Notes under the pieces: model-generated
The model's database searches: none
Seen by the model: only the letters and a program-made list of their open reading frames with translations
What the model was told of the DNA's origin: nothing
From: a virus
Reading direction: 5' to 3' (one strand)
Length of the DNA: 64,000 nucleotides
IMG/VR virus record: IMGVR_UViG_3300047089_000307
Span: 1-64,000 of that record
In this document: one piece after another, positions 1 through 64,000 of the stretch
How positions within the stretch are numbered: position 1 is the stretch's first letter
How the letters are laid out: each line of letters opens with the position of its first letter
Made by a program: the position numbers and the translations under genes

Positions 1-180
1 GTCCCGCGCTTCTCTCCCCGCTCAAAAATTCCATTTTTTGCGCGCGAGGAGAGGGGGAAATAATTCGAAAAAGTGGTTGAGAGCCGGAGCGTCGCAGATT
101 CAGGTAGTTTTTCCCAGCTCACAGTCAAGTTTAGATCACTTTTCCGTACTTTCTAAGAGTATTCGAAAGTTACATTAATG
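1..180. other. Possible phage genome terminus / cos-proximal non-coding region
   Basis: AT-rich non-coding start with TCTCTCCCC...GGAGAGGGGG inverted motifs; resembles left ends of cos-type actinophages (inference only). Confidence 0.3.
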
Positions 181-190
181 TAGTTCGGAT

Positions 191-436
191 TCAGGATGTG
201 CCCCGGAGGATCGCCATGGCCTCCATCGGGGACCCGGCGACCAGCATCTGCTCGTAGACGCGCTCGCCGTCAGGGCCGGAGACGTCGGGCAGCCGGTGCC
301 AGCCGGCGCCGTCGAGGGCGGGCTGGAAGTGCACGCGGCACCCGGCGTTCACCAGGCGCCAGGAGCAGAAGGCGAACACGCCCAGGCCGTCCTTGGACGC
401 GATGACGTGCCGGTGCGTGAGGTTATGCAGGAGCAT
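191..436 (-). CDS. hypothetical protein
   Basis: GC3-rich 3' part of ORF 191..673, ATG at 436. Confidence 0.4.
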   Translation of the reverse strand: MLLHNLTHRHVIASKDGLGVFAFCSWRLVNAGCRVHFQPALDGAGWHRLPDVSGPDGERVYEQMLVAGSPMEAMAILRGTS

Positions 437-563
437 CAGGGCGTGCCTTCCGGGTATCTTGCGGTCTTGGCTGACCGAGGGTAGCCTGCTGAGATGAGCG
501 AGGGGAAAACCAGGGCCGTCTTCTGCCAGTCCTGCGAGTGCGCTGAGGAGGAGCTGAGGGCCA

Positions 564-1121
564 GTGCCTGCGAGCGAGGCTAAGCAGCAGCAGTACATTT
601 CCGTGGCCGGAATGCTATCGGAGCTCGCGCAGGCCGGCGAGGCGGGAATGGCGACGGGGGAGCTGTCGCGCAAGTTCGCCTACCGCGACTCCTATGGCGG
701 TGAGCTTCAGCGCCTGCTCGCGGAGGCGAACACGCTGCTGGCCACCCAGGCGCGCATGGGCAACATCACCAGGTCCGCGACCATGGAGCCCTCCGCGTAC
801 TACCACAACACCCCGAACCGCCGGTGGTTCATCACCGTCGCGGGCCGTGAGTACCTCGCCGCGGGCGGGCGGATGGAGATCGCCCGGCGTGCCCGCGCGG
901 AAGCCAGCCGTGCCCGCGAGGAGAAGCGGCTGCGCCGGGAGCAGGCCCGTGAGGAAGGCACGGCACTGCTGGGAGCAGCTGCCGGGAGCATGATCCTGCG
1001 CGACGCGGTGATCTGCCAGCTGCGAGCGCAGGGCGACCTTACCCTTGAAGACATCGGGAGCCTGACCGGGCTGACCCGGGAGCGCGTCCGGCAGATCGCC
1101 CGGGACGGGGGAGTGACGTGA
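564..1121 (+). CDS. DNA-binding protein with C-terminal sigma70 region-4-like HTH
   Basis: LTLEDIGSLTGLTRERVRQI motif. Confidence 0.75.
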   Translation: MPASEAKQQQYISVAGMLSELAQAGEAGMATGELSRKFAYRDSYGGELQRLLAEANTLLATQARMGNITRSATMEPSAYYHNTPNRRWFITVAGREYLAAGGRMEIARRARAEASRAREEKRLRREQAREEGTALLGAAAGSMILRDAVICQLRAQGDLTLEDIGSLTGLTRERVRQIARDGGVT

Positions 1122-1202
1122 TCACCATCGCGGGGCCGCTGGCCGGCCTTCAGCTCATCATGGCCGCGGGCATGGCCGGCCTGCTGCTGGCCGTCATCAT
1201 CG

Positions 1203-1252
1203 GGGCGGTCAGCGAGTGGCGCGGAAGGGCGGTCAGCGAGTGGCGCGGAAGG
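1203..1252 (+). repeat. 24-bp tandem duplication
   Basis: GGGCGGTCAGCGAGTGGCGCGGAA x2. Confidence 0.9.
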
Positions 1253-1470
1253 CAGGGCCGGTGAGGTCGCTGCTGAGGGACGCGTGGCTCCCGCTCGCCG
1301 TGGCGCTGCTGCTGGCCGTCGCCTGGCTTGTCCTCACGTAATGGTTTGCAGTATCACGCAGTCTTCGGTACTGTTCCTTTACTAAGGCCCGGGAAGCGCC
1401 CGCGCGGGGCGTGACAGCGGCCCCTTCCCGGGCCTTCTCCCATTCCCGGTACCCGGCAAGAAGGAACGTC

Positions 1471-2226
1471 ATGACTGCACTGCACCAGGTCATCGCCATT
1501 GAGCGCGGCGTCGCGGACGACACGGACAAGCACGTCGCCGACATCAGGCGCGTGCTGGCGGTCGGCGGCGAGAACGACCCGCTGACCGGCATCTCCCGGA
1601 CGTATGAGTCCGCGCGGGAGAACGGCGATGAGCTGCCCGCGCAGGCCCGCCGGGTCCAGTTCACCGTCACGGAGCTGCTGGAGCGCGCCCAGGCGCACAT
1701 GACGCGGCTGTTCGACCTCAAGCTCACGCGCGAGTGGGGCAACTGCTCGGCCCGCGGCGACATCGTCCTGCCGGACGGTACGGTCCTGGTCCGGGACGTC
1801 CCGGCCGGTTACATGCTGTTCCTGGAGGCCCAGCTGAAGGAGCTGATCAAGCTCATCGAGCAGCTGCCGCAGCTGAACCCCGCCCTGGACTGGGACGATG
1901 AGGACCCGGCGCTGCCCGCGGGCGTGTGGAAGGCCGCGCCGAAGCGCACGGTCCGGACGATCAAGGTCCCGCAGGTCCAGGTCCTGTACGCGGCGACGGA
2001 CCACCACCCGGCGCAGGTCCGCCAGTATGACACCGACATCATCGAGGGCTACTGGACTGAGGTGAGGTTCAGCGGCCAGCTGCCCGCCCGGGAAATCCAG
2101 GCGATGCGCGCTCGCGCCACTGCGGTGCTGCACGCGGTGAAGTACGCCCGTGAGCAGGCGAACACCCTGACGGTGGACGACCGGAAGGCCGGCGAGGACA
2201 TCCTCGGGTACGTCTTCGGTGGCTGA
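1471..2226 (+). CDS. conserved actinophage hypothetical protein
   Basis: AAGGA RBS, ATG 1471, MTALHQVIAIERG N-terminus, strong codon bias. Confidence 0.8.
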   Translation: MTALHQVIAIERGVADDTDKHVADIRRVLAVGGENDPLTGISRTYESARENGDELPAQARRVQFTVTELLERAQAHMTRLFDLKLTREWGNCSARGDIVLPDGTVLVRDVPAGYMLFLEAQLKELIKLIEQLPQLNPALDWDDEDPALPAGVWKAAPKRTVRTIKVPQVQVLYAATDHHPAQVRQYDTDIIEGYWTEVRFSGQLPAREIQAMRARATAVLHAVKYAREQANTLTVDDRKAGEDILGYVFGG

Positions 2227-2228
2227 TA

Positions 2229-2603
2229 GTGCGGAATGACTGCCCGGACCGGGATCGCTGCTCCCGCCTGGGCGGGACCTGCCAGTGCGCTGACGAGGAA
2301 TCCCGGAAGGCCCGTGAGGCTTATGCCTGCCCGCAGTGCGGCCCGGACCCGCGCGGCATGCTCGCGCACGGTGAGGCGCACCATGCGGGGCCGCCGGGCA
2401 ACGACGGCGTGTACTACGAGCGGCTGCGCGAAGGCGCGGTCGCTCGCACGGTTTCAGTGCGCGATGATGCTGCCCTGGTTGACGTCGACAGTGACGGGTT
2501 CGTGCTCGGCGTGGAGGTGCTGGACGGCGGTGACTGGCGGGACGCGCTCGCGAACCTTGCCAGGGCCGGCCGGCTGGCGGTCCCCCGGAAGGGCGGTGCC
2601 TGA
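2229..2603 (+). CDS. hypothetical protein with DUF2283-like C-terminus
   Basis: VDVDSDGFVLGVEVLD motif. Confidence 0.6.
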   Translation: MRNDCPDRDRCSRLGGTCQCADEESRKAREAYACPQCGPDPRGMLAHGEAHHAGPPGNDGVYYERLREGAVARTVSVRDDAALVDVDSDGFVLGVEVLDGGDWRDALANLARAGRLAVPRKGGA

Positions 2604-2869
2604 TGGCCGGCTCTTACCAGCACATGGTGAACCGTAACGGCCGGCTGCTCGGCAACGAGTCGTTCACGGGCATGATCGAGAACCTCGGCGACGCTTACGA
2701 GGCGGCGCAGGAGTGCTACGGGATGATCTGGTACCTGGCTGACGTGATCGCGGGGGAGACGCTCGGCCGGGAGACCGCCCGCGGCGACCGGATCGCGATC
2801 ATCGAGGAGGCCCGGCAGCACTACCGGGACGGGCTGAGGCTCGGCGGGGTAAGCGGGCAGCGGTCATGA
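2603..2869 (+). CDS. hypothetical protein
   Basis: TGATG coupling, codon bias. Confidence 0.7.
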   Translation: MAGSYQHMVNRNGRLLGNESFTGMIENLGDAYEAAQECYGMIWYLADVIAGETLGRETARGDRIAIIEEARQHYRDGLRLGGVSGQRS

Positions 2870-3072
2870 GCATGACGGACGGCTTCATTGATCGTGAGTC
2901 AGAGGCCATCGCCCGGTGCACGCGCGCCATTGACGGCCTGATTGGCGGGGAGGCCAAGGGGCGCGTCCTGCGTTACCTGAACGACCGGTACGGCTGGGCA
3001 CTTCCCCTCGGGGAGCGCGGAGTCACCCACACCGCGGACTGCGAGCCGGAGAAGGGGGATGCCCTGGCATGA
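2866..3072 (+). CDS. hypothetical protein
   Basis: ATGA overlap. Confidence 0.6.
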   Translation: MSMTDGFIDRESEAIARCTRAIDGLIGGEAKGRVLRYLNDRYGWALPLGERGVTHTADCEPEKGDALA

Positions 3073-3452
3073 TGCGCGCGTGCCGGCGTGAGTGGTACTT
3101 GCGCAGGCACGCGGCCGGCCGGGTGGCCAGGGAGTCACGCCTCTTGCGGGCATTCTGCGATTACTGCACTACCCGCAGGAGGTTCGTGCTGTACCGGGAC
3201 GGCGGCGCGGACGCGCAGTCCTGCTACCGGCACGTGCTGGCCATGATGGAGGACTCGCTCGCCGGCCTGGAGGTCGTGGCGGAGGCTCCCGGGCAAATCG
3301 AGTTGCGGGACCTCCGGAAGTCTCGTACAGTATTAATTGCCTCAAGGGGATCGGGCAGGCGGCCCTTCGCACTAGGAGGGCCGCCCTCCCCCCCGGAGGC
3401 ACCAAGAGTCTCAGGCAGTCTGAAAAAGGACTTGGCACCGGCCAGGTCATGA
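3069..3452 (+). CDS. hypothetical protein
   Basis: ATGA overlap; 3' part less coding-like. Confidence 0.45.
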   Translation: MMRACRREWYLRRHAAGRVARESRLLRAFCDYCTTRRRFVLYRDGGADAQSCYRHVLAMMEDSLAGLEVVAEAPGQIELRDLRKSRTVLIASRGSGRRPFALGGPPSPPEAPRVSGSLKKDLAPARS

Positions 3453-3460
3453 GCTACGGT
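3432..3460 (+). promoter_or_regulatory. sigma70-type promoter for leader peptide / tRNA operon
   Basis: TTGGCA-N17-TACGGT, then 6 nt to ATG 3467 (leaderless). Confidence 0.6.
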
Positions 3461-3466
3461 AGGGAC

Positions 3467-3571
3467 ATGAGCACGACCCGGATCATCGCGAAGCAGGACG
3501 GCACTTACGCCGCCCCGCAGATGCGTGATGCCTGGAATCACTCCTTCCTAGCGAGGACGCGTCCCAGGTAG
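3467..3571 (+). CDS. putative leaderless leader peptide (34 aa)
   Basis: MSTTRIIAKQDGTYAAPQMRDAWNHSFLARTRPR* between promoter and terminator. Confidence 0.5.
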   Translation: MSTTRIIAKQDGTYAAPQMRDAWNHSFLARTRPR

Positions 3572-3592
3572 GGCCGGAAGTCAATGACGACT

Positions 3593-3631
3593 GAGGCCCC
3601 GGGGGACATCCCAAGGGGCCTTTCTCATTTT
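3593..3631 (+). terminator. intrinsic terminator / attenuator before tRNA operon
   Basis: GAGGCCCC...GGGGCCTT stem followed by T-rich tract. Confidence 0.65.
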
Positions 3632-3647
3632 CAACTTCATAACGCAA

Positions 3648-3720
3648 GGGCTGCTGGTGTAATGGCGTAGCACAAGAGCTTCCAAACCTCTTGGTCCGGG
3701 TTCGATCCCTGGGTGGCCTG
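3648..3720 (+). tRNA. tRNA-Trp(CCA)
   Basis: cloverleaf, loop TTCCAAA. Confidence 0.85.
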
Positions 3721-3845
3721 CTGGTTCCCACGCTGCACGACCGGGCTGGACGGAACCGTAACTTGATACCTCAACAGTGATGAGCAAATGCTCAGGGATC
3801 GCGGGAGGGCCTTGTGTCCGTTCGACCGGGTCTGCCTGGGCAGAT

Positions 3846-3919
3846 GGGACCTTAGCTCAGCCAGGGAGAGCACCTGCGTGGCACGCAGGGGGTCGCGGGT
3901 TCAATTCCCGCAGGTTCCA
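3846..3919 (+). tRNA. tRNA-Ala(GGC)
   Basis: CCTGC-GTGGCAC-GCAGG, G3:U70. Confidence 0.9.
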
Positions 3920-3923
3920 CTTC

Positions 3924-3995
3924 GGGCCGGTAGCTTAACGGTAGAGCGATTGCCTTGCAAGCAATTAGGCCAGGGTTCGAATCCCTGTTGGTCCA
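3924..3995 (+). tRNA. tRNA-Ala(TGC)
   Basis: ATTGC-CTTGCAA-GCAAT, G3:U70. Confidence 0.9.
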
Positions 3996-3996
3996 C

Positions 3997-4072
3997 GGCC
4001 GCGGTAGCGAGTTCGACTCTCGTCGCATCCACGCACGGGTGCGTACCTCAACGGATAGAGGACGGCACTTAT
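3997..4072 (+). ncRNA. circularly permuted tRNA-like module (T arm, closed acceptor stem, D arm)
   Basis: T arm 4007-4023; CGCATCC 4024-4030 pairs with GGGTGCG 4037-4043; D arm CCTC/GAGG. Confidence 0.75.
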
Positions 4073-4146
4073 CTAGGTATGGCGCAGTTTGGTAGCGCGC
4101 CGGGTTCGGGACTCGGAGGCCGCAGGTTCAAATCCTGCTATCTAGA
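4073..4146 (+). tRNA. tRNA-Pro(CGG)
   Basis: loop TTCGGGA. Confidence 0.9.
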
Positions 4147-4152
4147 CTTTTT

Positions 4153-4227
4153 CGGGTTGTAGCTTAGCTTGGTGAAAGCGCGCGGCTGGGGGCCGCGAGA
4201 GCGCAGGTTCGAATCCTGCCTGCCCGA
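4153..4227 (+). tRNA. tRNA-Pro(GGG)
   Basis: CGCGG-CTGGGGG-CCGCG. Confidence 0.9.
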
Positions 4228-4229
4228 CG

Positions 4230-4384
4230 AGGGAAGCAGGAAGGTGGGCTTAGAAGCAGCCATCCTTTAAAGAGCGCGGTCATGCTGCCTTTTGTCTGAG
4301 GGCGCCAGCGGTAAGAGCTGGCACGCTAGCGGGCGGAAGGGTAAACGGGGAATCGCCCTGGCGTAACAGCACACCTGTTTTCCT
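4230..4384 (+). ncRNA. ncRNA mimicking the 23S rRNA uL11-binding GTPase-associated centre (H43-H44), with insertion
   Basis: GGCTTAGAAGCAGCCATCCTTTAAAGA...GCGTAACAGC closed by an 11-bp helix 4230-4240/4374-4384. Confidence 0.75.
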
Positions 4385-4401
4385 GGAGCACCGGGAAGTT
4401 A

Positions 4402-4474
4402 CGGATACGAGGGAGACGGATAACCCGCCTGGTCTGGGGCCAGGAAAAACTCAGTTCGACCCTGAGGTATCCGA
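4402..4474 (+). tRNA. tRNA-Pro(TGG), C33
   Basis: CCTGG-TCTGGGG-CCAGG; acceptor CGGATAC/GTATCCG. Confidence 0.8.
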
Positions 4475-4549
4475 CTGAAGCGGTCCCCCGTCAGGGGGTT
4501 AAAAACGGGCGTGGCCGAGTGGCGCCGCTGTGAAAAGAACGCCCGCCAT

Positions 4550-4621
4550 GTGCCTTTGGCGTAAGGGGAAACGCGCCTGGTTGAAGCCCAGGGGTTCGCG
4601 GTTCGATTCCGTGGGGGTGCA
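4550..4621 (+). tRNA. tRNA-Phe(GAA)
   Basis: CCTGG-TTGAAGC-CCAGG. Confidence 0.85.
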
Positions 4622-4622
4622 C

Positions 4623-4693
4623 GGGGTAGTTGGTTAACGGTAAACCAAGAGCCTTCCAAGCTTTGACTGCGGGTTCGAATCCCGTCTGCCCTT
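4623..4693 (+). tRNA. tRNA-Gly(TCC)
   Basis: loop CTTCCAA. Confidence 0.9.
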
Positions 4694-4777
4694 CGGTAAA
4701 CGCTCGCAGTCAGGATAGGCGCGGTTCTTCGGGATTGCGTAATGGCCTGGCCCACTGGGAGCCAAGCGAGTGTTTAT

Positions 4778-4846
4778 GCCGCAGCGCACGGCCTGCGACT
4801 CCCCCTTCGTACGGGGGACGGCCCGGTTCGACCCCGGGTTGCGGCT
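4778..4846 (+). tRNA. tRNA-Thr(CGT), atypical D arm
   Basis: CCCCC-TTCGTAC-GGGGG; acceptor GCCGCAG/TTGCGGC. Confidence 0.7.
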
Positions 4847-4997
4847 CTGCTCGTAAGGTCACCACGCGACTGTCACAGGGAGCGCGGCCCTGAGGGGAAG
4901 CACGGCCGCTGCGAACCCGGGACTTGTTAAGCCATCCACATCACGGTCGTTAGCCGGCTGCCTCCGGGCGTGGCTCTTACACTGGCAAGTCCCATCT

Positions 4998-5068
4998 GCG
5001 CTGCAAGCATTGTGGTGATGCAGAGGACTCTTAATCCTCGGAGCGGGGTTCGATCCCCTGGTGGCGCA
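4998..5068 (+). tRNA. tRNA-Lys(CTT)
   Basis: GAGGA-CTCTTAA-TCCTC. Confidence 0.9.
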
Positions 5069-5069
5069 C

Positions 5070-5142
5070 GCGCGGCTAGTCCAATGGCAGAGGCGCCGGA
5101 CTCAAGATCCGGGCGATCCGGGTTCGAGTCCCGGGCTGCGCA
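5070..5142 (+). tRNA. tRNA-Leu(CAA), short variable arm
   Basis: CCGGA-CTCAAGA-TCCGG. Confidence 0.9.
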
Positions 5143-5146
5143 CCGT

Positions 5147-5217
5147 TTCCCTCTCGTTCAATGGCAGGACGCCTGACTCTGAATCAGGCAATTGAGGTTC
5201 GAGTCCTCGGAGGGAAG
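5147..5217 (+). tRNA. tRNA-Gln(CTG)
   Basis: CCTGA-CTCTGAA-TCAGG. Confidence 0.9.
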
Positions 5218-5222
5218 CTCAT

Positions 5223-5299
5223 GTCCGGGTAGGCAACTGGCAGACCACTCGCCTTGAGGTGGCGTGATGCTGTGGGTTCGAATCCCATCCTGGATACCA
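5223..5299 (+). tRNA. tRNA-Leu(GAG), short variable arm
   Basis: loop TTGAGGT, encoded CCA. Confidence 0.85.
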
Positions 5300-5300
5300 A

Positions 5301-5371
5301 TGCCCTCTCGTTTAACGGCAGGACGCCGGGCTTTGGCCCCGGTAGTCGAGGTTCGAATCCCCGGGGGGCAG
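5301..5371 (+). tRNA. tRNA-Gln(TTG)
   Basis: CCGGG-CTTTGGC-CCCGG. Confidence 0.9.
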
Positions 5372-5375
5372 CAGT

Positions 5376-5449
5376 GCCGCTTTAGCTCAGATGGCTAGAG
5401 CAGCCGCCTTGTAAGCGGCAGGTCGCCGGTTCGAGGCCGGCAAGCGGCT
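5376..5449 (+). tRNA. tRNA-Thr(TGT)
   Basis: loop CTTGTAA. Confidence 0.9.
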
Positions 5450-5453
5450 CCGC

Positions 5454-5526
5454 GCCTGACTAGCTCTAGCGGTAGAGCGTCGCCATGGTAAGGCGAAGGT
5501 CATCGGTTCGAATCCGATGTCAGGCT
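5454..5526 (+). tRNA. tRNA-Thr(GGT)
   Basis: TCGCC-ATGGTAA-GGCGA. Confidence 0.9.
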
Positions 5527-5530
5527 CTTT

Positions 5531-5605
5531 GCAGACGTGGCGCAACGGTAGCGTATTACCTTGCCAAGGTAATGGTTGCGGGTTCGAGTCCCGTCGTCTG
5601 CTCCA
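5531..5605 (+). tRNA. tRNA-Gly(GCC)
   Basis: loop TTGCCAA, encoded CCA. Confidence 0.9.
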
Positions 5606-5606
5606 C

Positions 5607-5691
5607 GCGCGGGTGGTTGGAATTGGCAGACACGCACGGCTCAGACCCGTGTGGCCGCAAGGTCGTGAGGGTTCGAGTCCCTCTTCGCGCA
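5607..5691 (+). tRNA. tRNA-Leu(CAG)
   Basis: loop CTCAGAC, long variable arm. Confidence 0.9.
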
Positions 5692-5747
5692 CTAGGTGAC
5701 CCGGTAAACGTGGCGCTGCCGCGGCAACCGCAATCCGGGCACTCCCT

Positions 5748-5833
5748 GGAAGGCTCGCATAGCTGGCTTATTGCGCTGCCCTGCTAAGGCAGTTCGGATA
5801 ATACCGACGCGGGTTCGAATCCCGCGCCTTCCT
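5748..5833 (+). tRNA. tRNA-Ser(GCT)
   Basis: loop CTGCTAA, long variable arm. Confidence 0.9.
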
Positions 5834-5891
5834 CTGGATTCGCGTGAGGTACCGAAATGGCGCAAGCCTGTGAAGCGTGAGTCCTTCAAAT

Positions 5892-5975
5892 GGAAGATGA
5901 ACCTGGCAGGAGTCAGGGACCGGCCGGAAACCGGTTCGGCGCGCGAGCGCTGGGATTCGAGTTCTCCGTCTTCCG
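5892..5975 (+). tRNA. tRNA-Ser(GGA), C33
   Basis: ACCGG-CCGGAAA-CCGGT, long variable arm. Confidence 0.8.
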
Positions 5976-6113
5976 CGGAGGTAGGCCGGGAAACCCTGAC
6001 AGCGGGGAGGTTGCCTGCCTGCTGCCTTGAACTCCTGGGGAGCGCGACGTACGGCTAACCCCGAATCCCGCCAGGGCACAGGACAAGGGCAACATTTCCT
6101 GTGCCCGATCCCC

Positions 6114-6195
6114 GGAAGGTACGCAGCCGGCGCTGCAACTCGCCTCGAAAGCGAGGGCGGGGTAACACCTGGGGGCTCGACACCTCTACCTTCCT
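6114..6195 (+). tRNA. tRNA-Ser(CGA)
   Basis: CTCGC-CTCGAAA-GCGAG. Confidence 0.8.
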
Positions 6196-6200
6196 CTTAC

Positions 6201-6273
6201 GGGCTCCTCGTCTAATCGGTGAGGACGCGTGTCTGATAAGCACGTAATCGGGGTTCAATTCCCTGGGGGCCTA
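6201..6273 (+). tRNA. tRNA-Ile(GAT)
   Basis: loop CTGATAA. Confidence 0.9.
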
Positions 6274-6274
6274 C

Positions 6275-6346
6275 TGGAGCGTCGTTCAATGGTAAGGACG
6301 CGCCTCTTATACGGACGTGACTCGGGTTCGATTCCCGGCGCTCCTA
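6275..6346 (+). tRNA. tRNA-Ile(TAT)
   Basis: loop CTTATAC; U1-U72 mismatch. Confidence 0.75.
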
Positions 6347-6347
6347 C

Positions 6348-6420
6348 TGGGATATAGCTTAGACGGAAGAGCGGCGGATTCATAACCCGTCAGGCCCGGG
6401 TTCGATCCCCGGTATCCCGA
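6348..6420 (+). tRNA. tRNA-Met/Ile2(CAT)
   Basis: loop TTCATAA. Confidence 0.85.
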
Positions 6421-6424
6421 CTAT

Positions 6425-6495
6425 GCCTCTTTAGCATAAGGCAGTGCAGCGGGCCTTTACCCCGCGTTGTCAGGGTTCAAGTCCCTGGGGAGGTA
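6425..6495 (+). tRNA. tRNA-Lys(TTT), C33
   Basis: GCGGG-CCTTTAC-CCCGC. Confidence 0.8.
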
Positions 6496-6496
6496 C

Positions 6497-6570
6497 TGCG
6501 CGCAGGTGTACCGGATGGTCACGCCGGCCTTCTAAGCCGAGAGGACGGGGTTCGACTCCCCGGCGCGCGA
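6497..6570 (+). tRNA. tRNA-Arg(TCT)
   Basis: loop CTTCTAA. Confidence 0.85.
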
Positions 6571-6575
6571 CTCAT

Positions 6576-6648
6576 GCTCGTGTGGACAAGCGGTGAAGTC
6601 ACCTGCCTCTCAAGCAGGAGATCCCGGGTTCAAATCCCGGTACGAGCA
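6576..6648 (+). tRNA. tRNA-Glu(CTC)
   Basis: CCTGC-CTCTCAA-GCAGG. Confidence 0.9.
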
Positions 6649-6652
6649 CGTT

Positions 6653-6745
6653 TCCAGGGAAGCGCACAGTCCGGACTGTGCTAGCGGTTCTGGCCGATCA
6701 GGAACGTATGCCGGGCGGTTCGATTCCGTCGCCGCGTTCCCTGGA
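6653..6745 (+). ncRNA. tRNA-like RNA with long closing stem and T arm but no canonical anticodon arm
   Basis: TCCAGGGAA/TTCCCTGGA closure, two hairpins, GGCGG-TTCGATT-CCGTC. Confidence 0.55.
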
Positions 6746-6752
6746 TTCATGA

Positions 6753-6823
6753 CGTCCTGTCGATCATGGGTAGGTCCCGGTCCTTTCAAGGCCGAGAACA
6801 GGGTTCGAGTCCCTGTAGGACGA
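6753..6823 (+). tRNA. tRNA-Glu(TTC)
   Basis: loop CTTTCAA. Confidence 0.85.
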
Positions 6824-6824
6824 C

Positions 6825-6902
6825 CGCGGAGTAGGGGAGCTCGGTGTCCCCGCTGGGCTCATAACCCAGAGATCGCGGGTTCAAATCCCGCCTCCGCTAC
6901 CA
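6825..6902 (+). tRNA. initiator tRNA-fMet(CAT)
   Basis: C1 mismatch, GGG/CCC anticodon stem, encoded CCA. Confidence 0.9.
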
Positions 6903-6903
6903 A

Positions 6904-6974
6904 TCTCCTATCGTTTAATGGGAGGACGAGCGGCCGTTAACCGCTTAATTCTGGTTCGAGTCCAGGTGGGAGAG
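6904..6974 (+). tRNA. tRNA-Asn(GTT), C33
   Basis: AGCGG-CCGTTAA-CCGCT. Confidence 0.85.
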
Positions 6975-7047
6975 CGGAAGCAGGAAGGGAGTACGCCTTC
7001 GCCAGGGAAGGTCTGGCACGAGAGAAGAGCCGTCCTGCTTCACCAAT

Positions 7048-7122
7048 GGGGCTATAACTCAGCCTGGTTAGAGTGCCACCTTGTCACGGTGGAAGCCGCC
7101 GGTTCAAATCCGGTTAGTCCCG
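7048..7122 (+). tRNA. tRNA-Asp(GTC)
   Basis: loop TTGTCAC. Confidence 0.9.
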
Positions 7123-7123
7123 C

Positions 7124-7198
7124 GCAGCCATGGTGAAATGGATATCATGACAGGCTACGAACCTGTCGGTCTGGGTTCGACTCCCGGTGGCTGTACCA
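7124..7198 (+). tRNA. tRNA-Arg(ACG)
   Basis: loop CTACGAA, encoded CCA. Confidence 0.9.
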
Positions 7199-7244
7199 GC
7201 GCTAACTCCGGATGGCGCTATAGAAAACGTTCCGGGGCGAGCAA

Positions 7245-7316
7245 GCCCACTTAGCTCAGAGGCAGAGCGGCTGTCCTACAAACAGCGGGCCGGGATTTCG
7301 AAATTCTCAGTGGGTA
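7245..7316 (+). tRNA. tRNA-Val(TAC), C33
   Basis: GCTGT-CCTACAA-ACAGC. Confidence 0.85.
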
Positions 7317-7336
7317 CTGCGCCGGAAGGCGCTCAT

Positions 7337-7421
7337 GGCGGCGGAAGCAGGATGGCATTATGCGTCAGGTTGTGACCCTGTGTCCGCAAGGATTCGCGGG
7401 TTCAAATCCCGTTCGTCGCCC
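7337..7421 (+). tRNA. tRNA-His(GTG) with extra variable-arm hairpin
   Basis: loop TTGTGAC, G-1, TCC-GCAA-GGA variable arm. Confidence 0.8.
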
Positions 7422-7540
7422 GTAAGCCGGGGTTGAGGGCATCCTCGTGACGGCAAGCCGGACTCAGGCAGGCTCCCGGCCCCGCAAATCGCGTTCAGCC
7501 GTGACCTGCCGGGTTCAATGGCCGCGGAAACCCTCTTTAC

Positions 7541-7622
7541 TGACGAGTATGCAAGTGGTTCAAAGCATCCGGCCTGTAAATCCGGCGCCTCGGCTTCGTG
7601 GGTTCGAATCCCTCCTCGTCAA
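7541..7622 (+). tRNA. tRNA-Tyr(GTA)
   Basis: loop CTGTAAA, long variable arm. Confidence 0.9.
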
Positions 7623-7626
7623 CCGT

Positions 7627-7711
7627 GCCCCTACCCTGGATTGGTCTCCGGCGCTTGACGGCGTGCACGCTGCCGACGCTAGTGAGTATCCGTTCGAATC
7701 GGACAGGGGCT
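7627..7711 (+). tRNA. atypical tRNA-like gene (possibly Val CAC)
   Basis: acceptor GCCCCT/AGGGGC and T arm are clear; anticodon arm ambiguous (CGGCG-TGCACGC-TGCCG). Confidence 0.45.
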
Positions 7712-7719
7712 CGATACTT

Positions 7720-7788
7720 ATCCTTGGCAGCGGACCTGCTGCCCTCCCTCCGAAGGAGAGTTACCCGGTTCGACTCCGGGCAGGGATA
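7720..7788 (+). tRNA. tRNA-Arg(CCG), atypical D arm
   Basis: CTCC-CTCCGAA-GGAG. Confidence 0.75.
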
Positions 7789-7836
7789 CGAGGGGCCTCC
7801 CCGGGGCGCTGATGACAAAGAAGTACCGGGGATCAT

Positions 7837-7909
7837 GTCGCGTTACTCTCCGGTGAGGGGGCCTGGCTGCAACCCAGGCTGACGTCCGGTTCGACCCCGG
7901 AACGCGACT
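7837..7909 (+). tRNA. tRNA-Cys(GCA)
   Basis: CCTGG-CTGCAAC-CCAGG, U73. Confidence 0.85.
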
Positions 7910-7913
7910 CTGC

Positions 7914-7985
7914 GCCCCCGCCGGCGGATTCGGTCCAGGGTTTCCTAAACCCGGGTGCCTGGTTCGACTCCAGGCGGCGGCACCA
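7914..7985 (+). tRNA. tRNA-Arg(CCT)
   Basis: loop TTCCTAA, encoded CCA. Confidence 0.75.
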
Positions 7986-7987
7986 GT

Positions 7988-8016
7988 TTGCTCATCACTG
8001 CTGAGTCTGTTATAGT
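7988..8016 (+). promoter_or_regulatory. sigma70-type promoter
   Basis: TTGCTC-N17-TATAGT, then 6 nt to ATG 8023. Confidence 0.65.
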
Positions 8017-8022
8017 ATTCCC

Positions 8023-8538
8023 ATGGAAGGCTGGGAGCCTGCGAGGCTAGGCGGATTCCGGCGTTCGACCGCGGGTAGCTCAGAATGGAAGAGCGCTGCG
8101 CAGATTACGCAGAGGCCGGTGTCTCGAAAGCATCACCGCGGACTATGGCGAGCAGCCTGGGCTGAGAAGCTCGGGTTGCCCGGTTGTCCCTATGTCGTGA
8201 GGTGGCGGCTGGAGACCCCGGCAGGCTCTGTCCGGGTGCACCATTGGCTGAGGCCGGATGATGACCGGGCCTTCCATGATCATCCCTGGTGGTTCCTCAC
8301 CCTGGTCCTGCGCGGCGGCTACGCCGACCGGACCCCTGCGGGGGAGGACTACCTGTCCGCGGGGTCCGTGCGGTTCCGGCACGCCCGCTACCAGCACACC
8401 GTGATTCCGGGCCCGCAGGGTGCGTGGACGTTCCTGGTCACCGGCCGGCCAGCCCGCGCCTGGGGCTTCTGGAGGGACGGGAAGTTCCGCAAGGCCAATA
8501 AGTGGTTCGCCGCGTTCGGGCACCACCCGTGCTCTTGA
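8023..8538 (+). CDS. cupin-like phage protein (start uncertain)
   Basis: RVHHW...DDRAFHDHPWWFLTLVLRGGY metal-binding cupin motif. Confidence 0.7.
   Translation: MEGWEPARLGGFRRSTAGSSEWKSAAQITQRPVSRKHHRGLWRAAWAEKLGLPGCPYVVRWRLETPAGSVRVHHWLRPDDDRAFHDHPWWFLTLVLRGGYADRTPAGEDYLSAGSVRFRHARYQHTVIPGPQGAWTFLVTGRPARAWGFWRDGKFRKANKWFAAFGHHPCS
8069..8142 (+). tRNA. atypical tRNA-like gene, anticodon GAT (A33), nested in ORF 8023..8538
   Basis: CCGCGG acceptor, GCTC/GAGC D arm, CTGCG-CAGATTA-CGCAG. Confidence 0.55.
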
Positions 8539-8687
8539 AGTATGGTACAGTATCTACGAGCGTAGCCTCAGCTTCCTGATCGCTCCCGGCCGTGTTGCCG
8601 GGAATCAGCCTCGTCGTCGTCATATCGCTCCAGCTTCAGCCTCCTTGATCCGTGTGTCCTCAGGCCGCGGGCCTGCGTACCGGAAGT

Positions 8688-8762
8688 GCGGGTTCAATTC
8701 CCGCCGGCTCCTCCCGTGGAGCCGTAGCTCAATTGGCAGAGCGTCGTTACTCAAGAAAACGG
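8688..8762 (+). ncRNA. circularly permuted tRNA-like module (possible CAA anticodon arm)
   Basis: T arm 8688-8704; CGGCTCC/GGAGCCG hairpin; D arm 8727-8742. Confidence 0.75.
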
Positions 8763-8808
8763 GCCGTTCCTGATGGCAGCCAAGCGGAACAGCACTTGCG
8801 TGCTCAAT

Positions 8809-8879
8809 GAGGGTTCGAGTCCCTCCAGCGGTTCACTCGCTGTGGCGTAATCGGAAAACGCAATCGCCTTATAAGCGAT
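8809..8879 (+). ncRNA. circularly permuted tRNA-like module with TAT anticodon arm
   Basis: T arm 8809-8825; CAGCG/CGCTG; D arm GCGT/ACGC; ATCGC-CTTATAA-GCGAT. Confidence 0.7.
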
Positions 8880-8894
8880 CATAAAACGCAAACA

Positions 8895-8935
8895 GGGACC
8901 CCCGGCCAGGGTAGTGCCGGGGGTCCCGCTTTTTT
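8895..8935 (+). terminator. intrinsic terminator ending the RNA operon
   Basis: 12-bp GGGACCCCCGGC/GCCGGGGGTCCC stem plus T6. Confidence 0.9.
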
Positions 8936-9100
8936 AAGGAGGGCACGTCCCCGGTGGCGGATGACGACGAGCACGTTCACTCGTATACGACGACAAGCTG
9001 GGAAGACAACGACACGGTGTACCTGCAATGGACGTGCGCGTGCGGTGACTCGTACACCACGTCCTCGAAGAAGTAGGAGCGATCCCCCAGGTGGCCTGGA

Positions 9101-9117
9101 GTCTTTTACGGTATAGT
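9101..9117 (+). promoter_or_regulatory. recurrent phage promoter motif
   Basis: GTCTTTTACGGTATAGT; related copies at 12247, 12786, 13780, 37442. Confidence 0.6.
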
Positions 9118-9148
9118 AGGCTGTACTACCCGAGGGGAAAGGAACCCC

Positions 9149-9964
9149 ATGCAGATCGTACGTACGGAGACCCCGACCGGCGGCCCGGCGAGGACCCGGC
9201 GCGAGGAGATCGTCGCGCTGCTGCCGCAGGAGTCAGAGGCGGAGCCGGAGGTATACGCCGACTGCTCGGAGTCAGAGGGCTGGCCCTGGAGCAGTAACTC
9301 CGCAGTCTGCACCTGGGATGTCCAGATCGAGGCGATCCGGCAGCTCATCGTCCCGTTCGAGGCCCTGGACAGCCAGGCTGCGGGAGAGCAGGCGGACGGC
9401 GATGCCAGCCACGGCGGCGTGTACGTCTACCCGTTCAGCAACGTCTTCCTGCCGATCGGCAAGGGCGACGACGACGGCGACCTGAACTCTGCCAACTTCG
9501 AGCAGAAGATGCTCCGGGACTTCTACCGCAAGTACTTCGACGGCGGGACGCACCCCGTCCGCGGCGGCACGGAGATCATGGCGGCTATCAAGGCCGGCGA
9601 CGCGCACTACCTGGGTGACGCCCGCGATAAGGGCGAATTCTACGACACTCCTCGCGGTGACCGGCCGGTCCGGTTGCGTGTGGTGTTCACGGACGGCGCG
9701 CTGAGTGATGCGGCCAAGTTCCTGAAGTACCTCGCGCAGGCCACGCTCAGCCCGAAGGGCTACGGCTCACACGGCGAGTGGGACGAGGTCTGGGCGATCT
9801 GCATCCTCGGCGAGGCCGGCGGCGGCGGGAAGGCCGCCTACGACCAGTACGCGGAGATCGCCGGAACGCACCCGTGGGTGCACGCGTACTACTTCGAGAA
9901 CGTCGCGAATCCCGCGGAGATTGCTGAGGACATGGCCGTGGCGGCTATCCCTGCCCTGGCGTAA
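9149..9964 (+). CDS. vWA-domain protein
   Basis: MIDAS-like DCSES, GGT and VVFTDG motifs. Confidence 0.75.
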   Translation: MQIVRTETPTGGPARTRREEIVALLPQESEAEPEVYADCSESEGWPWSSNSAVCTWDVQIEAIRQLIVPFEALDSQAAGEQADGDASHGGVYVYPFSNVFLPIGKGDDDGDLNSANFEQKMLRDFYRKYFDGGTHPVRGGTEIMAAIKAGDAHYLGDARDKGEFYDTPRGDRPVRLRVVFTDGALSDAAKFLKYLAQATLSPKGYGSHGEWDEVWAICILGEAGGGGKAAYDQYAEIAGTHPWVHAYYFENVANPAEIAEDMAVAAIPALA

Positions 9965-9972
9965 TCAAGAAT

Positions 9973-10018
9973 GAGAAGCCCCCGGTTACGTGGCTCGTGC
10001 CGGGGGCTTCACGTTTTT
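9973..10018. terminator. terminator between convergent genes
   Basis: GAAGCCCCCGG/CCGGGGGCTTC stem plus T tract. Confidence 0.75.
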
Positions 10019-10399
10019 CAGCGGGGACTGCACCTTCTTCTTCTTCTTCTTCTTCTTCTTCTGGAACTGGCGCCAGCGCGACCGCGCCCGGTAGCACGGC
10101 CAGATCACCAGTCGGCGAGCCGGGTAGACCAGCAGGCGGTGCAGCCGGCGGCGCGTACGGGACTTCCGCCAGGACCGGTGCCCGATGTGAATGTGCGGCA
10201 CGTGGCCGCGGCCGGCCTGCCAGTCGCCGGACCAGGTGCAGGCGTACGGCACCAGGTACCGTGCGTCGCCGCGCCGGCGGGATACCAGCTCCCGCTCCCG
10301 GATGCAGATCCGCGCGATGGCCAGCCAGGCGCGGGCACGGCTGGGGTACGTGCGCTTGCGCCCGTGCTGGGCGAGCCAGTCACTGCGCCTGCGGCTCAT
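9986..10399 (-). CDS. basic hypothetical protein with poly-Lys
   Basis: ORF track; (CTT)n microsatellite encodes K8. Confidence 0.5.
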   Translation of the reverse strand: MSRRRSDWLAQHGRKRTYPSRARAWLAIARICIRERELVSRRRGDARYLVPYACTWSGDWQAGRGHVPHIHIGHRSWRKSRTRRRLHRLLVYPARRLVIWPCYRARSRWRQFQKKKKKKKKKVQSPLKNVKPPARAT

Positions 10400-10712
10400 G
10401 GCCCCCGTCCGGGGGAGTTACCTCCAGGAACCCGCCAAGCCGGTCGTAGATTCGCAGCAGGTTGCAGCGCGATCCGAACTTGTCATAGAACCAGCGGCAG
10501 TACGCTGCTCCCGCGGCCAGCTGCCCGGCGTATCCCAGGGTCTGGTGGCAGATGATCGCCCCGCCGCCGGCCAGGGCCTCCCGGACCATGCCCTGGACCC
10601 TCCCGGCGCGCAGGTCCATGAGGTTGCCCGCCCGGCCGATGCAAGAGGAGCACTGCTCGCTCAGTAGCCGCGGCTGCCCGGTCCCCGGGTCGAACACGTT
10701 GCGGCCCGTCAT
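10380..10712 (-). CDS. hypothetical Cys-containing phage protein
   Basis: CxxC, CH and C motifs; coupled to methylase. Confidence 0.7.
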   Translation of the reverse strand: MTGRNVFDPGTGQPRLLSEQCSSCIGRAGNLMDLRAGRVQGMVREALAGGGAIICHQTLGYAGQLAAGAAYCRWFYDKFGSRCNLLRIYDRLGGFLEVTPPDGGHEPQAQ

Positions 10713-11437
10713 AGCTGGGCCAGGACCTGGCGGCCGATCTCCTGCGTCATGTACGGCGGGATCGCTTCGGCGACGTCATCGCGGTTGCGCATCCAGTCGA
10801 TGGCCATGGCCTCGCGGACCGGCTCCTTGCGCTCGTGGCCGGAGACGCTGACGTACATGCCCGGCTTCCAGTGCCCGGCCTTCGCCGCCGGAACCGGGTG
10901 ATTCCACAGGCACCACTTGTTGAACGGCGTTGCCGAGTGCTGCTGCCAGGGCGGCGCGGGCGGCTGGGTGAGCGTGATCCCGTTCCCGGCCTCGAACAGG
11001 CGGTGCCGGTAGACGGGCTTGCCGAACATCTGCCCGCACAGCGTGACCGGGTCCTTCAGCCAGGGCCGGGCGGCGGCGACGTTCTCGATGACGTACGGGA
11101 GGCCAGTGCGCTCCAGCAGCTCGCGCCCGGGGCCGATCAGGTCCGGGTAGCCTGTCGCGAGACCTGGCCGGCACCGGCTCATCTGCGAGTAAAACTGGCA
11201 GGGAAAGCTGACGTGAATGAAGCTGAAGTCACGCAGGTCGCGCTGGCTGGCGAGTAGCTCCATGATGTTCCCGGCACCAAGCCAGTGGCCGCCCGATAGC
11301 TCGTAATCGCGGGCGTGCCGGGGGTTCAGGTCGGTTCCCCATACTTCAAATCCGGCGTCGATGTATCCCCGGGTAGCCCCGCCGGCTCCGCAGCACCCGT
11401 CAAGCATCACGGGACGTGGATGGGTTTGCCGGCTCAT
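10709..11437 (-). CDS. DNA cytosine-5 methyltransferase (short phage type)
   Basis: LDGCCGAGG, FPCQ and IENV motifs. Confidence 0.85.
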   Translation of the reverse strand: MSRQTHPRPVMLDGCCGAGGATRGYIDAGFEVWGTDLNPRHARDYELSGGHWLGAGNIMELLASQRDLRDFSFIHVSFPCQFYSQMSRCRPGLATGYPDLIGPGRELLERTGLPYVIENVAAARPWLKDPVTLCGQMFGKPVYRHRLFEAGNGITLTQPPAPPWQQHSATPFNKWCLWNHPVPAAKAGHWKPGMYVSVSGHERKEPVREAMAIDWMRNRDDVAEAIPPYMTQEIGRQVLAQL

Positions 11438-11527
11438 CCAGCTCTCCAGGCACGGCCGGCAGTACGCGGAGCGGTCCAGCCCGGCCCAGTGGCCGCAGGA
11501 CCAGCAGTACCCGTCAATGGATCATGA

Positions 11528-12169
11528 TTATCCGCCATTTCGCCAAGCTTCAGAGTCGATGACCTGGCGGTCGTTGCCGTAGTTGTCGTAGATCACGCGG
11601 GCCAGCGCGATGACGGCGTCCTCGTAGGTTCCGGCGCCGCCGTCCAGGGCGCAGTCGTGCCAGGGGCAGTCCCCTTCCCCGTCTGGCAGCAGCTTCTCCG
11701 GGCCGAGCTCATACCACCACTGGGTTGCGGTGTTGCGGGCCGCGTCATCTTCGTGCCGCCCGGTCTCCGGGCACACCCGGTGCGGGGTGATCTCCGGCCA
11801 CCCGCGGGTCAGTGCGCCGCTCTCGGTGAGGCGCGTCACGTGATTTGCCGGGTAGCCCGCCTGCTGGCGCCCGCGGAACTTCCAGAACACGGGGTGGCGG
11901 TCGACGTACGTCCACGCGCTGAAGGCGTCCCCGGGACTCGCCTCGTAAGCGCGCACGGCTTCCTCCCAGGGGCCGGCCACGCACAGGCGCCAGTATTCCG
12001 CGTAGTGACCCGGATTCAGGCCGGTCCACGTGTAGTGCAAGACCCGGCCCTGGTCGTCATAGGCGGGGATGCTCCTCTTCCCCCCGGCGGCGTGCCACCG
12101 CGGGTCGCCCTCGTCGTGGCTGAGGCTCACCTCGGGAAGCGAGTACTCCTTGTGCGGGAGGCTGGTCAA
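11528..12169 (-). CDS. hypothetical protein
   Basis: GGAGG RBS plus TTG at 12169, codon bias. Confidence 0.65.
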   Translation of the reverse strand: MTSLPHKEYSLPEVSLSHDEGDPRWHAAGGKRSIPAYDDQGRVLHYTWTGLNPGHYAEYWRLCVAGPWEEAVRAYEASPGDAFSAWTYVDRHPVFWKFRGRQQAGYPANHVTRLTESGALTRGWPEITPHRVCPETGRHEDDAARNTATQWWYELGPEKLLPDGEGDCPWHDCALDGGAGTYEDAVIALARVIYDNYGNDRQVIDSEAWRNGG

Positions 12170-12283
12170 TCGTCCCTCCGGGCAGTCGGCCTGACAGCAT
12201 GCGGGGATTTCCGCACAGTGCCAGGAGTGCGGAAATCCCCACATGTGTCCTTTAGAGTATAACACCCGGGGTACGCTGCCTTC

Positions 12284-12544
12284 ATGGCTCACTTCCGGCC
12301 AGCCCCCCGGTTCACGGCGGGTTACTCCGGCAGCTGCTCCGGCTGCGGTAACGTCCCGGCGCCGCGCCGCGGGGGAACCTGGGCGTACTGCCCCGTTTTC
12401 ATGCGCGCTCACTACGATCCGCCCATGCTCTGCGCCCGGTTCCGTACGCTGAAGGGGTACAGGCGGCACTGGCGGAGGCATCATGAGCGATCCAGCGGTC
12501 TTCGGGTACCTGGGCCAGTCGGTCGAGGACTCGGTCCTGCATGA
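12284..12544 (+). CDS. hypothetical Cys-rich protein
   Basis: downstream of promoter motif 12247. Confidence 0.4.
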   Translation: MAHFRPAPRFTAGYSGSCSGCGNVPAPRRGGTWAYCPVFMRAHYDPPMLCARFRTLKGYRRHWRRHHERSSGLRVPGPVGRGLGPA

Positions 12545-12785
12545 CCTGGCCCGGCTGCCGGAGGACATGCGCGAGGGCGGCGTGGCCAGGATCGCGCTCT
12601 TCTGCGCGCAGCAGCTCGACTCGGCCGCGGTGAACGGCCTTGCCCCCCGGGATGCGGCAGCGTACGCGCGGGAGCTGCGGCTGGCGCTGGCCCAGCTGCG
12701 GGAGATGGCGCCTGGTGAGGTGAAGGGCGACACGACGGATGAGGTCCGGGAGCGCCGCGAGCGCCGTCTCGCCGAGGGCGGGTAA
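12483..12785 (+). CDS. probable terminase small subunit
   Basis: ARELRLALAQL...DEVRERRERR pattern typical of actinophage TerS. Confidence 0.65.
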   Translation: MSDPAVFGYLGQSVEDSVLHDLARLPEDMREGGVARIALFCAQQLDSAAVNGLAPRDAAAYARELRLALAQLREMAPGEVKGDTTDEVRERRERRLAEGG

Positions 12786-12808
12786 GTCTTTTAGGGTATA
12801 GTTCAGGT

Positions 12809-12982
12809 ATGGGTTACTGGCAAGTGCGCGCTGAGTCGCAGGCCGGCGCGGTAGTCACGTTCAGCCTGTCCGCGCAGGACAGTGATGCCGCGGAGGAGGC
12901 CGCCCTGGAGCGGGCCCCGTTCGACCCGCACTGGATGTCCGTCGTCCAGCTGCTGCGCCCTCCGGCCGGAAGCGGCGGGTGA
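12809..12982 (+). CDS. small leaderless hypothetical protein (57 aa)
   Basis: 6 nt between TATAGT of motif 12786-12802 and the ATG. Confidence 0.5.
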   Translation: MGYWQVRAESQAGAVVTFSLSAQDSDAAEEAALERAPFDPHWMSVVQLLRPPAGSGG

Positions 12983-13248
12983 GGCTGCCCAGGGAGGCGC
13001 CCTGTAGTGAGTGCGGCGGTACGACGCGGCGTCATTCCGGAGGGTGCAGCCAGGCGCGAAATTCTCATGCCGGGTACGGTCCCGGGCTGACGGGCAAGCC
13101 GGGGACCTGCGGGGCGACGACCCGGAAGGCCGGAAAGCTGACAAGCCACATTGACCATAAGTGCCCGCTGAAGCTGCTGACGGGCGGCAAGCCTCACCCG
13201 GGATCGCACGTCTGCAACATCCCGAGCTGCGAGGTGACCTGGTATTAG
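12979..13248 (+). CDS. Cys/His-rich hypothetical protein
   Basis: CSECGGTTRRH motif. Confidence 0.55.
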   Translation: MRLPREAPCSECGGTTRRHSGGCSQARNSHAGYGPGLTGKPGTCGATTRKAGKLTSHIDHKCPLKLLTGGKPHPGSHVCNIPSCEVTWY

Positions 13249-13260
13249 GAGGATGTCGCA

Positions 13261-13536
13261 ATGGCCACGCCGTGTGATTTCTGCGGGGGGACGACGAGGA
13301 AGCACGCGGGCAACTGCCCGTTCGGGCCGACTGACGCTCCGCGAGCTGATCCTGGCAATAAGCACAAGGGTCATCGCCATGACTACAAGCCGAACGGCAC
13401 GCGTGAGGGACCGGTGACCAGGGAACGGCGCGGCCTGCGCTGGGTGAAGGTCCGGACGACCTATTACTTTGAGCGCTGTGGCGTACCGGACTGCCCGCAG
13501 CCGGACCGGACGGCAACCTCCACCCGTGACGTGTGA
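13261..13536 (+). CDS. Cys/His-rich hypothetical protein
   Basis: AGGAGG RBS; CDFCGGTTRKH resembles upstream gene. Confidence 0.65.
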   Translation: MATPCDFCGGTTRKHAGNCPFGPTDAPRADPGNKHKGHRHDYKPNGTREGPVTRERRGLRWVKVRTTYYFERCGVPDCPQPDRTATSTRDV

Positions 13537-13543
13537 GCTTGCC

Positions 13544-13705
13544 TTACCGGTGCGGCCACCAGGAGCCGAAGACGGAGTGCAGTGCGAGGAACAGCAGGCC
13601 GAGGACGGACAGGCCCTGCCAGGTGAACGGGACATGGCCGCCTGAGCCTGCCCAGTACAGGATGAACGCGACCCCGAAGAGGATCGCGCTGATGATGCCG
13701 AACAT
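13544..13705 (-). CDS. small two-TM membrane protein
   Basis: AGGAGG RBS, hydrophobic helices. Confidence 0.65.
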   Translation of the reverse strand: MFGIISAILFGVAFILYWAGSGGHVPFTWQGLSVLGLLFLALHSVFGSWWPHR

Positions 13706-13840
13706 GCAGGTCACCTCCTTACGGGAGGCTACCCCCGGAAGTCCTTGTTGATGCGGCACGGGGACGGTAGCGTGTAAGAGTCTTTTAGGGTATGGTGATG
13801 TCAGATTTCACGCCCCCTCAGCAAGGAGACTCACGTACCG

Positions 13841-14137
13841 ATGACTTCCCGGATAGTGACGGCGACCACAGTCAGTGACGCCGTCAAGGACATGCTCCGC
13901 CGTCAGATCAGGGCAGGGTGGACGTCCGAGCGCATCGCCTGGGCGATGCAGCAGCTGGGGCACGAGGGCTGGAATGCCCATACCGCCACCAGCTTGACCA
14001 GGCCAGGGACCAGGCCCCTGTCCGTGGACGAGGCGCTTGGCCTGATGGCCGCCCTCAAGAGCCGCAGCAGCATCCTCGCCAAGGAGGCCGGCCGCCTGGA
14101 GGCCATCCTGGTCAAGAAGGAGGAGGCGTCCCAGTGA
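13841..14137 (+). CDS. HTH-like DNA-binding protein
   Basis: GWTSERIA...RPLSVDEA XRE-like pattern. Confidence 0.6.
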   Translation: MTSRIVTATTVSDAVKDMLRRQIRAGWTSERIAWAMQQLGHEGWNAHTATSLTRPGTRPLSVDEALGLMAALKSRSSILAKEAGRLEAILVKKEEASQ

Positions 14138-15006
14138 TCAACCCGGACCCCTTCAGTGTCAAGGCCGTTCAGATTCCCGGTGCCCCCGAGGGGGTGACAA
14201 TGCGGGCGATCATGATGACCCCGGAGATCGCCACCCTGTGGCGGCTTTCCTCGCAGGCCATGCAGCGCACTAAGCGGGAGGTCGTCAGCAACGCCTACGC
14301 CCGCGACATGGCAGAAAAGCGGTGGAAGTTCAACGGCGAGACCATCGTCAAGGACAAGCTCGGCAACCTGGTTCAGGGCCAGCACCGCCTGGAGGGAGTC
14401 GAGAAGAGCGGCCAGGCCGTCCTGCTGCTTCTGGTGGAGGGCGTTGAGCCCGACGTCATGGACACTTTCGACACGGGCCTGCCGAGGTACTACTTCGACA
14501 TGCTCAAGGTGAAGGGCTACAGCAACGTCATGGGCGTGTCGTCAATCACGCGCGCCATGTGGCAATGGGACAGGGGCCGTCTCATGATGGCCATCGCAGG
14601 CGGGGCCGAGCGCCCGTCCCGCACGGAGCTGGACGCCTACCTGGCGGCCCACGATGACGAGATCCGGGCCGCGGCAGCCTACGCCGACCGTCTCCGGCAC
14701 CGCGTGCCGCTGCCCCAGTCGGTGCTGGGCACGGCAACTATCATTCTCAACCGCATCAGCGTGGAAGCCGCGTCGGAGTTCTTCAACAGCCTGGCCTACG
14801 GGGCTGAGCTGGCCGAGACCAATCCCGTCCTGGTACTGCGCAACCAGCTGTACCGCTATCTCAACAGCGGGAAGCTGCCGACCGTCGATGAGCGCCGGGC
14901 GTACCTGTTCGGGGCCTGGAACGACTGGCGCGCGGGCGAGAAGCGCATTCGCATCCAGCCCTGGCGGGGGCAGCTCACGTTCAAGAACTACCCCGTCCCG
15001 AAGTAA
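14134..15006 (+). CDS. ParB-like N-terminal domain protein
   Basis: YARDM..W.FNGETI...GQHRL motif; GGAGG plus GTG 14134. Confidence 0.75.
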   Translation: MINPDPFSVKAVQIPGAPEGVTMRAIMMTPEIATLWRLSSQAMQRTKREVVSNAYARDMAEKRWKFNGETIVKDKLGNLVQGQHRLEGVEKSGQAVLLLLVEGVEPDVMDTFDTGLPRYYFDMLKVKGYSNVMGVSSITRAMWQWDRGRLMMAIAGGAERPSRTELDAYLAAHDDEIRAAAAYADRLRHRVPLPQSVLGTATIILNRISVEAASEFFNSLAYGAELAETNPVLVLRNQLYRYLNSGKLPTVDERRAYLFGAWNDWRAGEKRIRIQPWRGQLTFKNYPVPK

Positions 15007-15019
15007 GGAAGGGAACTAC

Positions 15020-15439
15020 GTGAACAAGATCGTAACTGCCGCCTGCGCCGCGGCACTGGCTGCGGCACTGGCCGCCTGCGGAGGCGGCGGGGGCAGCAGC
15101 TCCGGCGCGGCGCGGTCGGCCGCAGGCAGCATCGCGGCCAACCCGACCGTGAAGGCGGACGAGCAGGCCGCCGCGAAGCTCATCCAGGGCTGCCTCACGG
15201 CGGCGCACATCGCGGACGTGAAGTCCTGCATCCTCGGCAAGGTGTCCAAGGACAAGCGCACGGCCCTTGGCCAGTGCCTCGCCAGGGACGCGGCCGGGGT
15301 GGTCGGCCGCGCTGATGCCAGGGCGAAGTTCGCGCAGGGAGCGCAGGCATGCGTCACCACGGCCCTGGCCGTTCCCGTCCCGGGGGCCTCCGCGAACATC
15401 CCCGGGGTCACGGTGACGCCGGGCCCGAGCGCGTCATGA
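15020..15439 (+). CDS. putative lipoprotein
   Basis: signal peptide with LAAC lipobox. Confidence 0.7.
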   Translation: MNKIVTAACAAALAAALAACGGGGGSSSGAARSAAGSIAANPTVKADEQAAAKLIQGCLTAAHIADVKSCILGKVSKDKRTALGQCLARDAAGVVGRADARAKFAQGAQACVTTALAVPVPGASANIPGVTVTPGPSAS

Positions 15440-15792
15440 GTACCCCTGAGCAGTTCCCGGCGACGGTCGCTGACCGCTCGCCGGGGCTGGCCGGCGCTGC
15501 TGCGTACTCAAGCTCTTACGCCCCCCGCAGGACCTTCCCGGTCAGCACGGAGGATGCCGTGCGCGGGGATGCCAGAAAATGCCCGGTCGCGCAGGCGTGC
15601 CGACAGATGTGGCCCGGGTGCGAGCCGCACATCGAGGGCGACGACCCGCACGTCATCCTCGCAGACGGTATCCGCATCCCCGTCCGGCTGGACCCGCGCC
15701 TCATTGAGGACATCGGCAGGTTTGACCGGGGCGAGGACGGCTGCTTCACGACGGGGTCCCTCGTGATCACCGGAGGGGAGTTCTGGCGATGA
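15436..15792 (+). CDS. hypothetical protein
   Basis: ATGA coupling. Confidence 0.6.
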   Translation: MSTPEQFPATVADRSPGLAGAAAYSSSYAPRRTFPVSTEDAVRGDARKCPVAQACRQMWPGCEPHIEGDDPHVILADGIRIPVRLDPRLIEDIGRFDRGEDGCFTTGSLVITGGEFWR

Positions 15793-16142
15793 GCTCACCG
15801 GAGGCGATCGACGTTACCCGCGAGGATGGCGTCACCCTTACCTGCGCCCGGTGCGGGGTGCAGCGCAGCCTGCCGCGCAACTGGCGGCAGCTCATGCAGG
15901 AGGACCCTCTGACGCCGCCGGACTGGGACGGGGTCCTGCGCTGCCAGGCCAGCCACCTGCCTGAGCCGATGCACGGGTTCGAGGGCGTGGAGAACGAGGA
16001 CGGCCAGTACAAGCGCTGGCGCGGCCGGTGCGCGTGCGGCCACGAGGCACCGTGGACGGCGGATAAGGACGCAGCCTGGGAGGAAATGGCAGCGCACCTC
16101 CTGCCCGCCCTGCTCGCCGCGATGGCCAGGGGGCAGTCATGA
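15789..16142 (+). CDS. hypothetical Zn-binding protein
   Basis: CARC and CACGH motifs. Confidence 0.65.
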   Translation: MSSPEAIDVTREDGVTLTCARCGVQRSLPRNWRQLMQEDPLTPPDWDGVLRCQASHLPEPMHGFEGVENEDGQYKRWRGRCACGHEAPWTADKDAAWEEMAAHLLPALLAAMARGQS

Positions 16143-16218
16143 CCTTTCGCTATCGCTACTTCGTCACCGGGTTCAGCGACTCCCGATCGGGCCTCAGCGG
16201 CCGGATGGAGATGATCCG

Positions 16219-16464
16219 ATGACTACCGCGGAGCTGCTCCGCAAGGCTGCCGCCGCCCTGGACGACGGCTCCAGCCCGCTGGATAACTGGTTCCTGACGG
16301 AGAACGGCGTCACCATTGACCAGGCGCATGCCCTGGCCGGGCAGCTGGCGATCGGCGCCCGGGTCGTGGCGGCGGGCATCGAGAGCCCGAAGTCGGTCCA
16401 GGGTGCCGCCATGCTGCGCACCATGGCCGCGGAAGTGCTCAAGAGCGAGGAAGGGAAGAAGTGA
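16219..16464 (+). CDS. hypothetical protein
   Basis: RBS and codon bias. Confidence 0.65.
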   Translation: MTTAELLRKAAAALDDGSSPLDNWFLTENGVTIDQAHALAGQLAIGARVVAAGIESPKSVQGAAMLRTMAAEVLKSEEGKK

Positions 16465-16691
16465 GCATGGCCAACAGCGGACCGTCGTTCCTGCCGCGCG
16501 AGGACCCCCCCGGCAGCAGCGAAGCCGCGTGGAATGCCTTCAGGGGCCTCATCGCGGTCGCGATCAGGGACTACCCGGCCTACGCCGGCCGGCCCGGCTG
16601 GTCTTACGGCCTGGACCCGCTGGACTTCGAGGACTTCGTCCCGGAGCTGGCGGACTACATCATGGCCGTCGTCACGGGGAGCGCCCGGTGA
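16461..16691 (+). CDS. hypothetical protein
   Basis: GTGA coupling. Confidence 0.6.
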   Translation: MSMANSGPSFLPREDPPGSSEAAWNAFRGLIAVAIRDYPAYAGRPGWSYGLDPLDFEDFVPELADYIMAVVTGSAR

Positions 16692-17791
16692 CCGCGGAGA
16701 ACGGGCTTGATGCCCTCGCCGACCGGAGGCGGGCTGCCAGGGGCCGGAGCATCCCGAAGATCAGCCTCCTGTCCGCCGCGGGCATTGAGTCGGCCGGCTG
16801 GGGCATCGTCATTGCCCACCTGGTGAAGTGGGCCGTCTCGTTCGGGTACTTTGCCACCTGGCAGCTGAAGTACCCGGGGCCGCTGTACGGGAATGGCAAG
16901 CCCTACCTGCTCTGGTACGGCAAGGACTTCTGGGACCGGCTGCCCGTCCACGTCCAGAACGGGCTCCCCGGTGAAGTCGCCGTCTTGTGCGGCCTGGCAA
17001 CTGCGGGAATCCTCATCGCCATGAGCTGCCTGGCCTTCGCCAGGGCAGGTGAGGCGGGCCGCAAGGCAGTGCTCGCGACAGGCGTCCTGGCGGCGCTGGC
17101 CTGCGGCTGCCTGACGGCCCTGGAAATCGCGCGCCTCCTGTCCGGCTGGCACGTGCACTGGTTCCCCGGCGGCGGCCCGGAGCCCGCCTGGTGGATCACG
17201 TGGCGGCACGACATCCGGGACGTCGGCATCACGCTGATCGCGACCATCATCGTGCGGCTGATGTTCGCCAAGCCGAAGTACGGCGTGGACGACAACCCCG
17301 GGCCGGCCGTCTACCTGACCAGGATGCCGCTGGCCATCGGCGCGGCGCTCATCCCCGTCGCCATCGTGGGCGTCATCGCCTGGAAGCTGCCCTGGCTCAC
17401 GCACCATGGCGTGGAGGTCCCGGCCCGGTACGGGGCAGCGGCAGCGGCCTCCAACGAGTGGCTCGCGGCGGGCACCTGGATAGCCAGCGTGATGGGCATC
17501 CTCGGCGGCCTGGTCGCGACCCGGGTCATCCAGCGGGTCGCCGACGACATCCAGTGGTTCTGGGCGGAGCGCTCGGCGGCGAAGCTGCGGGCGCAGGGGT
17601 TCCTGTCCACCGGGCGGGTGATCGGCACGCCAGCTCACCGGCTGCGGGTGCACTGGCTGCTGGATAACAGCCCCGAGCTGCCCGTCCGCAGTCCCTGGCT
17701 CGTGCGGATCATGGTGGCCATCGCGTTCCTGTCCCTGCTGTTCGCGGGAGCCGGGGCGTGGCTCAACCTGGCCGGCCCGGCGGCGCACTGA
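16688..17791 (+). CDS. multi-pass membrane protein
   Basis: several hydrophobic segments; GTG 16688. Confidence 0.7.
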   Translation: MTAENGLDALADRRRAARGRSIPKISLLSAAGIESAGWGIVIAHLVKWAVSFGYFATWQLKYPGPLYGNGKPYLLWYGKDFWDRLPVHVQNGLPGEVAVLCGLATAGILIAMSCLAFARAGEAGRKAVLATGVLAALACGCLTALEIARLLSGWHVHWFPGGGPEPAWWITWRHDIRDVGITLIATIIVRLMFAKPKYGVDDNPGPAVYLTRMPLAIGAALIPVAIVGVIAWKLPWLTHHGVEVPARYGAAAAASNEWLAAGTWIASVMGILGGLVATRVIQRVADDIQWFWAERSAAKLRAQGFLSTGRVIGTPAHRLRVHWLLDNSPELPVRSPWLVRIMVAIAFLSLLFAGAGAWLNLAGPAAH

Positions 17792-17957
17792 TGGGGCCAC
17801 AGGACTGGCGGCTTCTCGCCCGCGTCCTGCGCCTGGGCGGAAGGCGGACCTGGGGGATTAACGAGCCGGGTACCCGTCACCTGGGGTCCATCCTGGAGGC
17901 GATGGCCGGGGAAGCTGAGGCCATCGCCATGGAAGAAGAGGAGGTGCGCTAGCCGGG

Positions 17958-18221
17958 ATGGGCGTTAAGTTCACGCAGACTCCTGTCGCCCCGGGCGACC
18001 GGTACGGGCACCTGGTCATCGAGCGTGAGGTGGCCAGGGGCCCGTACGGGCACGAGACCCGGCGCATGGTCCTGGTCCGCTGCGACTGCGGTGACCTGGT
18101 CGTGAAGGTCCTGAAGGACCTGCGCGCGGGGGTGAGGTCCTGTAGCCCGTCGTGCCCGCAAAGGTATGTTAAAGTCTTACCGACGAGTGCTCCTGTCGTT
18201 GGCCCGCGTTTTTCCGGATGA
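17958..18221 (+). CDS. hypothetical protein resembling homing-endonuclease N-terminal domain
   Basis: GDRYGHLVI...RCDCG. Confidence 0.5.
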   Translation: MGVKFTQTPVAPGDRYGHLVIEREVARGPYGHETRRMVLVRCDCGDLVVKVLKDLRAGVRSCSPSCPQRYVKVLPTSAPVVGPRFSG

Positions 18222-18238
18222 GGGGCGACTCAGGAAAC

Positions 18239-18273
18239 GGCGGCTTCCCGTGCCAGCGGGAGGCCGCCTTTTT
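18239..18273 (+). terminator. intrinsic terminator
   Basis: GGCGGCTTCCCG/CGGGAGGCCGCC plus T5. Confidence 0.8.
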
Positions 18274-18290
18274 AGTTGCCGGGACAGACT

Positions 18291-18363
18291 GGATTAGACT
18301 GGCCCTCAATGCTGCGGCCTGCGGGAGCCAGCCGGGAACTGATTCCTGGAGCCAGCCATCGCC
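18291..18363 (+). promoter_or_regulatory. conserved 73-bp element, copy A (TAGACT -10, uATG, GGAGCCAGCC x2, ATC start)
   Basis: 67/73 identical to 50942-51014. Confidence 0.8.
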
Positions 18364-20103
18364 GCCCAGCTGTTCGCCCGGCCGCTCGTCTACCTTCCGG
18401 ACGGGTCGGTCTACGAGGGTGAGCTGACGGGCAGCCAGCTGCCCCGGCTGTGGACGTCGCCCGAGCGGCACCGGGTCAAGGACCCCGACTGCCGTACGTG
18501 CAGCCAGCGCGGGTACCCCAGGCTCGGCTGCGGGGACTACGCCTCGGCTGAGCTGCTCCAGTGGGCGCCGTCGTGCGGCTATGACCTGGACCTGTGGCAG
18601 CGCTGGTGGCTGACCGAGGCGTGCGGCGTCAAGCCTGACGGCCGCTGGGCAGCCTTCGAGGTCTGCAACATATGCAGCCGCCAGAACGGGAAGAACCAGC
18701 TCCTGGAAGTGCGGGAGCTGGGCGGCCTGTTCCTGTTCGGCGAGCAGATGATCATCCACACGGCGCACGAGTTCAAGGCCGCCGCCGAGCACTTCCGCCG
18801 CGTCCGCGACACCATTACCTCCTATGATGAGCTGAGCAGGCGCGTCAAGCGGGTCATGACCAGCCACGGCGACGAGGCCATCGAGCTGCGGCCGACGCCG
18901 ACCCTCATCTTCGGCCCGGGGGGCGCGCGCGTCCGGAAGTCCGTCACTGCCCGGCTGCGCTTCCTGGCCCGCTCCCGCGGCTCCGGGCGAAGCTTCACGG
19001 CAGACTGCGTAGTGTACGACGAGGCCATGTTCCTGAGCGACGAGCAGGTTGGCGCGTCCATGCCCACCATGCGCGCCGTGCCCAATCCGCAGATGTACTA
19101 CACGGCCTCGGCGGGCATGAAGGACAGCGTCCAGCTCGCCACGGTCCGGCGGCGCGTCATGCGGGGCGACCCCACCGTGATGGGGGCGGAATGGTCGATT
19201 GACCCCCACCTGGACACGTGCCCGCGCGACGAGGTCCACGGCCGCAAGTCCAATCATTACGTCACCTGCGGCAGGCACGATGACCGGGACGACCCGAGGT
19301 CCTGGGCCAAGGCCAACCCGGCGTTCGGCCGGCGCATCTTCTACGATCACGTCCGGCGTGAGTTCGCGGCCATGTCCCCCGCCGCGTTTGACCGGGAGCT
19401 GCTCGGCGTTGGTGACTGGCCCGCGGAAGAGGAAGCCTGGGCGGTCGTCACCGAGGCCGCCTGGGAGGGCTGCGCGATGGATAACCCCGGCGGGGCCACC
19501 CGGCCCGTGGCGTTCGCGGTCGACGTCAACCCGGAGATGACGGTGGCCACCATCGCGGCGGCCTGGGAGCGCCCGGGGCCGCCGGAGCTGGTGGCCGTGC
19601 CGAAGGTCTATGCCACGGACGGCTCCGAGCGCAGGGGGCAGCCGCCGCCCGCCCGGCAGGCCCGGGTCGTGCTGGAGATCCCCCGCGGCTGCTCGCGGGA
19701 GGGCACCAGCTGGGTAGTGCAGCGGCTGGCCGAGCTGAGGAGGCAGTGGCGCCCGGTGGCCGTCTGCATCCCGCGCAACGGCCCGGCCGCCGCGCTGGCC
19801 GACGCCGCCGCGCACGCGGGCATTGACGTCCTGGTCGCCACCTCCGGGGACGAGGCCGCCGCATTCGCGCTGATGGTCACCGGGATCAGGGACAAGAAGG
19901 TCATCCACATGGGACGGCAGAACGCCCCTGCGCTGTGGAGCGCCATCGCCAGCGCGGAAACCCGCGACATCGGCGACGGCGGCCGGGGCTGGTCCCGGCG
20001 CAACAGCGAGGAGGACATCACGCCGGTTACCGCGGCGACCCTCGCCTACTGGGCGCTGAACAAGAAGCGGCGCAGCTACGACATCCGCAGGAGCATCGCA
20101 TGA
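18358..20103 (+). CDS. terL: terminase large subunit (probable non-canonical ATC start)
   Basis: LDLWQ and SRQNGK Walker A lie upstream of the ORF-track start; GSGRSF, VYDEA and KANP motifs; frame open back to TGA 18340. Confidence 0.9.
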   Translation: MAAQLFARPLVYLPDGSVYEGELTGSQLPRLWTSPERHRVKDPDCRTCSQRGYPRLGCGDYASAELLQWAPSCGYDLDLWQRWWLTEACGVKPDGRWAAFEVCNICSRQNGKNQLLEVRELGGLFLFGEQMIIHTAHEFKAAAEHFRRVRDTITSYDELSRRVKRVMTSHGDEAIELRPTPTLIFGPGGARVRKSVTARLRFLARSRGSGRSFTADCVVYDEAMFLSDEQVGASMPTMRAVPNPQMYYTASAGMKDSVQLATVRRRVMRGDPTVMGAEWSIDPHLDTCPRDEVHGRKSNHYVTCGRHDDRDDPRSWAKANPAFGRRIFYDHVRREFAAMSPAAFDRELLGVGDWPAEEEAWAVVTEAAWEGCAMDNPGGATRPVAFAVDVNPEMTVATIAAAWERPGPPELVAVPKVYATDGSERRGQPPPARQARVVLEIPRGCSREGTSWVVQRLAELRRQWRPVAVCIPRNGPAAALADAAAHAGIDVLVATSGDEAAAFALMVTGIRDKKVIHMGRQNAPALWSAIASAETRDIGDGGRGWSRRNSEEDITPVTAATLAYWALNKKRRSYDIRRSIA

Positions 20104-20396
20104 TCTCACGGGTTTCCCTGGACATCATGAGGGCCCGGCGGCTGGCTGCCTGGCATGAGGCGAAGGACCTGGTGGAGAAGGCAGCCCGGGAGGACCGCGC
20201 CTTCCTTACCGCCGCCGAGCAGTCGCAGTGGAGCAGGCTTACCGATGAGATGACGGCCCTGGACGCCCAGATCAGGCAGCGCCTGGAGCTGAGCGCGAAG
20301 TTCGCGGGCGGCCGGCTGGTGGCGGACGAGGCCGGGTCCCGGCACGGCTACGCCCTGCGGGCCAGGTCCCTGACGCTGGAGGAGATGGCGCCGTGA
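20100..20396 (+). CDS. stand-alone homolog of the capsid N-terminal scaffold (delta) domain
   Basis: aligns by eye with residues 1-60 of major capsid 24050. Confidence 0.7.
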   Translation: MISRVSLDIMRARRLAAWHEAKDLVEKAAREDRAFLTAAEQSQWSRLTDEMTALDAQIRQRLELSAKFAGGRLVADEAGSRHGYALRARSLTLEEMAP

Positions 20397-20671
20397 CAGG
20401 GCAGGGCATGCAGTACCCGCACTGTGACCAGCGCATTCTTCACGCGCCAGGTGAGTGCCAGTACTGCGATGCGCACCCGGACTGGCAGGAACTGCGCGCT
20501 TCCTGGCACATTGCGTTTTCCGGTCATGCGCCTGAGCATGGCGAAACGGCGTGCCCGGCCGACCTGGCGGTGCTGTTCGGGGAGCGCGGGAACTATAACT
20601 GGTGGGGCGGTAACCGGCCCTTGCCTGAGTTATCCTGCCGTCATGGCCATTACCGCCCAGATCCCGGTTGA
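20393..20671 (+). CDS. hypothetical protein
   Basis: HCD..ILHAPGEC.YCD motif. Confidence 0.65.
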   Translation: MTGQGMQYPHCDQRILHAPGECQYCDAHPDWQELRASWHIAFSGHAPEHGETACPADLAVLFGERGNYNWWGGNRPLPELSCRHGHYRPDPG

Positions 20672-20867
20672 CGAGATCACTGCCCGCGCCCGCGAGGTGA
20701 AGTTCTCCCGGATCGCGCTCACGCTCATCATGGGATTCTTCTACCTGATCGGGTGGGCGGCGGGGCATGCCTGGCTCGGTGTGGTCATTTGCGCGCTGTC
20801 GGCCCGCCGCGGCTGGCTAGAAGGCCAGGGAATTACCCAGGCCGTGGCAGTGCCGCCGCGAAGATGA
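20643..20867 (+). CDS. small membrane protein
   Basis: hydrophobic segment preceding portal. Confidence 0.6.
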   Translation: MAITAQIPVDEITARAREVKFSRIALTLIMGFFYLIGWAAGHAWLGVVICALSARRGWLEGQGITQAVAVPPRR

Positions 20868-21022
20868 CTTTCAGTATTTAATAGTCGGTTACCGTATTAC
20901 GGTAGCGGCCCTTTTCCGCTGGTGTGTGCTAAATTCCCAGCGGTGGCGTACGCTTGCCGTTAACATACCCGCGGCCATTCTCCGGAGCCGGGACTTCTTG
21001 ACCGGAGGGACCCGGGAACCCT

Positions 21023-22672
21023 GTGGGGCTGCTTGAGCGCATCCAGGCCGATCGCGCTGAGAAGCGCGCGATAACTGGTGTTCCCTGGCGCCCCTGGGAT
21101 AACCCCTTCATCAAGTTCAACCTGGGCGGCCCGGTTCACCCCTCCCGTGCCGCTTACGGCCAGGACCAGGCGCTCGGCCTCCCCGCGCTGTACTCGTGCA
21201 CCCGGCTGCTGGCCGAGTCGCTGGCCAGCCTCCCGCTGAAGCTTTACACGAGTCCTCCCGGGTCGGACGTCACCACGCGCTACACGGGGCCGTCACTCTT
21301 CGACCAGCCGAGCGCGGACACGGACGTCACGCTGTACGACTGGCTGTACCAGATGATGACCGCGCTGCTGCTGCACGGCAACGCGTGGGGCCTTATCTCC
21401 GGGCGCGACGGCTACGGGTACCCCACTGGCATTGAGTGGATTCCCCCCGAGCGGGTGTACGTGCAGGAGGACAGCCAGCAGCCGTGGAACCCGATGCGCA
21501 CCCGCGTGTACGTGGACGGACGGCTGTTCCCTGACTGGCGCAGCGATCTCTTCCACGTCCGGGGCTACGCGCTGGCCGGGCGCACGGAGGGCCTGTCCCC
21601 GCTGCGCGCGTTCGCGCTGACCGTGCTGTCCGGCATTGAGTCCCAGAAGTACGGCGCGGACTGGTACCTGAACGGCGGCTTCCCCTCCGGCGTCTTCCAG
21701 AACCAGGAGCTGGAGGTCAGCCTGGAGGACGCGCGGGAGATCCGCGAGTCGCTGATGGAGGCCATCCACGGGCACAAGCCGCTGGTCGTCGGGCGTGACT
21801 GGGACTACAAGCCCGTGTCGGTACCGCCGTCAGAAGCGCAGTTCCTCGAAGCGACCCAGATGAACGCCACCCAGGTCGCCGCGGTCTACGGGCTGCCCCC
21901 GGACCGGGTGGGCGGCCGGCGCGGCGACTCCCTGACCTACAACACAGTAGAGCAATCTACATTGCAAGTGATTGAGGCGCTGCGGCCGTGGATCGTCCGG
22001 CTGGAGACTGCCTTCTTCCGGCTGCTGCCGCAGAGCCGCTTCTGCCGGTTCAATTCCGACGCGCTGCTGAAGACCGACCTGAAGACGCGCACCGAGATCT
22101 ACGCGCAGCAGCGCGCGATCGGCATGCTCACCGTGGACGAGATCCGCGACATGGAAGACCGCATGCCGTACCCGAACGCCACGGGCGACGAGAAGATCCC
22201 CCAGGACGTCATGGTCGCCATGTCCCGGTCGATCCGCGGCATCCCGAATTCCATGCTGCCGAGCATCACCCTGGAAGTTGACCTGATCGCCGACCGGCTG
22301 ACCAAGCTCCAGGGCGAGGGGCTGACCAAGCCGGAGACCGAGCCGTCCATCCCTAACCCGGAGGACTTCCTGTCCGGCCAGGTCGGCTCCGTCCGCTCGG
22401 CCGCGGGCGCGCCGCCGCTTCCCCACGCGATGCTGGCGCACTTGCAGGCACTGCTGGCCGAGCACGTCGGCCGCGAGGCCGCGGCGCAGATCCTCGATAA
22501 GTCCCTGGCCACCGCGGGAGCCGATCGCAAGCAGCCGGAGTTCATCGGGCCGTGGATTCCGTCCGAGGCTGACCTGGCGAAGGCAGAGGCCGTCCTGAGG
22601 CTCGCCGCGTTCCCCGTCCCGGAGCTTGCCTCCGCGAACGGCGGCAACGGCAACGGGAACGGGAGGCACTGA
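21023..22672 (+). CDS. portal protein, HK97 family
   Basis: LLLHGNAW, GLSP, EAQFLE and VEQ motifs. Confidence 0.95.
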   Translation: MGLLERIQADRAEKRAITGVPWRPWDNPFIKFNLGGPVHPSRAAYGQDQALGLPALYSCTRLLAESLASLPLKLYTSPPGSDVTTRYTGPSLFDQPSADTDVTLYDWLYQMMTALLLHGNAWGLISGRDGYGYPTGIEWIPPERVYVQEDSQQPWNPMRTRVYVDGRLFPDWRSDLFHVRGYALAGRTEGLSPLRAFALTVLSGIESQKYGADWYLNGGFPSGVFQNQELEVSLEDAREIRESLMEAIHGHKPLVVGRDWDYKPVSVPPSEAQFLEATQMNATQVAAVYGLPPDRVGGRRGDSLTYNTVEQSTLQVIEALRPWIVRLETAFFRLLPQSRFCRFNSDALLKTDLKTRTEIYAQQRAIGMLTVDEIRDMEDRMPYPNATGDEKIPQDVMVAMSRSIRGIPNSMLPSITLEVDLIADRLTKLQGEGLTKPETEPSIPNPEDFLSGQVGSVRSAAGAPPLPHAMLAHLQALLAEHVGREAAAQILDKSLATAGADRKQPEFIGPWIPSEADLAKAEAVLRLAAFPVPELASANGGNGNGNGRH

Positions 22673-22892
22673 TGCCCTGCGGCGTCTCGAACCAGGAGAC
22701 CGGTGACCTGCGCGGGTGCCACCCGGCCAGGAAGCATGCGCGCAGCCGGCACAGGGCGCGGTGCGCCACCGGGGACGGCGCCCGCCCCCGGCGGCCGGCG
22801 CCGGAGGCACCCGGGGACGCGACGGCGGTTCCCGGTGACTGGGCAATAACGGGCGGGCTCACGGATGCAGCCCCGGACTAAAGGAAACGCGA

Positions 22893-23918
22893 ATGGATGA
22901 CGAGAGCCGGGCTGCGATGTCGGTGCAGGCCATGAACAACCTCCCCGACAGTGCCTTTGCCTACATCGAGGATGGCGGGAAGAAGGACGCCTCGGGTCGC
23001 ACGACCCCGCGGAGCAAGCGCCACTTCCCCGTGCACGACGCCCCGCACACCCGTAATGCCCTGGCCCGCGCGCCGCAGTCGCCCTTTGGCAAGCAGGCGA
23101 TGGCGAAGATCCTGAGCGCGGCGCGCAGGTTCGGCATCACGGTGCAGGGCAGCCAGCGCTCCGCGTTCGGCGAGGTCCCCCCGGACGGCTTCCCGGAGCG
23201 CCGGTTCACCCGGTTCCCGCTGGAGGTCCGCCAGGCGCACCCGGAGGACCCCAAGCACATCTACGGCTACGCGGCGTGCTTCGGCAAGCTGAGCCGCAAG
23301 CTGGGCGGCTTCGTGGAGCAGGTGTCCTCGCTGGCGTTCAACGAGTCGCGGGCCGATAACTGGCCGGACGTCGTGTGCCGGTTCAACCACAAGGACGACC
23401 TGCTGCTGGGGACGACGTACGCGAACACGCTGGACCTGCGGGTTGACGAGCAGGGCCTGCTGTACGACGTGATCCCGCCGCAGTCGCGCGGCGACATCGT
23501 GGAGTACTGCCAGCGCGGCGACGTCCGGCACAGCTCGTTCGCGTTCCGGGTGTTCCCGGGCGGCGACGAGTGGGGCGTGTCGGAGTTCAACTACCCGATG
23601 CGCACGCTGCTGTCGGTGCAGCTGGTGGACGTGGCCCCCGTGCTCGACCCGGCCTACCCGGACTCGACCGCGGCGGCCCGCGCGCTGAACGGCGCCGTGG
23701 AGTCGCTGAGCAACTGGGTGCAGGCGGACCCGGAGGAGGTCCGGTCCCGGCTGTCGGACGGCCGCGGGATGGAGTTCTTCAAGCGGACCGATAACACCGG
23801 GATGGCGCGGCGCTCGCTGCCGGCCCAGGCAGCGCCGGCCAAGCCAGTCCTGTCCGGCCAGCAGGCAATGCTCGCCCTTCAGGCCAACATGGAAGATCCC
23901 TTCGCAGACGAAGGGTGA
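22893..23918 (+). CDS. prohead protease, HK97 family, with extra N-terminal domain
   Basis: GYAACF, FNH, SSFAF and PAY motifs; N-terminal LPDSAFAY..RHFPVHD..RNALAR domain. Confidence 0.92.
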   Translation: MDDESRAAMSVQAMNNLPDSAFAYIEDGGKKDASGRTTPRSKRHFPVHDAPHTRNALARAPQSPFGKQAMAKILSAARRFGITVQGSQRSAFGEVPPDGFPERRFTRFPLEVRQAHPEDPKHIYGYAACFGKLSRKLGGFVEQVSSLAFNESRADNWPDVVCRFNHKDDLLLGTTYANTLDLRVDEQGLLYDVIPPQSRGDIVEYCQRGDVRHSSFAFRVFPGGDEWGVSEFNYPMRTLLSVQLVDVAPVLDPAYPDSTAAARALNGAVESLSNWVQADPEEVRSRLSDGRGMEFFKRTDNTGMARRSLPAQAAPAKPVLSGQQAMLALQANMEDPFADEG

Positions 23919-24049
23919 TTTCCGTGGCATGCTTAGCAGGAGTAAAAGGGCTAGGCAGACAACAGAATACCGAGAAATACAAAAATGCCGTGGTCGTAGC
24001 TGCTATAGGTACGGACGGAGCCGGCGAGGAATGATTCAAGGAGAATCGA

Positions 24050-25300
24050 ATGGCATCAGAAGTTGCCAAGCGCCTCCGCGACCGCCGGCTCAACGTCTGG
24101 AACGAGGCGCGGGCTATCGCGGAGGCAGCGGCTGAGGAAAACCGGAGCTTTACTCCGGACGAGCAAGGCCGCTGGGACGCCATGCAGGAAGAGATGTCCA
24201 CCCTGGACACCCGGATCAAGGCCGTCCTGGACACCGAGAAGCGGGCGAAGGACGCCGATGACGCCTACAACGCCATCGCCGGCAAGCCCGCGGACCGGCA
24301 GGCTCCCGCGGCCGTCGCCGCGGACACCGAGCTGCGCAAGTGGGCGCGCGGCGAGCCGGGTACCGCCCGGGTGCTGGACCTCCAGCACGACGTGGCCAAC
24401 CGCGGTCCCATCAACTACCGCATCCTGACCACCGCAGGCGTCGGCGGCACGAACGCGTCCTCGATCGTGCCGACTGACTTCTACGACATGCTCATCGCGC
24501 ACCTCATCGAGGTGTCCGGCGTGATGCAGTGCGGTCCCACCGTGCTGAACACCGGAGGCGGCGAGACGCTCCAGGTCCCGAAGACCACCGGTCACTCCAC
24601 CGCGACCTCGGCGGCGCAGGCTGGCACGATCGCGTCCTCGGACCCGGCGTTCAGCATGCAGACGCTGTCCGCCTACAAGTACGGCGTCCTGCTCCAGGTC
24701 GCCCGCGAGCTGATTGACGACACCGCCGTCGACCTGCTGGGGTACCTCGCGATGCAGGCAGGCCGCGCGCTGGGCAACGCGTTCGGCACCGACCTGATCA
24801 ACGGCTCCGGCGCGGGCCAGCCTTACGGCATCGTCAACAACTCCGTGGGCGTCACTGGCGCCACGACCGGCGTCGGCGGCGCTCCCAGCTACGCCAACCT
24901 GGTCGACCTGGAGTACTCGGTCATCGCTCCGTACCGCCAGTCGCGCAGCTGCTACTGGCTGGCCGCCGACAAGACAATCGGCGGGTTCAGGAAGATCACC
25001 GACACCGTGGGCCGTCCCATCTGGGAGCCGTCCGCAGTGCTCGGCTCGCCTGACCTGCTGCTGGGCAAGCCCCTGGTGGCGGACCCGTTCATGCCCGCCC
25101 TGGCAACCAACGCCCTGTCGATCGCCTTCGGCGACTTCAGCCAGTACTTCGTCCGCCTGGTCGGCGGGGTGCGGTTCGAGCGCAGCGACGACTTCGCCTT
25201 CTCCACCGACCTGGTGACCTTCCGCGCGATCCTGCGCGGCGACGGCACCATGGTCGACCGGACCGGCGCGATCAAGATGTTCAAGGGCGCGAGCTCGTAG
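24050..25300 (+). CDS. major capsid protein, HK97 fold
   Basis: coiled-coil delta domain, GRPIW and LLGKP motifs. Confidence 0.95.
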   Translation: MASEVAKRLRDRRLNVWNEARAIAEAAAEENRSFTPDEQGRWDAMQEEMSTLDTRIKAVLDTEKRAKDADDAYNAIAGKPADRQAPAAVAADTELRKWARGEPGTARVLDLQHDVANRGPINYRILTTAGVGGTNASSIVPTDFYDMLIAHLIEVSGVMQCGPTVLNTGGGETLQVPKTTGHSTATSAAQAGTIASSDPAFSMQTLSAYKYGVLLQVARELIDDTAVDLLGYLAMQAGRALGNAFGTDLINGSGAGQPYGIVNNSVGVTGATTGVGGAPSYANLVDLEYSVIAPYRQSRSCYWLAADKTIGGFRKITDTVGRPIWEPSAVLGSPDLLLGKPLVADPFMPALATNALSIAFGDFSQYFVRLVGGVRFERSDDFAFSTDLVTFRAILRGDGTMVDRTGAIKMFKGASS

Positions 25301-25410
25301 TATGGCGCAGTCTCCTCAACCGAGGTACCGATGAGTGACACCCGTTGCCCGGTGCCCGCCCTGCGCGGGCACCGGGCACGGCCCCTCCCGGAGAAGAGGA
25401 AGAGCCAGCC

Positions 25411-25827
25411 GTGATGTGGATCGAGACGGTCATGCACATGTCCGGCACGCGGGCGAACGGGGACAAGTACCCGCCGGGGTTCACGCCGTTCGAGGTGGCG
25501 GACTGGGAGGGCGAGCACCTGATCCGCGGCGGCATGGCCCGTGCGGTCGCCACGCCGGAGTGGGCCGTGCCCAAGCCGCCCGCGCCGCTGCCGGAGAAGC
25601 CCGTGACCGTGCCGGGGCCCGTGATGCAGGAGCCTGATCCTGCGCCGCCGGCGTACCAGCCGGATGATCCTGAGCCGGAGCTAGCCGCCCCCGCGGGACT
25701 GCCGCCGGCGCCCGGCGACCCGAAGCAGGCATGGGTGGATTACGCCGTCACCCAGGGCATGCCAGCCGATGATGCCTCGCGCATGACCAAGGCTGACCTA
25801 CAGTCCCGGTTCGGGCCGAGGCTGTAA
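25411..25827 (+). CDS. hypothetical head-associated protein
   Basis: C-terminal KQAWVDYA...MTKADL motif. Confidence 0.65.
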   Translation: MMWIETVMHMSGTRANGDKYPPGFTPFEVADWEGEHLIRGGMARAVATPEWAVPKPPAPLPEKPVTVPGPVMQEPDPAPPAYQPDDPEPELAAPAGLPPAPGDPKQAWVDYAVTQGMPADDASRMTKADLQSRFGPRL

Positions 25828-25867
25828 CCCCAGGCGTATCCTGAGCAGGAGGAAGGGAGCCAGACTC

Positions 25868-26404
25868 ATGGCAAGCCCAGGAAAGACCCCGACGAGCGGC
25901 CGGCCGTACTCCGGTCCCGCCACCAATTCGGACCCGACGACTGAGCCTGGCCAGTATCCTCCCGGCCCCGACTGGAGCAACGCCATCTTCGGCGGCCAGC
26001 TGCCCGCCGGCACTGGCGCCCCGGGCTCGCCGACGAGCGCGGAGGCACTGGACCCGACGAACGAGAAGGGCCAGACGATCGACGGCCTGACCGGCGTCAC
26101 GCACGAGGAGATCGTCAGCACGGGCGCCCCCGGCACCCAGGGCACCGTCCCGGACGTCGCCGGCAATGACGGCACCGCGATGACCTACACCAAGGCCAGT
26201 GACGGCATCGGCCCGTACGAGCAGGTCACCAGCTCCGACGAGCTGTCCGGCCCGCAGGATTCCACCCAGGCCAACGACGACGGCTACGCTACCGGCGGGC
26301 CGCAGCTCCCGGGCCTGAAGGGCAACGAGCCGCAGGCAGGCAGCGGACGGTACCAGCCCGGCGGCGGCAGCGTCATGCGCGGTGGCCGGGCCATCCGGGG
26401 CTAG
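25868..26404 (+). CDS. Gly/Pro/Thr-rich hypothetical protein
   Basis: RBS and codon bias. Confidence 0.75.
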   Translation: MASPGKTPTSGRPYSGPATNSDPTTEPGQYPPGPDWSNAIFGGQLPAGTGAPGSPTSAEALDPTNEKGQTIDGLTGVTHEEIVSTGAPGTQGTVPDVAGNDGTAMTYTKASDGIGPYEQVTSSDELSGPQDSTQANDDGYATGGPQLPGLKGNEPQAGSGRYQPGGGSVMRGGRAIRG

Positions 26405-26464
26405 CGTGCACGAGAAGCCGAGCCAGGCGTATCGCTACGAGCATTATGATCCCCGGAGGCGGTA

Positions 26465-26791
26465 ATGCAGGACCTGAGCGGGCTGCTGCCTGACCCGATC
26501 AGCGCTTTGGTGCCAACCTCCCAGGAGGGCGGCAACATGCAGGCGTCGAACGAGCAGGCGATGACCGCTCCCGGCTCGGAGCCCGTGGACGTCATGCACC
26601 AGGCCGGTGACTATTTCGGCAACGACCCCACGGTCACGCCGTCCAACGCGGCTGTGATCGAGCCTGCGACGGACGGCAAGCCGCAGGCCAGCGGGCAGGC
26701 TCACGAGTACAGCCCGCCGTCGCCTGCCTGGAAGGCCACCGGCACGCCGAATGTCGTGCGCCAGCCGGTGACGGCCAGGAAGGGCCGGTAA
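26465..26791 (+). CDS. hypothetical protein
   Basis: GGAGG RBS. Confidence 0.7.
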   Translation: MQDLSGLLPDPISALVPTSQEGGNMQASNEQAMTAPGSEPVDVMHQAGDYFGNDPTVTPSNAAVIEPATDGKPQASGQAHEYSPPSPAWKATGTPNVVRQPVTARKGR

Positions 26792-27009
26792 TGCAGAACC
26801 CCGCAGTTAACGGCCCGGTTCCCGAGTCGCCGCATGTCATCACGGCCTCCCCGGTGCAAGGCAACGTCCCGCAGCACGACTGGGACGCGACGAGCGACGC
26901 GACGATGAACGGCTGGAAGTCACTGGAGGCCAACGCCGGGACCGCGGACTTCAGCGGGACCGTGACGGAGGGCTTCCCGGACGGTCCCGGCCGCTGGAAG
27001 CAGACCTAG
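26791..27009 (+). CDS. hypothetical protein
   Basis: TAATG coupling. Confidence 0.7.
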   Translation: MQNPAVNGPVPESPHVITASPVQGNVPQHDWDATSDATMNGWKSLEANAGTADFSGTVTEGFPDGPGRWKQT

Positions 27010-27019
27010 GAGGACGAGA

Positions 27020-27271
27020 ATGCCACAGGCACCCGACCCGATCACCAGCCCCCCGCCCCAGCCCTGGCAGCCCTACGACGCCACCGCTCCCGGCGCCGCC
27101 GAGGACCAGGTCACGGCGACTACCATCTACGATGCCGTGGCGGGAGACTCCGCGGGCGGCCCCTGGCGCAAGATCCAGGAAGCAGGCGCGGCCGGGGCCC
27201 AGGGGGAGGCAGTCGCTGACGCCTGGCCGGGTAACGGCGCGTCTGACGGCAGCGCCTGGAAGCAGGTATAG
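27020..27271 (+). CDS. hypothetical protein
   Basis: AGGAGG RBS. Confidence 0.7.
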   Translation: MPQAPDPITSPPPQPWQPYDATAPGAAEDQVTATTIYDAVAGDSAGGPWRKIQEAGAAGAQGEAVADAWPGNGASDGSAWKQV

Positions 27272-27274
27272 GTC

Positions 27275-27424
27275 ATGAGCGACATCGCACGCGTGTACCC
27301 GAACGGCCAGGAGCCGGCCAAGGGCGGCCAGACCGGCGGCCTGCCGTACCCGAACGGCTCGGAGAAGGCTCACGGCGGCAACGGCGGCCTTAGCCACGAC
27401 TACAAGGATGACCGCACTAAGTAG
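27275..27424 (+). CDS. small hypothetical protein (49 aa)
   Basis: YPNG repeat x2, codon bias. Confidence 0.5.
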   Translation: MSDIARVYPNGQEPAKGGQTGGLPYPNGSEKAHGGNGGLSHDYKDDRTK

Positions 27425-27485
27425 GGTCTCCCTTTTCCAGCGCAGACGGGCTGGTCATGCCCAGCAGGGCCAGCTCGCAGCGTGA

Positions 27486-27662
27486 CTACTTCAGGCGCGC
27501 GGCGAAATCGCGCCACGCCCGTGTGCTGAATGTCAGGACGGTGCCGTCGCCGTGCTGGGTGGTGTCGCGAACGCCGACCTTATCTGCGTCCGTTCCGACG
27601 CTGACGCAGTGCGGGCACTGCCCGTCACAGCGGCTAGCGATACGCCAGTTAGCCGTCATCAT
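27486..27662 (-). CDS. DUF397-family protein
   Basis: WR.AS.C...CV.V...VGVRD....VL.F...AW..F pattern. Confidence 0.8.
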   Translation of the reverse strand: MMTANWRIASRCDGQCPHCVSVGTDADKVGVRDTTQHGDGTVLTFSTRAWRDFAARLK

Positions 27663-27802
27663 TTCCTTCTCCCGTTGTCCCTGAGTTCCCACGGTGGCAC
27701 TTCAGGCTAATACTAAGCTCATGCCGCGAGCGAGTGCCGGCCTTCGCGGATCACCGGCTACGTCTGTTCTAGTATAATAAGGAAGTCTGCTAGAGTCGTC
27801 GC

Positions 27803-28780
27803 ATGAGAATCCTCGTGACCGGTGGGGCCGGGTTCCTCGGGAGCAGCCTCGTCCGCCGCCTGGCCGGGGAAGGTCATGAGGTACGGGTCCTTGACGACCT
27901 GAGCCGCGGTGACCGGGAGCGGCTCCGCGGCGTGCCGTGCACGCTCATTGAAGGCGACGTGCGAAACTCGGCAGACGTCCTGACCGCGATGCACGGCTGC
28001 GACATGGTGGCGCACCTGGCTTACCTCCAGGGCACCCAGACGTTCTACGCCGAGCCGCGCGCTGTCCTCGACGTTGCGCTGCGCGGCATCCTCAACGTGC
28101 TGCGCGGCTGCGAGGTCACCGGCTGCGGGGACCTGCTCCTGGTGTCCTCCTCCGAGGCGTACCAGGTGGCCCCGCAGGTGCCCACCCCGGAGGACATCCC
28201 CCTCGTCGTCCCGGACGTGCTCAATGCCCGGTACAGCTACGGCGGCGGCAAGATCGCCTGCGAGCTGGCCGTGCTGGCCTGGGAGCGGGCAGGGGTACTG
28301 GACCGGGTGGTGATCGCCAGGCCGCACAACGTCTACGGTCCTGACATGGGCCGGGAGCACGTTATCCCGGAGTTCTGCAACCGGATGGACGAGCTGATCC
28401 CGCAGTACCCGAAGGGGGGCGTCATCCCGTTCCCCATCCAGGGCACCGGCCAGGAGACCCGGTCGTTCTGCTACATCGATGACTGCACGGCCCAGCTGAG
28501 CCTGCTCGCCGGCCAGGGCACCCCCGGCGGCGTCTACCACGTGGGCACCATGGACGAGCGCACGGTCGCGGACGTTGCCGTTGCCGTGGGCCGGCGCTAT
28601 GGCCGTGAGGTCAAGGTCATGCCGGGCAAGCTGGCCAAGGGGTCGCCGCCGCGCAGGCTGCCGGACACGGCGAAGATCCGGGCGCTGGGAACCTGGCCGG
28701 AGACCTCGTTCGAGGACGGCCTGGCCGAGACGGCAGCCTGGTACCAGGCGCACAGCCTCCTGCCGCGGCAGGCTTGGTGA
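27803..28780 (+). CDS. NAD-dependent epimerase/dehydratase
   Basis: ILVTGGAGFLGS, YGGGK and NVYGP motifs. Confidence 0.95.
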   Translation: MRILVTGGAGFLGSSLVRRLAGEGHEVRVLDDLSRGDRERLRGVPCTLIEGDVRNSADVLTAMHGCDMVAHLAYLQGTQTFYAEPRAVLDVALRGILNVLRGCEVTGCGDLLLVSSSEAYQVAPQVPTPEDIPLVVPDVLNARYSYGGGKIACELAVLAWERAGVLDRVVIARPHNVYGPDMGREHVIPEFCNRMDELIPQYPKGGVIPFPIQGTGQETRSFCYIDDCTAQLSLLAGQGTPGGVYHVGTMDERTVADVAVAVGRRYGREVKVMPGKLAKGSPPRRLPDTAKIRALGTWPETSFEDGLAETAAWYQAHSLLPRQAW

Positions 28781-29907
28781 CCGGTGACGTCACCGCCTGC
28801 GGCGGCTGCGGGGCGCACGGGCTGCTGAGGCCCTTCTTCGACATGGGGCGCCAGCCGCTTGCCGAGAGCTCCAGGGCAAGTGCCCGGTACCCGCTCGCCC
28901 TCGTGCAGTGCGCGAGCTGCCTGCTCGTCCAGCTCAGCTACATCGCGGACCAGCGGGAGGTCTTCCCGGAGGATCACCCGTACACGACGGGCAACTCCCG
29001 GGTGCTGCGCGAGCACTATGCGAACCTGACCCGGGACCTTGCCGGAAACCTCGCCCTGGGCGACCTGGTCGTTGATATCGGGGCCAATGACGGGACGCTG
29101 CTGGGCAGTTACCCGGGACCACCGCGCCGGGTAGCGATAGAGCCGACGAACCAGGTCAGGAAGTGCGGTCCTGGCATCACGCAGTACCAGGAGTTCTTCA
29201 CCGCTGGCCTGGCGGCGAAGATCCGCGGGGAGCACGGGCCGGCCAGGGTCGTCACGGCGTGCAACGTCCTCGCGCACGTGCCGGATGTCCATGACTTCCT
29301 GGACGGCGTGGTGACCTTGCTGGCTGACGACGGGGAGTTCGTCACCGAGAACCACGACCTGGCGAGCATCACCGAGGGCCTTCAGATCGACACGATCTAC
29401 CATGAGCACCTGCGGTACTACTCGGTGGCCACCCTCGCCGGCCTGCTGGAGCGGCACGGCCTGCGGGTCACCAGCTCGCAGGAGACCCCGATGCACGGCG
29501 GGTCGTTCCGCGTGCGGGCCCGCAAGCAGCGGGGCGGCCTCCAGCACCGGGCCGAGGGCGCCGCTGCGGCGCTGCGCGGGATGCTATGGAAGATCACCGT
29601 CCAGGAGAAGGAGAAGGTGTACGGCATCGGCGCGACCACCCGCGCCACGCCGCTCCTCCACTACGCGGGCGTTCAGAAGTACGTCACGTGCGTCTGCGAG
29701 GTACCCGGCAGCGAGAAGATCGGCCAGCTGATGCCAGGCACGCAGATTCCCGTGGTGGACGAGAAGCGGCTCATCGAGGACCAGCCCGCGTACGCGCTGA
29801 TGCTGTCCTGGCACATCGCCGGCGACATCATGCCGAAGCTGCGCGCGGCCGGCTACCAGGGCAAGTTCATCGTCCCGCTTCCCAGCCCAGGGATCGCCGG
29901 TGCCTAG
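28777..29907 (+). CDS. NDP-sugar C-methyltransferase
   Basis: Zn finger plus DIGANDG, NVLAHV, DTIYHEHL and HGGS motifs. Confidence 0.9.
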   Translation: MTGDVTACGGCGAHGLLRPFFDMGRQPLAESSRASARYPLALVQCASCLLVQLSYIADQREVFPEDHPYTTGNSRVLREHYANLTRDLAGNLALGDLVVDIGANDGTLLGSYPGPPRRVAIEPTNQVRKCGPGITQYQEFFTAGLAAKIRGEHGPARVVTACNVLAHVPDVHDFLDGVVTLLADDGEFVTENHDLASITEGLQIDTIYHEHLRYYSVATLAGLLERHGLRVTSSQETPMHGGSFRVRARKQRGGLQHRAEGAAAALRGMLWKITVQEKEKVYGIGATTRATPLLHYAGVQKYVTCVCEVPGSEKIGQLMPGTQIPVVDEKRLIEDQPAYALMLSWHIAGDIMPKLRAAGYQGKFIVPLPSPGIAGA

Positions 29908-30262
29908 CAGCTTCCGGGACGACCGGGGCTACATCGAGGACCTTGTCGTCTCCCCGATTGACTCCGTGACGCGCATCATCACCAGGGCGGGCGCTGTCCG
30001 CGGGAACCACGTGCACCGGGAGACCGTGCAGTGGACGTACGTGGTCTCCGGGAGGCTCCTCATTGCTATCCGGCTCCAGGACGGGAGCATCCGCGAGCGT
30101 GAGCTTGGCCCGGGGGAGATGGCCCGGGAAGAGGCCGGGGCTCCTCACGCGTGGAAGGCCATCGCCGACTGTACCTGCCTTGTCTTCACCCGTGGCCCGC
30201 GATCAGGGGCCGGGTATGAGAGTGACACGACCAGGCTAGCCGAGGAGGACTGGCTGCTATGA
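29900..30262 (+). CDS. cupin, probable NDP-sugar isomerase/epimerase
   Basis: DDRG and RGNHVH motifs. Confidence 0.8.
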   Translation: MPSSFRDDRGYIEDLVVSPIDSVTRIITRAGAVRGNHVHRETVQWTYVVSGRLLIAIRLQDGSIRERELGPGEMAREEAGAPHAWKAIADCTCLVFTRGPRSGAGYESDTTRLAEEDWLL

Positions 30263-30921
30263 GGGACCTGCTCGTCGTGGTGCCCAGCCGGGGCCGCCCG
30301 CAGAATATCCAGCGGCTGCGAGAGGCCATGGACGTTACCTGCCAGGGGTACACGACGCTCCTCGTTGGCCTGGACGAGGACGACGAGGAAAGCTACCCCC
30401 GGCTGGGGAACGTGCAGTATGCAGTCCGGGCCGGCCTGCGCGGCTTTACCGCCTGGGCGAATGAGCTGGCCGTGCCCGCCGTGGGGGAGTACCGGTACAT
30501 CGGGGCGCTCGGTGATGACTGCGTGCCGGAGACGCCCGGCTGGGACGTGCGGATCATGGAGGCCCTGAACCGCCAGCCCTTCGCGTACGCCAACGACCTG
30601 TACCCGCTGCGCCCGCACGGCTCTCAGGTAACGCACGTCTTCACCAGGAGTGAAGTCGTCCGGGCGCTCGGCTATATCGGCGTCCCGGCTCTTACTCACA
30701 TGTACGTGGACGACGCCTGGGGGGCCTGGGGCGCGGCCTGCGGGATCGAGTACCTCCCCGGCGTGATCATTGAGCACTTGCACCACTCCTCCGGGAAAGC
30801 GCCGGCTGACGAGACGTACCGGCGGGCGGAGGAGACCTCGGCGCAGTGCCAGGCAGCCTTCGCCGAGTACTGCCGCGGAGAGCTGGACGAGGATGTCCGC
30901 AAGATCAAGGCGGTGCTGTGA
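30259..30921 (+). CDS. glycosyltransferase, GT-A/GT2-like
   Basis: VPSRGRP, GDD and HLH motifs. Confidence 0.8.
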   Translation: MRDLLVVVPSRGRPQNIQRLREAMDVTCQGYTTLLVGLDEDDEESYPRLGNVQYAVRAGLRGFTAWANELAVPAVGEYRYIGALGDDCVPETPGWDVRIMEALNRQPFAYANDLYPLRPHGSQVTHVFTRSEVVRALGYIGVPALTHMYVDDAWGAWGAACGIEYLPGVIIEHLHHSSGKAPADETYRRAEETSAQCQAAFAEYCRGELDEDVRKIKAVL

Positions 30922-30928
30922 CGTGAGG

Positions 30929-31390
30929 ATGCACGGCAAGTGCGGGTGGCTGTACCTGGAGAATGCCGATCCAGTGCTCCTGCGGGAGTGGATGTATGAC
31001 GCCAGCAGCTCCACCCTGGAGACCGTCCCTCCGGTGAACGTCGCCAGTGCCGTGCCTTTCCGGCTTTACCCGGCCGCGGCCATTTCCGAGATTCCCCCGC
31101 CTGCGGGCGACCAGCATTTCTGGGGCGTTATCAGGCCGGGGGGCCGGGTGCCGGGCATCCAACGCCATCCAGGAGGGTCAGAGCCCCGGGAGCTAGTTGG
31201 CAGGCTCGTCCGCCAGGTCTGGGTGCAGTGGGCGCGAGAGCAGCCGGACCCGAAGCCGTCCTGGCTACTGCCCTGGGAGGACTTGGACGACGGCCAGCGT
31301 GAGGCGGACATGCGCATCGGAGCGGCCTTGTTCGATGCGGGCTACCGGGCAGGGACGAACGGGGATGACGCGCTGGGAACGGCGCCATGA
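30929..31390 (+). CDS. hypothetical protein
   Basis: C-terminal PSWLLPWEDL...READMRIG motif. Confidence 0.55.
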   Translation: MHGKCGWLYLENADPVLLREWMYDASSSTLETVPPVNVASAVPFRLYPAAAISEIPPPAGDQHFWGVIRPGGRVPGIQRHPGGSEPRELVGRLVRQVWVQWAREQPDPKPSWLLPWEDLDDGQREADMRIGAALFDAGYRAGTNGDDALGTAP

Positions 31391-32025
31391 CGGGCGTGAC
31401 CTGGGACGTCCTGATCTGCTCGATCCCGCACCGGCACGTGACGCTGCTGGAGCTGCTCGCTGACCTTAACCGGCAATGGCAGCCGGGATTCGGCGCGCTG
31501 ATCTACCGGGACAACCTGGAGGACAGCTACGGGGCTAAGACGCAGACCCTGCTGAACAGGTCCCGGACACAGTACGTCTCCTGCATCGATGACGACGACC
31601 TGCTGGCCCCCGATGGCGTGGCGCGGATCATGGCGGCACTCCAGGCGCAGCCGGATTACGTGGGCTTCATGGTGCGCTGGACGACGGACGGCGTTCCGGA
31701 AGTCCCGGTTGAGCACTCGCTCGCGCACTCGAACTGGACTAACCGGCCGGACATCCTGCTCCGGGACATCACCCAGTTCAACCCGATCCGCCGGGAGCTG
31801 GCGCTGCTGGGCACCTGGGAGGGCGGGAATGAGGCTGAGCGCCGCTGGAGCAGCGGGGTGCGGGCCAGCGGCAAGTGCGTGAGCCAGGCATGGCTACCGG
31901 ACCCCCCGGTGTACTACTACCGGTCATCAAGCAAGGACACCTTCAAGATGGAGCGCTTCCCGATGCCGCAGGACCAGATTCCGCTGCTGCCGTCGTATCC
32001 CTGGCTGACGGTGGTCGGATCATGA
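31387..32025 (+). CDS. glycosyltransferase, GT2-like
   Basis: YVSCIDDDD motif. Confidence 0.8.
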   Translation: MTGVTWDVLICSIPHRHVTLLELLADLNRQWQPGFGALIYRDNLEDSYGAKTQTLLNRSRTQYVSCIDDDDLLAPDGVARIMAALQAQPDYVGFMVRWTTDGVPEVPVEHSLAHSNWTNRPDILLRDITQFNPIRRELALLGTWEGGNEAERRWSSGVRASGKCVSQAWLPDPPVYYYRSSSKDTFKMERFPMPQDQIPLLPSYPWLTVVGS

Positions 32026-32747
32026 GGGACCTGCTGGTCGCCGTGCCCAGCCGGGGACGCCCTGCGAGCATCGCCCGGCTTGCGCAGGCGATGAAGGACA
32101 CCTGCACGGCGGACACCGTGCTGGCGGTCGGCCTGGACGACGACGACGAGGGCCAGTACCCGCGGCTGCCCGGCGTGGAGTACGAGGTGCGCTCCGGGCT
32201 GCGCCGGGTCACCGCGTGGACCAATGAGCTGGCCGTCCCCCGGGCCGGGCAGTACCGGGCGGTCGGCTCCCTCGGCGATGACAACGTGCCGCGCACGCCC
32301 GGCTGGGACACGGCCATCCTCAAGGCCCTGGAGAGCACGCCGTTCGCATTCGGCAACGACCTGTACCCGCGGGACCCCGGGTCGATGAGCTGCCACATCT
32401 TCATGCGCAGTGAGGTGGTGCAGGCCCTCGGCTACGCGGGGGCGCCGACGATCTCGCACATGTACGTGGACGTGGGCTGGTTCGCCTGGGGCACTGCCTG
32501 CGGGATCACGTACCTGGACGACGTGGTCATCGAGCACATGCACTACTCCGTGGGCAAGTCCGGCCCGGATGAGGTCTACGCCGCCTCCTACGCGCTGACG
32601 AGCACGGACCTCCAGAACTGGCATGCCTACAGCCGCGGCGGCCAGCTGAACGCCGACATCGCGAAGCTGGGCGGGACGCCGTTCACCCCCGAGTCGCTGT
32701 CCGAGTTCAACCGGAGCATCAACGTGCCGGACCAGTGGCCGGGATGA
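32022..32747 (+). CDS. glycosyltransferase, paralog of 30259..30921
   Basis: MRDLLVAVPSRGRP, near-identical architecture. Confidence 0.8.
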   Translation: MRDLLVAVPSRGRPASIARLAQAMKDTCTADTVLAVGLDDDDEGQYPRLPGVEYEVRSGLRRVTAWTNELAVPRAGQYRAVGSLGDDNVPRTPGWDTAILKALESTPFAFGNDLYPRDPGSMSCHIFMRSEVVQALGYAGAPTISHMYVDVGWFAWGTACGITYLDDVVIEHMHYSVGKSGPDEVYAASYALTSTDLQNWHAYSRGGQLNADIAKLGGTPFTPESLSEFNRSINVPDQWPG

Positions 32748-33373
32748 CCCAGCCCCTGGTATCGGTGGTTACCCCCACGTGGCAGCGGCACGCGATGCTC
32801 ATGGACCGCTGCGTCCCGGCCGTGCAGGCGCAGGACTATGACAGCGTTGAGCACGTCATCGTCAGCGACGGCCCGGACAGCACGCTGGCCATCGTGCTCG
32901 GCATGCTGTGCGGCAAGAACGCCTGGGGCAACGTCGTCTACCGGGAACTGCCGGAGCATCCCGCCGGCGAGCACTGGGGCCATCATGCCCGGCTGGCCGG
33001 CCTGGAGGTGGCCCGCGGGCAGTACGTCACCTACTGCGATGACGATGACGCCCTCCGGCCCCGGCACTGCGCGCTGATGGCCGCGGCCCTGGACGCGGCC
33101 CCGGAGGCGGGCTTTGCCGTGAGCCGCATGACGTGCCACGGCGGCCCGCACGAGTCGGTGACCGGCTGGGGACCGCTGGCCTGCGGCAACGTGGGAACCC
33201 CGATGATCATGCACCGCCGGGAGATCCTGGCGCACGGGACCTGGGGGCCGGCGTCCTTCACCGAGGACTGGGACCTCGTGGAGCGCTGGCTGGACGCGGG
33301 AGTCAGCTACGTGAGCGTGGACGCGGAGACCAGCGATGCCTGGCCCTCCCTGTACAGGCAGGGGCAGCAATGA
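32744..33373 (+). CDS. glycosyltransferase, GT2
   Basis: VSVVTPT, VSDG, YCDDDD and EDW motifs. Confidence 0.88.
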   Translation: MTQPLVSVVTPTWQRHAMLMDRCVPAVQAQDYDSVEHVIVSDGPDSTLAIVLGMLCGKNAWGNVVYRELPEHPAGEHWGHHARLAGLEVARGQYVTYCDDDDALRPRHCALMAAALDAAPEAGFAVSRMTCHGGPHESVTGWGPLACGNVGTPMIMHRREILAHGTWGPASFTEDWDLVERWLDAGVSYVSVDAETSDAWPSLYRQGQQ

Positions 33374-33699
33374 CGGACGGCCATGACCGGGAACGTCATG
33401 CTCCTGCGCCGCAGCAGCGGGTGAGGGACCTGGAGCGCCAGTACGACGTTGCCCGGGAGCACGAGGAGAGGTACCGCAACGCCCTGCTGTGGGTGCGCAC
33501 GGTTGCCGGCATGCACTACCTCGGCGGGGCCTTCGAGCCCGAGCACATGCGCGACCTGGCCAACCTCGCCGCTAACGCGCTGGACGGCACGGACCTGCCA
33601 GACTGCGAGGAAAGCTCGGCCAAGGCCCGGAAGAAGGCCAGCAAGTGGGCGGAGCGGTTCGGGCGGGAGCTGGCTGAACAGGAGCTGGCGGAAGACTGA
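33370..33699 (+). CDS. hypothetical protein
   Basis: ATGA coupling. Confidence 0.6.
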   Translation: MTDGHDRERHAPAPQQRVRDLERQYDVAREHEERYRNALLWVRTVAGMHYLGGAFEPEHMRDLANLAANALDGTDLPDCEESSAKARKKASKWAERFGRELAEQELAED

Positions 33700-33700
33700 C

Positions 33701-34342
33701 ATGGGCATCATGAGCAAGAACGGCCTGGACGTGCGCAGTTACTACCATTGCTTCGCGGCCGGGGCCTGGGCCGACCCGGTACGGGATCACTTCGCCGCGA
33801 TGGGCCGCAGCGGCCTGGACGAGACGGCGATCACGGTTGGCCTCGTTGGACCGCCGCGGGACCGGGACAATGCCCGGCAGCGGATCGGCCTGCTGTGCCG
33901 CAACTGGTGCATTCCCGAGCCGGCGCAGTGGCGCGAGGCAGAGGAAGGATGGGAGCAGGTAACGCTCCAGGCCATCTACGACGACGTCCAGAAGATCCCC
34001 GGTGAGTACGCGGTCCTTTACGCGCACGCCAAGGGCGCCTACGGCGACACGGACACGAACCACGCCTGGCGCCGGTCGATGACCCGTCACGTCGTGCGCG
34101 GCTGGGAGGACTGCGTGACGCTCCTCGGCAGCCATGACATGGTCGGATGCCACTACGTCTCCAACGACCATTACCCGCAGGACCCGCCGTTCTTCGGAGG
34201 GAACTTCTGGTGGGCCCGGGCATCGTACCTGCGCCGGCTGCCCCCGCCGGAGAACGAGAACCGCTGGACCGCGGAGATCTGGGCGACGCAGGCGAACCCC
34301 CTGGTCCATGACTTGCGGCCAGGATGGCCTGACTACCAGTGA
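33701..34342 (+). CDS. glycosyltransferase-like protein
   Basis: LYAHAKG...WR..M...GNFWWA motif. Confidence 0.65.
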   Translation: MGIMSKNGLDVRSYYHCFAAGAWADPVRDHFAAMGRSGLDETAITVGLVGPPRDRDNARQRIGLLCRNWCIPEPAQWREAEEGWEQVTLQAIYDDVQKIPGEYAVLYAHAKGAYGDTDTNHAWRRSMTRHVVRGWEDCVTLLGSHDMVGCHYVSNDHYPQDPPFFGGNFWWARASYLRRLPPPENENRWTAEIWATQANPLVHDLRPGWPDYQ

Positions 34343-34343
34343 G

Positions 34344-35069
34344 GTGATCCCCGTCAAAGCTTTCATCATCTTCCGTGACCGGGTGACGTACGGTCGCCAG
34401 TGCCTTGCGGCGTTCCAGGCCGCGGGCCTTGAAACGACGATCGTTGACCACGGCAGTACCTGGCCGGGGGCAGTGGACTGGCTCAGGGAGCTGAAGAAGT
34501 CGGGCGTCCCGGTGGTTGACGAAGGCGGCGGCAACCCGCGGGACCTATGGCAGCGGGACTGGTTCCGCAGGGCGTGCGCCCGGGAGAAGTACGTCGTGAA
34601 TGACCCGGACGTCATACCGTCGCAGGAATGCCCGCCCGACTGGCCGCAGTACCTGTCGGAAGTCCTCGACAGGCACCCGAACTACCACAAGATCGGCCTC
34701 GGGCTGCGCATCGACCGCATCCCGGAGCACTACACGCAGCGCGATAACGTCATCGGCTGGGAAGCGCACTTCTGGGATCACGAGGTAGAGCACGGCGTGT
34801 ATCACGCGGACGTCGACACTACGCTGGCCGTGCACATCCCGATGATGGACATGGGCTGCCATTCCTTCAGCGCGATGCGCACGGGCTTCCCGTACGTTGC
34901 CGACCACGTGGCCTGGTACGAGGACTACCGGAACCTGAGCGAGGAGCTGGCGTACTACCACAGCCACGCGGAGGAGGGGATCTCCTGCTGGACGCCGCGG
35001 AAGGAAGCTCCGTGGGATGCCGGGGGAGCGATCCTGCCGGGGCGCGGCATGGCTACCGGGACTGACTGA
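34344..35069 (+). CDS. glycosyltransferase, GT2-like
   Basis: IVDHGSTW, DPDV and ADVDTT motifs. Confidence 0.75.
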   Translation: MIPVKAFIIFRDRVTYGRQCLAAFQAAGLETTIVDHGSTWPGAVDWLRELKKSGVPVVDEGGGNPRDLWQRDWFRRACAREKYVVNDPDVIPSQECPPDWPQYLSEVLDRHPNYHKIGLGLRIDRIPEHYTQRDNVIGWEAHFWDHEVEHGVYHADVDTTLAVHIPMMDMGCHSFSAMRTGFPYVADHVAWYEDYRNLSEELAYYHSHAEEGISCWTPRKEAPWDAGGAILPGRGMATGTD

Positions 35070-35206
35070 GCTGCTGTCTCATGGAGTATCCTCACCGGCA
35101 TGAGTGACTGGGCTGGCAAGCCGAGCATGCGAAGCAAGGCCCGGCTGGTCATGGCCGCGGATGGCGCGAGCATCGAGGCGGCGATGGCCGCGCCCGGGGC
35201 GGGAAA

Positions 35207-35419
35207 GTGAAGTCCCGCGTCACGCTGGAGCCGTCTGAGCTCAGTGAGGACGGACGGGTCATCGAAGCCTGGATCAGCGTCGAGCGCCTCGGTGACTGCG
35301 ACGATGACGCTACGGACCGGGACCTGTTCCTGTCCCCGGAGGAGATGCAGTTCCTGTACCAGGGGATGAGGCGCTACTACGAGGACGGCGTGTGGACGAC
35401 CGGGACGGTGGAGTGGTGA
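35207..35419 (+). CDS. hypothetical protein
   Basis: codon bias. Confidence 0.55.
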   Translation: MKSRVTLEPSELSEDGRVIEAWISVERLGDCDDDATDRDLFLSPEEMQFLYQGMRRYYEDGVWTTGTVEW

Positions 35420-35877
35420 GCGCCAAGTGGGACGAGCGGTACCTGAACCTGGCCACGCTGGTGTCGTACTGGAGCAAGGACCGCAGTACGAAGGTCGGCT
35501 GCGTGATCGTGGGCGAGGCCGGCCAGGTGCTCTCCACCGGGTACAACGGCTTCCCGCGCGGCATTGGCGACGATGTAGCGCAACGGCACGCTCGCCCGGC
35601 CAAGTACCTGTGGACCGAGCACGCTGAGCGGAATGCCGTCTATAACGCGGCCCGGACGGGCACGTCCCTGCTCGGGTCGTCGCTGTACCTGCCGTGGTTC
35701 CCCTGCGCGGACTGCGCCAGGGCCATCATCCAGTCGGGGATAGCCGTCCTCGTGGTTGTCGAGGTCAAGCGCGGCGACGCCCAGTGGGATGAGAGCATCG
35801 CGGTCAGCAAGGAGATGCTCGCGGAGGCCGGAGTCATTGTCCGCTGGCACGAGCCGGGGGTGAGCGCGAGCGCGTGA
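35416..35877 (+). CDS. dCMP deaminase
   Basis: GYNG, HAERNA and PCADCA motifs. Confidence 0.92.
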   Translation: MSAKWDERYLNLATLVSYWSKDRSTKVGCVIVGEAGQVLSTGYNGFPRGIGDDVAQRHARPAKYLWTEHAERNAVYNAARTGTSLLGSSLYLPWFPCADCARAIIQSGIAVLVVVEVKRGDAQWDESIAVSKEMLAEAGVIVRWHEPGVSASA

Positions 35878-36041
35878 GCGAGATCTTCTTCCTGCTCGTG
35901 TGCCGGGAGTGCGGTAACCCGGGAAAGCCCTTGATCATGCCCTTCGGCTCGGCGGCCGACCGGGGGAAGTGGGCCTCGGAGCACACGAGGGCCACCGGGC
36001 ATGACCGCTGGTGGGTGCAGGACGAGGTGCGGGAATCATGA
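35874..36041 (+). CDS. small hypothetical protein
   Basis: GTGA coupling; CREC and H..TGH motifs. Confidence 0.5.
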   Translation: MSEIFFLLVCRECGNPGKPLIMPFGSAADRGKWASEHTRATGHDRWWVQDEVRES

Positions 36042-36430
36042 GCGGCTGCCAGCGGGAGGAGAGGCCAGTGCATGAGGTCAAGGTCACCGGCAACATCATG
36101 GCGGACGGCGTCGATATCTGGGTGACGATGAAGTTCGAGGGATCGCCGCGTCGTATCCTGCACTTCCGGGAGGGCCTTCCGGACTGGGACGAGGCGGACG
36201 GGACCGCGCAGCCCCCGACGATGACGCTGCCTGATGACGCGGGCCGGGCGCTGCTGGAGCAGCTGCTACGGCATTACGCCGGGTCGCAGGACCTGCACAC
36301 GGTCCGCGCTGACCTGGTGCACGAGCGCAAGCGCGTTGACAATCTCATCAGCGCGCTCACGCAGGCGCTGGCCGTGACCATTCAGCAGCGTATTACAGTG
36401 TCTTCTCGTGAGGATCTTCGCAGGCCATGA
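36038..36430 (+). CDS. hypothetical protein
   Basis: ATGA coupling. Confidence 0.6.
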   Translation: MSGCQREERPVHEVKVTGNIMADGVDIWVTMKFEGSPRRILHFREGLPDWDEADGTAQPPTMTLPDDAGRALLEQLLRHYAGSQDLHTVRADLVHERKRVDNLISALTQALAVTIQQRITVSSREDLRRP

Positions 36431-37481
36431 TGGTGGGTCAGGCTGCATGTACTACCGGATCAAGGTCCCCCTGGAGGAGCTGGCCCGGCACGGTCATGAG
36501 GTGACCTTCCGCTCCGGCGGGAATGAGGAGGGTAACCGGCCCATCACCCTGGCGGAGATGGCCGAGCATGACGTGGTGATCGGGCAGCGGTTCAATCACT
36601 ACGCGGGCATGGGCACCTGGCGCCGCGCCCGCGGGCCGTCCAGCCGGCTGGTCTACGAGATTGATGACGACGTCTTCTCCGTGACCCCGGTCAACTGGCA
36701 GGCGTACCACGTCTACAGCCAGCCGGAGGTCCGCGAGGCTGTCATGCACCAGGCCCAGGTATCGGACCTGGTGACCGTGACCACGGAGCACCTGGCCGCG
36801 GTGATGCGCGAGCACACCGGCAACGGCAACGTCCTGGCGCTGCCGAACTGCGTCCCCGGCTGGGTGCTGGACATGGAGCGCAGGCCCCGGCAGCGCCCGG
36901 CGATCGGCTGGGCGGGCGGCGCCAGCCACGGCAGCGACGTCGGGCTGCTCGTCAGCCCCGTGCGCCGGTTCCTGAAGCGGTTCCCCGGCTGGGACTTCCA
37001 GCTTGGCGGCACGGACTTCCGGGAGACCTTCGCCCGGGAGGGGTCGCCGCGCGGGAGGCTGCTGCACGCCCGGTGGGTGCCGGTCTGCGAGGACGCGCGG
37101 GGCTATTACGAGACCGCGGACTTCGACATCGGCCTGGCCCCGCTGGCGGGAACCCCGTTTGACCTGTCGAAGTCCTGCGTCAAGGTACTGGAGTACGCGG
37201 CCCGGGGCATTCCCTCGATCGCCAGTGACTGCGAGGTTTACCGGTCGTTCATCCGCCATGGCGAGAACGGCTTCCTGGTGAAGAGGGACCATGAGTGGCT
37301 GAAGTACGCATCCGAGCTGGCCAGCGACGGGGGCCTGCGGCTGGCGATGGGCCAGGCAGCGCGGGACACGGCGCGGGAGTGGACGATCGAGGCGAATTAC
37401 CACCTATGGGAGCAGGCGTACCGGAGCCTGTTTAAGGTCAAGTCTCTTAGCGTATTATGGCCTTCGTGCGCGAGCCAGTAG
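36408..37481 (+). CDS. glycosyltransferase, GT-B/GT4-like
   Basis: YYRI, EIDDD, DIGLAPL..F..KS.VK.LEY and HGENG motifs. Confidence 0.88.
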   Translation: MRIFAGHDGGSGCMYYRIKVPLEELARHGHEVTFRSGGNEEGNRPITLAEMAEHDVVIGQRFNHYAGMGTWRRARGPSSRLVYEIDDDVFSVTPVNWQAYHVYSQPEVREAVMHQAQVSDLVTVTTEHLAAVMREHTGNGNVLALPNCVPGWVLDMERRPRQRPAIGWAGGASHGSDVGLLVSPVRRFLKRFPGWDFQLGGTDFRETFAREGSPRGRLLHARWVPVCEDARGYYETADFDIGLAPLAGTPFDLSKSCVKVLEYAARGIPSIASDCEVYRSFIRHGENGFLVKRDHEWLKYASELASDGGLRLAMGQAARDTAREWTIEANYHLWEQAYRSLFKVKSLSVLWPSCASQ

Positions 37482-39241
37482 CCAGGCAGTACCGTTACCG
37501 GGCCTATCCCGATGAGGAGCAGGCTGACCTCCTGGACTTCTACGCAGCGGGCGCCCGCGCGTTCTGGAATAAGAACGTCGCGTGGCTGCGCGCCATGGAG
37601 GGAAGTGAGGGGCATGACGACCTTGGCGCTGGCCGCCAGCTGAGCGAGGCTTACGCTTACCTCGCCAGCGTGCCCGGCATCGCTGAGGCCCTGAAGAGCA
37701 GGAAGCATCCGGAGCATGAGCGCTGGACGGCCTTCCTGCGAAAGGCAGAAAGGCCGCGCCAGCCCGGCTGGCATGCGTGGACGCGGCATTACGGGGGTGC
37801 CAGGCTCCGCGGGCAGCTGAGCGGGAACTTCTCTGCCGCCGTGCACGCTGCGCGGGAGAGCGGGATGACGTTCTGGCACGGGGGCGAGCAGCACCCGGTC
37901 TCGGCGGTCCCGTCGAAGGTCCTGCACGGGGCGTGCGGGAGCAAGGGCCAGCTCAAGGCCGCCGTGGACGCTGTCATGAAGAAGCGCGCCGCTGGCAAGC
38001 GCGCAGAGCTGCCCCGCTGGCGTGCCCGGCATGAGAGCCAGAACCTGCGCTGGCAAGTCCAGGATGGTCCCCGGAACGCGACCCGGGAGTCCCTGGTGAC
38101 GGTAACGGGCACGCGGCACGCCACCGTGCCGCTGGTAACGACGCGCGGGCACGAGGGTAATAAGAGCCTGCGCATCCGCTATCATCGCGAGCTCCCCGCG
38201 GACGCCTCAGTGTCCTTCATGCAGGTGACCTGGAATCCGGGGACCGGCTGCTACTTCGTGACGCTCACGCTGACGACCGCGCAGTACGAGGTTCCGGCCA
38301 CGACGGGCATGGCCGGCATCGACCGGGGCATCGTAAAGGCTGCTGTCACTTCGGACGGGGAGTACTACGATTCTCCGGGACTGAACCAGGGGCGCCGTCG
38401 CCGCGAGCTCCTGCTCCAGCAGTCCCTTGACTGGAAGCGCCGCGTGCTGCCGTGCAAGGGCCGGTGCGCGCACGAGCCAGGGCAGTGCTGGCGCACGTCA
38501 CTACGGTATGCACGGGTCGTGACGGCCCGGCAGCGGCTCCTGGACGCCCAGGAGGACCTCATCGATGACGGGGCGCACAAATTCTCCCGGGCTATCGCCC
38601 GCCGGTACGCGGTCGTCGTGCTTGAGGACCTGGCGAACCTGATGACGGCGTCCACGGCGAAGGGCACGGTAGCCGCCCCCGGCGTGAGCGTGCGCGCCGC
38701 CGCCGGACGCAACCGGGAGGTACGCGCGGCTAACTGGGGGCGCATTGAGCAGTACCTGGGGTATAAGGCAGGGCAGCTCCTCGGCGTCCCGGCGCCGTAT
38801 ACGTCGCGGACATGCCCGCGATGCGGGTATGTTAGCGTCATGAACCGGCCCTCCCAGGCGGAGTTCCGGTGCGGGTCCTGCGGACTCAGCGGCAACGCTG
38901 ACGTGATCGCGGCCGGCAATATCGTTAATGCAGGGAAAACCGCCCGCGCGCTGCGGGATAACGGGCAGGGATCGTCCTCCGGGATTAACCGGGGGCCTGG
39001 CGCTAGCCGGGAGCCTGCCAACACTCACAACTTTACAGTGGCCCCGGGCGAGCGCTGCGGTAGTGCGCCCGATCCCGGTCAGCGCTCGCAGGCAGGTGAG
39101 CAGCCAGGAATCGTTACCGAGCTCGACGGAACGGTGATCCCGGAGACGTGGGGCATCCCCGGTGCTCGCATCCGCGGGGGAAACCGCAGGTCACGACGGG
39201 CGAAAAAGCCGAGCGGTGGCAACACTGCCGGAGCCGGGTGA
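37457..39241 (+). CDS. cas12: TnpB-derived CRISPR-associated Cas12-like nuclease (compact type V effector); start may be GTG 37466
   Basis: YRYRAYP HTH, RuvC-I GIDRG, RuvC-II VLEDL, CPRC/CGSC Zn ribbon, RuvC-III ADVIAAGNI; abuts CRISPR array. Confidence 0.9.
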   Translation: MAFVREPVARQYRYRAYPDEEQADLLDFYAAGARAFWNKNVAWLRAMEGSEGHDDLGAGRQLSEAYAYLASVPGIAEALKSRKHPEHERWTAFLRKAERPRQPGWHAWTRHYGGARLRGQLSGNFSAAVHAARESGMTFWHGGEQHPVSAVPSKVLHGACGSKGQLKAAVDAVMKKRAAGKRAELPRWRARHESQNLRWQVQDGPRNATRESLVTVTGTRHATVPLVTTRGHEGNKSLRIRYHRELPADASVSFMQVTWNPGTGCYFVTLTLTTAQYEVPATTGMAGIDRGIVKAAVTSDGEYYDSPGLNQGRRRRELLLQQSLDWKRRVLPCKGRCAHEPGQCWRTSLRYARVVTARQRLLDAQEDLIDDGAHKFSRAIARRYAVVVLEDLANLMTASTAKGTVAAPGVSVRAAAGRNREVRAANWGRIEQYLGYKAGQLLGVPAPYTSRTCPRCGYVSVMNRPSQAEFRCGSCGLSGNADVIAAGNIVNAGKTARALRDNGQGSSSGINRGPGASREPANTHNFTVAPGERCGSAPDPGQRSQAGEQPGIVTELDGTVIPETWGIPGARIRGGNRRSRRAKKPSGGNTAGAG

Positions 39242-40039
39242 GTGAGGCGACACGCTCTTGCCGTGCAGCTGGTCAATCTGGCCCTGGTGGCAACACTGCC
39301 GGAGCCGGGTGAGTGAGGCGACTGGGCACCGGGCGAGGCGTTCTGCCCGGCGTTGCCGGTGGCAACACTGCCGGAGCCGGGTGAGTGAGGCGACTGGGCA
39401 CCGGGCGAGGCGTTCTGCCCGGCGTTGCCGGTGGCAACACTGCCGGAGCCGGGTGAGTGAGGCGACAGGTGGTGGGACGGGCTGCCCGGGTTGGTCAGCA
39501 TGGTGGCAACACTGCCGGAGCCGGGTGAGTGAGGCGACCAGCCCGCGCCGTCGCTCCGGAGAACCTTGTATTCGGTGGCAACACTGCCGGAGCCGGGTGA
39601 GTGAGGCGACAAGCAGCAGACGCCGCCGGTGAGCGTGTCCTCGGGCCGTGGCAACACTGCCGGAGCCGGGTGAGTGAGGCGACTCGGTGCGCCTGCGGCT
39701 ACGGGTGGCCGGCTTGATCGGTGGCAACACTGCCGGAGCCGGGTGAGTGAGGCGACGGCTTCCAGGCGTCGGCGAGCCGGACCACCTCGCGCGTGGCAAC
39801 ACTGCCGGAGCCGGGTGAGTGAGGCGACCGCGACTGCTGCAATGCGCTAGACAAGGCAGGTGGCAACACTGCCGGAGCCGGGTGAGTGAGGCGACAGTGC
39901 AGCGCTGATGTCAGCCTGCGCCCGCGACTTGGTGGCAACACTGCCGGAGCCGGGTGAGTGAGGCGACATCAGGACCGGCCTTACCGGTCGACGCCTCCCG
40001 GCGGTGGCAACACTGCCGGAGCCGGGTGAGTGAGGCGAC
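39216..40039 (+). CRISPR. CRISPR array: 12 identical 36-nt repeats, 11 spacers (31-37 nt)
   Basis: GTGGCAACACTGCCGGAGCCGGGTGAGTGAGGCGAC at 39216, 39287, 39359, 39431, 39503, 39575, 39648, 39721, 39793, 39860, 39932, 40004. Confidence 0.98.
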
Positions 40040-40040
40040 T

Positions 40041-40065
40041 GCTGCGGTATCCTGGCCACCGCAGC
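40041..40065 (+). terminator. hairpin directly after last repeat
   Basis: GCTGCGGT/ACCGCAGC 8-bp stem, no T tract. Confidence 0.45.
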
Positions 40066-40080
40066 CGGGAGGAGCACGTG

Positions 40081-40290
40081 ATGACGCAGGTACCGCAGAC
40101 GGAGTCCCGCGGCGGCGACAAGCCGGACTGGGGCAAGGCCGTCGCCGGCGAGCCGCTGCCGCAGCTGGGCGAGGAGTACCCGGAGCCGGACAGCGGGCAG
40201 GCCCCGTTGCAGGACGGCCAGCCCTTGCGGCCAGAGGACAACCGGGGCGTTACGGAGCCTCCCGGCGGCAATGACCCGGAGTCGCAGTAG
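40081..40290 (+). CDS. acidic hypothetical protein
   Basis: GGAGG RBS. Confidence 0.6.
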   Translation: MTQVPQTESRGGDKPDWGKAVAGEPLPQLGEEYPEPDSGQAPLQDGQPLRPEDNRGVTEPPGGNDPESQ

Positions 40291-40496
40291 TGGCGCACGG
40301 CGGCTTTCACGGCCAGGTGGGCCAGGGCGGCACCGGTCCGGACGAGGCGGTACCCGAGTGCCCGGTCTGCCACGCCTGCGGCGGCGGGGGCCACGGCGGC
40401 TTCTGCCCGAACCGGGACCAGCCTGACCCGGCGCGCTGGACGACCTTGCCGCCGGCCGGGTTCACCGCGGCGCCACCGCATGAAGGGAAGCCATGA
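40290..40496 (+). CDS. small Cys-rich hypothetical protein
   Basis: CPVCHAC motif. Confidence 0.5.
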   Translation: MAHGGFHGQVGQGGTGPDEAVPECPVCHACGGGGHGGFCPNRDQPDPARWTTLPPAGFTAAPPHEGKP

Positions 40497-40544
40497 GCGA
40501 CGAGACGGCAGCGACCGCACGCGAGCACCAGGAGGGGGCACCCA

Positions 40545-41108
40545 GTGAGTGACGCAGGCGAGCTGAGGTCCCTGATCGCGGACGTGATGAGGCTGGACCG
40601 CGAGTGGATGCGCAAGGCGACCGGGCGCGATGACCCGCGCAGCACCCCGTGGATGCCGTTCCCGCTGTTCGACTTCATCGCGCTGGTGGCCGAGGCGCTG
40701 CCGGAGTCGGCGGGAGACGCCCTCCTGGAGGTCGGCTGCGGCATCGGCACCCGGATGCGGGTCGCGCACGATCTCTACGGCCTGGACTGCCACGGCATCG
40801 ACCGTGTCCCCGAGTACGTCGCCCAGGCGACGGAGCTGCTCCCGGAGGGCATGCCCGGGGTCACCGCCGAGGTAGCGGACGCACTCGGCTGGGACGGGTA
40901 CGGCAAGTACGACCTCCTCTGGTTCAACCGGCCCTTCGCCGACCGCGTCCTCCAGCGCCAGCTTGAGGCGCAGGTCTGGAGCGACATGAAGCCCGGGGCC
41001 GTGGTGATCTGGGCCAACCTGGAGACGCCGCCGCCGCCTGCCTGGTGGCCGGTCCTGACGGAGACGAGCGTGCCCCGGGGCATCGTGCAGAAGCCGGTGG
41101 CGCCATGA
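40545..41108 (+). CDS. class I SAM-dependent methyltransferase
   Basis: LLEVGCGIG, GID and ADA motifs. Confidence 0.85.
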   Translation: MSDAGELRSLIADVMRLDREWMRKATGRDDPRSTPWMPFPLFDFIALVAEALPESAGDALLEVGCGIGTRMRVAHDLYGLDCHGIDRVPEYVAQATELLPEGMPGVTAEVADALGWDGYGKYDLLWFNRPFADRVLQRQLEAQVWSDMKPGAVVIWANLETPPPPAWWPVLTETSVPRGIVQKPVAP

Positions 41109-41404
41109 CCATGCCGCATCCCGGCGCCCGGCAGCTCGTTGACACCGGGAACCAGCTGCTCAGCAAGGCCCCCGTCACGCTGGACACCGGGTCGGTCGAG
41201 ACCCCCGAGGCGATACTCGGCGTGGTCACCTTCCGGACGGCCTCGGTCACGTTGACCGCCTTCCTGACGGCCGCGGAGCTGAAGGAGTGGTCCGGGCTGC
41301 TGGACGGCCTGGCGGACCAGCTGAGCGGCACCGGCCTGGTCAAGGCGTCCCCGCAGGACCTGAGCCTGCTCACTGCGCTGGCGCGCAAGAGGAAGCAGCC
41401 GTAA
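41105..41404 (+). CDS. hypothetical protein
   Basis: ATGA coupling. Confidence 0.65.
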   Translation: MTMPHPGARQLVDTGNQLLSKAPVTLDTGSVETPEAILGVVTFRTASVTLTAFLTAAELKEWSGLLDGLADQLSGTGLVKASPQDLSLLTALARKRKQP

Positions 41405-41582
41405 GGCCCGGGTCCTCCCGCTGGACTGGGAGCTGCGGGCTGCGGCGGGCTCGTGCGGAAAGCGGGGCTGTGACCTGCCCAGGACCAGCGGTAGCAGGCT
41501 AGACTAGCCCCAGCCGAGGTCTGAGGCTGCCCTGAAGCAGAGCCGGAAGCCGGGATGATCATCCTGGCTGGAGGCTCTCCGG

Positions 41583-41903
41583 GTGAATGTCCCCCTCCTG
41601 AAGGTCCCGTACGAGGACTGGCACTGCCCGAACTGCGGCATTGCCGAGCGCACGGCCGCACTGCCTCCGGGAGCGTCCCGGTTCCATGCCTGCCCCCGCC
41701 TGCACAATCTCACCGCGCCCCTGGTCCGCGCCGGGACGCGGTGCTCGGTCGTGGCCGAGGAGCGACAGGATTACGTCGGCCGTGAGGTCGTCCGCTACGG
41801 CGATGACGGCAAGGCGTACATGGCCGTGCGCACGGTTCGCGAGGACGGTGACGACCTGGTGGTTAACGCCCCGGTCGCGCAGGGCCGCATGGGGGACTGG
41901 TGA
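41583..41903 (+). CDS. Zn-ribbon hypothetical protein
   Basis: WHCPNC...FHAC motif. Confidence 0.7.
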   Translation: MNVPLLKVPYEDWHCPNCGIAERTAALPPGASRFHACPRLHNLTAPLVRAGTRCSVVAEERQDYVGREVVRYGDDGKAYMAVRTVREDGDDLVVNAPVAQGRMGDW

Positions 41904-42073
41904 GCCGCGAGGACGCTCCCCTGGACGGGGAGCAGCAGCCGGGAGAGGTTCCGGACGGCACGGTGCAGTTCCCCGTTCCGCAGGACATCCCCGCGTACAC
42001 CGTGCAGGCGGGCCTGGCCACCGCGCACGGTGCCTCCCCTGATTTCCAGGGCAACGGGGAAGAGGAATAAGGC

Positions 42074-42589
42074 ATGGCCTGGACCGCATCCGCCATCTTC
42101 CAGCAGGCGATGCTCAACCCCATCGCCGGGCGCAGCTGGACTACTGCCGCGCCGACGACGTACTCCTCGCTGTCGGCCGACACGATCAACGTCTCCCTGT
42201 TCGGCACGCTGACCCCGGACAAGACTGCCGCCGTGGGCAGCACCGGGTACAACACGGGCGTCTGGGTCACCGGCTCCGAGATCACTGACGCGACCAACTG
42301 GGTGGCGGGCGGCCGGGCGCTGGGCTCCAAGGCGTTCGCGATCGACACCGGGTCGTCCTCGATCTGCTTCACCGCGGCGAACCTGGCCGGCGGCGGCACG
42401 GTCACGCTGACGGCATTCTTCGGCTGCTTCGTCTACGATTTCACGATCACGGCAGGCACGGTCGCCAAGCAGGGCCTCTGCTACAACTACTTCGGCGGCT
42501 CCCAGACGGTGACGGGCGGCACGTTCACCATCCTCTGGGCGACCCCGGTCGGCGCGGCCGTCACCGCCGTCTTCAACATCTCGGTGTAG
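42074..42589 (+). CDS. putative virion structural protein
   Basis: Thr/Gly-rich beta protein, FGG..T.GTFTI.W motif. Confidence 0.65.
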   Translation: MAWTASAIFQQAMLNPIAGRSWTTAAPTTYSSLSADTINVSLFGTLTPDKTAAVGSTGYNTGVWVTGSEITDATNWVAGGRALGSKAFAIDTGSSSICFTAANLAGGGTVTLTAFFGCFVYDFTITAGTVAKQGLCYNYFGGSQTVTGGTFTILWATPVGAAVTAVFNISV

Positions 42590-43161
42590 CCGGCGTGAGC
42601 ACGGTCCAGGTAGCTGAGCAGGCGGCGGGCACTCGCCACGTCGTCCTTCAGCAACCCGACCGCCCGGTTGCAGTTCACGCACAGCAGGCCGCGTACGCAC
42701 TTCCCGCAGGAGTCGGCACCTGGACAGCAAGCGTGATCGTGGTCGACGGCGAGCTTGTCTCTCCGGGGGCCGGGATTAAGGCAGATTGCGCATACCCCGT
42801 CCTGGGAGGCGAGCATTGCGTCGTAGGCGTCACGGGTCAGGCGATAGTGCGCCATGAGCCACCAGCTACGCTGCCGCGCCTGGCCGTCCGGCGTCTGGTT
42901 GTACTCCTGGCTGTAGCAGCGCACGCACTGGCCTGTCTTGTACGAGGCGCGTTTTCCGCATGCGCACCTGACCCACTCGTACTCAGGCCGTGGACTGCTG
43001 CGCGGGCGCATTTCTATCTCCGAGCGCAGCAGCGAATTACGGATAACTGCCCGGTTCACTCCCAGTTGCTCTGCGAGCTGCTTGAGCGTGAGCCGGTCAT
43101 CAACGTAAAGCTTGGCGATATCCGCGTCTTGCTCCGTAGAGAACTTTCGTTTGCGTCCCAT
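42487..43161 (-). CDS. endonuclease VII-type HNH nuclease with N-terminal HTH
   Basis: QDGVCAIC..LAVDHDH..VRGLLC..CN motif. Confidence 0.9.
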   Translation of the reverse strand: MGRKRKFSTEQDADIAKLYVDDRLTLKQLAEQLGVNRAVIRNSLLRSEIEMRPRSSPRPEYEWVRCACGKRASYKTGQCVRCYSQEYNQTPDGQARQRSWWLMAHYRLTRDAYDAMLASQDGVCAICLNPGPRRDKLAVDHDHACCPGADSCGKCVRGLLCVNCNRAVGLLKDDVASARRLLSYLDRAHAGYTEMLKTAVTAAPTGVAQRMVNVPPVTVWEPPK

Positions 43162-43180
43162 GACGCAATGATATCAGGAG

Positions 43181-43771
43181 TTGAGTAAAGTTTCCGGATA
43201 TACCATGACTCAGCTGGAATTGCTTTACAATCTTCCGGCTGCGGTCACCAAGAACACCTACACCACGCAGGCGCCGATCTCGGCCATCGCGTCCACCTCG
43301 GTTCCCCGCGCCCTGATCCCGGCCGGCTACTTCAACGTGGTCGGCAAGTCCCTGCGGGTCAAGGCAGGCGGCACGATCACGTCGGTGGCGGGCACGGCCA
43401 CGTTCGTCTGGGCCTCGGGCCTGGACGCCACGGCAGGCACGATCGCCGGCACGGGCGGCGCGACCCTGTTCACGTCGCCGACGTACACTCCGGCGATCAC
43501 CACGATCTTCCCGTGGGACCTGGACATGGACCTCACCTGCCAGGCAGTCGGCAGCCTGGGTACCACGATCCAGTGCAACGGCTACCTGCGCGTGGCTGTC
43601 GTCGCCACGTCGGTGTTCTCCGCGGCCGGGCAGACGATGGCTTTCACCAACAACCTGACCGGCGTCAATAACGAGATCAGCCTGTTCCTGGAGCTGTTCG
43701 GCACCTGGAGCGTCTCCAACGCCGCCAATAGCACGACCCTCCAGGTCCTGAAGGTCTACGGCGAGAACTGA
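43181..43771 (+). CDS. putative virion structural protein (start uncertain)
   Basis: beta-rich, codon bias. Confidence 0.7.
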   Translation: MSKVSGYTMTQLELLYNLPAAVTKNTYTTQAPISAIASTSVPRALIPAGYFNVVGKSLRVKAGGTITSVAGTATFVWASGLDATAGTIAGTGGATLFTSPTYTPAITTIFPWDLDMDLTCQAVGSLGTTIQCNGYLRVAVVATSVFSAAGQTMAFTNNLTGVNNEISLFLELFGTWSVSNAANSTTLQVLKVYGEN

Positions 43772-43827
43772 TCGGAGTGTAATTACGCGGACACATAGCG
43801 TGACCTGACCAGGAGGGAGGGCCGCGG

Positions 43828-46800
43828 GTGACCGCCACCTTTGACTCGGTCGGCCCGAGCTCCAGCGGCTTTACCTCCGCGGCGACGCCGTACTCGTGGT
43901 CCCATACGCTGGGCGCCGGCGCGACGCTGCTCATCGTGGGGCTGTCGTGCGGCACTGACGGCAACACGCTGACCGTCACCGCGGGCGGCGTGCCGATGAC
44001 CACTACCGCCGGGTCGACCGCCTGGAAGCGGCACACGAACGACGGCACCGCCGGGTTCGGGCAGATTTACGTGCTGCCCGCGCCGCCGACCGGCACGATC
44101 ACGATCGCGGTCTCGGGGGCGACGACCGGCGACCGGGTCAGCGGCGGATCGCTGGCGTTCGCGAGCACCCCCCTGGACTCCACGGCTTACGGCATCCCGG
44201 TTTCTGCCGCAGGGCAGTCCGCCTCCGCCACGGTGAACGTCACGACGACGGCGTCCTCCAGCCTGGTCGCCGCGTTCATGGCCTCCGGGCAGGGCGCCGG
44301 GGCCGTGAGCGGCACGTCTGCCAGCCGGTTCGTGGCCAACGGGGACACTAACTCCGGGGCCGGCAACGATGCCGGGCAGACCGCGCCGGGCACGGGCGGC
44401 AGCGTCGCCATGACGCGGGCGCTCACCTCTGACTTCTGGGCGATATTCGGCATCGAGGTGATGGCCGGGGCCGCTCCGCCAGGCGCCCCGCCAGCGCAGC
44501 CCGGCAGCCGGACGTGGCGCCGCAGCTTCCGCCGCAGTCAGTCCAGCGTCATCCAGGTCAGCCAGGATGTCGTGGCCACCGCCGGGCTGGCCACTGCCAC
44601 CGGGGCCGCGCCGGACGTGGCGTTTGCGACGACGACGCAGCCGGCGCCGGCGCAGCAGCTGGGCGGCGGGACGTGGAAGCGGCACTGGCGCAACCCGATG
44701 GTGCCGTGGTACCGCTTCCAGGAGCTGCCGTACATCACTGGCCTGGCGGGCGGGGGGCGCGGCTACTTCACCGACCAGTTCGGAAATCCCCGGCTGGTGT
44801 GGGGCGACGCCGTCTGGGCGCTGTGCGGCAACGCGGGCCGGTGGAACAGCGGCAACTGGCGGGCTGACTACGACACCTTCACCAGCAACCGCGCCGCGCA
44901 GGGCTTCACTGCCTTGTACGGCAAGCCGATGGGGACGCTCCAGTCCTCTAACATCGACAATAACGGCGGGACGTTCGACTCGCTGTTCCCCTTCCAGGGC
45001 GCGGCGCCGACTACGGGAACCGCCGGGGCCAACCCCAGCACCGGCCTGACCGAGGCGTACTGGCAGCGAATCGATTACTTCCTGGCCGTGTGCAAGGCCA
45101 AGGGCATCACGTTCTTCATGAACGCGGTGGGCTACGCCTCGGACTTCGTAGCAGGCGGTTCCGGGCCGCTGGCCAGCAAGAGCGCCGCGGAGTTCCAGGC
45201 GTACGGCGTCGCGCTCGGCAACCGGTACAAGAACCAGCCGAACATCGTCTGGATGGTCGCGGACGACTATTTCGGCGGATCTGACGACGCGCTGCTGGAC
45301 GGGTTCCTCACCGGGCTGCGCTCATCCGGGGACGCGCACGTCATCTCGATCGAGAACATGCCGGAGTCCACGAGCCGTAACACGCTGGACGCGTCTCCCT
45401 CGGTGGCGGCATGGGGCACCGCGAACGCCCAGTTCGACTTCACTTACTCCTATAACCAGGAGTACTACGGGGTCGAGCAGGCGTACAAGGAAGGCAGCCC
45501 TGTCCCGGTCATCCAGGGGGACGGGTACTTCTACCAGGGCAGCAACGCCTACGCGGGCGGCTCGGGGGCGTTCGCGTACGACCAGGCGTTCCGGCAGGCT
45601 GCCTGGTGGTCCCTGGCCGCCGGCGCCCGCGGCAAGGTCCACGGGTCGGAGTCCATCTGGCAGTACCAGTCCACTGCGCTGGCCAACTCGGCGACGGACT
45701 GGTTCTACGCGAACAACGCCCTGGTCATTCGCACGGTGGTCGAGGGCCTGACGGGGTGGCAGAACCTCTTCCCGGACCTCAGCAGCCAGCTGGTCACCGC
45801 AGGCCGGGGCACCAGGGCCAGCGCGTTCGCCTCCGGCGGCGGCGGCGGGCAGTACGAGGTGGCGTTCACCAGCAGCTACGTGGCCGCGTCGGCCACCCCG
45901 GATTACTCGCTGGCTTTGCTGTACCTGCCGCGGGCCACGACCATCACCGTCAATACCGCGCTGCTGGGACCGGGCTTCACCGCTAACTGGGTGGACCCGG
46001 TCAGCGGGGCGATGTCATCAGCAGGCACCGGGCCGGCGTTCAATTCCACGGCCAAGGGCAGCAACAGCCAGGGCGACCCGGACTGGGCGCTGGTGCTCCA
46101 GGGGCCGCCGGTCACGCCGTCCAGCGTGGTGCCCCCGCAGCCCGGCTCTGTCAGCTGGCGCAGGCAGTTCCGCAGGGTGCAGCAGCTCATGGCCAGCCCG
46201 GCGACCGGGGCCAGTCCTGACCTCCAGGTAACTGCCCAGCTGGCAACGGGCACGGGGTCCGCCCTTGCCCCCGGCGCCGGCCTTACCCCCCCGGTATCGT
46301 CCGGTGCCGGATCGGCAGGCGCCCCCGGCATCGGCCTGGCCGGCGGCTCCGCGGCCGGCAGCGGCGTGGCCCAGCCGCCGGGCGTGCAGCTGGCAACGGG
46401 CCTGGCCACGGGCGCCGGGTCAGCCGGGGCACCGGGCATCGGGCTGGCGGGGGGATCGGCTGCCAGTTCCGGCGTGGCCCAGTCGCCGGGCGTGCAGCTG
46501 GCAACAGGGCTGGCGACGGGCACAGGCTCCGCCCCGGGACCTGGCGCCGGCCTGGCCGCGGCGCTCGCGCCCGGCAGCGGCGCCGCGGGAGCGCCGGGCG
46601 TGCAGCTGACCCCCGGTGCGGCCTCCGGCACGGGCAGCAGCCAGCCCCCGCAGCCGCAGTTCGTGATGAGCGCCGGCCTCAGCCAGGGCACCGGGACGGC
46701 GCTCGCGCCCGGCATCGGCCTGACGGGCGGGCCGGCTGCCGGCAGCGGCGTGGCCCAGTCGCCGGGTGACGAGCTTACCCCGGGCCTTGCCGGGAGCTCT

Positions 46801-47406
46801 GCCGCAGCGGGCGCGGCCGGGACGGGCCTGACCCCGGGCCTGGCCAGCGGCACGGGCACGGCCTTCGGCCCCGGGACCTCAGTCGGCGGGAACCTTCAGG
46901 TCAGCGCGGGCCTGGCAGCGGGCACGGGCACGGCCCTGGCGCCGGGCACTGGCCTGGCAGGCGGCTCCGCGGGCGGCAGCGGCGCTGCGGCATCCCCTGG
47001 CGTGCAGCTGACGCCGGCCCTGGCCGGCGGTACGGGCAGCGGGCAGGGAGCCTCTTCTGCCTCGGCCGCCGGCGCCGCGACCGCCACCGGGACGGGCGCT
47101 GCCCAGCCTCCGGCAGGCGGCAATGCAACGGGCGCCGGCCTCGCGACCGGGGCCGGGGCGGCGCAGGCCGGCGCCAGGGCGCTAACCCCGGCCCCGGCCG
47201 TTGCCCTGGCGGCAGCGCAGCCGCCGTCCCTGTCAGTTACCGCTACCGCCCAGGCGGCCCTGGCGCCGGGCCAGGCGCTGAACGCCACTGCGCAGGGACA
47301 GGCCGCGGTCATCAAGGGCTACAGCACGGGCACGGCAGTCACGCAGCCATCGCAGGGATCAGCGGGCGTGAGCGCGACCGCGACGTCTCAGGGCGGGGTT
47401 ACGTAA
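43828..47406 (+). CDS. large virion-associated protein with glycoside-hydrolase-like (DUF4038-type) core and Gly/Ala-rich tail
   Basis: GDAVW, RAAQGF, RYKNQPNIVW..DD, WWS..AGA and W.DP.SG..DWALVL motifs. Confidence 0.75.
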   Translation: MTATFDSVGPSSSGFTSAATPYSWSHTLGAGATLLIVGLSCGTDGNTLTVTAGGVPMTTTAGSTAWKRHTNDGTAGFGQIYVLPAPPTGTITIAVSGATTGDRVSGGSLAFASTPLDSTAYGIPVSAAGQSASATVNVTTTASSSLVAAFMASGQGAGAVSGTSASRFVANGDTNSGAGNDAGQTAPGTGGSVAMTRALTSDFWAIFGIEVMAGAAPPGAPPAQPGSRTWRRSFRRSQSSVIQVSQDVVATAGLATATGAAPDVAFATTTQPAPAQQLGGGTWKRHWRNPMVPWYRFQELPYITGLAGGGRGYFTDQFGNPRLVWGDAVWALCGNAGRWNSGNWRADYDTFTSNRAAQGFTALYGKPMGTLQSSNIDNNGGTFDSLFPFQGAAPTTGTAGANPSTGLTEAYWQRIDYFLAVCKAKGITFFMNAVGYASDFVAGGSGPLASKSAAEFQAYGVALGNRYKNQPNIVWMVADDYFGGSDDALLDGFLTGLRSSGDAHVISIENMPESTSRNTLDASPSVAAWGTANAQFDFTYSYNQEYYGVEQAYKEGSPVPVIQGDGYFYQGSNAYAGGSGAFAYDQAFRQAAWWSLAAGARGKVHGSESIWQYQSTALANSATDWFYANNALVIRTVVEGLTGWQNLFPDLSSQLVTAGRGTRASAFASGGGGGQYEVAFTSSYVAASATPDYSLALLYLPRATTITVNTALLGPGFTANWVDPVSGAMSSAGTGPAFNSTAKGSNSQGDPDWALVLQGPPVTPSSVVPPQPGSVSWRRQFRRVQQLMASPATGASPDLQVTAQLATGTGSALAPGAGLTPPVSSGAGSAGAPGIGLAGGSAAGSGVAQPPGVQLATGLATGAGSAGAPGIGLAGGSAASSGVAQSPGVQLATGLATGTGSAPGPGAGLAAALAPGSGAAGAPGVQLTPGAASGTGSSQPPQPQFVMSAGLSQGTGTALAPGIGLTGGPAAGSGVAQSPGDELTPGLAGSSAAAGAAGTGLTPGLASGTGTAFGPGTSVGGNLQVSAGLAAGTGTALAPGTGLAGGSAGGSGAAASPGVQLTPALAGGTGSGQGASSASAAGAATATGTGAAQPPAGGNATGAGLATGAGAAQAGARALTPAPAVALAAAQPPSLSVTATAQAALAPGQALNATAQGQAAVIKGYSTGTAVTQPSQGSAGVSATATSQGGVT

Positions 47407-47598
47407 ATGAGTGCCATCTGCAAGAAGACATCCTCGGGCGTGGACGGCCGGAGTTTTCATGTTGACCACGATCACGTCACAGGCGCAGTGCGCGGGCTGC
47501 TATGTCAGACTTGCAATGTCGGACTTGGAGCACTGCATGATGACGTGAACTTGCTGCGCGCTGCTCTCGCTTACCTGGAAGGGAGCGTGATGTCATGA
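47407..47598 (+). CDS. endonuclease VII-like fragment
   Basis: HVDHDH.TG.VRGLLC..CN, N-terminus truncated. Confidence 0.65.
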
Positions 47599-48534
47599 CC
47601 GCCACGGTCTTCTTTTGACTCCGTTAACGAGATCGCGCTGCTCAGCAACACGTTCCTGAACAGCTCGCAGGCCGCGGCCGACCCCACGGCCGTCAGCTGC
47701 ACCGTCTCGGACCCGTCCGGGACCTCGGTCACGCACACGTTCGGCGGCGCGTCCCCCGCGGATATCGTCAAGGTAGCCACGGGCAAGTACACGCTGTCGG
47801 TGGCGTGCGCGCCGGCCATCGCGGGCGTGGACGGGCTGTGGCAGTTCGAGTGGGCCGGCACCGGGGCGGTCAGCGACGTCCAGCCGGGAACCTGGCGGGT
47901 GCTGCCGGCCAGCGTCGCCACCTGGTACATCGGGCTGGAGGAGTTCAAGGACCGGCTGGGCATCGCCGACGATAGCGATGACTCCCAGGCGCAGATCGCC
48001 ATCCAGACTGTCTGCGGGTGGGTCAACCAGTGGACCGGCCAGCACTTCAACCGGATCACCGAGGCACGCACGTTCGTGCCGCACGACATCTGCAAGGTCA
48101 ACATCGACCCGCTGGTGTCGGTCACCACGTTCCTGGTCGACCGCGACGGCAACGGCGTCTTCGGCGAGACCTGGACGCTGAACACCGACTACCAGCTGCG
48201 CATCGGGCCGGATTCCTACAACCTGAACGCGACCGGCATCCTGCGGCCGTACCGGCAGGCCGTCACCGTGCAGTCCGGTAAGCTCTTCCCGTTCATCTAC
48301 CCGTTCTCCCACCAGGACCGGGTGCAGGTCACCGGTACCTGGGGCTGGTTCGCGGTCCCCGCGGAGGTTGCCCAGGCGACGTTCATCCTCGCCGCGGACC
48401 TGTTCAAGATGAAGGATGCCCCGTTCGGCGTGGCGGGCGTCAGCGACTACGGCATTACCCGCATTCAGGCCAATCCCTGGCTCATCGAGCTGCTGCGGCC
48501 GTACAAGAACACAAAGCGGGCGGTCGGCGTATGA
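47595..48534 (+). CDS. head-to-tail adaptor, with +1 frameshift at TTT-TGA-C 47613-47619
   Basis: VTGTWGW.AVPAEV.QAT motif; MTATVFF joins DSVNEIALL in the +1 frame. Confidence 0.8.
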
Positions 48535-48793
48535 TTCCCTCCTTCAAGGACGCGACTGCCGTACTCCGTCAGACCCTAACGGGGAAGGAAGAGCACGGTC
48601 ATGCTCATGAGGCGCCAACGTGGCTGCGCGTGCAGTTGCCGCGCTTGCGCGAATGGAGGCTGCTCGATGTGCCTTAACGGGCCCGCGCACTGACATGAGG
48701 CCGCCCGCAAGCTCGCGCCCTGTCCTGACGACGGCGAACTGCCCCGCGCTCGTGCCCGTGACGAACGTCAGGGCGGGCGGGAGGAGGTAAGCC

Positions 48794-49459
48794 GTGGCCA
48801 GGGCGCCGAAGGTCAAGAAGAAGTCCGCTGCCCAGGCTGCCGCGGGGAAGAAATTCGCGGCCGGCGGCCGGGCGGCCATGGCGTCCAAGCGCGCCGCTTA
48901 CGCCAAGAGCCACCATGGCGCGAAGCTGCCCCCGTCCAAGGCGCAGACGCAGGCGTCGATGAAGTGGGCGTCGGCCGGCCGCGCGGCCCAGGCGGCTAAG
49001 AAGCAGGGCAAGAAGCCGCCTGCCAAGGCAGCGGCCACCGCGCCGCCCGGCACCCGGCCTTCGCTGCCCGGCTGGTCGATGGGCTGCAACGACGCCGGGC
49101 CGACGTGCGCCTCGGCGGCCGTGGCCAACCACCTGCTCGCGAGCACGGGCCTGGAGATGACCGAGCAGGAGATAGCGCTGCTGCACATGCTGGCAGGCGG
49201 CGACGACGGCGCGGACATCCCGTCCGTGCTGGAGGTCCTGCTCGCGCGGCCCGCGCTGGTAGCCGGGGCCCGCGGCGGCCTCGCGCGGTTCTTCCAGGCT
49301 GACGAGCAGGTCATCGTCCCGGGCCTGGTCGTCGTGACCGACCTCGGGCACGCCCGGCACGCGGTGCTGTCCCACCCCGGCGGCATGGTGAGCTGGGGTG
49401 GCATCCGGCCCTGGGAGGGCAGCCCCCTGGAGGCGTGGGCGATCGAGTGGGCCGCCTGA
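48794..49459 (+). CDS. hypothetical protein, basic N-terminus and peptidase-like C-terminus
   Basis: K/A-rich region, then ND...C..AA..N and HAV...VSWG motifs. Confidence 0.6.
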   Translation: MARAPKVKKKSAAQAAAGKKFAAGGRAAMASKRAAYAKSHHGAKLPPSKAQTQASMKWASAGRAAQAAKKQGKKPPAKAAATAPPGTRPSLPGWSMGCNDAGPTCASAAVANHLLASTGLEMTEQEIALLHMLAGGDDGADIPSVLEVLLARPALVAGARGGLARFFQADEQVIVPGLVVVTDLGHARHAVLSHPGGMVSWGGIRPWEGSPLEAWAIEWAA

Positions 49460-49533
49460 ATGCATAATGAAGCGCGTTTATCGCCCGATAAAGACAGCAG
49501 GCTTTGCATCCGGGGCGGTATACGCTGTGCGCC

Positions 49534-49692
49534 ATGGCTGATGAGCCTCCCCGGGAAGACCCGATAACCGCCCTCCAGGTGAGCGCGGTGCAGCAGCATG
49601 AGATGTTCCTCGCCTGGCAGGTGGCGGGCTTCGATGCCGCCCAGGCCCTGGAGCTGCTGAAGGCCGTGATCATGGCCATGATCCTGAAGTAG
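49534..49692 (+). CDS. small hypothetical protein
   Basis: HEMF.A...AGF...QAL motif. Confidence 0.6.
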   Translation: MADEPPREDPITALQVSAVQQHEMFLAWQVAGFDAAQALELLKAVIMAMILK

Positions 49693-49705
49693 GCCATGGC
49701 ATACT

Positions 49706-50155
49706 TTGCCCATGGCAGACCTCCCTCCCGACGCGGCGGCCGAGCTGCGCCTCCTGCGCGCGGAGGTGAGCGCGCTGCGCCCGCACGTGGCAGCGGCAGC
49801 GGCCGAGGTAGCGGCGCTGCGCGTGCACGTGGCAGCAGCGGCCGTGCCCCCGGCCGTCATGCGGCACGGCTGGCTGAGGCACGTGGTCAAGGACCTGGAG
49901 ACGGACCCGCACGTCCAGTACAAGGTCCACCTGTACGGTGCGATTTACTGGCTGGTGAACATCCCGGCCGTCGTCCTGCTTTACCTTTTCGCCCCGGGGC
50001 TGTGGCTGAAGCTGGGCATCTTCATCACGCTGCTCTACTCGATATACGCCAATTTTGCCACCGACTACGGAGGAATGTCCGCGGCGATGGCGTCCTTCGG
50101 GCAGTCCCCGCTGCCGGAGTTGCCTGTTCAAGAGCATGTCGACGCGCCTGACTAG
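49706..50155 (+). CDS. membrane protein
   Basis: two TM helices. Confidence 0.6.
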   Translation: MPMADLPPDAAAELRLLRAEVSALRPHVAAAAAEVAALRVHVAAAAVPPAVMRHGWLRHVVKDLETDPHVQYKVHLYGAIYWLVNIPAVVLLYLFAPGLWLKLGIFITLLYSIYANFATDYGGMSAAMASFGQSPLPELPVQEHVDAPD

Positions 50156-50177
50156 TAGCTAGCGTACTCTAGATCCT

Positions 50178-50744
50178 ATGCAAAATTTGCTACTGACGTG
50201 GCCGGAAGCGGCGCGGTTTCCGCTCGCGATGCCCGTGGGAAAGCGTGTAGTAGCGGTGGCCGAGTCTGATGTCCGGCGGTTCATGGGCATGACGGAGGCT
50301 GACGGGAGGTGCCTGCGGTTTACCCGCTGGAAGGACCCGAGGACGGCTTACGGGATGTTCGGGCTGAAGTGCCAGGCGACGGTCCTCGCGCACCGGTTCG
50401 CCTACACGGTCTGGCGCGGGCCGATTCCGGCCAGGCTCACGATCGATCACCTGTGCCATAACGAGGCGGCACAGGCGGGCATGTGTGACGGCGGTCCCTG
50501 TGCTCACCGCGCTTGCGTCTGGCCGTGGAGCCTCCACCCGACTACGCTCTCCCTGAATAAGGCGGCCAGCCCGACGCGCAGCAGGGGCGGAGGCGAGAAT
50601 CACCGCAACGCCCGCAAGACGCACTGCGACAACGGCCATGAGTTCACGCCGGAGAATACGTACGAATGGCGGGGACAGCGGCATTGCCGGGCCTGCCGGG
50701 CAACGGACGCCAGGAACTTCCGGGAGAAAGGCAGTCACGCATGA
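50178..50744 (+). CDS. HNH homing endonuclease
   Basis: AHR..Y....GPIP...IDHLC and KTHC.NGHEFTPENT..R.CRAC motifs. Confidence 0.85.
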   Translation: MQNLLLTWPEAARFPLAMPVGKRVVAVAESDVRRFMGMTEADGRCLRFTRWKDPRTAYGMFGLKCQATVLAHRFAYTVWRGPIPARLTIDHLCHNEAAQAGMCDGGPCAHRACVWPWSLHPTTLSLNKAASPTRSRGGGENHRNARKTHCDNGHEFTPENTYEWRGQRHCRACRATDARNFREKGSHA

Positions 50745-50926
50745 GCACGTTCGTGCTGTCCGAGCTGAGTCACGGCGGCGCCTACCGGACGAACTGGCAC
50801 TGCCAGCCGCCGGACCCCGGGGTGCTGTTCCGGGTGACCCGCGAGGAATGGTCCGTCAGCAGGAATGGCCTGGACGTCCGGGACGTCTACGAGATCGAGG
50901 TCCTGGACGGGGAGGTCCGGGCCTGA
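50741..50926 (+). CDS. hypothetical protein
   Basis: ATGA coupling. Confidence 0.5.
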   Translation: MSTFVLSELSHGGAYRTNWHCQPPDPGVLFRVTREEWSVSRNGLDVRDVYEIEVLDGEVRA

Positions 50927-50941
50927 CTTCGCGGTGATACG

Positions 50942-51014
50942 GGATTAGACTGACCCCTGATGCTGCGGCCTCCGGGAGCCAGCCGGGAACTGATCCCTGG
51001 AGCCAGCCATCGCC
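50942..51014 (+). promoter_or_regulatory. conserved 73-bp element, copy B
   Basis: 67/73 identical to 18291-18363. Confidence 0.8.
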
Positions 51015-51434
51015 GACCTCGCCGCCATCCGCACCGCGCTGGCGAACCGGATCACCGCCGGGACCGGCCTGCGGACGCTGCCCGAGGCGCGAGACCAGGT
51101 CAGCCCCCCGGTTGCCGTCATCCTGCCCGCCCCGGGGGTGATCCAGTACGGGAACACCGTGGACGGGGCGTTCACCGTCAACCTCGTCGTGCTGCTGCTC
51201 ATCAGCGACGCCGCGCCGACTGAGAAGGTCCAGCGGGCCCTGGACGCCTACCTCGGGATCGGCGCGCACGACGCCGTCCCGTCCAGCATCGCCGGGGCCA
51301 TCCAGGACGACCCGACGCTCGGCGGCACCGTGCACTTCGCGCTGGCCGTCTCCGCGAGCGGGTACGGCCGCGTCGACTACGCCGCGGTCACCTACTTCGG
51401 CGCCCGGGTAGCCGTGCAGGCGGGAGCTATCTGA
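51009..51434 (+). CDS. tail terminator-like protein (probable ATC start)
   Basis: (M)ADLAAIRTALANRI...AI..DPTLGG.V motif. Confidence 0.75.
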   Translation: MADLAAIRTALANRITAGTGLRTLPEARDQVSPPVAVILPAPGVIQYGNTVDGAFTVNLVVLLLISDAAPTEKVQRALDAYLGIGAHDAVPSSIAGAIQDDPTLGGTVHFALAVSASGYGRVDYAAVTYFGARVAVQAGAI

Positions 51435-51763
51435 TGAGCCAGTCCTGGCAATTCCAGCCGGGGACTGACACCTTCGGCAACCGGTACCTTCCGCTGACGA
51501 CCGGCCAGGTCTTCACGGGCCAGGCACGCCCGGCGGCCGACGCCTTCCCTGCGCAGCTGACCCCCGGCGAGTACGTCATTCCCGCCGGCGCTCTCCAGCA
51601 CGCTTACAGCCGGCTGGGGTGGACGGCGACCACGACCACGGCGCAGGCGGCCTGGGCGATCCGGTACATCGCGGATGCCTACGGGAACCGGGACGAGGTC
51701 ATGTCCGCGCGGGGCGTCACCTGGCGCGTGAGGCCGCTGACCCTGGAGGAGATGCTCGCGTAA
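51434..51763 (+). CDS. hypothetical protein with tape-measure-like motifs
   Basis: LTPGEYVIPA and QAAWAIRYI..YG motifs. Confidence 0.55.
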   Translation: MSQSWQFQPGTDTFGNRYLPLTTGQVFTGQARPAADAFPAQLTPGEYVIPAGALQHAYSRLGWTATTTTAQAAWAIRYIADAYGNRDEVMSARGVTWRVRPLTLEEMLA

Positions 51764-51857
51764 GACAATACTCGGAACGTTCACGACTTTCGCAAAGAGT
51801 AAAAATGTACCTGCAACGGAAAGCGCGGGATGCCCGCGTGAAGGAGGTGCTTTTAAA

Positions 51858-52934
51858 ATGAGAGTTCTTATTGTGCATCCGGGGCCCGATTTTCTCCGTC
51901 GCTGACGTCTACCGCGGTTGGGCTGATGGCCTTCGAGAGATGGGCTGTGACGTCGCCATGTTCAATACGAACGATCGATTATCCGGCTCTATTTTTATTC
52001 CCGTGCGCTGATCGACACGGAGCAGAAGGACGAGACCGGCCACCCGATCGTCCGGCAGGCGATGACGCAGCTGGAGGCGGTGCGCGCCAGCATGCAGGGC
52101 CTCTCCCATGCGTGCCTGTCTTACTGGCCCGACGTGATCTTGTTCGTCAGCGGGTTCTTCGTCACCGCGGACATCTTTCACCTGCTGCGACTGCGCCGGT
52201 TTAAGATCGTGCTGCTCATGACGGAATCGCCGTACCAGGACAACGAGCAGCTAGAGCGGGCGCCATTCGCGGACATCAACCTGCTGAACGACCCCACGAA
52301 CATCAGCGCGTACTCCGAGCTCGGCCCGGCTCACTACGTCCCGCACGCCTACCGGCCGGAGCTGCACCACCCGCGGAAGGGCCCGCTGAACCCGGACCTG
52401 GCGGCGGACCTGACGTTCATCGGCACCGCGTTCAAGTCCCGGGTGGAGTTCTTCGAGGCCATGGCCGCCCACCCGTCGTTTGCCGGGACCGACTTCCTGC
52501 TCGGCGGCTCGTACTGGACCGAGGAGACGGACGAGGGCTCGGTGCTGCGCAAGTACCTGTCCCAGGCATGCCAGTGCGTGGACAACACCGAGACGGCCGA
52601 GCTGTACCGGCACGCGAGCTGCGGCATCAACCTGTATCGCCGGGAGTCCGAGGACGACCACCAGGGCGAGGGCTGGGCAATGGGCCCGCGCGAGGTGGAG
52701 CTGGCGGCATCCGGGCTGTTCTTCCTGCGCGACCCGCGGCCGGAGACCGACGAGGTGCTGCCCATGCTGCCGTCCTTTTCCTCCCCGGGGGACGCCGCTG
52801 AGAAGCTGCGCTGGTGGCTGTCCAGGCCAGAATTGAGGAGCAAGGCCGCGCGGGAGGCCCGGCTGGCGGTCGCAGACCGGACTTTCGCAAGCAACGCCAA
52901 AAAGCTGCTCGGCTGGATTGGGGAGCTGCCGTGA
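51858..52934 (+). CDS. glycosyltransferase (GT-B, CgeB-like); 5' part frameshifted
   Basis: MRVLIVHPGPDF N-terminus interrupted at ~51891 and ~51980; DLTFIG, INL.R and R..E.AASG motifs. Confidence 0.75.
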
Positions 52935-53206
52935 GCGACCCTGGCGATGAGTGGACGATGATCTGCCCGCCCGGCTGGATGGACGAGGCGCTGGAGCTGG
53001 CCGCCACCCTCCCGGAGAACGTGCGCGAGGTCGCGGAGTCTGTGCTGGCCCTGGGCAAGTTCCTGCTGATCAACGACACGCAGGTCGCGCGGGTACTATC
53101 AGAGCCGATCCGGTTCGAGTTCAGCTATGAGCCGTTGCCGCGCTGGGGCATGCAGCCGCTCGTCACGCCGCCGCCGCTGAGCCCGGTCCTGCTCAGCGGC
53201 ACCTGA
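52931..53206 (+). CDS. hypothetical protein
   Basis: GTGA coupling. Confidence 0.55.
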   Translation: MSDPGDEWTMICPPGWMDEALELAATLPENVREVAESVLALGKFLLINDTQVARVLSEPIRFEFSYEPLPRWGMQPLVTPPPLSPVLLSGT

Positions 53207-53220
53207 GGAAGAGGCTTGCC

Positions 53221-53505
53221 ATGGGATATGACGGGAAGTACGGCAAGATCGCCACGGAGCACGGCAGCATCCCCGGCGATGAGCCGGTCATCGTCTTCCG
53301 CGCCCGTGACGCGCTGGCGTGCCCGCTGCTCAGCGCGTACTACGACCTGTGCGAGAAGAAGGGCAGTCCTGAGTTCCACCTCGCCCTGATCGAGCAGGCG
53401 TACAAGACTTTCGCCGACTGGCAGGAAGCGCACCCGGATCAGGTCCGCACGCCGGATAGCGCCGCGCACCGTGAGCGGCTGGAGGCAGGAAGAAGCGGCT
53501 CGTGA
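53221..53505 (+). CDS. hypothetical protein
   Basis: DEPV.VFRARD.LA motif. Confidence 0.7.
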   Translation: MGYDGKYGKIATEHGSIPGDEPVIVFRARDALACPLLSAYYDLCEKKGSPEFHLALIEQAYKTFADWQEAHPDQVRTPDSAAHRERLEAGRSGS

Positions 53506-53607
53506 AGCTGGACGCCGGGCTGTGCCTGATCACCGCCTGCCTGAGCGCCGGAGTGCTCATCCTGGTCCTTGCGCTGTACGGCTGACGTCAAAGGAAAGGA
53601 ACCTCCC

Positions 53608-54561
53608 ATGGACCTCAAGCTCGGCCGCCGCCCCGCTGACCCGTCCCGCCCGCGCATCCGGCTGGCCCGGTCGCTGACCGGCGTCGTCCCGGCGCATCCC
53701 GCTGCCGCGGACTACCTGGCCCGGCTGAGCGGCTGGCAGATGCTCGGCAACGACACGTACGGGGATTGCGTGAGCGTGACCGCGGCTAACCTGCGGCGCC
53801 TCACCACAGCCGTCCTGTCCACTGAGTACTACTGGACGCTGCCTCAGGTGGAGGCTTTTTATACGACGCAGAACCCGGGCTTCCCGCGGCAAGACGACGG
53901 GATGGATATCCAGACTGCCCTCGGCGACCTGGTCAGGTCGGGCGGCCCGGATGGGGTGAAGGCGCTCGGCTTCGCCTCGGTGGACCACACCAGCCCGGAT
54001 GAGGTCAAGGCGGCCATCGCGATCTTCGGCGCGGTCTGGACGGGCATCGTCGTGCAGGACGCGCAGATGAGCCAGTTCGACGCCCGCCAGCCCTGGGACT
54101 ACGTCTCCGGCTCCCCCGACGCGGGGGGCCACTCCGTGCTCGTCGGCGGCTACGGCGCCGGCGGTACCGGTCAGCTCGGCGGGGATGAGAAGCTCATCAC
54201 CTGGGCGCAGGAGACGTCGTTCACCGACCGGTACTGGAGCCGTGAGGTGGAAGAGTGCTGGGTGGTCATCTGGCCTGAGCACCTGGGCAGCAAGGCGTTC
54301 CAGGAAGGCGTGGACCTGGCCCAGTTCGCCGCGGACTACACGGCGCTGACCGGCAAGCCGTTCCCGGTCCCCGTTCCCCCGCCGCCAGCCCCGGTGCCTG
54401 CTCCCCCGCCAGTTCCCGTGCCCGTGCCGCCCGCGCCTTCCGACGCAGCGGACCAGCAGCTGTGGGGGGCCACGTGGGCCTGGGCAGGCGAGCGCCACGC
54501 GGGCGGGAACAAGAAGGCCGCGCAGGCCGTGACTGCGTGGGCGCGGGCGAAAGGGCTGTGA
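53608..54561 (+). CDS. papain-like cysteine peptidase, endolysin candidate
   Basis: GND.YGDC, GGH.V..GY and ITW motifs; Pro-rich linker plus short C-terminal domain. Confidence 0.7.
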   Translation: MDLKLGRRPADPSRPRIRLARSLTGVVPAHPAAADYLARLSGWQMLGNDTYGDCVSVTAANLRRLTTAVLSTEYYWTLPQVEAFYTTQNPGFPRQDDGMDIQTALGDLVRSGGPDGVKALGFASVDHTSPDEVKAAIAIFGAVWTGIVVQDAQMSQFDARQPWDYVSGSPDAGGHSVLVGGYGAGGTGQLGGDEKLITWAQETSFTDRYWSREVEECWVVIWPEHLGSKAFQEGVDLAQFAADYTALTGKPFPVPVPPPPAPVPAPPPVPVPVPPAPSDAADQQLWGATWAWAGERHAGGNKKAAQAVTAWARAKGL

Positions 54562-54572
54562 GCAGGTAAAAC

Positions 54573-56033
54573 TCAGAATTTTACCGGGTAGAGCGCGGCT
54601 ATGAGAGAAGCCATGTCCTGCCGGTAGGACTGGAATGGCGTGATCGTCGCCTGGCCGGTGTCCTCGTCGTACTCATAAGCGCCGGACATGAAGATCACCG
54701 GGCTGGGCATGACCTCGCCGCCGTAGGACGGGTCGGTGACGACCACCTGGTAGACCAGCCCGGCCTGGTCGCTGCCGAGGTCAGCCGGGGTCCCCGCAGT
54801 GTTCATCACCTGGCCCGGCCCCACGGTGAACGGCTGGGCGAAGCTGGCCCGGACGTAGCGGGTGAGGATGTTCTGGCCGATCGCCGCTGCTGCTGACGCC
54901 TTCAGCACCCCGGCCGAGCTGATGTCCAGGTAGTACTCCATGGGCCCGTGCCTGGCCACGGAGTTGCCGTTCACCACGTGAGAGATCGCGAACGTGGCGG
55001 GAACGGCCTTCTTGGTCGCGGTGGCCGCGATGTCCGCGGTGGCCTGGTAGCGCAGGAACAGCACGTTGATGTCGGCGGCAATGGTGCGCGCAATGGGCGT
55101 GCTGGAGACCAGGAGGCGGTCCGGCGCCTGCGTCGGGTTCCCGTTGAGGTCCTGCTTGAACGGGAACACCCTCAGCTTCCACGGCCCGGCCGGCGGCGCG
55201 GAGGCGGTTCCCGGCGAGACCATCCACAGCAGGCCGCCCCCGGTGATGAGCAGGTTCAGGTGCGCGGTGACCGTTTCCGACGCGCTGTCCTGCTGCTGGC
55301 CCAGGAAGATGCCGGCCGGCTTGCCGATGCCCGGGTTCGCCCAGCGCATTCCGCGGAAGATGGCCTGGTTCACCGCGTCGTCAGCGTTCCAGGTCGTGTA
55401 GAGCGCGGCGAAGTCGCTGCCGTACGTCCCGGCCCCGTGCGCGGTGACCGTCCAGCCGTCCCCGGTCGCCGCGGGCTCGTTCAGCTTGCCCTCCCAGACG
55501 CAGGACGCGCCGCGCCAGACCTGGATGACGCGCCCGGGGTTCAGCGCGTCCGTGCGCAGTTCCGGGGGCGTGCGCAGCAGCAGGCTCAGGTTCTCCGGGC
55601 CGCCGGGGCAGGTGTAGCTGCGGGTCATGTTCGTCACGTGCCCGATGGCGCCGAGCCAGCGCGGGCTCTTCGGCGCCGGGACTGACTGCGCATTGTCGGT
55701 GCTCACCGGGGCGGCCAGCGGGGACGGGGTGAAGAAGACGTACCAGTTCTGCGTCCCGGTGACCGGCAGCGTGCCGACCACCGTGAAGACCGTGGGCTCC
55801 TTGAGGCTCCCGCTGGCGTACAGCCGGAACTTATCCCCGGTGAACGCCGGCGCCACGGGGGTGAGCGTGCTGTTCGTGGGCGCGATGAAGAAGTCATACC
55901 CGCCGAATGCGCCGTACTGCGCCTGCGCCTGGCCGCCCGGGGCCTTGCCCCCGCCGGACAAGATGACGGACCAGAACTGCCCCGGCGGCTCAAAAGTGAC
56001 AGCCTGGCTGTAGTTAACCTGCTCAAGTGCCAC
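54573..56033 (-). CDS. minor tail protein
   Basis: in tail operon; VWEGKL.EP motif. Confidence 0.75.
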   Translation of the reverse strand: MALEQVNYSQAVTFEPPGQFWSVILSGGGKAPGGQAQAQYGAFGGYDFFIAPTNSTLTPVAPAFTGDKFRLYASGSLKEPTVFTVVGTLPVTGTQNWYVFFTPSPLAAPVSTDNAQSVPAPKSPRWLGAIGHVTNMTRSYTCPGGPENLSLLLRTPPELRTDALNPGRVIQVWRGASCVWEGKLNEPAATGDGWTVTAHGAGTYGSDFAALYTTWNADDAVNQAIFRGMRWANPGIGKPAGIFLGQQQDSASETVTAHLNLLITGGGLLWMVSPGTASAPPAGPWKLRVFPFKQDLNGNPTQAPDRLLVSSTPIARTIAADINVLFLRYQATADIAATATKKAVPATFAISHVVNGNSVARHGPMEYYLDISSAGVLKASAAAAIGQNILTRYVRASFAQPFTVGPGQVMNTAGTPADLGSDQAGLVYQVVVTDPSYGGEVMPSPVIFMSGAYEYDEDTGQATITPFQSYRQDMASLIAALYPVKF

Positions 56034-56068
56034 TCATCATCACCTCTCCGGCGTTGCCCATCGCGTGC

Positions 56069-56323
56069 TCACGGGATATCGCTGGCGGCTACCGCAGCCC
56101 GCACGAGGCAGTCCTTCGCCTCCACGAGCTTGTGCAGCCCGCGCGTCAGCTCCGGGTCGTCGGCGCTGATCATGCCGAGCAGGGCCTGCGCCAGGGTCGC
56201 GACGGCCAGGGACACGTCGCGCGGCGGCCCGGCCGGCAGCTGCCCGTAGTCGAACCACCGGGTGACGTCCTGCACCGCGCGGTGGCGGCCCGTGGCGTCA
56301 ACGGCGTGCGGGATGCCCATCAC
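56069..56323 (-). CDS. hypothetical protein
   Basis: F.Y..LP...E...GL.KL.EAKDC.VRA motif. Confidence 0.7.
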   Translation of the reverse strand: MMGIPHAVDATGRHRAVQDVTRWFDYGQLPAGPPRDVSLAVATLAQALLGMISADDPELTRGLHKLVEAKDCLVRAAVAASDIP

Positions 56324-56613
56324 TGCGCGCCTATAACCTGGGTGGAGCTATTCACGAATGAGTACGGCAGAACGTAAGCGCCGCCGGGGGCCAGGCCGTG
56401 GTAGATGTTGCCGAGGGCATTCAGGTCCGCGGCCATCGACCGCATCAGCGCCAGGTCCCCGGTGGTAACGCCGATGCCGGTCATGTCGCCGTCAGACTGG
56501 GCGGACAGCCAGGCGTAGAAGTTCTGCGCGCTGATGACGGAATCCCGTACGGCTACCGCCCGCTGGGTGGCGGCGCTGGCGATCAGCCCGGGATTGGCGA
56601 TGGCGGTGAACAT
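56320..56613 (-). CDS. hypothetical protein
   Basis: RBS and codon bias. Confidence 0.65.
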   Translation of the reverse strand: MFTAIANPGLIASAATQRAVAVRDSVISAQNFYAWLSAQSDGDMTGIGVTTGDLALMRSMAADLNALGNIYHGLAPGGAYVLPYSFVNSSTQVIGAQ

Positions 56614-56626
56614 GAGGCTCCCCTGG

Positions 56627-58426
56627 TCAGTTGTCGAGTGCGAGGAAGAAGTCGAGGACCAGGACGCCGGAGGTCGTGGCGCCGTTGATCACCTGGACGG
56701 TGCCGGCTGAGGCGATCCGGAAGAAGATGCCCGAGCTGGCGCCCGTGGCCGTGTGGAAGCCAGCCGCATGGTCCTGGGTGGAGGCGGGCCGGTACCCGGC
56801 GGGCAGGGTGAACGCGGTGGACGGGAACCCGCCGGTAACCCCGGACGGGTCGAGTACCCCCAGGACCCAGACGGCACTGAACGGCATGCGCTTGTACTGA
56901 ATGGTGGTGCTGGCCCAGTTGTTGGACAGTCCCGGCGTGTGCCAGGTCTCCACGTTGGCCGGGCTGGACCCCGGCTGGAAGGCGGTGACGTCCCCGGTGA
57001 ACCCGGCGGCGAAGTCATTGCCGGCGTCGTCAGTGGCCGCCGCGGGCATCATCCCGGCCAGGGCCACGCCGGGCGTGACGTAGGTGATGGTGACGGTGCC
57101 GTCGCCGCCGTCGCCGCCGTGCACCTGCGCTGCCCCGGTGTGCCCGATGACGGTCAGCACGGGCGCGCCCGCCTGCCCGGCGCCGGCGAAGGACCCGTAA
57201 TAGTCGGTGTCGAAGGCCGGGACGGTGCCCAGGACCAGCGCCTTGGCCGTCCCGGCCTTCAGCGGGCCGGCCAGCGTGTCGCTGACGTCCTGGACGTGGG
57301 CGGCGCTCATCGGGACGGGGTACGTCTGCCCGGCGCTCACCCCGGTCACGCCGTCGAAGCTGGCGGGCATCGCGGTGGCGGCGCTGTAGCCCAGCTGCAC
57401 GGTCAGCCCGGTGCTGTTCCAGGACGTCAGGTTGGTCATCGTCAGCCGGACGGTGTCGACGGTCACTGCCGCCAGGTCCGCGGCCACCGATGACGGCAGG
57501 ATCATCAGTGACGTCATGGTGCCCAGGAAGTCCCCGCCGCCGGATTGCTGGCCGCCCTGGAACATCGTGTTGCCGATGGCGGCGTACCGGTTATCCGCGT
57601 TCCCGCCGAGGGCGTCGCTGCCGTAGTAGGTGCCGGAGAACGTAGGGCTGTAGGTGAAGACGACCTGCCCCGCCGCGGTAGCCGCGCCCACCCCGCCGCC
57701 GCCCGCGCCGGGGGTGCCGCCGTCTGTGCCGGTAGCGGCGGAGTTGCCGCCCGCGCCGCCGGCCACGCCGCCGCCAGGGCCTGCGCCGCCGCCGGCCGCG
57801 CCGGTCCCGCTGACGGACTTCGCGCCTGAGCCGCCGGCGTTGCCGGAGCCGCCGGAGCCGCCGCCGCCGCAGCCGCCCGTTGACTGGGTGCCGTCCCCGC
57901 CGCCGCTGCCGCCGGAGTGCGCGATCGTCTGCGCGGCGTTCAGGGCAGCGTGCGCGCCGCCGTTCAGCCCGTCCGATCCGCCGCCGGCGCCCGCGTAGAC
58001 GCCCGGCCCCCCGGTGATCCCGTTGACGTCGAAGTAGCTGGGATTGCCGTCGTCCCCGAAGCCCTGGTTATTGATGGAGCCGTCACCGCCGTCACCGACG
58101 ACGTAGGCGTAAACGGTGCCCGGGACCACCGGGTAAGACGGTTCCTGGGAGTAGGCCCCGCCGCCGCCCCCGCCGCCGCCGTGCGTGGAGTTGCCGCCGC
58201 CCGCGCCGCCGCCCGCCCCCCAGGCTTCGATCTTCGCCGACGTGACCCCGGCCGGGCAGGTCCAGGAGTACTTGCCCGCCGTGGACTGGGTGACGACGGT
58301 CGCCGTGGGCGTGTACGCGGTGACCGGCTCGCCCTGGCTGGCTACCAGCGCAGCCAGCCGGGCCTCGGTGAGCTGCGCCTTGGCTGTCGTCTTCGGCAGC
58401 AGTTGCGGGTCGTTCGGGCCGGCCAT
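56627..58426 (-). CDS. Gly-rich minor tail / fibre protein
   Basis: WTCPAGVT..E.WGAGG glycine-rich domain; C-terminal FTLPAGYRP. Confidence 0.85.
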   Translation of the reverse strand: MAGPNDPQLLPKTTAKAQLTEARLAALVASQGEPVTAYTPTATVVTQSTAGKYSWTCPAGVTSAKIEAWGAGGGAGGGNSTHGGGGGGGGAYSQEPSYPVVPGTVYAYVVGDGGDGSINNQGFGDDGNPSYFDVNGITGGPGVYAGAGGGSDGLNGGAHAALNAAQTIAHSGGSGGGDGTQSTGGCGGGGSGGSGNAGGSGAKSVSGTGAAGGGAGPGGGVAGGAGGNSAATGTDGGTPGAGGGGVGAATAAGQVVFTYSPTFSGTYYGSDALGGNADNRYAAIGNTMFQGGQQSGGGDFLGTMTSLMILPSSVAADLAAVTVDTVRLTMTNLTSWNSTGLTVQLGYSAATAMPASFDGVTGVSAGQTYPVPMSAAHVQDVSDTLAGPLKAGTAKALVLGTVPAFDTDYYGSFAGAGQAGAPVLTVIGHTGAAQVHGGDGGDGTVTITYVTPGVALAGMMPAAATDDAGNDFAAGFTGDVTAFQPGSSPANVETWHTPGLSNNWASTTIQYKRMPFSAVWVLGVLDPSGVTGGFPSTAFTLPAGYRPASTQDHAAGFHTATGASSGIFFRIASAGTVQVINGATTSGVLVLDFFLALDN

Positions 58427-58502
58427 CAGGCGTCACCGCGCTCGATGACGCAGTGCCTGCCATGACCCCAGAGGACTGGTAGGCTCCGTGAGATAGACAT
58501 TT

Positions 58503-61500
58503 TCACACAAGCCTCTCCAAGAACCACCTGTTGAGGAAGGAGACGGCGAGGTCCGGGGCGCCGTCAACCGTGTAGGCCAGGAACAGGTTGTCGCCCGGCT
58601 GGATGTAGAAAGGCGACCCGGAGACCAGTACGTTGTCCAGCACGCTGACCGCCTGGGAGCGGTCCAGGTCCGAGCCGAGGACGAGGCCCAGGTCCCGCTC
58701 GATGGTCGGCTCGTCAATGTAGAAGTTGGCGTAGTCAGTGCCGGGCGGGACGTTGATGATCACCGTGCTGCCCTGGGCGTCCAGGAACAGCACGTCCAGG
58801 AACTGGTCATTGTTGTCGGTGTCAGTGATCGAGACGGTGAAGAAGCCCGAGGTGTTGGACGGGTCCAGTCCCTTGACCGGCAGCGTCAGCTCGCCCATGA
58901 CCACGATGCCGTTGACGATGTCGGTGGACGGGGTGAAGGTCCGCGACACCGACAGCGGGAAGTTATGGCCGCCCAGGTACTCGAACTGGTTGACGGTCAC
59001 CGTGACCGTCCGCGCCGAGGACGGGCTGTCCCAGGCATAAGCCACTAGCACGACGGTGTACGTGCCGTTGAACAGCGCGTTAACGCCGGAGACCAGCGAT
59101 GGCACGGTGTACTGGGTGCCGGAGGGCGGGTCTGCGGTGTTGCTGACCGGCACGCACGGGTTCAGCTCCGGCGGGGAATCGGCGCCGGGCCGGTGCGCGA
59201 CCAGCGTCCGGAACTGGGCCAGCGGCGGGGACCAGGTCAAGACGATGTTGCCGTTGCCGCCCTGGCCGCCTGCCTGGGCGGTGCCCGTCGTGACCGCTCC
59301 GCCGCCGCCGCCTCCAGGCGGGGAGGCGCCGTCGCCGACGTCCACGGCTGCCGTGCCGCCATTGGCTCCCTTGCCTCCCCCGGCCACTGCTGCCGCGCCC
59401 GTGCCGCCGGAGGCGCCCGCAGTGCCGGCATTGCCGACTGAGGCGCTGCCGCCGGAGCCGCCGCCGCCGCCGCCGTTCGTGCCGCCGAGGCCGCCGGCGC
59501 CGCCGTTGCTGTGCGTCGTGTTGGCGCTGCCGGTACCGCCCGTGCCGCCGGTCGCGGTGTTCAGCGCCACCGACTGGCCGCCGTGCGCGGTGACCACCGT
59601 GACGGTGGTCGCCGCGGAGCCGAAGGTCGTGCTGGCACCGCTGACCGGCGTGCCGGCGTTGACGGTGTAGGTGAGCCTGACCTGGCCGGCGCCTCCGGCG
59701 GCCCCGGGGTTATTGCCCAGGTTGGTGTACCCGCCGCCCCCTCCGCCGCCCGGGGCTGCCCCTGCGGCCGGGAAGCCGGGGTTGCTGGCGCCCGCGCCGC
59801 CCGCGCCGCCGCCCGTGACGGCCACGGCCCCGGCGCCGCCCGTGTTGCCGGCCCCGTTGCTGCCCGTGTTGCCGGCCGCTGCCGTGCCGCCGCCGCCGCC
59901 TCCGCCGCCGCCGCCGTACGAGGGTGACGTGCCGCCCGTGCCGCCGTTGTGGTGCGTGGTGTTCGCGCTGCCGGAGCCGCCCGCGCCGCCGGAGGAGGTT
60001 CCGGCCGGGCTGGCGGGCTTGCCCGGGTGCGCGAGCACCGTCACGGAGTCACCGGGGAAGGTGGTGGACGTGCCGCCGGCGCCGGGCGTCACGCCTGCCT
60101 GCCCGCCGAGGCCGACCTTGAAGCTGTAGGTCTTGCCCGGGGTGACGGCCAGCGCAGGCTCGGCCGCGTACTCGCCGCCGCCGGCCCCGCCGCCGCCGGT
60201 CGTGCCCGCGCCGCCGCCCGCCCAGCACTCGGCCAGGATCGCGGTGACGTTGGCGGGGCACGTCCAGCTGCCACTCCCCGGGGAGGTGAAGGTGAGGACC
60301 TGCTGGCTGGCGCCGGTCGTGCCTGCCGTGCCGCAGGAGTACGGGACGGGCGTCCCCTCAGTCACCGTCAGGGCCGGCTCGGCCGCGTACTCGCCGCCGC
60401 CGCCGCCGCCGCCCTGCCCGGACGTCGAGCGCGACCCGCCCGCGCCGCCCGCGCCGATGCACTCCGCCTTGACGGACGTCACGCCGGGCGGCGGCCACCA
60501 CACGCCGGAGCCGGACAGCTCAAGGGACAGCGGGTCGGCCTGCGGAAGCTGGAACTGGCAGGAGACGGGGGTCCGCGCGGTGCCCGGCACGCCCATCACG
60601 TTGTAGACGACGCCGCGCTGGGAGGCGGGGGCGGCCAGGGACGGCGGGTTGGCGACCACGTCGTCAAGCCAGGCGTTCATCCGGACGAAGGCCGTCTTGC
60701 CCTGGCCTGCCCAGTTGGACAGCGTCAGTGAGTACGAGGCGACGGATGCGTAGTTGAAGCTGGCGTTGCCTTGCGGGACCGGCGCGGTGACGCGGGTCCA
60801 TTTCGGCACGAGCGCCTTGCTGTTGTACGGCAGGCCATTGAATGTCCGGTGGAAGGTCAGCTTGTGGCCGCCGTTATCGGTCAGCGTCCAGCGGAAGGTC
60901 ACGTTGGACTTGAATCCCGAGTGGGGCTTGCCGAACAGCGGGACGTAGTATGCCTGGCCGAACCATACCGACAGCACCGGCAGGCCGGTGATATTCAGGG
61001 ACAGGCCGCTCTTGGAGTAGGTCACCGGGACGTAATTCGCGTTCGGCGGGGTGTACCGGGCGGAGTGCGGGCCGACCACGAACTGGGTGGTCTGCGTCCA
61101 GCCGGTGCCGGACACGGTGCCGAACGCGTCCAGCGTCACCGGGGCCGGCGGCGCGGCGATGCCGTTGAGGATCGGGCTGGAGAAGGCCACGTCCGTCAGC
61201 TGGTCCGGTGCGCTGCGGCCGTAGGGCAGCGCCTGGAAGGTCAGCGTGATGACGGCCATCGGCAACGGCTGGTTCGGCAGGAAGCCGTAGGAGAACACGG
61301 TGGGCAGCGCGCGGAAGCAGTCGAAGACCTGGGTCAGGCCCGTGGAGGAGGGCGTCCAGGTCAGCGTCCAGGAAGGCTGGTCCACCGCCTGGATCAGGTA
61401 CTCCTTGGCAGCCGACAGCGTTGCCTGGTCCGGTGCGGTGATCCTGACCGGCAGCGTGATCGTGCGGTTGGACGCCCGGGTGCCGAACGGCCGCTCGCCG

Positions 61501-61721
61501 TCCAGCAGCAGGGTCTGCACCTGGCTGACGGTCGGCTGCGGGGCGCCCAGGTCCCAGGTCATCCCCGGGCTCGCGGCGGAGCCCGGGGACGACGGGGCGA
61601 ACAGCCGGAAAACGGCCCCGGTGCCGGCCGCGTTCACCAGGGCGGGAATGTCCGACTGCACGCCGGATGCCCCGCCGAGGACCTCGATCAGGTCCGCGAT
61701 GATGAGCGAGTCGCTAGCCAC
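58503..61721 (-). CDS. minor tail protein (distal-tail-like N-terminus, Gly-rich domains)
   Basis: follows tape measure; NRTITLPV motif; Gly-rich repeats. Confidence 0.85.
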   Translation of the reverse strand: MASDSLIIADLIEVLGGASGVQSDIPALVNAAGTGAVFRLFAPSSPGSAASPGMTWDLGAPQPTVSQVQTLLLDGERPFGTRASNRTITLPVRITAPDQATLSAAKEYLIQAVDQPSWTLTWTPSSTGLTQVFDCFRALPTVFSYGFLPNQPLPMAVITLTFQALPYGRSAPDQLTDVAFSSPILNGIAAPPAPVTLDAFGTVSGTGWTQTTQFVVGPHSARYTPPNANYVPVTYSKSGLSLNITGLPVLSVWFGQAYYVPLFGKPHSGFKSNVTFRWTLTDNGGHKLTFHRTFNGLPYNSKALVPKWTRVTAPVPQGNASFNYASVASYSLTLSNWAGQGKTAFVRMNAWLDDVVANPPSLAAPASQRGVVYNVMGVPGTARTPVSCQFQLPQADPLSLELSGSGVWWPPPGVTSVKAECIGAGGAGGSRSTSGQGGGGGGGEYAAEPALTVTEGTPVPYSCGTAGTTGASQQVLTFTSPGSGSWTCPANVTAILAECWAGGGAGTTGGGGAGGGEYAAEPALAVTPGKTYSFKVGLGGQAGVTPGAGGTSTTFPGDSVTVLAHPGKPASPAGTSSGGAGGSGSANTTHHNGGTGGTSPSYGGGGGGGGGGTAAAGNTGSNGAGNTGGAGAVAVTGGGAGGAGASNPGFPAAGAAPGGGGGGGYTNLGNNPGAAGGAGQVRLTYTVNAGTPVSGASTTFGSAATTVTVVTAHGGQSVALNTATGGTGGTGSANTTHSNGGAGGLGGTNGGGGGGSGGSASVGNAGTAGASGGTGAAAVAGGGKGANGGTAAVDVGDGASPPGGGGGGAVTTGTAQAGGQGGNGNIVLTWSPPLAQFRTLVAHRPGADSPPELNPCVPVSNTADPPSGTQYTVPSLVSGVNALFNGTYTVVLVAYAWDSPSSARTVTVTVNQFEYLGGHNFPLSVSRTFTPSTDIVNGIVVMGELTLPVKGLDPSNTSGFFTVSITDTDNNDQFLDVLFLDAQGSTVIINVPPGTDYANFYIDEPTIERDLGLVLGSDLDRSQAVSVLDNVLVSGSPFYIQPGDNLFLAYTVDGAPDLAVSFLNRWFLERLV

Positions 61722-64000
61722 CGTAGTACCCCCTGCCGGCGCCGCGGGCTGCGGCCACGCCGATCCCGTGCGCGAACTGCTGGCCCTGCGCCCCGGTGAC
61801 CCGGGTGTTCTCCTGGACCGCGTGGATCATCTGCCGCAGCAGCATGTTGGTCTCGTGCAGGGAGCCGGGGCCCTGCGCCGGGCTGACCATCTCCGCCTTG
61901 CCCGAGGTGTTGACGCCCACGCCCCACGGGGGCAGGATGCCGCCCTTGTCATAGGTTGAGCCGACCAGGCCGCCGGAACGGTAGCCGTGCCCGTGCCCGA
62001 TCACGCCCGCCATCGCCGCCCCGCCGTAGCGCGCGGAAGCGTAGTGGATAGCTGCGTATATTTGTGCCATCGGATTTTCTGATACCGTGCCTCCGCCAAA
62101 ATTCACCAGCGGCGGGGTGTTAACATAGGGCCCTGCGTAAGCATGGAAGGTCCCAGGTATGAGTTGGAGGAGCCCAACGGACGGATGACCCGCCTGAGCG
62201 TTACTGTCCGTGAGGTTCACGGCGTTCAAATTTCCGCCAGATTCTGTTTGAATCTGAGAAAGCCAGTTGGAAACCAGGGACAGCGGCAGGCCCATCGAGC
62301 TCAGGACGGCGGAGATGTCGGCGGCGTAGTTGCCGGAGCCGGGCCCGAGGAACACCCCGCCGCCGGCCGCTGCCGCTGCTGCCGCTGCGGCCTGGGTGGC
62401 CTTGATGGCCGCGTTCGCGAAGGCCACGGCCGAGTTCTGGCCGAACAGCGCCTCGGAGTTGCTGAACCCGGTGATGCCCTTGGTCACCTGGGTGTCCACG
62501 AAGCCGGCCAGGCCGCCGGCCGCGTACCTGCGCGCGGTGACGCCGCCGAGCCACGGCGACTGGGTGGGCGTGGCGGTGAACCCGGGGATACGGCCGCGCA
62601 GGTGGTCGACCAGGCCGGCGCTCACCATGTTCGCCGGCACGACGAGCTCGCCCTTGCTCAGGAACGCCGCCACGTCATCCGCGGTGGGCGTTGACCCCCG
62701 GTTGATGAACAGCCCCTTGGCCGGGGTGAGCACGTGCCCGCCGCCAGGCCCCGAGGCGCCGCTGATCCGGCCGGTCGTGGTGTTCAGCGTCCGGGTGGCG
62801 ACGCCGGTCCCGCTGATGGTGATGTTGCCCTTGCCCTGCATCTGGAGCACGATGTCGATCGCCTTGCTCAGCGGGATGTGCAGGATCTTGGAAATCATCG
62901 CGGCGATTTCCCCGGTCGTGTCGTGGGCGGCGCGGCCGGCGTTGATGATGGACTGGACCAGCGCGTCCTGCTGCGGCTTGGCCTTGGCGGCGTCGCCGCC
63001 GGACTGGGCGAGGGCGGTGCCGTAATCGGTGGCTGCCTTCTGCACGCCGTCATAGGCCAGGATCGCGTTATTAATGTCGCCGATCAGCTCGTTGGCGAGG
63101 AACTGGCCCTGGGACTGCATCGCCCCGGTCAGCAGCGCCTCCTGCGTGGTCGCCTCGTCGGTGATCTTCTTCAGGTCCTTGGTGGCCGAGCCGGTGTTCT
63201 GGAGCCACTTGTTCAGTTCCTTGAACGCCGCCGGGCCGGTGTACCCGGCCGTCCGGGCGATCTTGGTCAGCTTGTCCAGCAGGGCCTGGTCGCCCTTGGC
63301 GTGCGCGAGCAGCGGGGTAATCGACTTCTTGACGCTCACGGTGAGCGCGTCGTTCTGGTTAGCGGCTGCGCCCAGCCACTTGGTCAGCTCCTTGAGGGAG
63401 ACCGGGCCGGTGTAGTTGGCTTCCTGCGCCAGCGCGACCAGCTGGGCGGTGGCCTCGGTGGACCCGCTGGCGTACCGCAGCAGCGGCGCGATGGCGTCCT
63501 TGACGGCCTGGCTGAACGCGGCGGTGCCGCCGATCGCGGTGCGCAGGGAGCCGAGCATCCGGTCGGTGTTGGTGACCTGCTGGGTGAACGCCTGGTTGAG
63601 GTCCAGGCTGGCCTGGGACAGCCCGTCCATCGAGGCGCCGGTCAGCGTGCCGGTTAGCGTCAGCTGGCCCAGCTTGTTCTTCAGCGTCTCGCCGCTGCCG
63701 CCGGCCTTGGCGAAATTCGCGTTCAGGTTGACGATGCCCAGCGCCACCGTGTCGAACGTCCCCTGGGTGCTGGTGACGTCGCCGATGAAGGTGTTCCATG
63801 CCTGGTTCAGCTTCTGGGTGGCCTGGTACTGGTCGGTCTCGGTGCGGCCCAGGACCTCCAGGTTGTTCTCCAGCGATCCGGTGACCCCCGTCATGGCCCG
63901 GATCGCGTTGATCGTCCCGTCGATCTCCGCGGTGTCGATGGCCCACGCCTGGCCCTGGTCCTTGGTGACCTGCGCGGTGGTGATGCCGGCGGCGTTCAGG
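61714..64000 (-). CDS. tape measure protein, C-terminal part with lytic transglycosylase domain (starts beyond window)
   Basis: ESGGN.NAVN..DSNA..GHPS.GLLQ.I..TF motif; Ala-rich helical region. Confidence 0.9.
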   Translation of the reverse strand, partial: LNAAGITTAQVTKDQGQAWAIDTAEIDGTINAIRAMTGVTGSLENNLEVLGRTETDQYQATQKLNQAWNTFIGDVTSTQGTFDTVALGIVNLNANFAKAGGSGETLKNKLGQLTLTGTLTGASMDGLSQASLDLNQAFTQQVTNTDRMLGSLRTAIGGTAAFSQAVKDAIAPLLRYASGSTEATAQLVALAQEANYTGPVSLKELTKWLGAAANQNDALTVSVKKSITPLLAHAKGDQALLDKLTKIARTAGYTGPAAFKELNKWLQNTGSATKDLKKITDEATTQEALLTGAMQSQGQFLANELIGDINNAILAYDGVQKAATDYGTALAQSGGDAAKAKPQQDALVQSIINAGRAAHDTTGEIAAMISKILHIPLSKAIDIVLQMQGKGNITISGTGVATRTLNTTTGRISGASGPGGGHVLTPAKGLFINRGSTPTADDVAAFLSKGELVVPANMVSAGLVDHLRGRIPGFTATPTQSPWLGGVTARRYAAGGLAGFVDTQVTKGITGFSNSEALFGQNSAVAFANAAIKATQAAAAAAAAAGGGVFLGPGSGNYAADISAVLSSMGLPLSLVSNWLSQIQTESGGNLNAVNLTDSNAQAGHPSVGLLQLIPGTFHAYAGPYVNTPPLVNFGGGTVSENPMAQIYAAIHYASARYGGAAMAGVIGHGHGYRSGGLVGSTYDKGGILPPWGVGVNTSGKAEMVSPAQGPGSLHETNMLLRQMIHAVQENTRVTGAQGQQFAHGIGVAAARGAGRGYYGG

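What the first reader, a model, noticed from the sequence alone, without database searches (positions are those of the whole stretch)
3997..4072. Circularly permuted tRNA with the break in the anticodon loop
Seen: between tRNA-Ala(TGC) and tRNA-Pro(CGG) the 3' half comes first (GGCCG, T arm GCGAG-TTCGACT-CTCGT, CGCATCC-A). A 5-nt linker and the 5' half follow (GGGTGCG, D arm CCTC/GAGG, CGGC). Acceptor strands pair over 7 bp with G3:U70 and A73 (AlaRS determinants); CGGC/GCCG closes the anticodon stem, but there is no intact anticodon. Established: permuted tRNA genes are known from some algae and archaea, and bacterial YrlA Y-RNAs have the same T-acceptor-D order. No Ro60-binding stem or TROVE gene is visible here. 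Inference: an anticodon-less tRNA mimic or decoy, or a two-piece chargeable RNA.
Basis: partly seen in the sequence, partly recalled or inferred. Interest (0 to 1): 0.8.

Follow-up and report, generated by a model that had tools for sequence, protein, structure and literature searches.

The report
Handle-less permuted tRNA mimic in phage
Among the roughly 35 tRNA genes of an uncultured soil-type phage lies a 76-base element built like a tRNA turned inside out, with a sealed acceptor end, an open anticodon stem and alanine-type identity marks; it is a stripped-down, so far one-of-a-kind variant of the known Y-RNA-like tRNA mimics, and nothing yet shows whether it does anything.

Summary
Bases 3997-4072 fold into a 4-bp closing stem, a T arm, a loop-closed 7-bp acceptor helix (G3:U70, A73) and a D arm. 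The element fills the gap between tRNA-Ala(UGC) and tRNA-Pro(CGG).

It is the tRNA-like "head" of the YrlA class. Rfam YrlA matches only the core, at 31.6 bits against a gathering score of 69. A model I built from 50 heads of DUF7873-associated RNAs gives 46.2 bits; the best tRNA-tRNA junction artefact gives 38.5.

It lacks what defines those families. It has no basal handle or Ro-binding motif. The 158-kb record (about 75% complete) holds no TROVE or DUF2828 gene. The acceptor loop has no encoded CCA.

It is also a singleton. The closest relative has only 4 nt at the syntenic site. No sequence homologue exists in four collections. None of 47 strict modules in 80 viral loci is squeezed between tRNAs this way.

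My best reading (0.45) is a tRNA-sized mimic released by tRNA processing and probably split by RNase P, as M. smegmatis YrlA is. The main rival (0.38) is a neutral rearrangement product of tRNA-Ala-like genes.

This scan has reported related in-array mimics and the DUF7873 RNA many times on other DNA. I rate it a new variant of a known kind, of moderate interest.

The parts
3997..4072 (+). The whole element (called E1 here): 76 nt, the size of a tRNA, in the order 3' half, linker, 5' half
   Evidence: Sequence; fold; YrlA core hit at 3999-4068; R1 hit at 3998-4068 with 46.2 bits
3998..4001 (+). 5' strand of the closing stem (GCCG), equivalent to tRNA positions 40-43; it pairs with 4063-4066
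   Evidence: MFE structure
4007..4023 (+). T arm GCGAG-TTCGACT-CTCGT, with a G53:C61 pair and a T54-T55-C56-A58 type loop
4024..4043 (+). Loop-closed acceptor helix: CGCATCC (positions 66-72), A73, linker CGCAC, GGGTGCG (positions 1-7). It has 7 bp with G3:U70. The predicted RNase P site is 4036|4037.
   Evidence: The RNase P site is inferred from M. smegmatis YrlA (PMC4201824).
4046..4061 (+). D arm CCTC-AACGGATA-GAGG, preceded by T8 and A9
4063..4072 (+). 3' strand of the closing stem (CGGC), then A31 and CTTAT, which read like anticodon-loop positions 32-36. The tail ends where tRNA-Pro begins.
3924..3996 (+). Upstream tRNA-Ala(UGC). Its 3' processing would define the 5' end of E1. A3995 and C3996 are its A73 and C74.
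4073..4147 (+). Downstream tRNA-Pro(CGG). RNase P cleavage at its 5' end would define the 3' end of E1.
8662..8769 (+). Related element E2: the same T arm, closed acceptor and D arm head, but mounted on an outer stem. It is head 1 of this phage's DUF7873-type RNA.
   Evidence: YrlA full-length hit at 38.2 bits; fold; R1 at 68.1 bits
8797..8892 (+). Related element E3: a second head with a 6-bp closed acceptor, plus an anticodon-like arm ATCGC-CTTATAA-GCGAT. A GC-rich hairpin with a T run at about 8903-8935, read by eye as a terminator, follows.
   Evidence: R1 32.9 bits; the scan did not list this hairpin
1411..2226 (+). DUF7873 gene. This protein family is almost always followed by a tRNA-mimic RNA of this class.
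   Evidence: Pfam PF25283, E 1.3e-77; association

Best explanation
E1 is a real structured RNA module derived from tRNA. It is the 'head' of a YrlA-type tRNA mimic (T arm, loop-closed acceptor helix, D arm) with the usual protein-binding handle reduced to a 4-bp stem, and it occupies one tRNA-sized slot in the phage's tRNA operon.

How it would work (all steps inferred):
1. It is transcribed with the array.
2. Its 3' end is made by RNase P cutting at the 5' end of tRNA-Pro (4072|4073). Its 5' end is made by 3' maturation of tRNA-Ala (after 3995/3996).
3. It has a full 7-bp acceptor helix stacked on a 5-bp T stem, so RNase P probably also cuts at 4036|4037.
4. After trimming of CGCAC and CCA addition, the result would be two base-paired halves with a free alanine-type acceptor end (G1:C72, G2:C71, G3:U70, A73) and no usable anticodon.

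Such an RNA could occupy or titrate proteins that read the tRNA elbow or acceptor end. It cannot decode.

Shown here: the fold, its class and its placement. Inferred: transcription, processing, CCA addition, charging and any role as a decoy.
For: - All four helices are perfect (20 bp, no mismatch). The tertiary hallmarks U8, A14, G18-G19, A21, G53:C61 and the T-loop TTCGA are present.
- The Rfam YrlA core hit scores 31.6 bits.
- Model R1, built without E1 from 50 heads, scores E1 at 46.2 bits. Junction artefacts score at most 38.5.
- The same head fold in the related RNA family shows heavy covariation. All 7 acceptor pairs change on both sides, with 194 doubly changed cells against 52 in shuffles. 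Handle, T arm, acceptor and D arm helices all covary.
- In that family the acceptor loop keeps tRNA-gene end features. N-CCA is present in 43 of 85 modules, C74 in 76 of 85, U at -1 in 56 of 85 and G1 in 74 of 85. This argues that such loops are cut by RNase P.
- The published precedent is M. smegmatis YrlA, which has a 7-bp acceptor helix, is cleaved by M1 RNA in vitro, and is cleaved and CCA-tailed in vivo (PMC4201824).
- E1 has C74 after A73, as every tRNA of this array has.
- G3:U70 in this array is otherwise found only in the two tRNA-Ala genes and one odd tRNA-Phe.
- Orphan T arms elsewhere in the array sit inside complete noncanonical cloverleaves, so the array shows no obvious fragments.
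- In-array mimics flanked by tRNAs recur elsewhere, for example L160:19321-19473 and in earlier scan notes.
Against: - E1 is a singleton. The closest available relative (DUF7873 71% identical, same gene order Trp-Ala-Ala-Pro-Pro) has 4 nt where E1 sits, and R1 finds no third head there.
- There is no sequence homologue in the phage records, viral contigs or species genomes. Selection on E1 itself therefore cannot be shown.
- None of 47 strict modules in 80 viral DUF7873 loci (692 tRNAs) is handle-less and squeezed between tRNAs.
- There is no encoded CCA, the -1 base is C rather than the usual U, and the 15:48 tertiary pair would be A-A.
- The linker looks like an ordinary inter-tRNA spacer. 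That fits an origin as the junction of two tandem tRNA copies.
- No expression data are available.
Confidence: 0.45

Rival explanations
1. E1 is a neutral rearrangement product. It is what remains of two tandem copies of a tRNA-Ala-like gene: the 3' half of copy 1, the normal spacer, and the 5' half of copy 2, after the outer halves were lost. It is processed as junk and has no role.
For: - It sits in the Ala cluster of the array and has an Ala-type acceptor (GGG..., G3:U70, A73), like its two upstream neighbours.
- Its linker, A73 + C + 4 nt, is indistinguishable from the array's ordinary spacers.
- It is absent at the syntenic site of the nearest relative.
- It has no homologue anywhere searched.
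- No second example of the handle-less in-array layout turned up in 80 viral loci.
- G3:U70 is not a feature of the mimic family (5 of 85 modules). This points to a tRNA-Ala ancestry rather than a copied head.
Against: - Two independent deletions would both have to end inside the anticodon loop, a few per cent at best, so that the two stem strands still close.
- No intact donor tRNA with this acceptor sequence remains in the array; the best half-matches are only generic. The event is therefore not obviously recent, yet all 20 base pairs are intact.
- No other fragmentary tRNAs are evident in the array.
Confidence: 0.38
2. E1 is a true circularly permuted (split) tRNA gene. Its ends are joined to close the anticodon loop and the acceptor linker is removed, giving a decoding tRNA with anticodon UAU and alanine identity.
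For: - The tail CTTAT matches positions 32-36 of a canonical loop (C32 U33 U34 A35 U36).
- Joining 4037-4072 to 3995-4031 in silico gives a canonical cloverleaf with the loop CUUAUAC, which ARAGORN calls tRNA-Ile(tat).
- RNase P and RNase Z would leave 3'-OH and 5'-P ends facing each other across a stem, which is the chemistry that Rnl-type ligases seal (established enzymology; inference here).
Against: - The two bases needed to complete a 7-nt loop (A3995, C3996) are the A73 and C74 of tRNA-Ala. Without them the loop is 5 to 6 nt and ARAGORN's call fails or is ambiguous.
- The 31:39 position is an A-G mismatch.
- The 158-kb record has no RtcB, Rnl2-type or Rnl1-type ligase. The Rnl1 search had no positive control.
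- The papers I could search describe no such pathway for bacteria or phages.
Confidence: 0.03
3. E1 is a free third head that acts on the phage's DUF7873 RNA-protein system. It would bind the same partner as heads E2 and E3 and so tune or compete with that particle.
For: - The DUF7873 gene lies 1.8 kb upstream on the same strand.
- A head RNA is present in 53 of 80 metagenomic DUF7873 loci, with 54 of 56 strict modules on the gene strand and nearly all starting about 230-300 nt after the DUF7873 stop; 46 of 47 modules in the viral loci are on the gene strand.
- No other protein family is conserved next to DUF7873.
- R1, built from those heads, scores E1 at 46.2 bits.
Against: - E1 lacks the conserved handle, including the internal loop ATCGAAC / CTTAAACG seen, which is the likeliest protein-binding part.
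- The relative with the same system has no third head.
- Nothing indicates which part of the RNA DUF7873 binds. The AF2 model (pLDDT 93.8) has no informative structural match.
Confidence: 0.08

Closest known systems
YrlA (Y RNA-like A, Rfam RF02553), especially M. smegmatis YrlA (Chen et al. 2014, PMC4201824)
   Same: Both have the module order T arm, loop-closed acceptor-like helix, D arm. Both keep tRNA tertiary hallmarks. The M. smegmatis RNA also has a 7-bp acceptor helix; RNase P cuts it and it then receives CCA.
   Different: E1 has no Ro-binding basal helix and no GNCGAAN0-1G motif. No TROVE gene is in the record. It scores 31.6 bits against a gathering score of 69 and matches only model positions 23-88. 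It sits between two tRNAs in a tRNA operon and has alanine identity marks.
DUF7873-associated tRNA-mimic RNA, usually two-headed
   Same: The head architecture is the same, and a model built from 50 such heads scores E1 at 46.2 bits. This phage carries both the DUF7873 gene and the two-headed RNA (8662-8935).
   Different: E1 has no handle and no conserved ATCGAAC / CTTAAACG internal loop. Its acceptor loop has no N-CCA. It does not lie directly after the DUF7873 gene. G3:U70 is rare in that family.
Circularly permuted tRNA genes of Cyanidioschyzon merolae and some other algae and archaea (from my own knowledge: Soma et al. 2007)
   Same: The 3' half precedes the 5' half, the acceptor strands are joined by a short intervening sequence, and the break is in the anticodon loop.
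   Different: Those genes restore a complete anticodon loop through a bulge-helix-bulge splicing endonuclease and a ligase. Here the loop is one or two bases short, no such motif or enzyme is evident, and the host is bacterial.
Two-piece (permuted) tmRNA (Rfam RF04321; from my own knowledge: Keiler et al. 2000)
   Same: The gene order is permuted, with T arm and 3' acceptor strand first. Both have G3:U70 alanine identity. An internal linker is removed to free a CCA end.
   Different: E1 has no room for a tag reading frame or pseudoknots. ARAGORN finds no tmRNA. E1 has a normal D arm. There is no RF04321 hit on E1.

Membership tests
YrlA (RF02553) | tRNA-like domain in the order T arm, closed acceptor-like stem, D arm | tested here: met
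   Fold; cmscan alignment to model positions 23-88
YrlA (RF02553) | Score at or above Rfam's gathering threshold (69 bits) over the full model | tested here: not met
   31.6 bits, core only
YrlA (RF02553) | Basal helix with the Rsr-binding motif GNCGAAN0-1G near the 5' end | tested here: not met
   Only a 4-bp stem is present. tRNA-Ala ends 1-2 nt upstream and tRNA-Pro starts 6 nt downstream, so there is no room.
YrlA (RF02553) | Encoded within about 4 kb of a Ro60/TROVE gene on the same strand (criterion of Chen et al. 2014) | tested here: not met
   PF05731 finds nothing in the 158-kb record, and tblastn with a phage Rsr finds nothing. The record is only about 75% complete.
DUF7873-associated tRNA-mimic RNA | Head with a covarying T arm, 7-bp closed acceptor and D arm | tested here: met
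   R1 gives 46.2 bits, E about 3e-12.
DUF7873-associated tRNA-mimic RNA | Long handle with the conserved internal loop (ATCGAAC / CTTAAACG) | tested here: not met
   The handle is seen in the family alignment and is absent around E1.
DUF7873-associated tRNA-mimic RNA | Starts about 230-300 nt downstream of the DUF7873 stop codon | tested here: not met
   E1 lies 1.8 kb downstream, with two ORFs and three tRNAs in between.
Permuted tRNA gene (C. merolae type) | 3' half upstream of 5' half, with complementary acceptor strands | tested here: met
Permuted tRNA gene (C. merolae type) | Joining the transcript ends restores a canonical 7-nt anticodon loop | tested here: inconclusive
   A canonical loop CUUAUAC forms only if A73 and C74 of the upstream tRNA-Ala are included. 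Otherwise the loop is 5-6 nt.
Permuted tRNA gene (C. merolae type) | An end-joining machinery (splicing endonuclease motif or RNA ligase) is available | tested here: not met
   The record has no RtcB, RNA_ligase or RNA_lig_T4_1. Host enzymes are unknown, and the Rnl1 search lacked a positive control.
Two-piece tmRNA | Tag reading frame and pseudoknots downstream of the 5' acceptor strand | tested here: not met
   A D arm and then tRNA-Pro follow directly. ARAGORN calls no tmRNA.
AlaRS substrate (tRNA-Ala / minihelix-Ala identity) | G3:U70 in a 7-bp acceptor helix, with A73 and a free CCA end | tested here: inconclusive
   G3:U70 and A73 are present. The free CCA end would need RNase P cleavage, trimming and CCA addition, none of which can be tested with these tools.

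The most novel reading that the evidence does not exclude
E1 is a functional stand-alone tRNA 'head' with no handle. It is released by the neighbouring tRNAs' processing and split by RNase P in its acceptor loop. It then receives CCA and is charged by AlaRS. The result would be a phage-made, two-piece, anticodon-less alanyl-RNA that acts as a decoy or donor for host factors that read the acceptor end. It would be the first Y-RNA-like module shown to work without any Ro-type handle or partner.
Probability: 0.12. Interest if true: 0.75.

Novelty: new variant of a known kind. Interest (0 to 1): 0.45.

Why it matters
tRNA-like heads of bacterial and phage Y-type RNAs are widespread, but what the head does is unknown. 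A natural head without its handle, placed so that tRNA enzymes would excise it and carrying a complete alanine acceptor identity, would be a clean test case. It would show whether the head alone is a substrate for RNase P, the CCA-adding enzyme and AlaRS, and whether phages use such RNAs against tRNA-directed host factors.

If it proves to be debris, it still documents how permuted tRNA-like modules can arise inside phage tRNA arrays. That bears on the origin of YrlA-type RNAs, which Chen et al. proposed to be tRNA-derived.

Tried and rejected
- **Close homologues of E1.** I found none. Searches run:
  - megablast and blastn against phage records;
  - exact and degenerate patterns in viral contigs;
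  - a degenerate pattern in species genomes.
- **Syntenic orthologue.** The nearest relative found (L012, L013, L095) has no E1. Whole metagenome records could not be searched because they are not held.
- **Ro60-type partner.** TROVE and DUF2828 are absent from this record and from two related, near-complete records.
- **RNA repair or maturation genes.** RtcB, Rnl2-type ligase, Rnl1-type ligase and CCA-adding enzyme were not found.
- **Donor tRNA.** Aligning each half of E1 to all 34 array tRNAs gave only generic similarity. The best matches were Ile(tat) and Ala(tgc).
- **tmRNA reading.** Rejected: there is no tag frame and no ARAGORN tmRNA call.
- **tRNA-tRNA junction artefact.** Rejected: no tRNA overlaps E1, and the junctions score lower with broken acceptor pairs.
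- **DUF7873 fold.** The model is confident (pLDDT 93.8), but Foldseek against PDB and BFVD and VIA-align gave nothing informative. The top Z was 8.9, on helical designs.
- **Host.** The capsid protein has no relative above 34% identity among isolated phages, so I make no host claim.
- **Promoter and terminator scan.** Nothing sets E1 apart from the operon.

Full report
**What is there.**
The window is the first 64 kb of a 158,651-bp IMG/VR virus record (CheckV about 75% complete, GC about 68%). It encodes a portal protein and an HK97-type capsid protein. Its capsid has no relative above 34% identity among isolated phages, so I leave the host open.

Bases 3648-7985 hold 33 ARAGORN tRNAs, plus more noncanonical ones, all on the + strand. 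The element under study (E1, 3997-4072) fills the 77-nt interval between tRNA-Ala(tgc) and tRNA-Pro(cgg).

- a 4-bp closing stem, GCCG/CGGC;
- a 5-nt variable stretch;
- the T arm GCGAG-TTCGACT-CTCGT;
- a 7-bp acceptor helix, CGCATCC/GGGTGCG, closed by A73 + CGCAC;
- U8 and A9, then the D arm CCTC-AACGGATA-GAGG.

The helices contain no mismatch.

**More than chance, and not a junction artefact.**
YrlA-type models are known to fire on the junction of two adjacent tRNAs (PMC4201824), and they do so here at lower scores. E1 differs in three ways. No tRNA overlaps it. Its two acceptor strands pair with each other 7/7. A strict structural filter finds only E1 and a second element (8688-8742) in the whole record on both strands.

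**What class it belongs to.**
Rfam's YrlA model matches E1 at 31.6 bits over model positions 23-88, which is the tRNA-like core only. The gathering score is 69. The same record has a full-length but weak YrlA-like match at 8662-8769 (38.2 bits) and a partial one at 8808-8861.

Following the neighbouring DUF7873 gene (1411-2226) into public contigs showed that this protein family is almost always followed by an RNA with the same head:
- In 80 metagenomic loci, 54 of 56 strict modules lie on the gene strand, nearly all of them starting about 230-300 nt after the DUF7873 stop.
- In 80 viral loci, 46 of 47 lie on the gene strand.
- No other protein family is conserved beside DUF7873.
- A TROVE gene is nearby in only two of these contigs.

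The family has a conserved handle with an ATCGAAC / CTTAAACG internal loop, and every helix covaries. One caveat applies: my sample was selected for perfect pairing, so it is the variety of pair types, not the percentage paired, that carries the evidence.

This agrees with many earlier notes of this scan on other DNA. It is therefore not new to the scan.

A covariance model built from 50 such heads, with E1 excluded, gives these scores:

| Element | R1 score (bits) |
|---|---|
| E2 | 68.1 |
| E1 | 46.2 |
| Best tRNA-tRNA junction artefact | 38.5 |
| E3 | 32.9 |

**What E1 lacks.**
E1 has no handle, because tRNAs abut it on both sides. It has no Ro-binding motif. The record has no TROVE or DUF2828 gene. 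E1 has no N-CCA in its acceptor loop. It does not lie directly after the DUF7873 gene. It therefore fails the defining tests of both YrlA and the DUF7873 RNA, while sharing their head.

**Is it conserved?**
I could not show this. The nearest relative available (DUF7873 71% identical) has the gene order Trp, Ala(ggc), an Ala(tgc)-like gene, Pro(cgg), Pro(ggg), Pro(tgg), Phe and so on. At the syntenic site it has only 4 nt between the Ala(tgc)-like gene and Pro(cgg). Its two heads lie upstream of the array, and R1 finds no third head.

No sequence homologue of E1 exists in the phage records, viral contigs or species genomes. Among 692 tRNAs in 80 viral loci, no strict module is squeezed between tRNAs without a handle. 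The nearest case, L160:19321-19473, fills a whole inter-tRNA spacer but keeps an 11-bp outer stem.

**Likely origin.**
E1 sits in the array's Ala cluster. Its acceptor end (GGG..., G3:U70, A73) resembles those of the two tRNA-Ala genes. G3:U70 otherwise occurs only in one odd tRNA-Phe and in 5 of 85 family heads.

Every tRNA in the array is followed by C74, and most spacers are 1-7 nt. E1's linker (A73, C, then GCAC) looks like one of these spacers.

The simplest history is the junction of two tandem tRNA-Ala-like copies whose outer halves were lost. No intact donor remains.

**How it would work.**
RNase P at 4072|4073 and 3' maturation of tRNA-Ala would release a 76-77-nt RNA. Chen et al. showed that M. 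smegmatis YrlA is cut by M1 RNA in vitro and is cut and CCA-tailed in vivo. Among the Y RNAs they tested, it alone has a 7-bp acceptor helix.

In the DUF7873 family the acceptor loops keep the end features of tRNA genes:
- N-CCA in 43 of 85 modules;
- C74 in 76 of 85;
- U at position -1 in 56 of 85;
- G1 in 74 of 85.

This argues that such loops are generally opened. By that analogy E1 should be cut at 4036|4037, trimmed and CCA-tailed, giving two annealed halves with an alanine-type acceptor end. AlaRS reads G3:U70 without needing the anticodon (established knowledge; not tested here). All of these steps are inference.

**The permuted-tRNA reading.**
The tail CTTAT matches loop positions 32-36. 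If A3995 and C3996 are included, the un-permuted sequence is a canonical tRNA with the loop CUUAUAC, and ARAGORN calls it Ile(tat).

Those two bases, however, are the A73 and C74 of tRNA-Ala. Without them the loop is too short. Position 31:39 is an A-G mismatch. No RNA ligase is encoded in the record. I keep this reading at about 3%.

**Verdict.**
E1 is a handle-less, in-array, alanine-type variant of the YrlA-class tRNA mimic. I put the odds at roughly even between a maintained mimic and a well-preserved rearrangement product. It is a new variant of a known kind, of moderate interest.

Noticed in passing
window 4238-4290 (in the 322-nt gap 4228-4549): Rfam's archaeal LSU rRNA model matches here at 29.8 bits, E 5e-6, model positions 1180-1233. 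The sequence GGCTTAGAAGCAGCCATC.TTTAAAGA resembles the 23S GTPase-associated centre (the uL11 site). It looks like an rRNA-piece mimic inside the tRNA array.
   Followed up: partly
window 8662-8935: The phage's DUF7873-type two-headed RNA is here: E2 at 8662-8769 and E3 at about 8797-8892, followed by what reads by eye as a terminator hairpin (about 8903-8935). It lies 6.4 kb from the DUF7873 gene, with the whole tRNA array between them. In the relative L012/L095 the two heads lie upstream of the array instead. E3 carries an anticodon-like arm with the loop CTTATAA.
   Followed up: partly
loci L011-L172 (DUF7873 neighbourhoods): In 85 distinct heads next to DUF7873, the acceptor loop keeps tRNA-gene end features: N-CCA in 43, C74 in 76, U at -1 in 56 and G1 in 74. 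This suggests the closed acceptor loops are opened by RNase P to expose a CCA end. DUF7873 folds confidently (pLDDT 93.8) but matches no solved or viral predicted structure.
   Followed up: partly
window 4550-4621: The tRNA with the Phe anticodon GAA has a G3:U70 pair and A73, the main AlaRS identity marks. Its counterpart in the relative L012 has C3:G70. It may be a dual-identity or mischarging tRNA.
   Followed up: partly
window 7722-7790: A tRNA-shaped element that neither ARAGORN nor Rfam calls. It has the acceptor TATCCTT/AGGGATA, a 6-bp hairpin in place of the D arm, an anticodon loop CTCCGAA (anticodon CCG, Arg) and a normal T arm. Arg(CCG) is otherwise missing from the array.
   Followed up: no
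window 6653-6745: A tRNA-like element between the two tRNA-Glu genes. It has an 8-bp closing helix CCAGGGAA/TTCCCTGG, two hairpins and a canonical T arm (6714-6730), and no recognisable anticodon.
   Followed up: no
window 3648-7985: Nearly every tRNA gene in the array is followed by C at position 74, sometimes CC, but only four of 33 (Leu-gag, Gly-gcc, Met2, Arg-acg) are followed by a full CCA. The record has no CCA-adding enzyme gene, so these tRNAs would depend on the host enzyme.
   Followed up: partly
window 37457-39241: A 594-aa ORF has IS605 OrfB / Cas12f1-like TNB domains. It is a TnpB-type element inside the phage's structural region.
   Followed up: no
L005:10830-12570 (same contig as L085 and L107): A complete 115-kb phage carries five T arm, closed acceptor, D arm modules between its DUF7873 gene and a 554-aa TROVE/Rsr gene. 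Several of them have a (G/C)GCGAAG motif upstream. Both partner proteins therefore occur at one RNA locus.
   Followed up: partly

Follow-up and report, generated by a model that had tools for sequence, protein, structure and literature searches.

Why a phage should carry, among its tRNA genes, a short stretch that reads like part of 23S rRNA, and what such an RNA could do away from the ribosome, are the questions raised by this locus. The DNA analyzed here (the window) comprises positions 1 to 64,000 of the 158,651-bp virus record IMGVR_UViG_3300047089_000307, which represents an uncultured, high-GC tailed phage (window G+C 68%; portal, major head, and tape-measure genes present) whose major capsid protein shows no more than 34% identity to any cultured relative. 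An earlier note on this DNA had pointed to a stand-alone mimic of the GTPase-associated centre at 4230-4384. Here we show that the RNA of this 155-nt non-coding element is under selection, folds, and is autonomous, and that its likeness to the GTPase-associated centre extends to the tertiary contacts.

The two ends of the element together form a near-exact, self-closed copy of 23S helices H43 and H44, reproducing E. coli positions 1057-1102. The strings quoted in the earlier note (GGCTTAGAAGCAGCCATC at 4247-4264, TTTAAAGA at 4266-4273, and GCGTAACAGC at 4361-4370) were found in the window sequence, as was the 11-bp helix said to close the element (4230-4240/4374-4384), of which 3 pairs are G-U. 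The features of the element and its immediate neighbors, with E. coli numbering where applicable, are as follows.

4153-4228, + strand: tRNA-Pro(GGG), called by ARAGORN (Rfam tRNA 60.5 bits), 1 nt 5' of the element
4230-4240, + strand: 5' strand of the helix that closes the element, corresponding to 1045-1055 at the distal end of 23S H42; paired with 4374-4384
4242-4266, + strand: H43 copy (1057-1081), from Infernal alignment to LSU models; U1060 = 4245 and G1062 = 4247
4250-4258, + strand: loop of the H43 copy, UUAGAAGCA; A1067 = 4252
4267-4275, + strand: junction 1082-1090, with a UUAAA turn, G1087, A1088 (4273), G1089, and then C at 1090
4276-4360, + strand: insert of 85 nt between 1090 and 1091, i.e. 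in the 5' strand of H44
4276-4280 with 4352-4356, + strand: basal helix of the insert in the window copy, GCGGU/AUCGC, assigned by family register (alignment A1)
4288-4340, + strand: long hairpin within the insert, predicted by folding
4357-4360, + strand: linker CCUG before G1091 (UUUG in the family version)
4361-4370, + strand: copy of the H44 hairpin (1091-1100), loop GUAACA; A1095 = 4365
4371-4384, + strand: ACA (1101-1103) followed by the 3' strand of the closing helix (4374-4384)
4402-4475, + strand: degenerate tRNA-Pro(UGG)-like gene, 17 nt 3' of the element, with a 3-bp D stem and C33

The likeness of the element to LSU rRNA is far beyond chance. Infernal aligned LSU_rRNA_bacteria 1092-1150 to 4236-4296 (E 8.2e-8) and LSU_rRNA_archaea 1180-1233 to 4238-4290 (E 4.9e-6 in a 4.5-kb search), and the proposed resemblance to H43-H44 thus withstood a check of alignment significance. 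The bacterial match is the sole one in the whole virus record and scores 27.8 bits against a gathering score of 50 bits, short of what the rRNA gene models (RF02541/RF02540) call a gene. Given a single, partial LSU match (E 8e-8) and no flanking rRNA, the element is not an rRNA gene, in agreement with the earlier note.

Unconstrained minimum free energy (MFE) folding of 4230-4384 yields the closing helix, H43, and the H44 hairpin. Within the insert, an alternative MFE hairpin at 4346-4360 clashes with the basal helix of the family register, and the two folds disagree over these positions. The insertion itself had been recognized previously, at ~87 nt and in the 1088-1090 bulge; its presence stands, its size is 85 nt, and its site lies between 1090 and 1091. 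The window copy retains U1060, A1088, A1101, and the base-triple residues, and has the build of the family described below: a self-closing helix that flanks the H43 and H44 copies, co-orientation within a phage tRNA array, and an insert with a basal helix, a short linker, and A1101. It is atypical in its CCUG linker and in replacing the U1090 of the family by a C that allows no pairing with A1101. No IMG/VR contig matched a 23-mer pattern requiring C at 1090, by which close relatives of this variant were sought.

The phage has 33 tRNA genes, all on the strand of the element. Placement between two tRNA-Pro genes, as first described, holds for the upstream GGG gene; the downstream UGG gene is degenerate, being called only by ARAGORN at relaxed threshold (-ps) and not by Infernal at E values up to 10. 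Together with the upstream CGG and GGG genes, it would give the element a surrounding set of three proline isoacceptors. No ORF extends across the element, none of 60 aa or more starts downstream of it before the next tRNAs, and a promoter and terminator scan of the tRNA array returned nothing exceeding shuffle expectation. With co-oriented tRNAs and an upstream gap of 1 nt, the phage-encoded RNA does lie where tRNA processing can release it, as had been supposed.

Several other features of the record were observed in passing. Between tRNA-Ala(UGC) and tRNA-Pro(CGG), positions 3999-4068 give a sub-threshold match to the Y-RNA-like YrlA family (31.6 bits, E 4.5e-4), which we read as another tRNA-shaped RNA of the array. 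The ~75 nt directly preceding tRNA-Phe (4476-4549) have no assignment and no Rfam match but include two G+C-rich hairpins (CCCCC/GGGGG and GGGCG/CGCCC), and 7338-7420 is a tRNA according to Rfam (35 bits) that is absent from the ARAGORN list. Amid the phage structural region, a 594-aa ORF at 37457-39241 matches phage transposase families (phrog_506, E 2e-42).

The earlier note had treated the element as a singular curiosity. It instead belongs to a family with at least 141 distinct members of like architecture (111-435 nt, median 215), whose sources are IMG/VR contigs, cultured phages, and, in a few cases, bacterial contigs; the carrier hosts are spread over several phyla. A 28-mer of the 5' half matched the Pseudomonas phages UNO-G1W1 and pf16, in which the element occupies unannotated gaps of the tRNA arrays, and 25 IMG/VR contigs. 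A degenerate 26-mer of the same half matched 82 IMG/VR contigs, 81 of which hold stand-alone elements (both halves and their own closing helix) and one a true 23S gene; a search by the 3' half alone matched at least 119 contigs. Among 185,579 species genomes, a pattern excluding ordinary 23S genes found 9 stand-alone copies, most of them on MAG contigs with tRNA arrays. Sequence-checked cultured carriers are pf16, UNO-G1W1, XacN1, GAP32, and Aeromonas phage 4_4572; in GAP32, the element is flanked by protein genes and a U run directly follows its closing helix. Further Rak2-like giants are assigned by a BLAST match to the 5' half (Serratia phage BF, Pectobacterium phage CBB, the Erwinia pEa_SNUABM phages, and the Yersinia fHe-Yen9 phages), and both halves were seen in the IMG/VR copy of CBB (L121).

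The genomic setting is consistent across the family. A total of 783 tRNAs occur in 98 of the 141 loci, and all are co-oriented with the element, with none on the other strand. A tRNA lies within 100 nt of the element in 65/141 loci, and on both sides in 22, with typical gaps of 2-20 nt. Such co-oriented tRNAs at short gaps suggest a gene whose transcript is matured by tRNA-processing enzymes. Across the 141 loci, the element shows no preference for neighbors of a particular tRNA identity, and a comparison of 2,285 ORFs from these loci, clustered all against all, revealed no conserved protein partner, as no family was found in more than 8 loci and the ORF families recurring in up to 8 come from related phages.

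Some of these loci merit separate mention. On the complete chromosome of Acidithiobacillus sp. M4-SHS-6 (L094, 3549-3849), a full member lies within a 38-tRNA array between tRNA-Val and tRNA-Trp; recent capture from host rRNA was considered for this element and rejected, since it differs from the 23S of the same genome at 1058/1080, 1089-1090, and 1101. A member-bearing tRNA array in a Ruminococcus MAG bin (L088) also encodes a tmRNA and a CUA-anticodon tRNA of amber suppressor type, tRNA-Pyl according to ARAGORN (1758-2108 and 2448-2526, - strand). A GOLLD RNA (685-1176, - strand; 164.8 bits, above the gathering score) shares one tRNA array with a 113-nt family member (~4484-4600) in L038, and a tmRNA-like match (41 bits) adjoins the element of L007. 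Paenibacillus phage Pd_22F (L109; MZ092003.1, ~82.5-85.1 kb) contains ~2.6 kb of a genuine, unannotated 23S gene, which is host DNA or contamination and includes no family member.

The earlier note had named homologs with covariation as a check on its reading, and such homologs were found in phages. In alignment A1, comprising 60 sequences and five helices (closing, H43, lower H44, insert basal, and upper H44), 92.7% of cells were paired, compared with 70.2% in column shuffles and 36-55% when partners were slid; double-sided changes were found in 376 cells vs 126 in shuffles, and the covariation score was 0.591 vs 0.160. Neither the paired cells, the double changes, nor the covariation score observed was attained in any of 500 shuffles. 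The 9 inner pairs of the closing helix are ~90% paired across the family, use all four Watson-Crick types, and all covary, as do the first four pairs of the basal helix of the insert (60 sequences). Pair 1058-1080 covaries through all four Watson-Crick combinations (GC/UA/AU/CG), and G1091-C1100 and C1092-G1099 are present in 60/60 and 59/60 sequences, respectively.

Conservation at unpaired and tertiary positions was read from a 3'-anchored set (n = 87 among the matches listed), in which retrieval relied on the 3' half alone and the 5' half was located by fuzzy match (at most 9/36 mismatches). Among these listed matches, G1055, G1059, U1060, G1063, U1066, G1071, C1072, A1077, A1085, and U1090 are present in 87/87 and A1088 in 85/87, and pair 1082-1086 covaries (UA in 53, CG in ~21, and AU in ~12). 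We take the invariant residues to be those that build the tertiary fold of the 58-nt rRNA domain. A1095 is likewise kept, in 55/57 of the 5'-anchored elements and 139/141 overall; A1067 is A in 72/87 of the 3'-anchored matches listed and in 83-89% of members. It is the family-wide covariation, combined with the invariance of the tertiary residues, that identifies a selected, folded RNA.

Compared with the 23S GTPase-associated centre itself (end of H42, H43, and H44; E. coli 1051-1108; the 58-nt uL11/thiostrepton fragment), the element has the same secondary structure and loops, and all tertiary-contact residues checked are identical (U1060, G1071, C1072, A1077, A1085, A1088, G1091-C1100, and C1092-G1099). 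Unlike the 23S centre, the family element has a gene of its own, 111-435 nt long and free of other surrounding rRNA, and a closing helix of free sequence; it always has an insert at 1090/1091, and it is encoded in phage or mobile tRNA arrays. In true 23S genes, compared by pattern search across 101 genomes, the two halves adjoin each other, reading GCUCAC, and 1101 is U, where A is a signature of the family (53/56). Further family signatures are GU at 1089-1090 and the UUUG linker before G1091. These signatures of its own (A1101, GU at 1089-1090, and the UUUG linker) argue for a single origin of the family rather than repeated capture.

The same data bear on whether the elements could be functionless, i.e. 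captured rRNA fragments, assembly chimeras, or what is left of exons on either side of an intron or intervening sequence. It is true that rRNA genes can bear insertions, and one contig with a true 23S gene (L097; ~1000-1040, - strand, a short contig of a Caryophanon MAG) loses recognizable 23S sequence right after AAAGAGUG, at the insert site of the family, for which the cause may be an intron, an intervening sequence, or chimeric assembly. Against such an origin, 81 of the 82 IMG/VR matches to the 5' pattern stand alone with both halves and a closing helix of their own, the covariation reflects purifying selection on the fold, none of the inserts searched holds a group I/II intron or other Rfam family, and A1101 and GU at 1089-1090 are unlike host rRNA. 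We therefore regard a relic or artefact as extremely unlikely.

The insert between 1090 and 1091 is obligatory and highly variable, ranging from 47 to 368 nt across the family. Rfam searches covering the window insert and 17 related loci returned no family match in any insert, group I/II introns included, and Infernal found no second LSU segment in the window insert. An origin of the insert from neighboring 23S helices (H45) was also tried and rejected, as GCGGAAGGGUAAACGGGG, which resembles E. coli ~1122-1139, gave a BLAST E of 1.1 and did not rise above minus-strand controls. A further hairpin is inserted between A1077 and 1078 in about ten contigs (L113, L125, L131, L143, L157, L179, L193, L197, L202, and others), which makes the internal loop of the H43 copy a second site of expansion in the family.

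An obligatory insert invites the reading that the rRNA-like domain is simply a stable, nuclease-resistant joint of the RNA ends, and that the variable insert carries the function, its role perhaps differing between phages (aptamer, antisense, or protein-binding module). The insert is indeed modular and structured at its base, where the basal helix covaries, and a module consisting of CACCCC, a tetraloop hairpin, and GGUAAGG recurs in 36/141 elements. A mere clamp, however, could drift in a compensatory manner as the helices do, yet the loops and tertiary residues stay identical to rRNA, and this identity holds across phages that differ widely in G+C content and host; moreover, some inserts measure as little as 47 nt, and the inserts have no sequence in common. 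On balance, a folding clamp appears improbable.

The RNA probably acts off the ribosome as an imitation of the GTPase-centre site. The earlier note had proposed a phage decoy that would titrate uL11 or stalk proteins, translation GTPases, RelA, or thiopeptides, for example to blunt the stringent response, a reasonable if hypothetical idea. In the mechanism we favor, the element would be transcribed along with the tRNA array and released by tRNA processing, with cleavage by RNase P at the following tRNA and by RNase Z or E, with exonucleases, at the preceding one. The freed RNA would fold alone and work away from the ribosome as a mimic capturing a ligand of this rRNA domain. The first candidate is uL11, an exchangeable ribosomal protein required for RelA activation, whose C-terminal domain reads just those features that are invariant in the family. 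Capture of uL11 would shift uL11-dependent steps (RelA activation, GTPase turnover) in favor of the phage, and the insert may provide stability or an accessory contact. To this reading, in which the released RNA is a free-standing mimic and its putative capture of uL11 changes uL11-dependent steps for the phage, we assign a probability of roughly 45%.

We rank uL11 first because the invariant features are the folded core that uL11 reads and that is recognized across kingdoms. The U1060-A1088 pair is hydrogen-bonded by the L11 C-terminal domain, and the yeast domain is bound even by bacterial L11 (PMC2175356); if bacterial L11 binds the yeast domain, a generic copy should bind the uL11 of any host. 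The conservation seen here (U1060 in 87/87 and A1088 in 85/87, among the matches listed) favors recognition of the folded core, and there is less support for the A1067 cleft (thiostrepton, EF-G), given that this residue is A in only 83-89% of members. Several points weigh against uL11 capture. The obligatory insert of 47-368 nt is left unexplained, and indeed no binding model accounts for it. The 1077/1078 insertion sits in the stem bound by uL11 and might hinder binding. Ribosomal uL11 is already bound, so that a sponge could reach only free or exchanging protein. Benefit to a phage from lowered uL11 is conjecture, and no uL11 or RelA/SpoT homolog was found in the phage record that would tie the element to that pathway. 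The unpaired C at 1090 of the window copy is a further point on this side.

A related reading places the translational GTPases, rather than uL11 itself, at the centre. Here, the RNA with uL11, and perhaps the uL10-bL12 stalk, would form part of a "ribosome in pieces", a free platform that sequesters, idles, or activates EF-G, EF-Tu, IF2, RF3, or RelA. Both factor-contacting loops are present in the copy, and Munishkin and Wool reportedly found in 1997 that EF-G binds oligonucleotides of both sites, i.e. including the sarcin-ricin loop (SRL). An SRL-like hairpin does occur in the insert of L192 (AGUACGAGAGGA) and of L007 (AGUACGGGAGGA), which suggests that both halves of the factor-binding site are imitated in those two; the SRL-like regular expression matched 3/141 elements (L192, L007, and weakly L166) vs 0.5 expected in shuffles. 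Against such a trap, no more than 2-3 of 141 members are so equipped, and the regex scan of the window insert found no SRL copy. In addition, A1067, the key contact of EF-G and thiostrepton, is substituted in 11-17% of members, the closing helix has ~9 pairs of free sequence and no kink-turn and can therefore offer a partial uL10 site at best, and idled factors would harm phage translation too. We consider a GTPase or RelA trap to be quite unlikely, and uL11 capture remains the preferred assignment.

Instead of a ligand of the ribosome, the target may be an enemy of it, with the free RNA acting as a decoy substrate for a toxin or immune effector directed at the GTPase-associated centre (ADP-ribosyltransferase, nuclease, or methyltransferase), which it would soak up and so keep from disabling ribosomes in the infected cell. 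A parallel exists in phage tRNAs, which are thought to counter tRNA-targeting defences, and the element is found in tRNA arrays beside other look-alikes of translation RNAs (tmRNA-like RNAs, GOLLD). Hosts in several phyla are what would be expected for a universally conserved target, and the H44 loop is retained (A1095 in 55/57 of the 5'-anchored elements and 139/141 overall). A bacterial toxin with this target is also known: Tre23 ADP-ribosylates H44 at 1095-1098 and thereby blocks EF-G GTPase (PMC8661411). Tre23 is, however, an interbacterial T6SS toxin and no defence system. We know of no anti-phage system aimed at the GTPase-associated centre, and none was found in the literature searched. 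A stoichiometric decoy would, moreover, need to exceed tens of thousands of ribosomes, and the variable insert is again without explanation. A decoy substrate is thus possible but unlikely. In a more speculative form, somewhat doubtful though conceivable, the spare GTPase-associated centre would be a counter-measure in an unrecognized arms race over this site, acting as an effector decoy or, at its boldest, as a trans-acting uL11/stalk ribonucleoprotein (RNP), in which case the rare SRL-bearing members would be complete off-ribosome factor-docking sites.

Whichever ligand is bound, comparison with known RNAs sets the family apart. The leaders of r-protein mRNAs (L10 leader, L1 site of the L11 operon) follow a common principle, i.e. 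a non-ribosomal RNA imitating an rRNA protein-binding site, but they are cis-acting, lie upstream of r-protein genes, and are partial in their likeness, whereas the family element is a near-exact copy among tRNA genes. The window element is flanked by tRNA genes with no r-protein gene nearby, and no Rfam leader family matches it save for a chance-level L31 match (E 7.4). GOLLD, ROOL, tmRNA, and Y-RNA-like tRNA mimics share its niche, orientation, and presumed release by tRNA processing, but show no likeness in sequence or structure and have no Rfam match at the element. Protein-sequestering decoy RNAs such as 6S RNA, CsrB/RsmZ, and phage RNA anti-CRISPRs resemble it in proposed action, in which a free RNA stands in for the nucleic acid that a cellular protein normally binds; the thing imitated here is an rRNA domain, and its ligand is only a candidate. 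Among known objects, the rRNA domain itself is nearest to the family element, and among known principles, rRNA mimicry by r-protein leaders. Consistent with the earlier note, which knew of no description, Rfam 15 has no family for the element and full-text literature searches, including the text of a survey of structured RNAs in phages, returned no account of it; the family is widespread and, as far as we could find, undescribed.

If the inference of an off-ribosome mimic holds, viruses manipulate translation by means of an isolated, correctly folded piece of rRNA, a strategy that to our knowledge has been described for no phage or other virus. Given that several cultured phages carry the element (pf16, UNO-G1W1, XacN1, and GAP32; CBB by BLAST and partial sequence), the question is directly testable. 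If true, the 58-nt uL11 domain would gain a natural life outside the ribosome, and a new RNA class would join the tRNAs, tmRNA, GOLLD, and ROOL in phage tRNA arrays. The retention of the gene by phages of many phyla would also draw attention to a host process at the stalk base that is important enough to account for it, be it uL11 exchange, RelA activation, or a still unknown immunity targeting the GTPase centre.

What the first reader, a model, noticed from the sequence alone, without database searches (positions are those of the whole stretch)
18291..18363. Duplicated cis element imposing an AUC start (or +1 recoding) on terminase and tail terminator
Seen: 73 bp repeated at 50942-51014 (67/73 identical). 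It has a TAGACT -10 box, an ATG 8 nt later opening an out-of-frame peptide MLRP(A/P)GASRELIPGASH, and two GGAGCCAGCC copies 24 nt apart flanking a hairpin that hides part of the GGAG SD, then ATC-GCC. In both places ATC is in frame with an essential virion gene (+1 relative to the uATG) and follows an in-frame TGA. TerL's Walker A lies upstream of its first ATG/GTG/TTG, and ATC-GCC-GAC-CTC gives the typical (M)ADLAAIR tail-terminator start. The same ATC in both copies argues against sequencing error. Inference: a translational switch limiting low-copy assembly proteins, via AUC initiation, uORF-coupled reinitiation or programmed +1 frameshift, possibly needing a phage RNA-binding protein or reduced IF3 fidelity.
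Basis: partly seen in the sequence, partly recalled or inferred. Interest (0 to 1): 0.82.

Follow-up and report, generated by a model that had tools for sequence, protein, structure and literature searches.

The report
Duplicated phage leader cassette with ATC start
Two essential virion genes of an uncultured 158-kb actinophage (large terminase and tail terminator) sit behind copies of one 73-bp promoter-plus-leader cassette and almost certainly start translation at the weak codon ATC instead of ATG. It is a well-documented natural case of a rare but known way of starting a protein.

Summary
The 73-bp repeat (18291-18363 and 50942-51014, 67/73 identical) occurs only twice in the 158.6-kb genome. 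Each copy ends in GGAG, six bases, then ATC-GCC. ATC lies exactly where every homologue of TerL and of the tail terminator has ATG or GTG.

It is not an error. Independent assemblies of six other sequencing runs are identical. Five datasets (four sequence variants) carry ATC at the tail terminator, and all substitutions downstream of it are synonymous in the ATC frame.

Close relatives have the same cassette before TerL, but with one extra C and ATG-ACC. There a 17-codon leaderless uORF ends in a TGA that overlaps the ATG. The window's TerL copy is a mosaic, which indicates that gene conversion from the tail-terminator copy carried ATC-GCC onto TerL.

The cassette belongs to a lineage-wide family of late leaders: a TANNNT -10, a CYGYGGCC box and GGAGCC.

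+1 frameshifting, hopping, a CUG start, a matching initiator tRNA and a phage IF3 found no support.

The best reading is SD-directed AUC initiation that throttles low-copy proteins. This scan has already noted AUH-started phage genes on other genomes, but not this cassette.

The parts
18239..18275 (+). Intrinsic terminator (13-bp stem plus T run) just upstream of copy A. TerL therefore needs its own promoter.
18291..18363 (+). Cassette copy A. It contains -10 TAGACT 18295-18300, uATG 18309, CTGCGGCC box 18312-18319, GGAGCCAGCC 18324-18333, a small stem-loop 18332-18349, a second GGAGCCAGCC 18348-18357 (SD GGAG 18348-51) and ATC 18358-60. It is a mosaic: the 5' part is TerL-type and the 3' part is tail-terminator-type.
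18309..18422 (+). Out-of-frame uORF A (37 codons), probably at or next to the mRNA 5' end. It reads through the ATC in the -1 frame.
   Evidence: Sequence. Spacing to the -10 resembles leaderless genes of this phage.
18358..20103 (+). Large terminase (TerL) CDS, 581 codons from ATC. The P-loop SRQNGKN lies upstream of the first canonical start, GTG 18709.
50942..51014 (+). Cassette copy B. It contains -10 TAGACT 50946-51, uATG 50960, CTGCGGCC 50963-70, GGAGCCAGCC 50975-84 and 50999-51008, and ATC 51009-11.
50960..51223 (+). Out-of-frame uORF B (87 codons).
51009..51434 (+). Tail terminator CDS, 141 codons from ATC. The first canonical start, GTG 51138, would remove 43 conserved residues.
20949..21025 (+). 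Another member of the leader family, in front of the portal gene: TACGCT -10, CCGCGGCC box, GGAGCC, a structured leader and GTG 21023.

Best explanation
The 73-bp repeat is a duplicated expression cassette. Its parts are an actinobacterial-type -10 promoter (TAGACT), a transcript that begins at or next to an AUG, the lineage's conserved leader box (CUGCGGCC, 4 nt, GGAGCC), a short stem-loop, and a second GGAGCC whose GGAG lies 6 nt before the start codon. In this phage both copies end in ATC-GCC. TerL and the tail terminator are made by ordinary Shine-Dalgarno-directed initiation with initiator tRNA at the near-cognate codon AUC. This probably gives a small percentage of AUG-level output, which suits proteins needed in a few copies per virion or motor. 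The ATC start is ancestral at the tail terminator in this subclade. In this strain a short gene-conversion tract (about 31-45 bp) copied the 3' end of that cassette, including ATC-GCC, onto the TerL cassette. That tract replaced an ATG that had been translationally coupled (ATGA overlap) to a 17-codon leaderless uORF. Shown: the repeat, the position of ATC, its reproducibility, its conservation, purifying selection in the ATC frame, and the mosaic structure. Inferred: the promoter and 5' end, actual initiation at AUC, and the throttling role.
For: 1. ATC occupies the start position. TerL homologues start 12 residues before the conserved LPD with ATG or GTG (L003, L018, L004, L007, L008, L010). 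Relatives at 90% identity or more start ATG ACC GCC CAG. Five tail-terminator homologues start ATG or GTG at exactly that codon, and position 3 of the PHROG tail-terminator profile aligns to residue 3 counted from ATC.
2. It is not an error. Logan assemblies of SRR26077553, SRR26075290 and SRR26077543 (copy A) and of SRR26075154, SRR26074872 and SRR26077543 (copy B) are 100% identical.
3. ATC is conserved. It is present in all five tail-terminator cassettes from five datasets, four of them distinct variants.
4. The region is translated in the ATC frame. 5/5 and 2/2 codon differences across the 43 codons from ATC to GTG are synonymous in that frame and 0 are synonymous in the other frames. For the TerL N-terminus the counts are 10 synonymous to 5 non-synonymous and 25 to 15. 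GC3 is 0.92-0.94 upstream of the canonical starts.
5. Copy A is a mosaic. All 5' diagnostic sites are TerL-type; the indel, A, ATC and GCC are tail-terminator-type.
6. There is a promoter. A terminator lies upstream of copy A. 20 of 23 family sites have TANNNT 9-19 nt upstream of the box, against 5% at random positions. 4 of the 6 differences between the copies fall in the 8-nt spacer between the -10 and the AUG.
7. AUC initiates at 1-2% of AUG with N-terminal Met in E. coli (bioRxiv 10.1101/063800).
Against: The SD is only 4 nt (GGAG), not the extended SD often seen with AUH starts. If the 5' AUG is used efficiently, ribosomes translating the out-of-frame uORF would run across the AUC and compete with initiation there. 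The host, and so its initiation fidelity, is unknown. TerL's ATC is specific to this strain. The same strain also carries a 1-nt frameshift in its head-tail adaptor gene, so a partly crippled lineage cannot be fully excluded for TerL.
Confidence: 0.72

Rival explanations
1. Translation starts at the in-frame CUG four codons upstream (18346 and 50997), which would give (M)EPAIA... proteins.
For: CTG is in frame and present in both window copies and in most variants. CUG is as good a near-cognate start as AUC in E. coli.
Against: The CTG overlaps the SD itself and has no SD at a usable distance. It lies inside the small stem. The ERZ25416080 variant has CGG at that position and still has ATC. 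All homologues start at the ATC position.
Confidence: 0.05
2. Ribosomes load at the 5' AUG of the uORF and reach the gene frame by programmed +1 frameshifting or by hopping between the two GGAGCCAGCC copies. The products would carry a 16-residue N-terminal extension.
For: The gene frame is +1 relative to the uATG in both copies. The uATG sits where leaderless starts of this phage sit relative to a -10. The same phage has a genuine prfB-like UUU-UGA-C +1 site in its adaptor gene.
Against: Between the in-frame TGA and the conserved N-terminus, no codon allows +1 re-pairing (ATT/ATC, CCT, GGA, GCC, AGC, CAT, CGC). No stop or rare codon is present to stall the ribosome. The two repeats are 24 nt apart, so they share a frame and hopping cannot change frame. 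The first repeat would send a shifted ribosome into TGA. Relatives carry the same cassette with the uORF in another frame, ending in ATGA. The uATG is absent from most family members.
Confidence: 0.05
3. ATC is functional at the tail terminator, but on TerL it is a recent, mildly deleterious or neutral by-product of gene conversion in a lineage that may be impaired or helper-dependent. It would then not be a selected regulatory state.
For: The TerL ATC is seen only in this strain; relatives at 90% identity or more have ATG. The same strain has a strain-specific frameshift in the adaptor gene.
Against: The strain was recovered in 14-22 JGI contigs and 8-11 Logan contigs from many runs. The donor cassette sustains an essential gene across the subclade. 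The TerL coding sequence is intact with GC3 of 0.93.
Confidence: 0.1
4. Initiation at AUC needs a phage-specific helper: a dedicated initiator tRNA, an altered IF3, or a protein that binds the CYGYGGCC-GGAGCC leader box.
For: The leader box is conserved and strand-specific in front of late genes in four related genomes, and its function is unknown. The phage encodes 33 tRNAs, including an initiator-like tRNA-Met.
Against: The initiator-like tRNA has the normal CAU anticodon. tRNA-Ile(GAU) has none of the initiator marks. There is no IF3_N or IF3_C domain in the genome. The box also precedes ordinary ATG and GTG genes, so it is not specific to AUC.
Confidence: 0.08

Closest known systems
Near-cognate AUU/AUC/AUA start codons in bacteria (E. 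coli infC and pcnB; measured for all codons by Hecht et al., bioRxiv 10.1101/063800)
   Same: An AUH codon lies behind an SD at normal spacing, at the position where orthologues have ATG or GTG. Low output is expected (1-2% of AUG), with Met at the N-terminus.
   Different: There is no evidence of IF3 autoregulation. The codon sits in a duplicated promoter-leader cassette in front of two virion genes, and gene conversion moved it between them. The SD is only GGAG.
AUH-started phage genes noted earlier in this scan on other genomes (for example e1-3266756 terminase/portal, e1-3446318 tail genes, e1-3440278 capsid)
   Same: Phage structural or packaging genes have N-termini that lie upstream of any canonical start and begin at ATC, ATT or ATA. 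Gene callers truncate them; here TerL was called at 464 aa instead of 581 and the tail terminator at 98 aa instead of 141.
   Different: Those notes describe strong or extended SDs and no shared cassette. No look-alike of this cassette exists in the scan's notes.
Start-Associated Sequences (SAS/ESAS) of Cluster K mycobacteriophages (PMC3203893)
   Same: A short asymmetric repeat containing GGAGCC lies a few bases upstream of the start codons of a subset of genes. It occurs in one orientation and in many copies per genome, and its function is unknown but thought to concern translation initiation.
   Different: The SAS consensus GGGATAGGAGCCC is matched at only 7 of 13 positions. SAS sites lie in the non-structural arm; here the sites precede late or structural operons and come with a -10 hexamer and a CYGYGGCC box. 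This is not a member of that family.
uORF-coupled initiation with ATGA overlap and leaderless translation in actinobacteria (PMC9094748 for leaderless ORFs in M. tuberculosis)
   Same: In relatives L081 and L083 the cassette's 5' AUG opens a 17-codon ORF whose TGA overlaps the TerL ATG.
   Different: In the window a 1-nt deletion and the change from ATGA to ATCG abolished the overlap. The uORFs now run 37 and 87 codons out of frame.
prfB-type +1 frameshifting and T4 gene 60 bypassing
   Same: A gene body lies +1 relative to an upstream AUG, with repeated sequence flanking a hairpin.
   Different: There is no slippery or stop site, and the repeats lie in the same frame. The defining features are not met at the cassette. 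A prfB-like site does exist elsewhere in this phage, at 47610-47619.

Membership tests
Near-cognate (AUH) initiation codon | AUH codon at the position homologous to the ATG or GTG of orthologues | tested here: met
   TerL. Tail terminator.
Near-cognate (AUH) initiation codon | Coding sequence under purifying selection between the AUH codon and the first canonical start | tested here: met
   5/5 and 2/2 synonymous differences for the tail terminator; 10:5 and 25:15 for TerL. GC3 is 0.92-0.94. The P-loop lies upstream of GTG 18709.
Near-cognate (AUH) initiation codon | Shine-Dalgarno sequence at functional spacing | tested here: met
   GGAG lies 6 nt before ATC in both copies and in all variants.
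Near-cognate (AUH) initiation codon | Direct demonstration of initiation (N-terminal peptide or initiating-ribosome footprint) | not testable with these tools
Programmed +1 ribosomal frameshift (prfB type) | P-site codon able to re-pair in the +1 frame next to a stop or slow codon | tested here: not met
   Codons between 18342 and 18365 were inspected. None re-pairs and there is no stop in the uORF frame.
Translational bypassing (T4 gene 60 type) | Matched take-off and landing codons whose spacing produces the required frame, with a stop after take-off | tested here: not met
   The repeats are 24 nt apart and so share a frame. No stop follows the first copy in the uORF frame.
Cluster K SAS/ESAS | 13-bp consensus GGGATAGGAGCCC (two or fewer deviations) 3-7 bp upstream of the start | tested here: not met
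   Only the GGAGCC core is shared, 7 of 13 positions.
Start codon reassigned by a phage initiator-like tRNA | tRNA with initiator marks (1:72 mismatch, three G-C pairs in the anticodon stem) and an anticodon matching the odd start codon | tested here: not met
   tRNA-Ile(GAU) 6201-6274 lacks the marks. The initiator-like tRNA 6825-6902 has the CAU anticodon.
Lineage-specific late leader family (TANNNT, 9-19 nt, CYGYGGCC, 1-25 nt, GGAGCC, then start) | All three motifs in order, on the coding strand, upstream of a gene start | tested here: met
   Both copies match. Family counts for G001 are 0 forward and 9 reverse (control 1/1); for G002, 8/3 (control 2/3); for G003, 1/7 (control 3/0). 20 of 23 sites have a -10 against 5% at random positions.

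The most novel reading that the evidence does not exclude
The conserved 5' leader box (CYGYGGCC, then GGAGCC) marks the late transcripts of this group of 140-185 kb actinophages. It may be the docking site of a phage-encoded factor, or a ribosome standby site, that licenses translation of otherwise closed or weak start sites, including AUC. On this reading the AUC starts, the SD-sequestering TerL hairpins of relatives and the adaptor +1 site would all be parts of one phage-controlled programme that sets the stoichiometry of low-copy virion proteins.
Probability: 0.15. Interest if true: 0.75.

Novelty: new variant of a known kind. Interest (0 to 1): 0.5.

Why it matters
Three points make it useful.
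1. It is a clean natural example of an AUC start codon that is stably maintained on an essential phage gene across several strains. It also shows that a weak-start ribosome-binding module can be moved to another essential gene by a 30-45 bp gene conversion.
2. Gene callers truncate both proteins. TerL loses its ATPase P-loop and the tail terminator loses 43 residues, so annotations of this phage group are systematically wrong.
3. Relatives reach TerL by four different routes: a leaderless mRNA, a strong SD-sequestering hairpin, a leaderless uORF coupled through ATGA, and AUC. This suggests strong, repeated selection on how little terminase is made. The group is therefore a good system for studying translational throttling in actinophages.

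Tried and rejected
- DNA search of cultured phages with the cassette found no match. A protein search found TerL relatives at 36% identity or less and none for the tail terminator.
- Exact-pattern scans gave nothing useful: viral contigs had no hit, and metagenome contigs had one unrelated hit in a 274-kb contig.
Independent Logan, ENA, NCBI and JGI contigs were used instead.
- A phage IF3 was sought (PF00707, PF05198) and not found. An RF-1 domain gene (PF00472) is absent from this genome, although it sits upstream of TerL in L081 and L083.
- An initiator-like tRNA reading AUC was rejected.
- Rfam gave only sub-threshold chance hits. The PDB sequence search for TerL gave none, and Pfam gave none for either protein.
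- I considered that the cassette is the 3' end of a mobile HNH endonuclease unit, because HNH genes lie upstream of both copies. This was rejected because relatives carry cassette B without the HNH gene, and in the window the HNH sits two genes upstream.
- An AGCCAGCC repeat array as a terminase-binding site was rejected for the window. It is seen upstream of TerL in L018 but is not enriched in this genome beyond the cassette.
- The hairpin as a significant structure was rejected: leader folding is no better than shuffled sequence.
- A genome-wide screen for other coding sequence upstream of canonical starts found only TerL, the tail terminator and the adaptor gene.

Full report
**What is there.** The window is the first 64 kb of a 158,651-bp IMG/VR virus record with 69% G+C and 33 tRNA genes at 3.6-8 kb. 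The two 73-bp copies are 67/73 identical, at 18291-18363 and 50942-51014. They are the only copies in the whole record. The double GGAGCCAGCC pattern is far above chance. Each copy contains the following, in order:
- TAGACT, then 8 nt, then an ATG.
- CTGCGGCC, 4 nt, GGAGCCAGCC.
- A short stem-loop, then a second GGAGCCAGCC.
- ATC-GCC.

Copy A follows a strong intrinsic terminator at 18239-18275.

**The genes.** The frame opened by ATC 18358 is a large terminase (phrog_9, E 3e-64). The frame opened by ATC 51009 is a tail terminator (phrog_17840, E 3e-20), and profile position 3 aligns to the third residue counted from ATC.
- TerL's first canonical start is GTG 18709. It lies just after the P-loop SRQNGKN, so a protein starting there would lack its Walker A.
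- The tail terminator's first canonical start is GTG 51138, which would remove 43 residues.
- A genome-wide screen for coding-like sequence upstream of the first canonical start picked out only these two genes and one other.

**ATC is the start position.** Thirty related viral contigs carry TerL at 30-80% identity.
- Wherever the N-terminus is present, the start is ATG or GTG exactly 12 residues before the conserved LPD motif. Examples are L003 (ATG GCC), L018 (GTG ACT), L004 (GTG ACC), and L007, L008 and L010 (ATG).
- Five tail-terminator homologues start ATG or GTG at the ATC-equivalent codon, reading M/V-A-D/N-L.

**It is not an error.** The truncated products that gene callers make from this sequence (464 aa and 98 aa) are on record in many assemblies.
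- Logan contigs of SRR26077553, SRR26075290 and SRR26077543 are 100% identical over copy A and its flanks.
- Logan contigs of SRR26075154, SRR26074872 and SRR26077543 are 100% identical over copy B.

**Evolution of the cassette.** The 90% protein clusters contain full-length 580-aa TerL proteins that start MTAQLF.
- Two of their contigs (NCBI GCA_040384165.1 and ERR12875288) carry the same cassette in front of TerL. It has one extra C after the first GGAGCCAGCC and ends GGAGCCGGCC ATG ACC.
- With that C, the upstream ATG opens a 17-codon ORF whose TGA overlaps the TerL ATG. This is the classical ATGA coupling arrangement.
- The same two phages, plus ERZ25416080 and JGI 3300046543, carry the cassette in front of the tail terminator. 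In all five datasets (four sequence variants) it ends in ATC GCC.
- Between ATC and GTG 51138, 5/5 and 2/2 codon differences are synonymous in the ATC frame and none are synonymous in the other frames. TerL's first 117 codons show 10:5 and 25:15 synonymous to non-synonymous differences.
- The window's copy A is a clean mosaic. The spacer and the CCTGCGGG sites are TerL-type. The indel, the A of GCCAGCC, ATC and GCC are tail-terminator-type.
- TerL relatives encode M-T and tail terminators encode M-A at these codons, so the direction of transfer is from the tail terminator to TerL.
- More distant relatives have no cassette at the tail terminator, which overlaps the upstream gene there. Copy B is therefore a derived insertion of a TerL-type leader.

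**A wider family.** The pattern CYGYGGCC, 1-25 nt, GGAGCC occurs on the structural-gene strand in related genomes far more often than a reversed control:

| Genome | Forward | Reverse | Control (forward/reverse) |
|---|---|---|---|
| G001 | 0 | 9 | 1/1 |
| G002 | 8 | 3 | 2/3 |
| G003 | 1 | 7 | 3/0 |

- Each strand-consistent site lies 20-60 nt before an ATG or GTG with an SD.
- 20 of 23 such sites have a TANNNT hexamer (mostly TACGCT) 9-19 nt upstream, against 5% at random positions.
- In the window the portal gene (20949-21025) has such a leader.
- The element is therefore a promoter plus a conserved 5' leader. The function of the box is unknown, and no Rfam family matches it.
- In more distant relatives the TerL leader forms a -31 to -43 kcal/mol hairpin that encloses the SD and ends 2-4 nt before the ATG. 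Four of its 13 pairs show compensatory changes.
- The window's leader folds at only -13 to -17 kcal/mol and no better than shuffled sequence.
- L003, L004, L018 and L082 have a -10-like hexamer 6-7 nt before the TerL start, which suggests leaderless mRNAs.
- TerL translation is thus restrained in a different way in each sublineage. AUC is this strain's version.

**Alternatives.**
- +1 frameshifting: no codon between the in-frame TGA and the conserved N-terminus can re-pair in +1, and no stop or slow codon is present.
- Hopping: the two repeats lie in the same frame.
- Termination-reinitiation: the uORFs run 37 and 87 codons past the ATC, so it cannot apply here.
- CUG four codons upstream: it overlaps the SD and is replaced by CGG in one ATC-bearing variant.
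- Dedicated tRNA: tRNA-Ile(GAU) is not initiator-like, and the phage's initiator-like tRNA has the CAU anticodon.
- Phage IF3: no such domain is encoded.
- Link to neighbouring HNH genes: relatives have the cassette without the HNH gene.

**Mechanism proposed.** A late promoter fires, and the transcript starts at or next to the AUG. 30S subunits bind the GGAG 6 nt upstream of AUC and initiate with fMet-tRNA at low efficiency; AUC gives 1-2% of AUG in E. coli. The upstream GGAGCC may act as a standby site. Ribosomes translating the out-of-frame uORF may open the small stem, or may compete with initiation at AUC. These last points are inference.

**Caveats.**
- There are no N-terminal or RNA 5'-end data.
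- The host is unknown.
- The SD is short.
- TerL's ATC is strain-specific, and the strain also carries a 1-nt frameshift in its adaptor gene. A fitness cost therefore cannot be excluded, although the strain is recovered in many samples.

**Comparison with known systems.** The mechanism matches near-cognate AUH initiation as in infC and pcnB, and the AUH-started phage genes this scan noted on other genomes. The leader box resembles the Cluster K SAS in idea and in its GGAGCC core, but it does not meet the SAS consensus.

Noticed in passing
window 47595-47619: The head-tail adaptor gene (phrog_442; body 47599-48534) is +1 relative to its own ATG at 47595. The sequence reads ATG ACC GCC ACG GTC TTC TTT TGA C, which is a prfB-like UUU-UGA-C +1 slippery-stop site. 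Relatives read straight through (MTATVFYD..., 312 aa; L089 has GTC TTT TAC GAC). The extra base is identical in three independent Logan assemblies, so it is real DNA. It is either a programmed +1 frameshift or a tolerated lesion.
   Followed up: partly
window 6825-6902: This is a phage-encoded initiator-like tRNA-Met(CAU). It has a C1xU72 mismatch and three G-C pairs at the bottom of the anticodon stem, and it lies among 33 tRNA genes.
   Followed up: partly
window 47408-47598; 50178-50744; 17958-18221: Three small free-standing HNH or endonuclease-VII-like genes are inserted in the virion module. One overlaps the adaptor ATG (ATGA). One is a 188-aa protein (phrog_826) two genes upstream of the tail terminator. 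One is an 87-aa protein with a weak HNH match just upstream of the TerL terminator.
   Followed up: partly
window 49521-49692: This looks like a leaderless gene: TACGCT, 7 nt, then ATG, opening a 52-codon ORF that is also called in relatives. It shows the -10-to-AUG spacing this phage uses.
   Followed up: no
L018 1462-4407: In a 107-kb relative, TerL is interrupted in frame by about 1.2 kb exactly at the P-loop (after residue 118). This looks like an intein or a similar insertion.
   Followed up: no
L081 1038-1439; L083 1038-1439: Close relatives encode a 133-aa RF-1-domain (PF00472, ArfB-like) protein immediately upstream of the TerL cassette. It is absent from this genome.
   Followed up: partly
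L018 1300-1420: An array of CAGCCAGCC-type repeats lies upstream of TerL in a relative, with weaker versions in L003 and L004. It could be a protein-binding or packaging-related site.
   Followed up: no
G001 116-161 kb, G002 3-72 kb, G003 5-155 kb (loci L042-L071): About 8-9 copies per genome of the late leader motif (TANNNT, CYGYGGCC, GGAGCC, often followed by an SD-sequestering hairpin) precede structural operons. Some have mini-uORFs such as MLRP* or MILRPG*. The function of the box is unknown.
   Followed up: partly

What the first reader, a model, noticed from the sequence alone, without database searches (positions are those of the whole stretch)
37457..40039. Phage-encoded compact type V CRISPR-Cas: TnpB-like nuclease fused to its array
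Seen: a 594-aa ORF with TnpB architecture and all three RuvC catalytic residues (GIDRG, LEDL, ADVIA), an enlarged N-terminal/REC region and an extra CKGRCAHEPGQC insert that may bind zinc. Twelve identical 36-nt repeats follow immediately, with no cas1/cas2/cas4 or tnpA nearby. The stop codon lies inside repeat 1 (the protein ends GGNTAGAG*). Established: Cas12 subtypes arose repeatedly from TnpB, and phage type V systems often lack adaptation genes. Inference: an active miniature effector (folded core ~490 aa), possibly an independent TnpB-to-Cas12 transition used in inter-phage competition, and a genome-editing candidate.
Basis: partly seen in the sequence, partly recalled or inferred. Interest (0 to 1): 0.93.

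Follow-up and report, generated by a model that had tools for sequence, protein, structure and literature searches.

The report
Phage mini-CRISPR nuclease targeting rival phages
A large bacterial virus carries a small RNA-guided DNA-cutting gene whose tail also encodes its helper RNA and runs straight into a CRISPR array, one spacer of which matches a rival virus perfectly; it belongs to a virus-borne lineage of CRISPR nucleases that we could not place in any subtype we could test.

Summary
Confirmed. A 594-aa TnpB-derived nuclease (D289/E390/D482 intact) ends inside repeat 1 of a 12-repeat, 36-nt array, in the virion-gene region of a 159-kb, 69%-GC phage. No Cas1, Cas4 or Y1 TnpA was found. 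New here: (1) About 15 relatives (30-42% identical) form a clade marked by a Cys-rich insert; the long contigs are phages and most relatives end in the same kind of array. (2) The gene tail holds an omegaRNA-like tracrRNA (38939-39028). Its stems covary, its anti-repeat tracks each locus's own repeat (best of 720 permutations), and its loop can pseudoknot with the repeat end. A probable leader follows. In two relatives the tracrRNA lies upstream of the gene or downstream of the array. (3) Spacer 4 matches another phage's terminase gene 36/36, behind 5'-TTC. (4) It resembles Cas12n but is not one: the AU test rejects a joint clade (p=2e-44) and the repeat type differs. Best reading: an independent, TranC-like TnpB-to-Cas12 lineage used against competing phages. 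Cleavage is inferred, not shown. Whether it is already among V-U6-45 or the TranC clades could not be tested. The scan had not found it on other DNA.

The parts
37457..39241 (+). TnpB-derived type V effector gene, 594 aa (folded core about 1-500, low-confidence tail)
38321..38323 (+). RuvC-I catalytic Asp289
   Evidence: invariant in the clade
38453..38491 (+). Clade-specific Cys-rich insert (C333, C337, H339, C344, W345) at the tip of the RuvC helical hairpin; probable second zinc site (inferred)
   Evidence: 2-5 Cys in all 15 clade rows, 0-1 in 35 other TnpB/Cas12n rows
38624..38626 (+). RuvC-II catalytic Glu390
38813..38881 (+). TNB CxxC/CxxC zinc finger
   Evidence: PF07282 E 5.5e-14
38900..38902 (+). 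RuvC-III catalytic Asp482
38939..39022 (+). Predicted tracrRNA scaffold inside the ORF: stem 1 (38943-38957; loop 38949-38952 can pseudoknot with repeat nt 31-34), stem 2 (38964-38969 with 39014-39019), AAC linker
39022..39028 (+). Anti-repeat, pairs with repeat nt 23-29
39084..39215 (+). Probable CRISPR leader inside the ORF: two GCTCGCA...CAGGTSA units (39084-39099, 39164-39193) and a conserved CGAGC next to repeat 1
   Evidence: kept where the tracrRNA has moved away; CAGGTC also precedes Cas12n and host arrays; function inferred
39216..40039 (+). CRISPR array: 12 identical 36-nt repeats, 11 spacers (10 unique)
39252..39286 (+). Spacer 1: 30/35 match (24 contiguous) to a tape-measure-like gene of another phage
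39467..39502 (+). Spacer 4: 36/36 match to the terminase large subunit gene of phage IMGVR_UViG_3300035086_000030, 5' flank TTC

Best explanation
A phage-borne, tracrRNA-dependent miniature type V CRISPR system that arose from an IS605-type TnpB independently of Cas12n. Shown in sequence: intact RuvC triad; an omegaRNA-like scaffold with anti-repeat in the gene tail; a 36-nt array starting in the last codons; spacers matching virion genes of other phages and not the phage itself. Inferred: one transcript covers gene, tracrRNA, leader and array and is cut into tracrRNA and crRNAs. The anti-repeat pairs with repeat nt 23-29 and the stem-1 loop with repeat nt 31-34, rebuilding an omegaRNA-like fold in two pieces. 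The nuclease then cuts double-stranded DNA of co-infecting phages next to a 5' T-rich PAM (TTC seen once). New spacers are added at the gene-proximal end by a host Cas1-Cas2(-Cas4), possibly type I-C-like.
For: Triad invariant. Best fold match is TnpB 8h1j, E 3e-16. Scaffold: 94% of cells paired, 8 of 13 pairs with two-sided changes, 0/500 shuffles as high, slid controls 32-48%. The anti-repeat fits its own repeat best in 1/720 permutations for six in-ORF loci anchored on AAC and 1/40320 for eight loci. Pseudoknot 4/4 in five of six loci, with CGCC/GGCG versus CGCA/TGCG change. A long anti-repeat follows the same motif upstream of the gene in L269 (24 of 25 nt by inspection). The CCCGTGAAC stem end also lies in the 3' end of a plain Streptomyces TnpB gene. 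Spacer 4 36/36 on TerL; no self-target above 26/37. Repeats decay away from the gene in L004 and L005. No Cas1, Cas4 or TnpA in two complete relatives. AU test p=2e-44 against a joint clade with Cas12n.
Against: The anti-repeat here is only 7 bp and does not rank among the best duplexes in an unanchored scan. The PAM rests on one protospacer and may reflect the acquisition machinery. The host adaptation system was not identified. Several relatives have decayed arrays (L001, L084, L085, L267, L268). Clade support is moderate (SH-aLRT 90-92).
Confidence: 0.75

Rival explanations
1. It is a divergent member of Cas12n (V-U4).
For: Best PADLOC hit is Cas12u4 (E 4e-36) and best PDB sequence hit is RdCas12n. 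It shares the disordered tail and ORF-overlapping tracrRNA described for Cas12n (PMC12216341).
Against: It scores 123 bits, against 660-680 for array-linked Cas12n-like proteins and 200-430 for other actinobacterial TnpB-like hits. Identity to the Cas12n-like references is 14-21% (N-half) and 26-33% (RuvC half). The AU test rejects a joint clade. Those loci have roughly 28-29-nt repeats with a 61-nt period. The HHDVK and PAPEK motifs are absent and the observed flank is TTC, not A-rich.
Confidence: 0.05
2. The TnpB is a bystander: a transposon remnant beside a phage array that is used by the host's class 1 CRISPR machinery.
For: Phage mini-arrays that borrow host effectors are known (PMC11656645). 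The TTC flank and spacer length fit type I-C. An orphan actinobacterial array has similar repeat ends.
Against: Repeats differ strongly between loci while the anti-repeat follows them. The gene-array junction is conserved across the clade and at different phage positions. The repeat was not found in host or plasmid arrays.
Confidence: 0.07
3. The complex binds DNA and silences rival genes without cutting, like Cas12m, or is decaying.
For: Decayed arrays in about five relatives; one relative has lost its zinc finger by an apparent frameshift (P0023).
Against: All three catalytic residues and the TNB finger are intact here and across the clade; all 12 repeats are identical.
Confidence: 0.12

Closest known systems
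Cas12n (type V-U4/V-N; Chen 2023 as cited in PMC12216341)
   Same: Compact TnpB-like nuclease, disordered C-terminal tail, tracrRNA overlapping the ORF; array directly downstream in the loci examined, with a CAGGTC motif just before it.
   Different: Separate clade (AU p=2e-44); 36-nt repeats with about 36-nt spacers versus roughly 28-29/32; Cys-rich RuvC insert; TTC flank versus A-rich PAM; found on phages rather than plasmids and chromosomes.
TranC transposon-CRISPR intermediates (Jin 2025, via PMC13565253; bioRxiv 10.64898/2026.03.27.714800)
   Same: TnpB-sized effector (300-600 aa), omegaRNA split into tracrRNA plus crRNA, 32-38-nt repeats, no adaptation genes; CauTranC9 is phage-encoded and its array targets phages.
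   Different: Clades 11 and 20 have a structured C-terminal domain without tracrRNA; clade 9 is about 414 aa. LaTranC is 12-14% identical in the fold search. Sequences of the other clades were not available for comparison.
Cas12r of Thermus Lalka phages (bioRxiv 10.64898/2026.04.20.719267)
   Same: Phage-encoded TnpB-like nuclease followed by an array, reliance on host adaptation, role in conflict between mobile elements.
   Different: Cas12r has 29-nt degenerate repeats, needs no tracrRNA, comes from thermophiles and targets integrative elements. Sequences were not compared directly.
IS605-family TnpB with omegaRNA (ISDra2, PDB 8h1j)
   Same: Best fold match; HTH_OrfB/OrfB/TNB domains; RNA scaffold encoded in the gene's 3' end.
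   Different: No TnpA, single copy, guide comes from a multi-spacer array, longer protein with a Cys-rich insert.

Membership tests
Type V CRISPR-Cas (TnpB-derived) | Single RuvC effector with D-E-D triad | tested here: met
Type V CRISPR-Cas (TnpB-derived) | Conserved association with a downstream array across more than one protein cluster | tested here: met
   Full arrays in window, L004, L005, L269; repeat starts at contig ends in L002, L003, L271, L272, L334; P0004 reads through two repeats
Type V CRISPR-Cas (TnpB-derived) | Spacers match foreign mobile DNA | tested here: met
   spacer 4 36/36, spacer 1 30/35
Type V CRISPR-Cas (TnpB-derived) | crRNA-guided, PAM-dependent DNA cleavage | not testable with these tools
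   needs bench work
Cas12n (V-U4) | Falls in the Cas12n clade / scores as a member of its profile | tested here: not met
   references were profile-selected, mostly array-linked loci (Streptosporangiales-type genomes, Micrococcus, Corynebacterium, Mycobacterium, Streptomyces)
Cas12n (V-U4) | Disordered C-terminal tail overlapping a tracrRNA | tested here: met
   (predicted RNA)
Cas12n (V-U4) | A-rich PAM and HHDVK/PAPEK recognition motifs | tested here: not met
   motifs absent; the one perfect protospacer has TTC
TranC (as a grade) | omegaRNA split into tracrRNA and crRNA in a TnpB-sized effector without adaptation genes | tested here: met
   computational only:
Named TranC clades / V-U6 to V-U45 | Sequence placement in a published clade | not testable with these tools
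   supplements not held
Cas12f, Cas12m, Cas12j, Cas12p, V-U2, V-U3 | Profile score or sequence identity at member level | tested here: not met
   Cas12f2 48 bits (cut-off 450), C2c8 35 bits (cut-off 350); 10-17% identity to solved structures; no tree test for these
IS200/IS605 mobile TnpB | TnpA partner or multiple copies | tested here: not met
   the IS607 serine recombinase was not searched

The most novel reading that the evidence does not exclude
An undescribed, phage-restricted type V subtype with its own zinc-binding RuvC insert, caught in the act of RNA splitting: within one clade the tracrRNA sits inside the gene (overlapping protein tail and leader), upstream of the gene, or downstream of the array, and the system is an active weapon against competing actinophages.
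Probability: 0.45. Interest if true: 0.75.

Novelty: new variant of a known kind. Interest (0 to 1): 0.63.

Why it matters
It adds a well-delimited, apparently phage-specific route from TnpB to CRISPR. The guide architecture and a candidate PAM (5'-TTC) can be predicted, so it can be tested at once as a roughly 500-aa editor suited to GC-rich hosts. The three tracrRNA positions within one clade are a natural series for asking how omegaRNA became tracrRNA plus crRNA. The perfect hit on another phage's terminase is direct sequence evidence of phage-versus-phage CRISPR targeting. The concept is not new: Cas12n, TranC and Cas12r are precedents.

Tried and rejected
Exact repeat in IMG/VR: none. Single-protein locus search in IMG/VR: none. 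No full-length relative among GenBank phages or the GTDB genome hits. Spacers 2/3 and 6: no hit. Spacer 5: a 20-nt core in a phage virion gene but only 23/36 overall, not accepted. Spacers 7-11 were not scanned in IMG/VR (cap reached). L004 and L005 spacers: no credible target. Rfam found only tRNAs in the window. No sigma70-type promoter. An early idea that the GCTCGCA...CAGGTCA motif is the anti-repeat was dropped: it stays constant while repeats change, and it stays when the tracrRNA moves. The search for the host adaptation system was inconclusive; the leader pattern occurred at control level. V-U2 references were not found.

Full report
Observation. The ORF, the catalytic motifs, the twelve identical 36-nt repeats and the stop codon inside repeat 1 are all as described. 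There are 11 spacers of 31-37 nt; spacers 2 and 3 are identical. The assembly is one 158,651-bp linear virus record, 68.8% GC, estimated 75% complete. It has 30 tRNAs and terminase, portal, major capsid and head-tail adaptor genes. The locus lies on the same strand, between a glycosyltransferase gene that overlaps its start by 25 nt and the head-tail genes. An actinobacterial host is inferred from GC content and from the spacer and leader similarities; it is not shown. Cas1, Cas4 and Y1 TnpA were not found here or in two complete related phages of 210 and 130 kb.

Protein. Pfam gives HTH_OrfB, OrfB and TNB domains; NCBIfam guided_TnpB just passes its cut-off and no Cas12 model does. The AlphaFold2 model (mean pLDDT 71) is folded to about residue 500, with most of the rest below 50; its best structural match is TnpB 8h1j. 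The tail has lost the phage's codon pattern (GC3 0.71 versus 0.84 in the core). A full search of 1.8 billion representatives found a small set of relatives at 30-42% identity. They share an insert with conserved Cys and Trp where TnpB has a short KGS turn: 2-5 Cys in all 15 clade rows, 0-1 in 35 other rows. Zinc binding is inferred. The extra N-terminal length is particular to this protein.

The array link is conserved. L004, L005 and L269 have 20 or more, 12 or more, and 6 repeats of 36 nt starting at the gene end. P0004 reads through two repeats. In L002 the gene ends in a 36-nt repeat followed by a spacer. L003, L271, L272 and L334 end about 30 nt into a repeat-like sequence behind the same junction motif, as expected where repeats break short-read contigs. 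Five relatives have decayed arrays. Repeats differ in the middle but end in GCGAC where complete. In L004 and L005 they degenerate away from the gene, so spacers are probably added at the gene end.

The gene tail has three jobs. Directly after the RuvC-III codon is a two-stem RNA scaffold (38939-39022). Across ten loci 94% of pair cells are paired and 8 of 13 pairs show two-sided changes, against 32-48% for slid controls; the structure was derived from these sequences, so the slid control is lenient. After a conserved AAC comes an anti-repeat that changes with each locus's repeat and pairs from repeat position 28-30. For the six loci with the scaffold in the ORF, own-repeat pairing is the best of 720 permutations. 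For eight loci it is the best of 40,320, but two of those anchors were found by a duplex scan and are not independent. The stem-1 loop can pair with repeat nt 31-34 in five of six loci, like the pseudoknot in TnpB and Cas12n guides (PMC12216341). The same stem-end motif lies in the 3' end of a plain Streptomyces TnpB gene, which points to omegaRNA origin. In L005 the scaffold is missing from the ORF and lies downstream of the array, followed by a hairpin and T-run; in L269 it lies upstream of the gene with a long anti-repeat. The rest of the tail (39084-39215) carries two GCTCGCA...CAGGTSA units. They persist in L005 and L269, so they are not tracrRNA. CAGGTC also precedes Cas12n and host arrays, so I read this stretch as the leader (inference).

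Targets. Spacer 4 matched Streptomyces phage terminase genes weakly. A codon-degenerate scan then found a 36/36 protospacer in the terminase large subunit gene of IMGVR_UViG_3300035086_000030, with 5' flank TTC. Spacer 1 matches a tape-measure-like gene of another phage at 30/35. No spacer matches the phage's own assembled DNA above 26/37. TTC is the type I-C PAM (bioRxiv 10.1101/2022.06.15.496202), which fits borrowed adaptation, but the host system was not identified and one flank is not a consensus.

Placement. The top PADLOC hit, Cas12u4, is misleading: 123 bits, against 660-680 for array-linked Cas12n-like proteins and 200-430 for other actinobacterial hits. In a 294-row FastTree and a 50-row IQ-TREE (LG+G4) the Cas12n-like references group with other actinobacterial TnpB-like proteins (support 96-100). 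This clade lies elsewhere (support 90-94), next to ordinary TnpBs. Forcing them together costs 208 log-likelihood units, p-AU 2e-44. Fragments under 330 aa and near-duplicates were left out, the root is not inferred, and Cas12f, Cas12m and TranC sequences were not in the tree. Multiple independent TnpB-to-Cas12 origins are established, including 40 unnamed V-U branches (PMC10691335) and TranC clades. Their sequence lists were not available, so prior cataloguing cannot be excluded.

Verdict. A real, probably active, phage-encoded miniature type V system. It works like Cas12n or TranC but is not Cas12n: a new variant of a known kind. Shown: anatomy, clade, RNA covariation and a phage target. Inferred: expression, processing, cleavage, PAM and source of adaptation. 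An earlier scan note (e1-5700436) proposed the same tracrRNA and leader from this window alone; I saw it after my own analysis, and it is not independent evidence.

Noticed in passing
window 3648-7622: Cluster of 30 tRNA genes on the + strand.
   Followed up: no
window 27758-37481: Long cluster of sugar epimerase, methyltransferase-like and glycosyltransferase-like genes between capsid and head-tail genes, possibly for virion glycosylation; the L004 phage has a similar epimerase downstream of its capsid gene.
   Followed up: no
genome, about 49 kb beyond the window's end: Earlier notes describe a RAMP/Cas7-like gene with a GGY-NN array, so this phage may carry a second RNA-guided system (e1-5700444).
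   Followed up: no
L085 about 6430-6830: Decayed array in which only the last 10 nt of the repeat persist, twice separated by 37-nt spacers; this is the part predicted to form the pseudoknot.
   Followed up: partly
L024, L037, L067, L074, L132: Other TnpB-like genes with adjacent arrays (29-37-nt repeats) that fall outside both this clade and Cas12n.
   Followed up: no
L004 8160-8735: Array contains very short spacers (10 and 15 nt) and several of 30 nt, suggesting deletions.
   Followed up: no
window 40040-40075: 7-bp hairpin directly after the last repeat, before the next gene's ribosome-binding site.
   Followed up: partly
window 42487-43161 (-): ORF with an HTH-like start and an endonuclease VII-like motif, opposite to the virion genes; possibly a homing endonuclease.
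   Followed up: no
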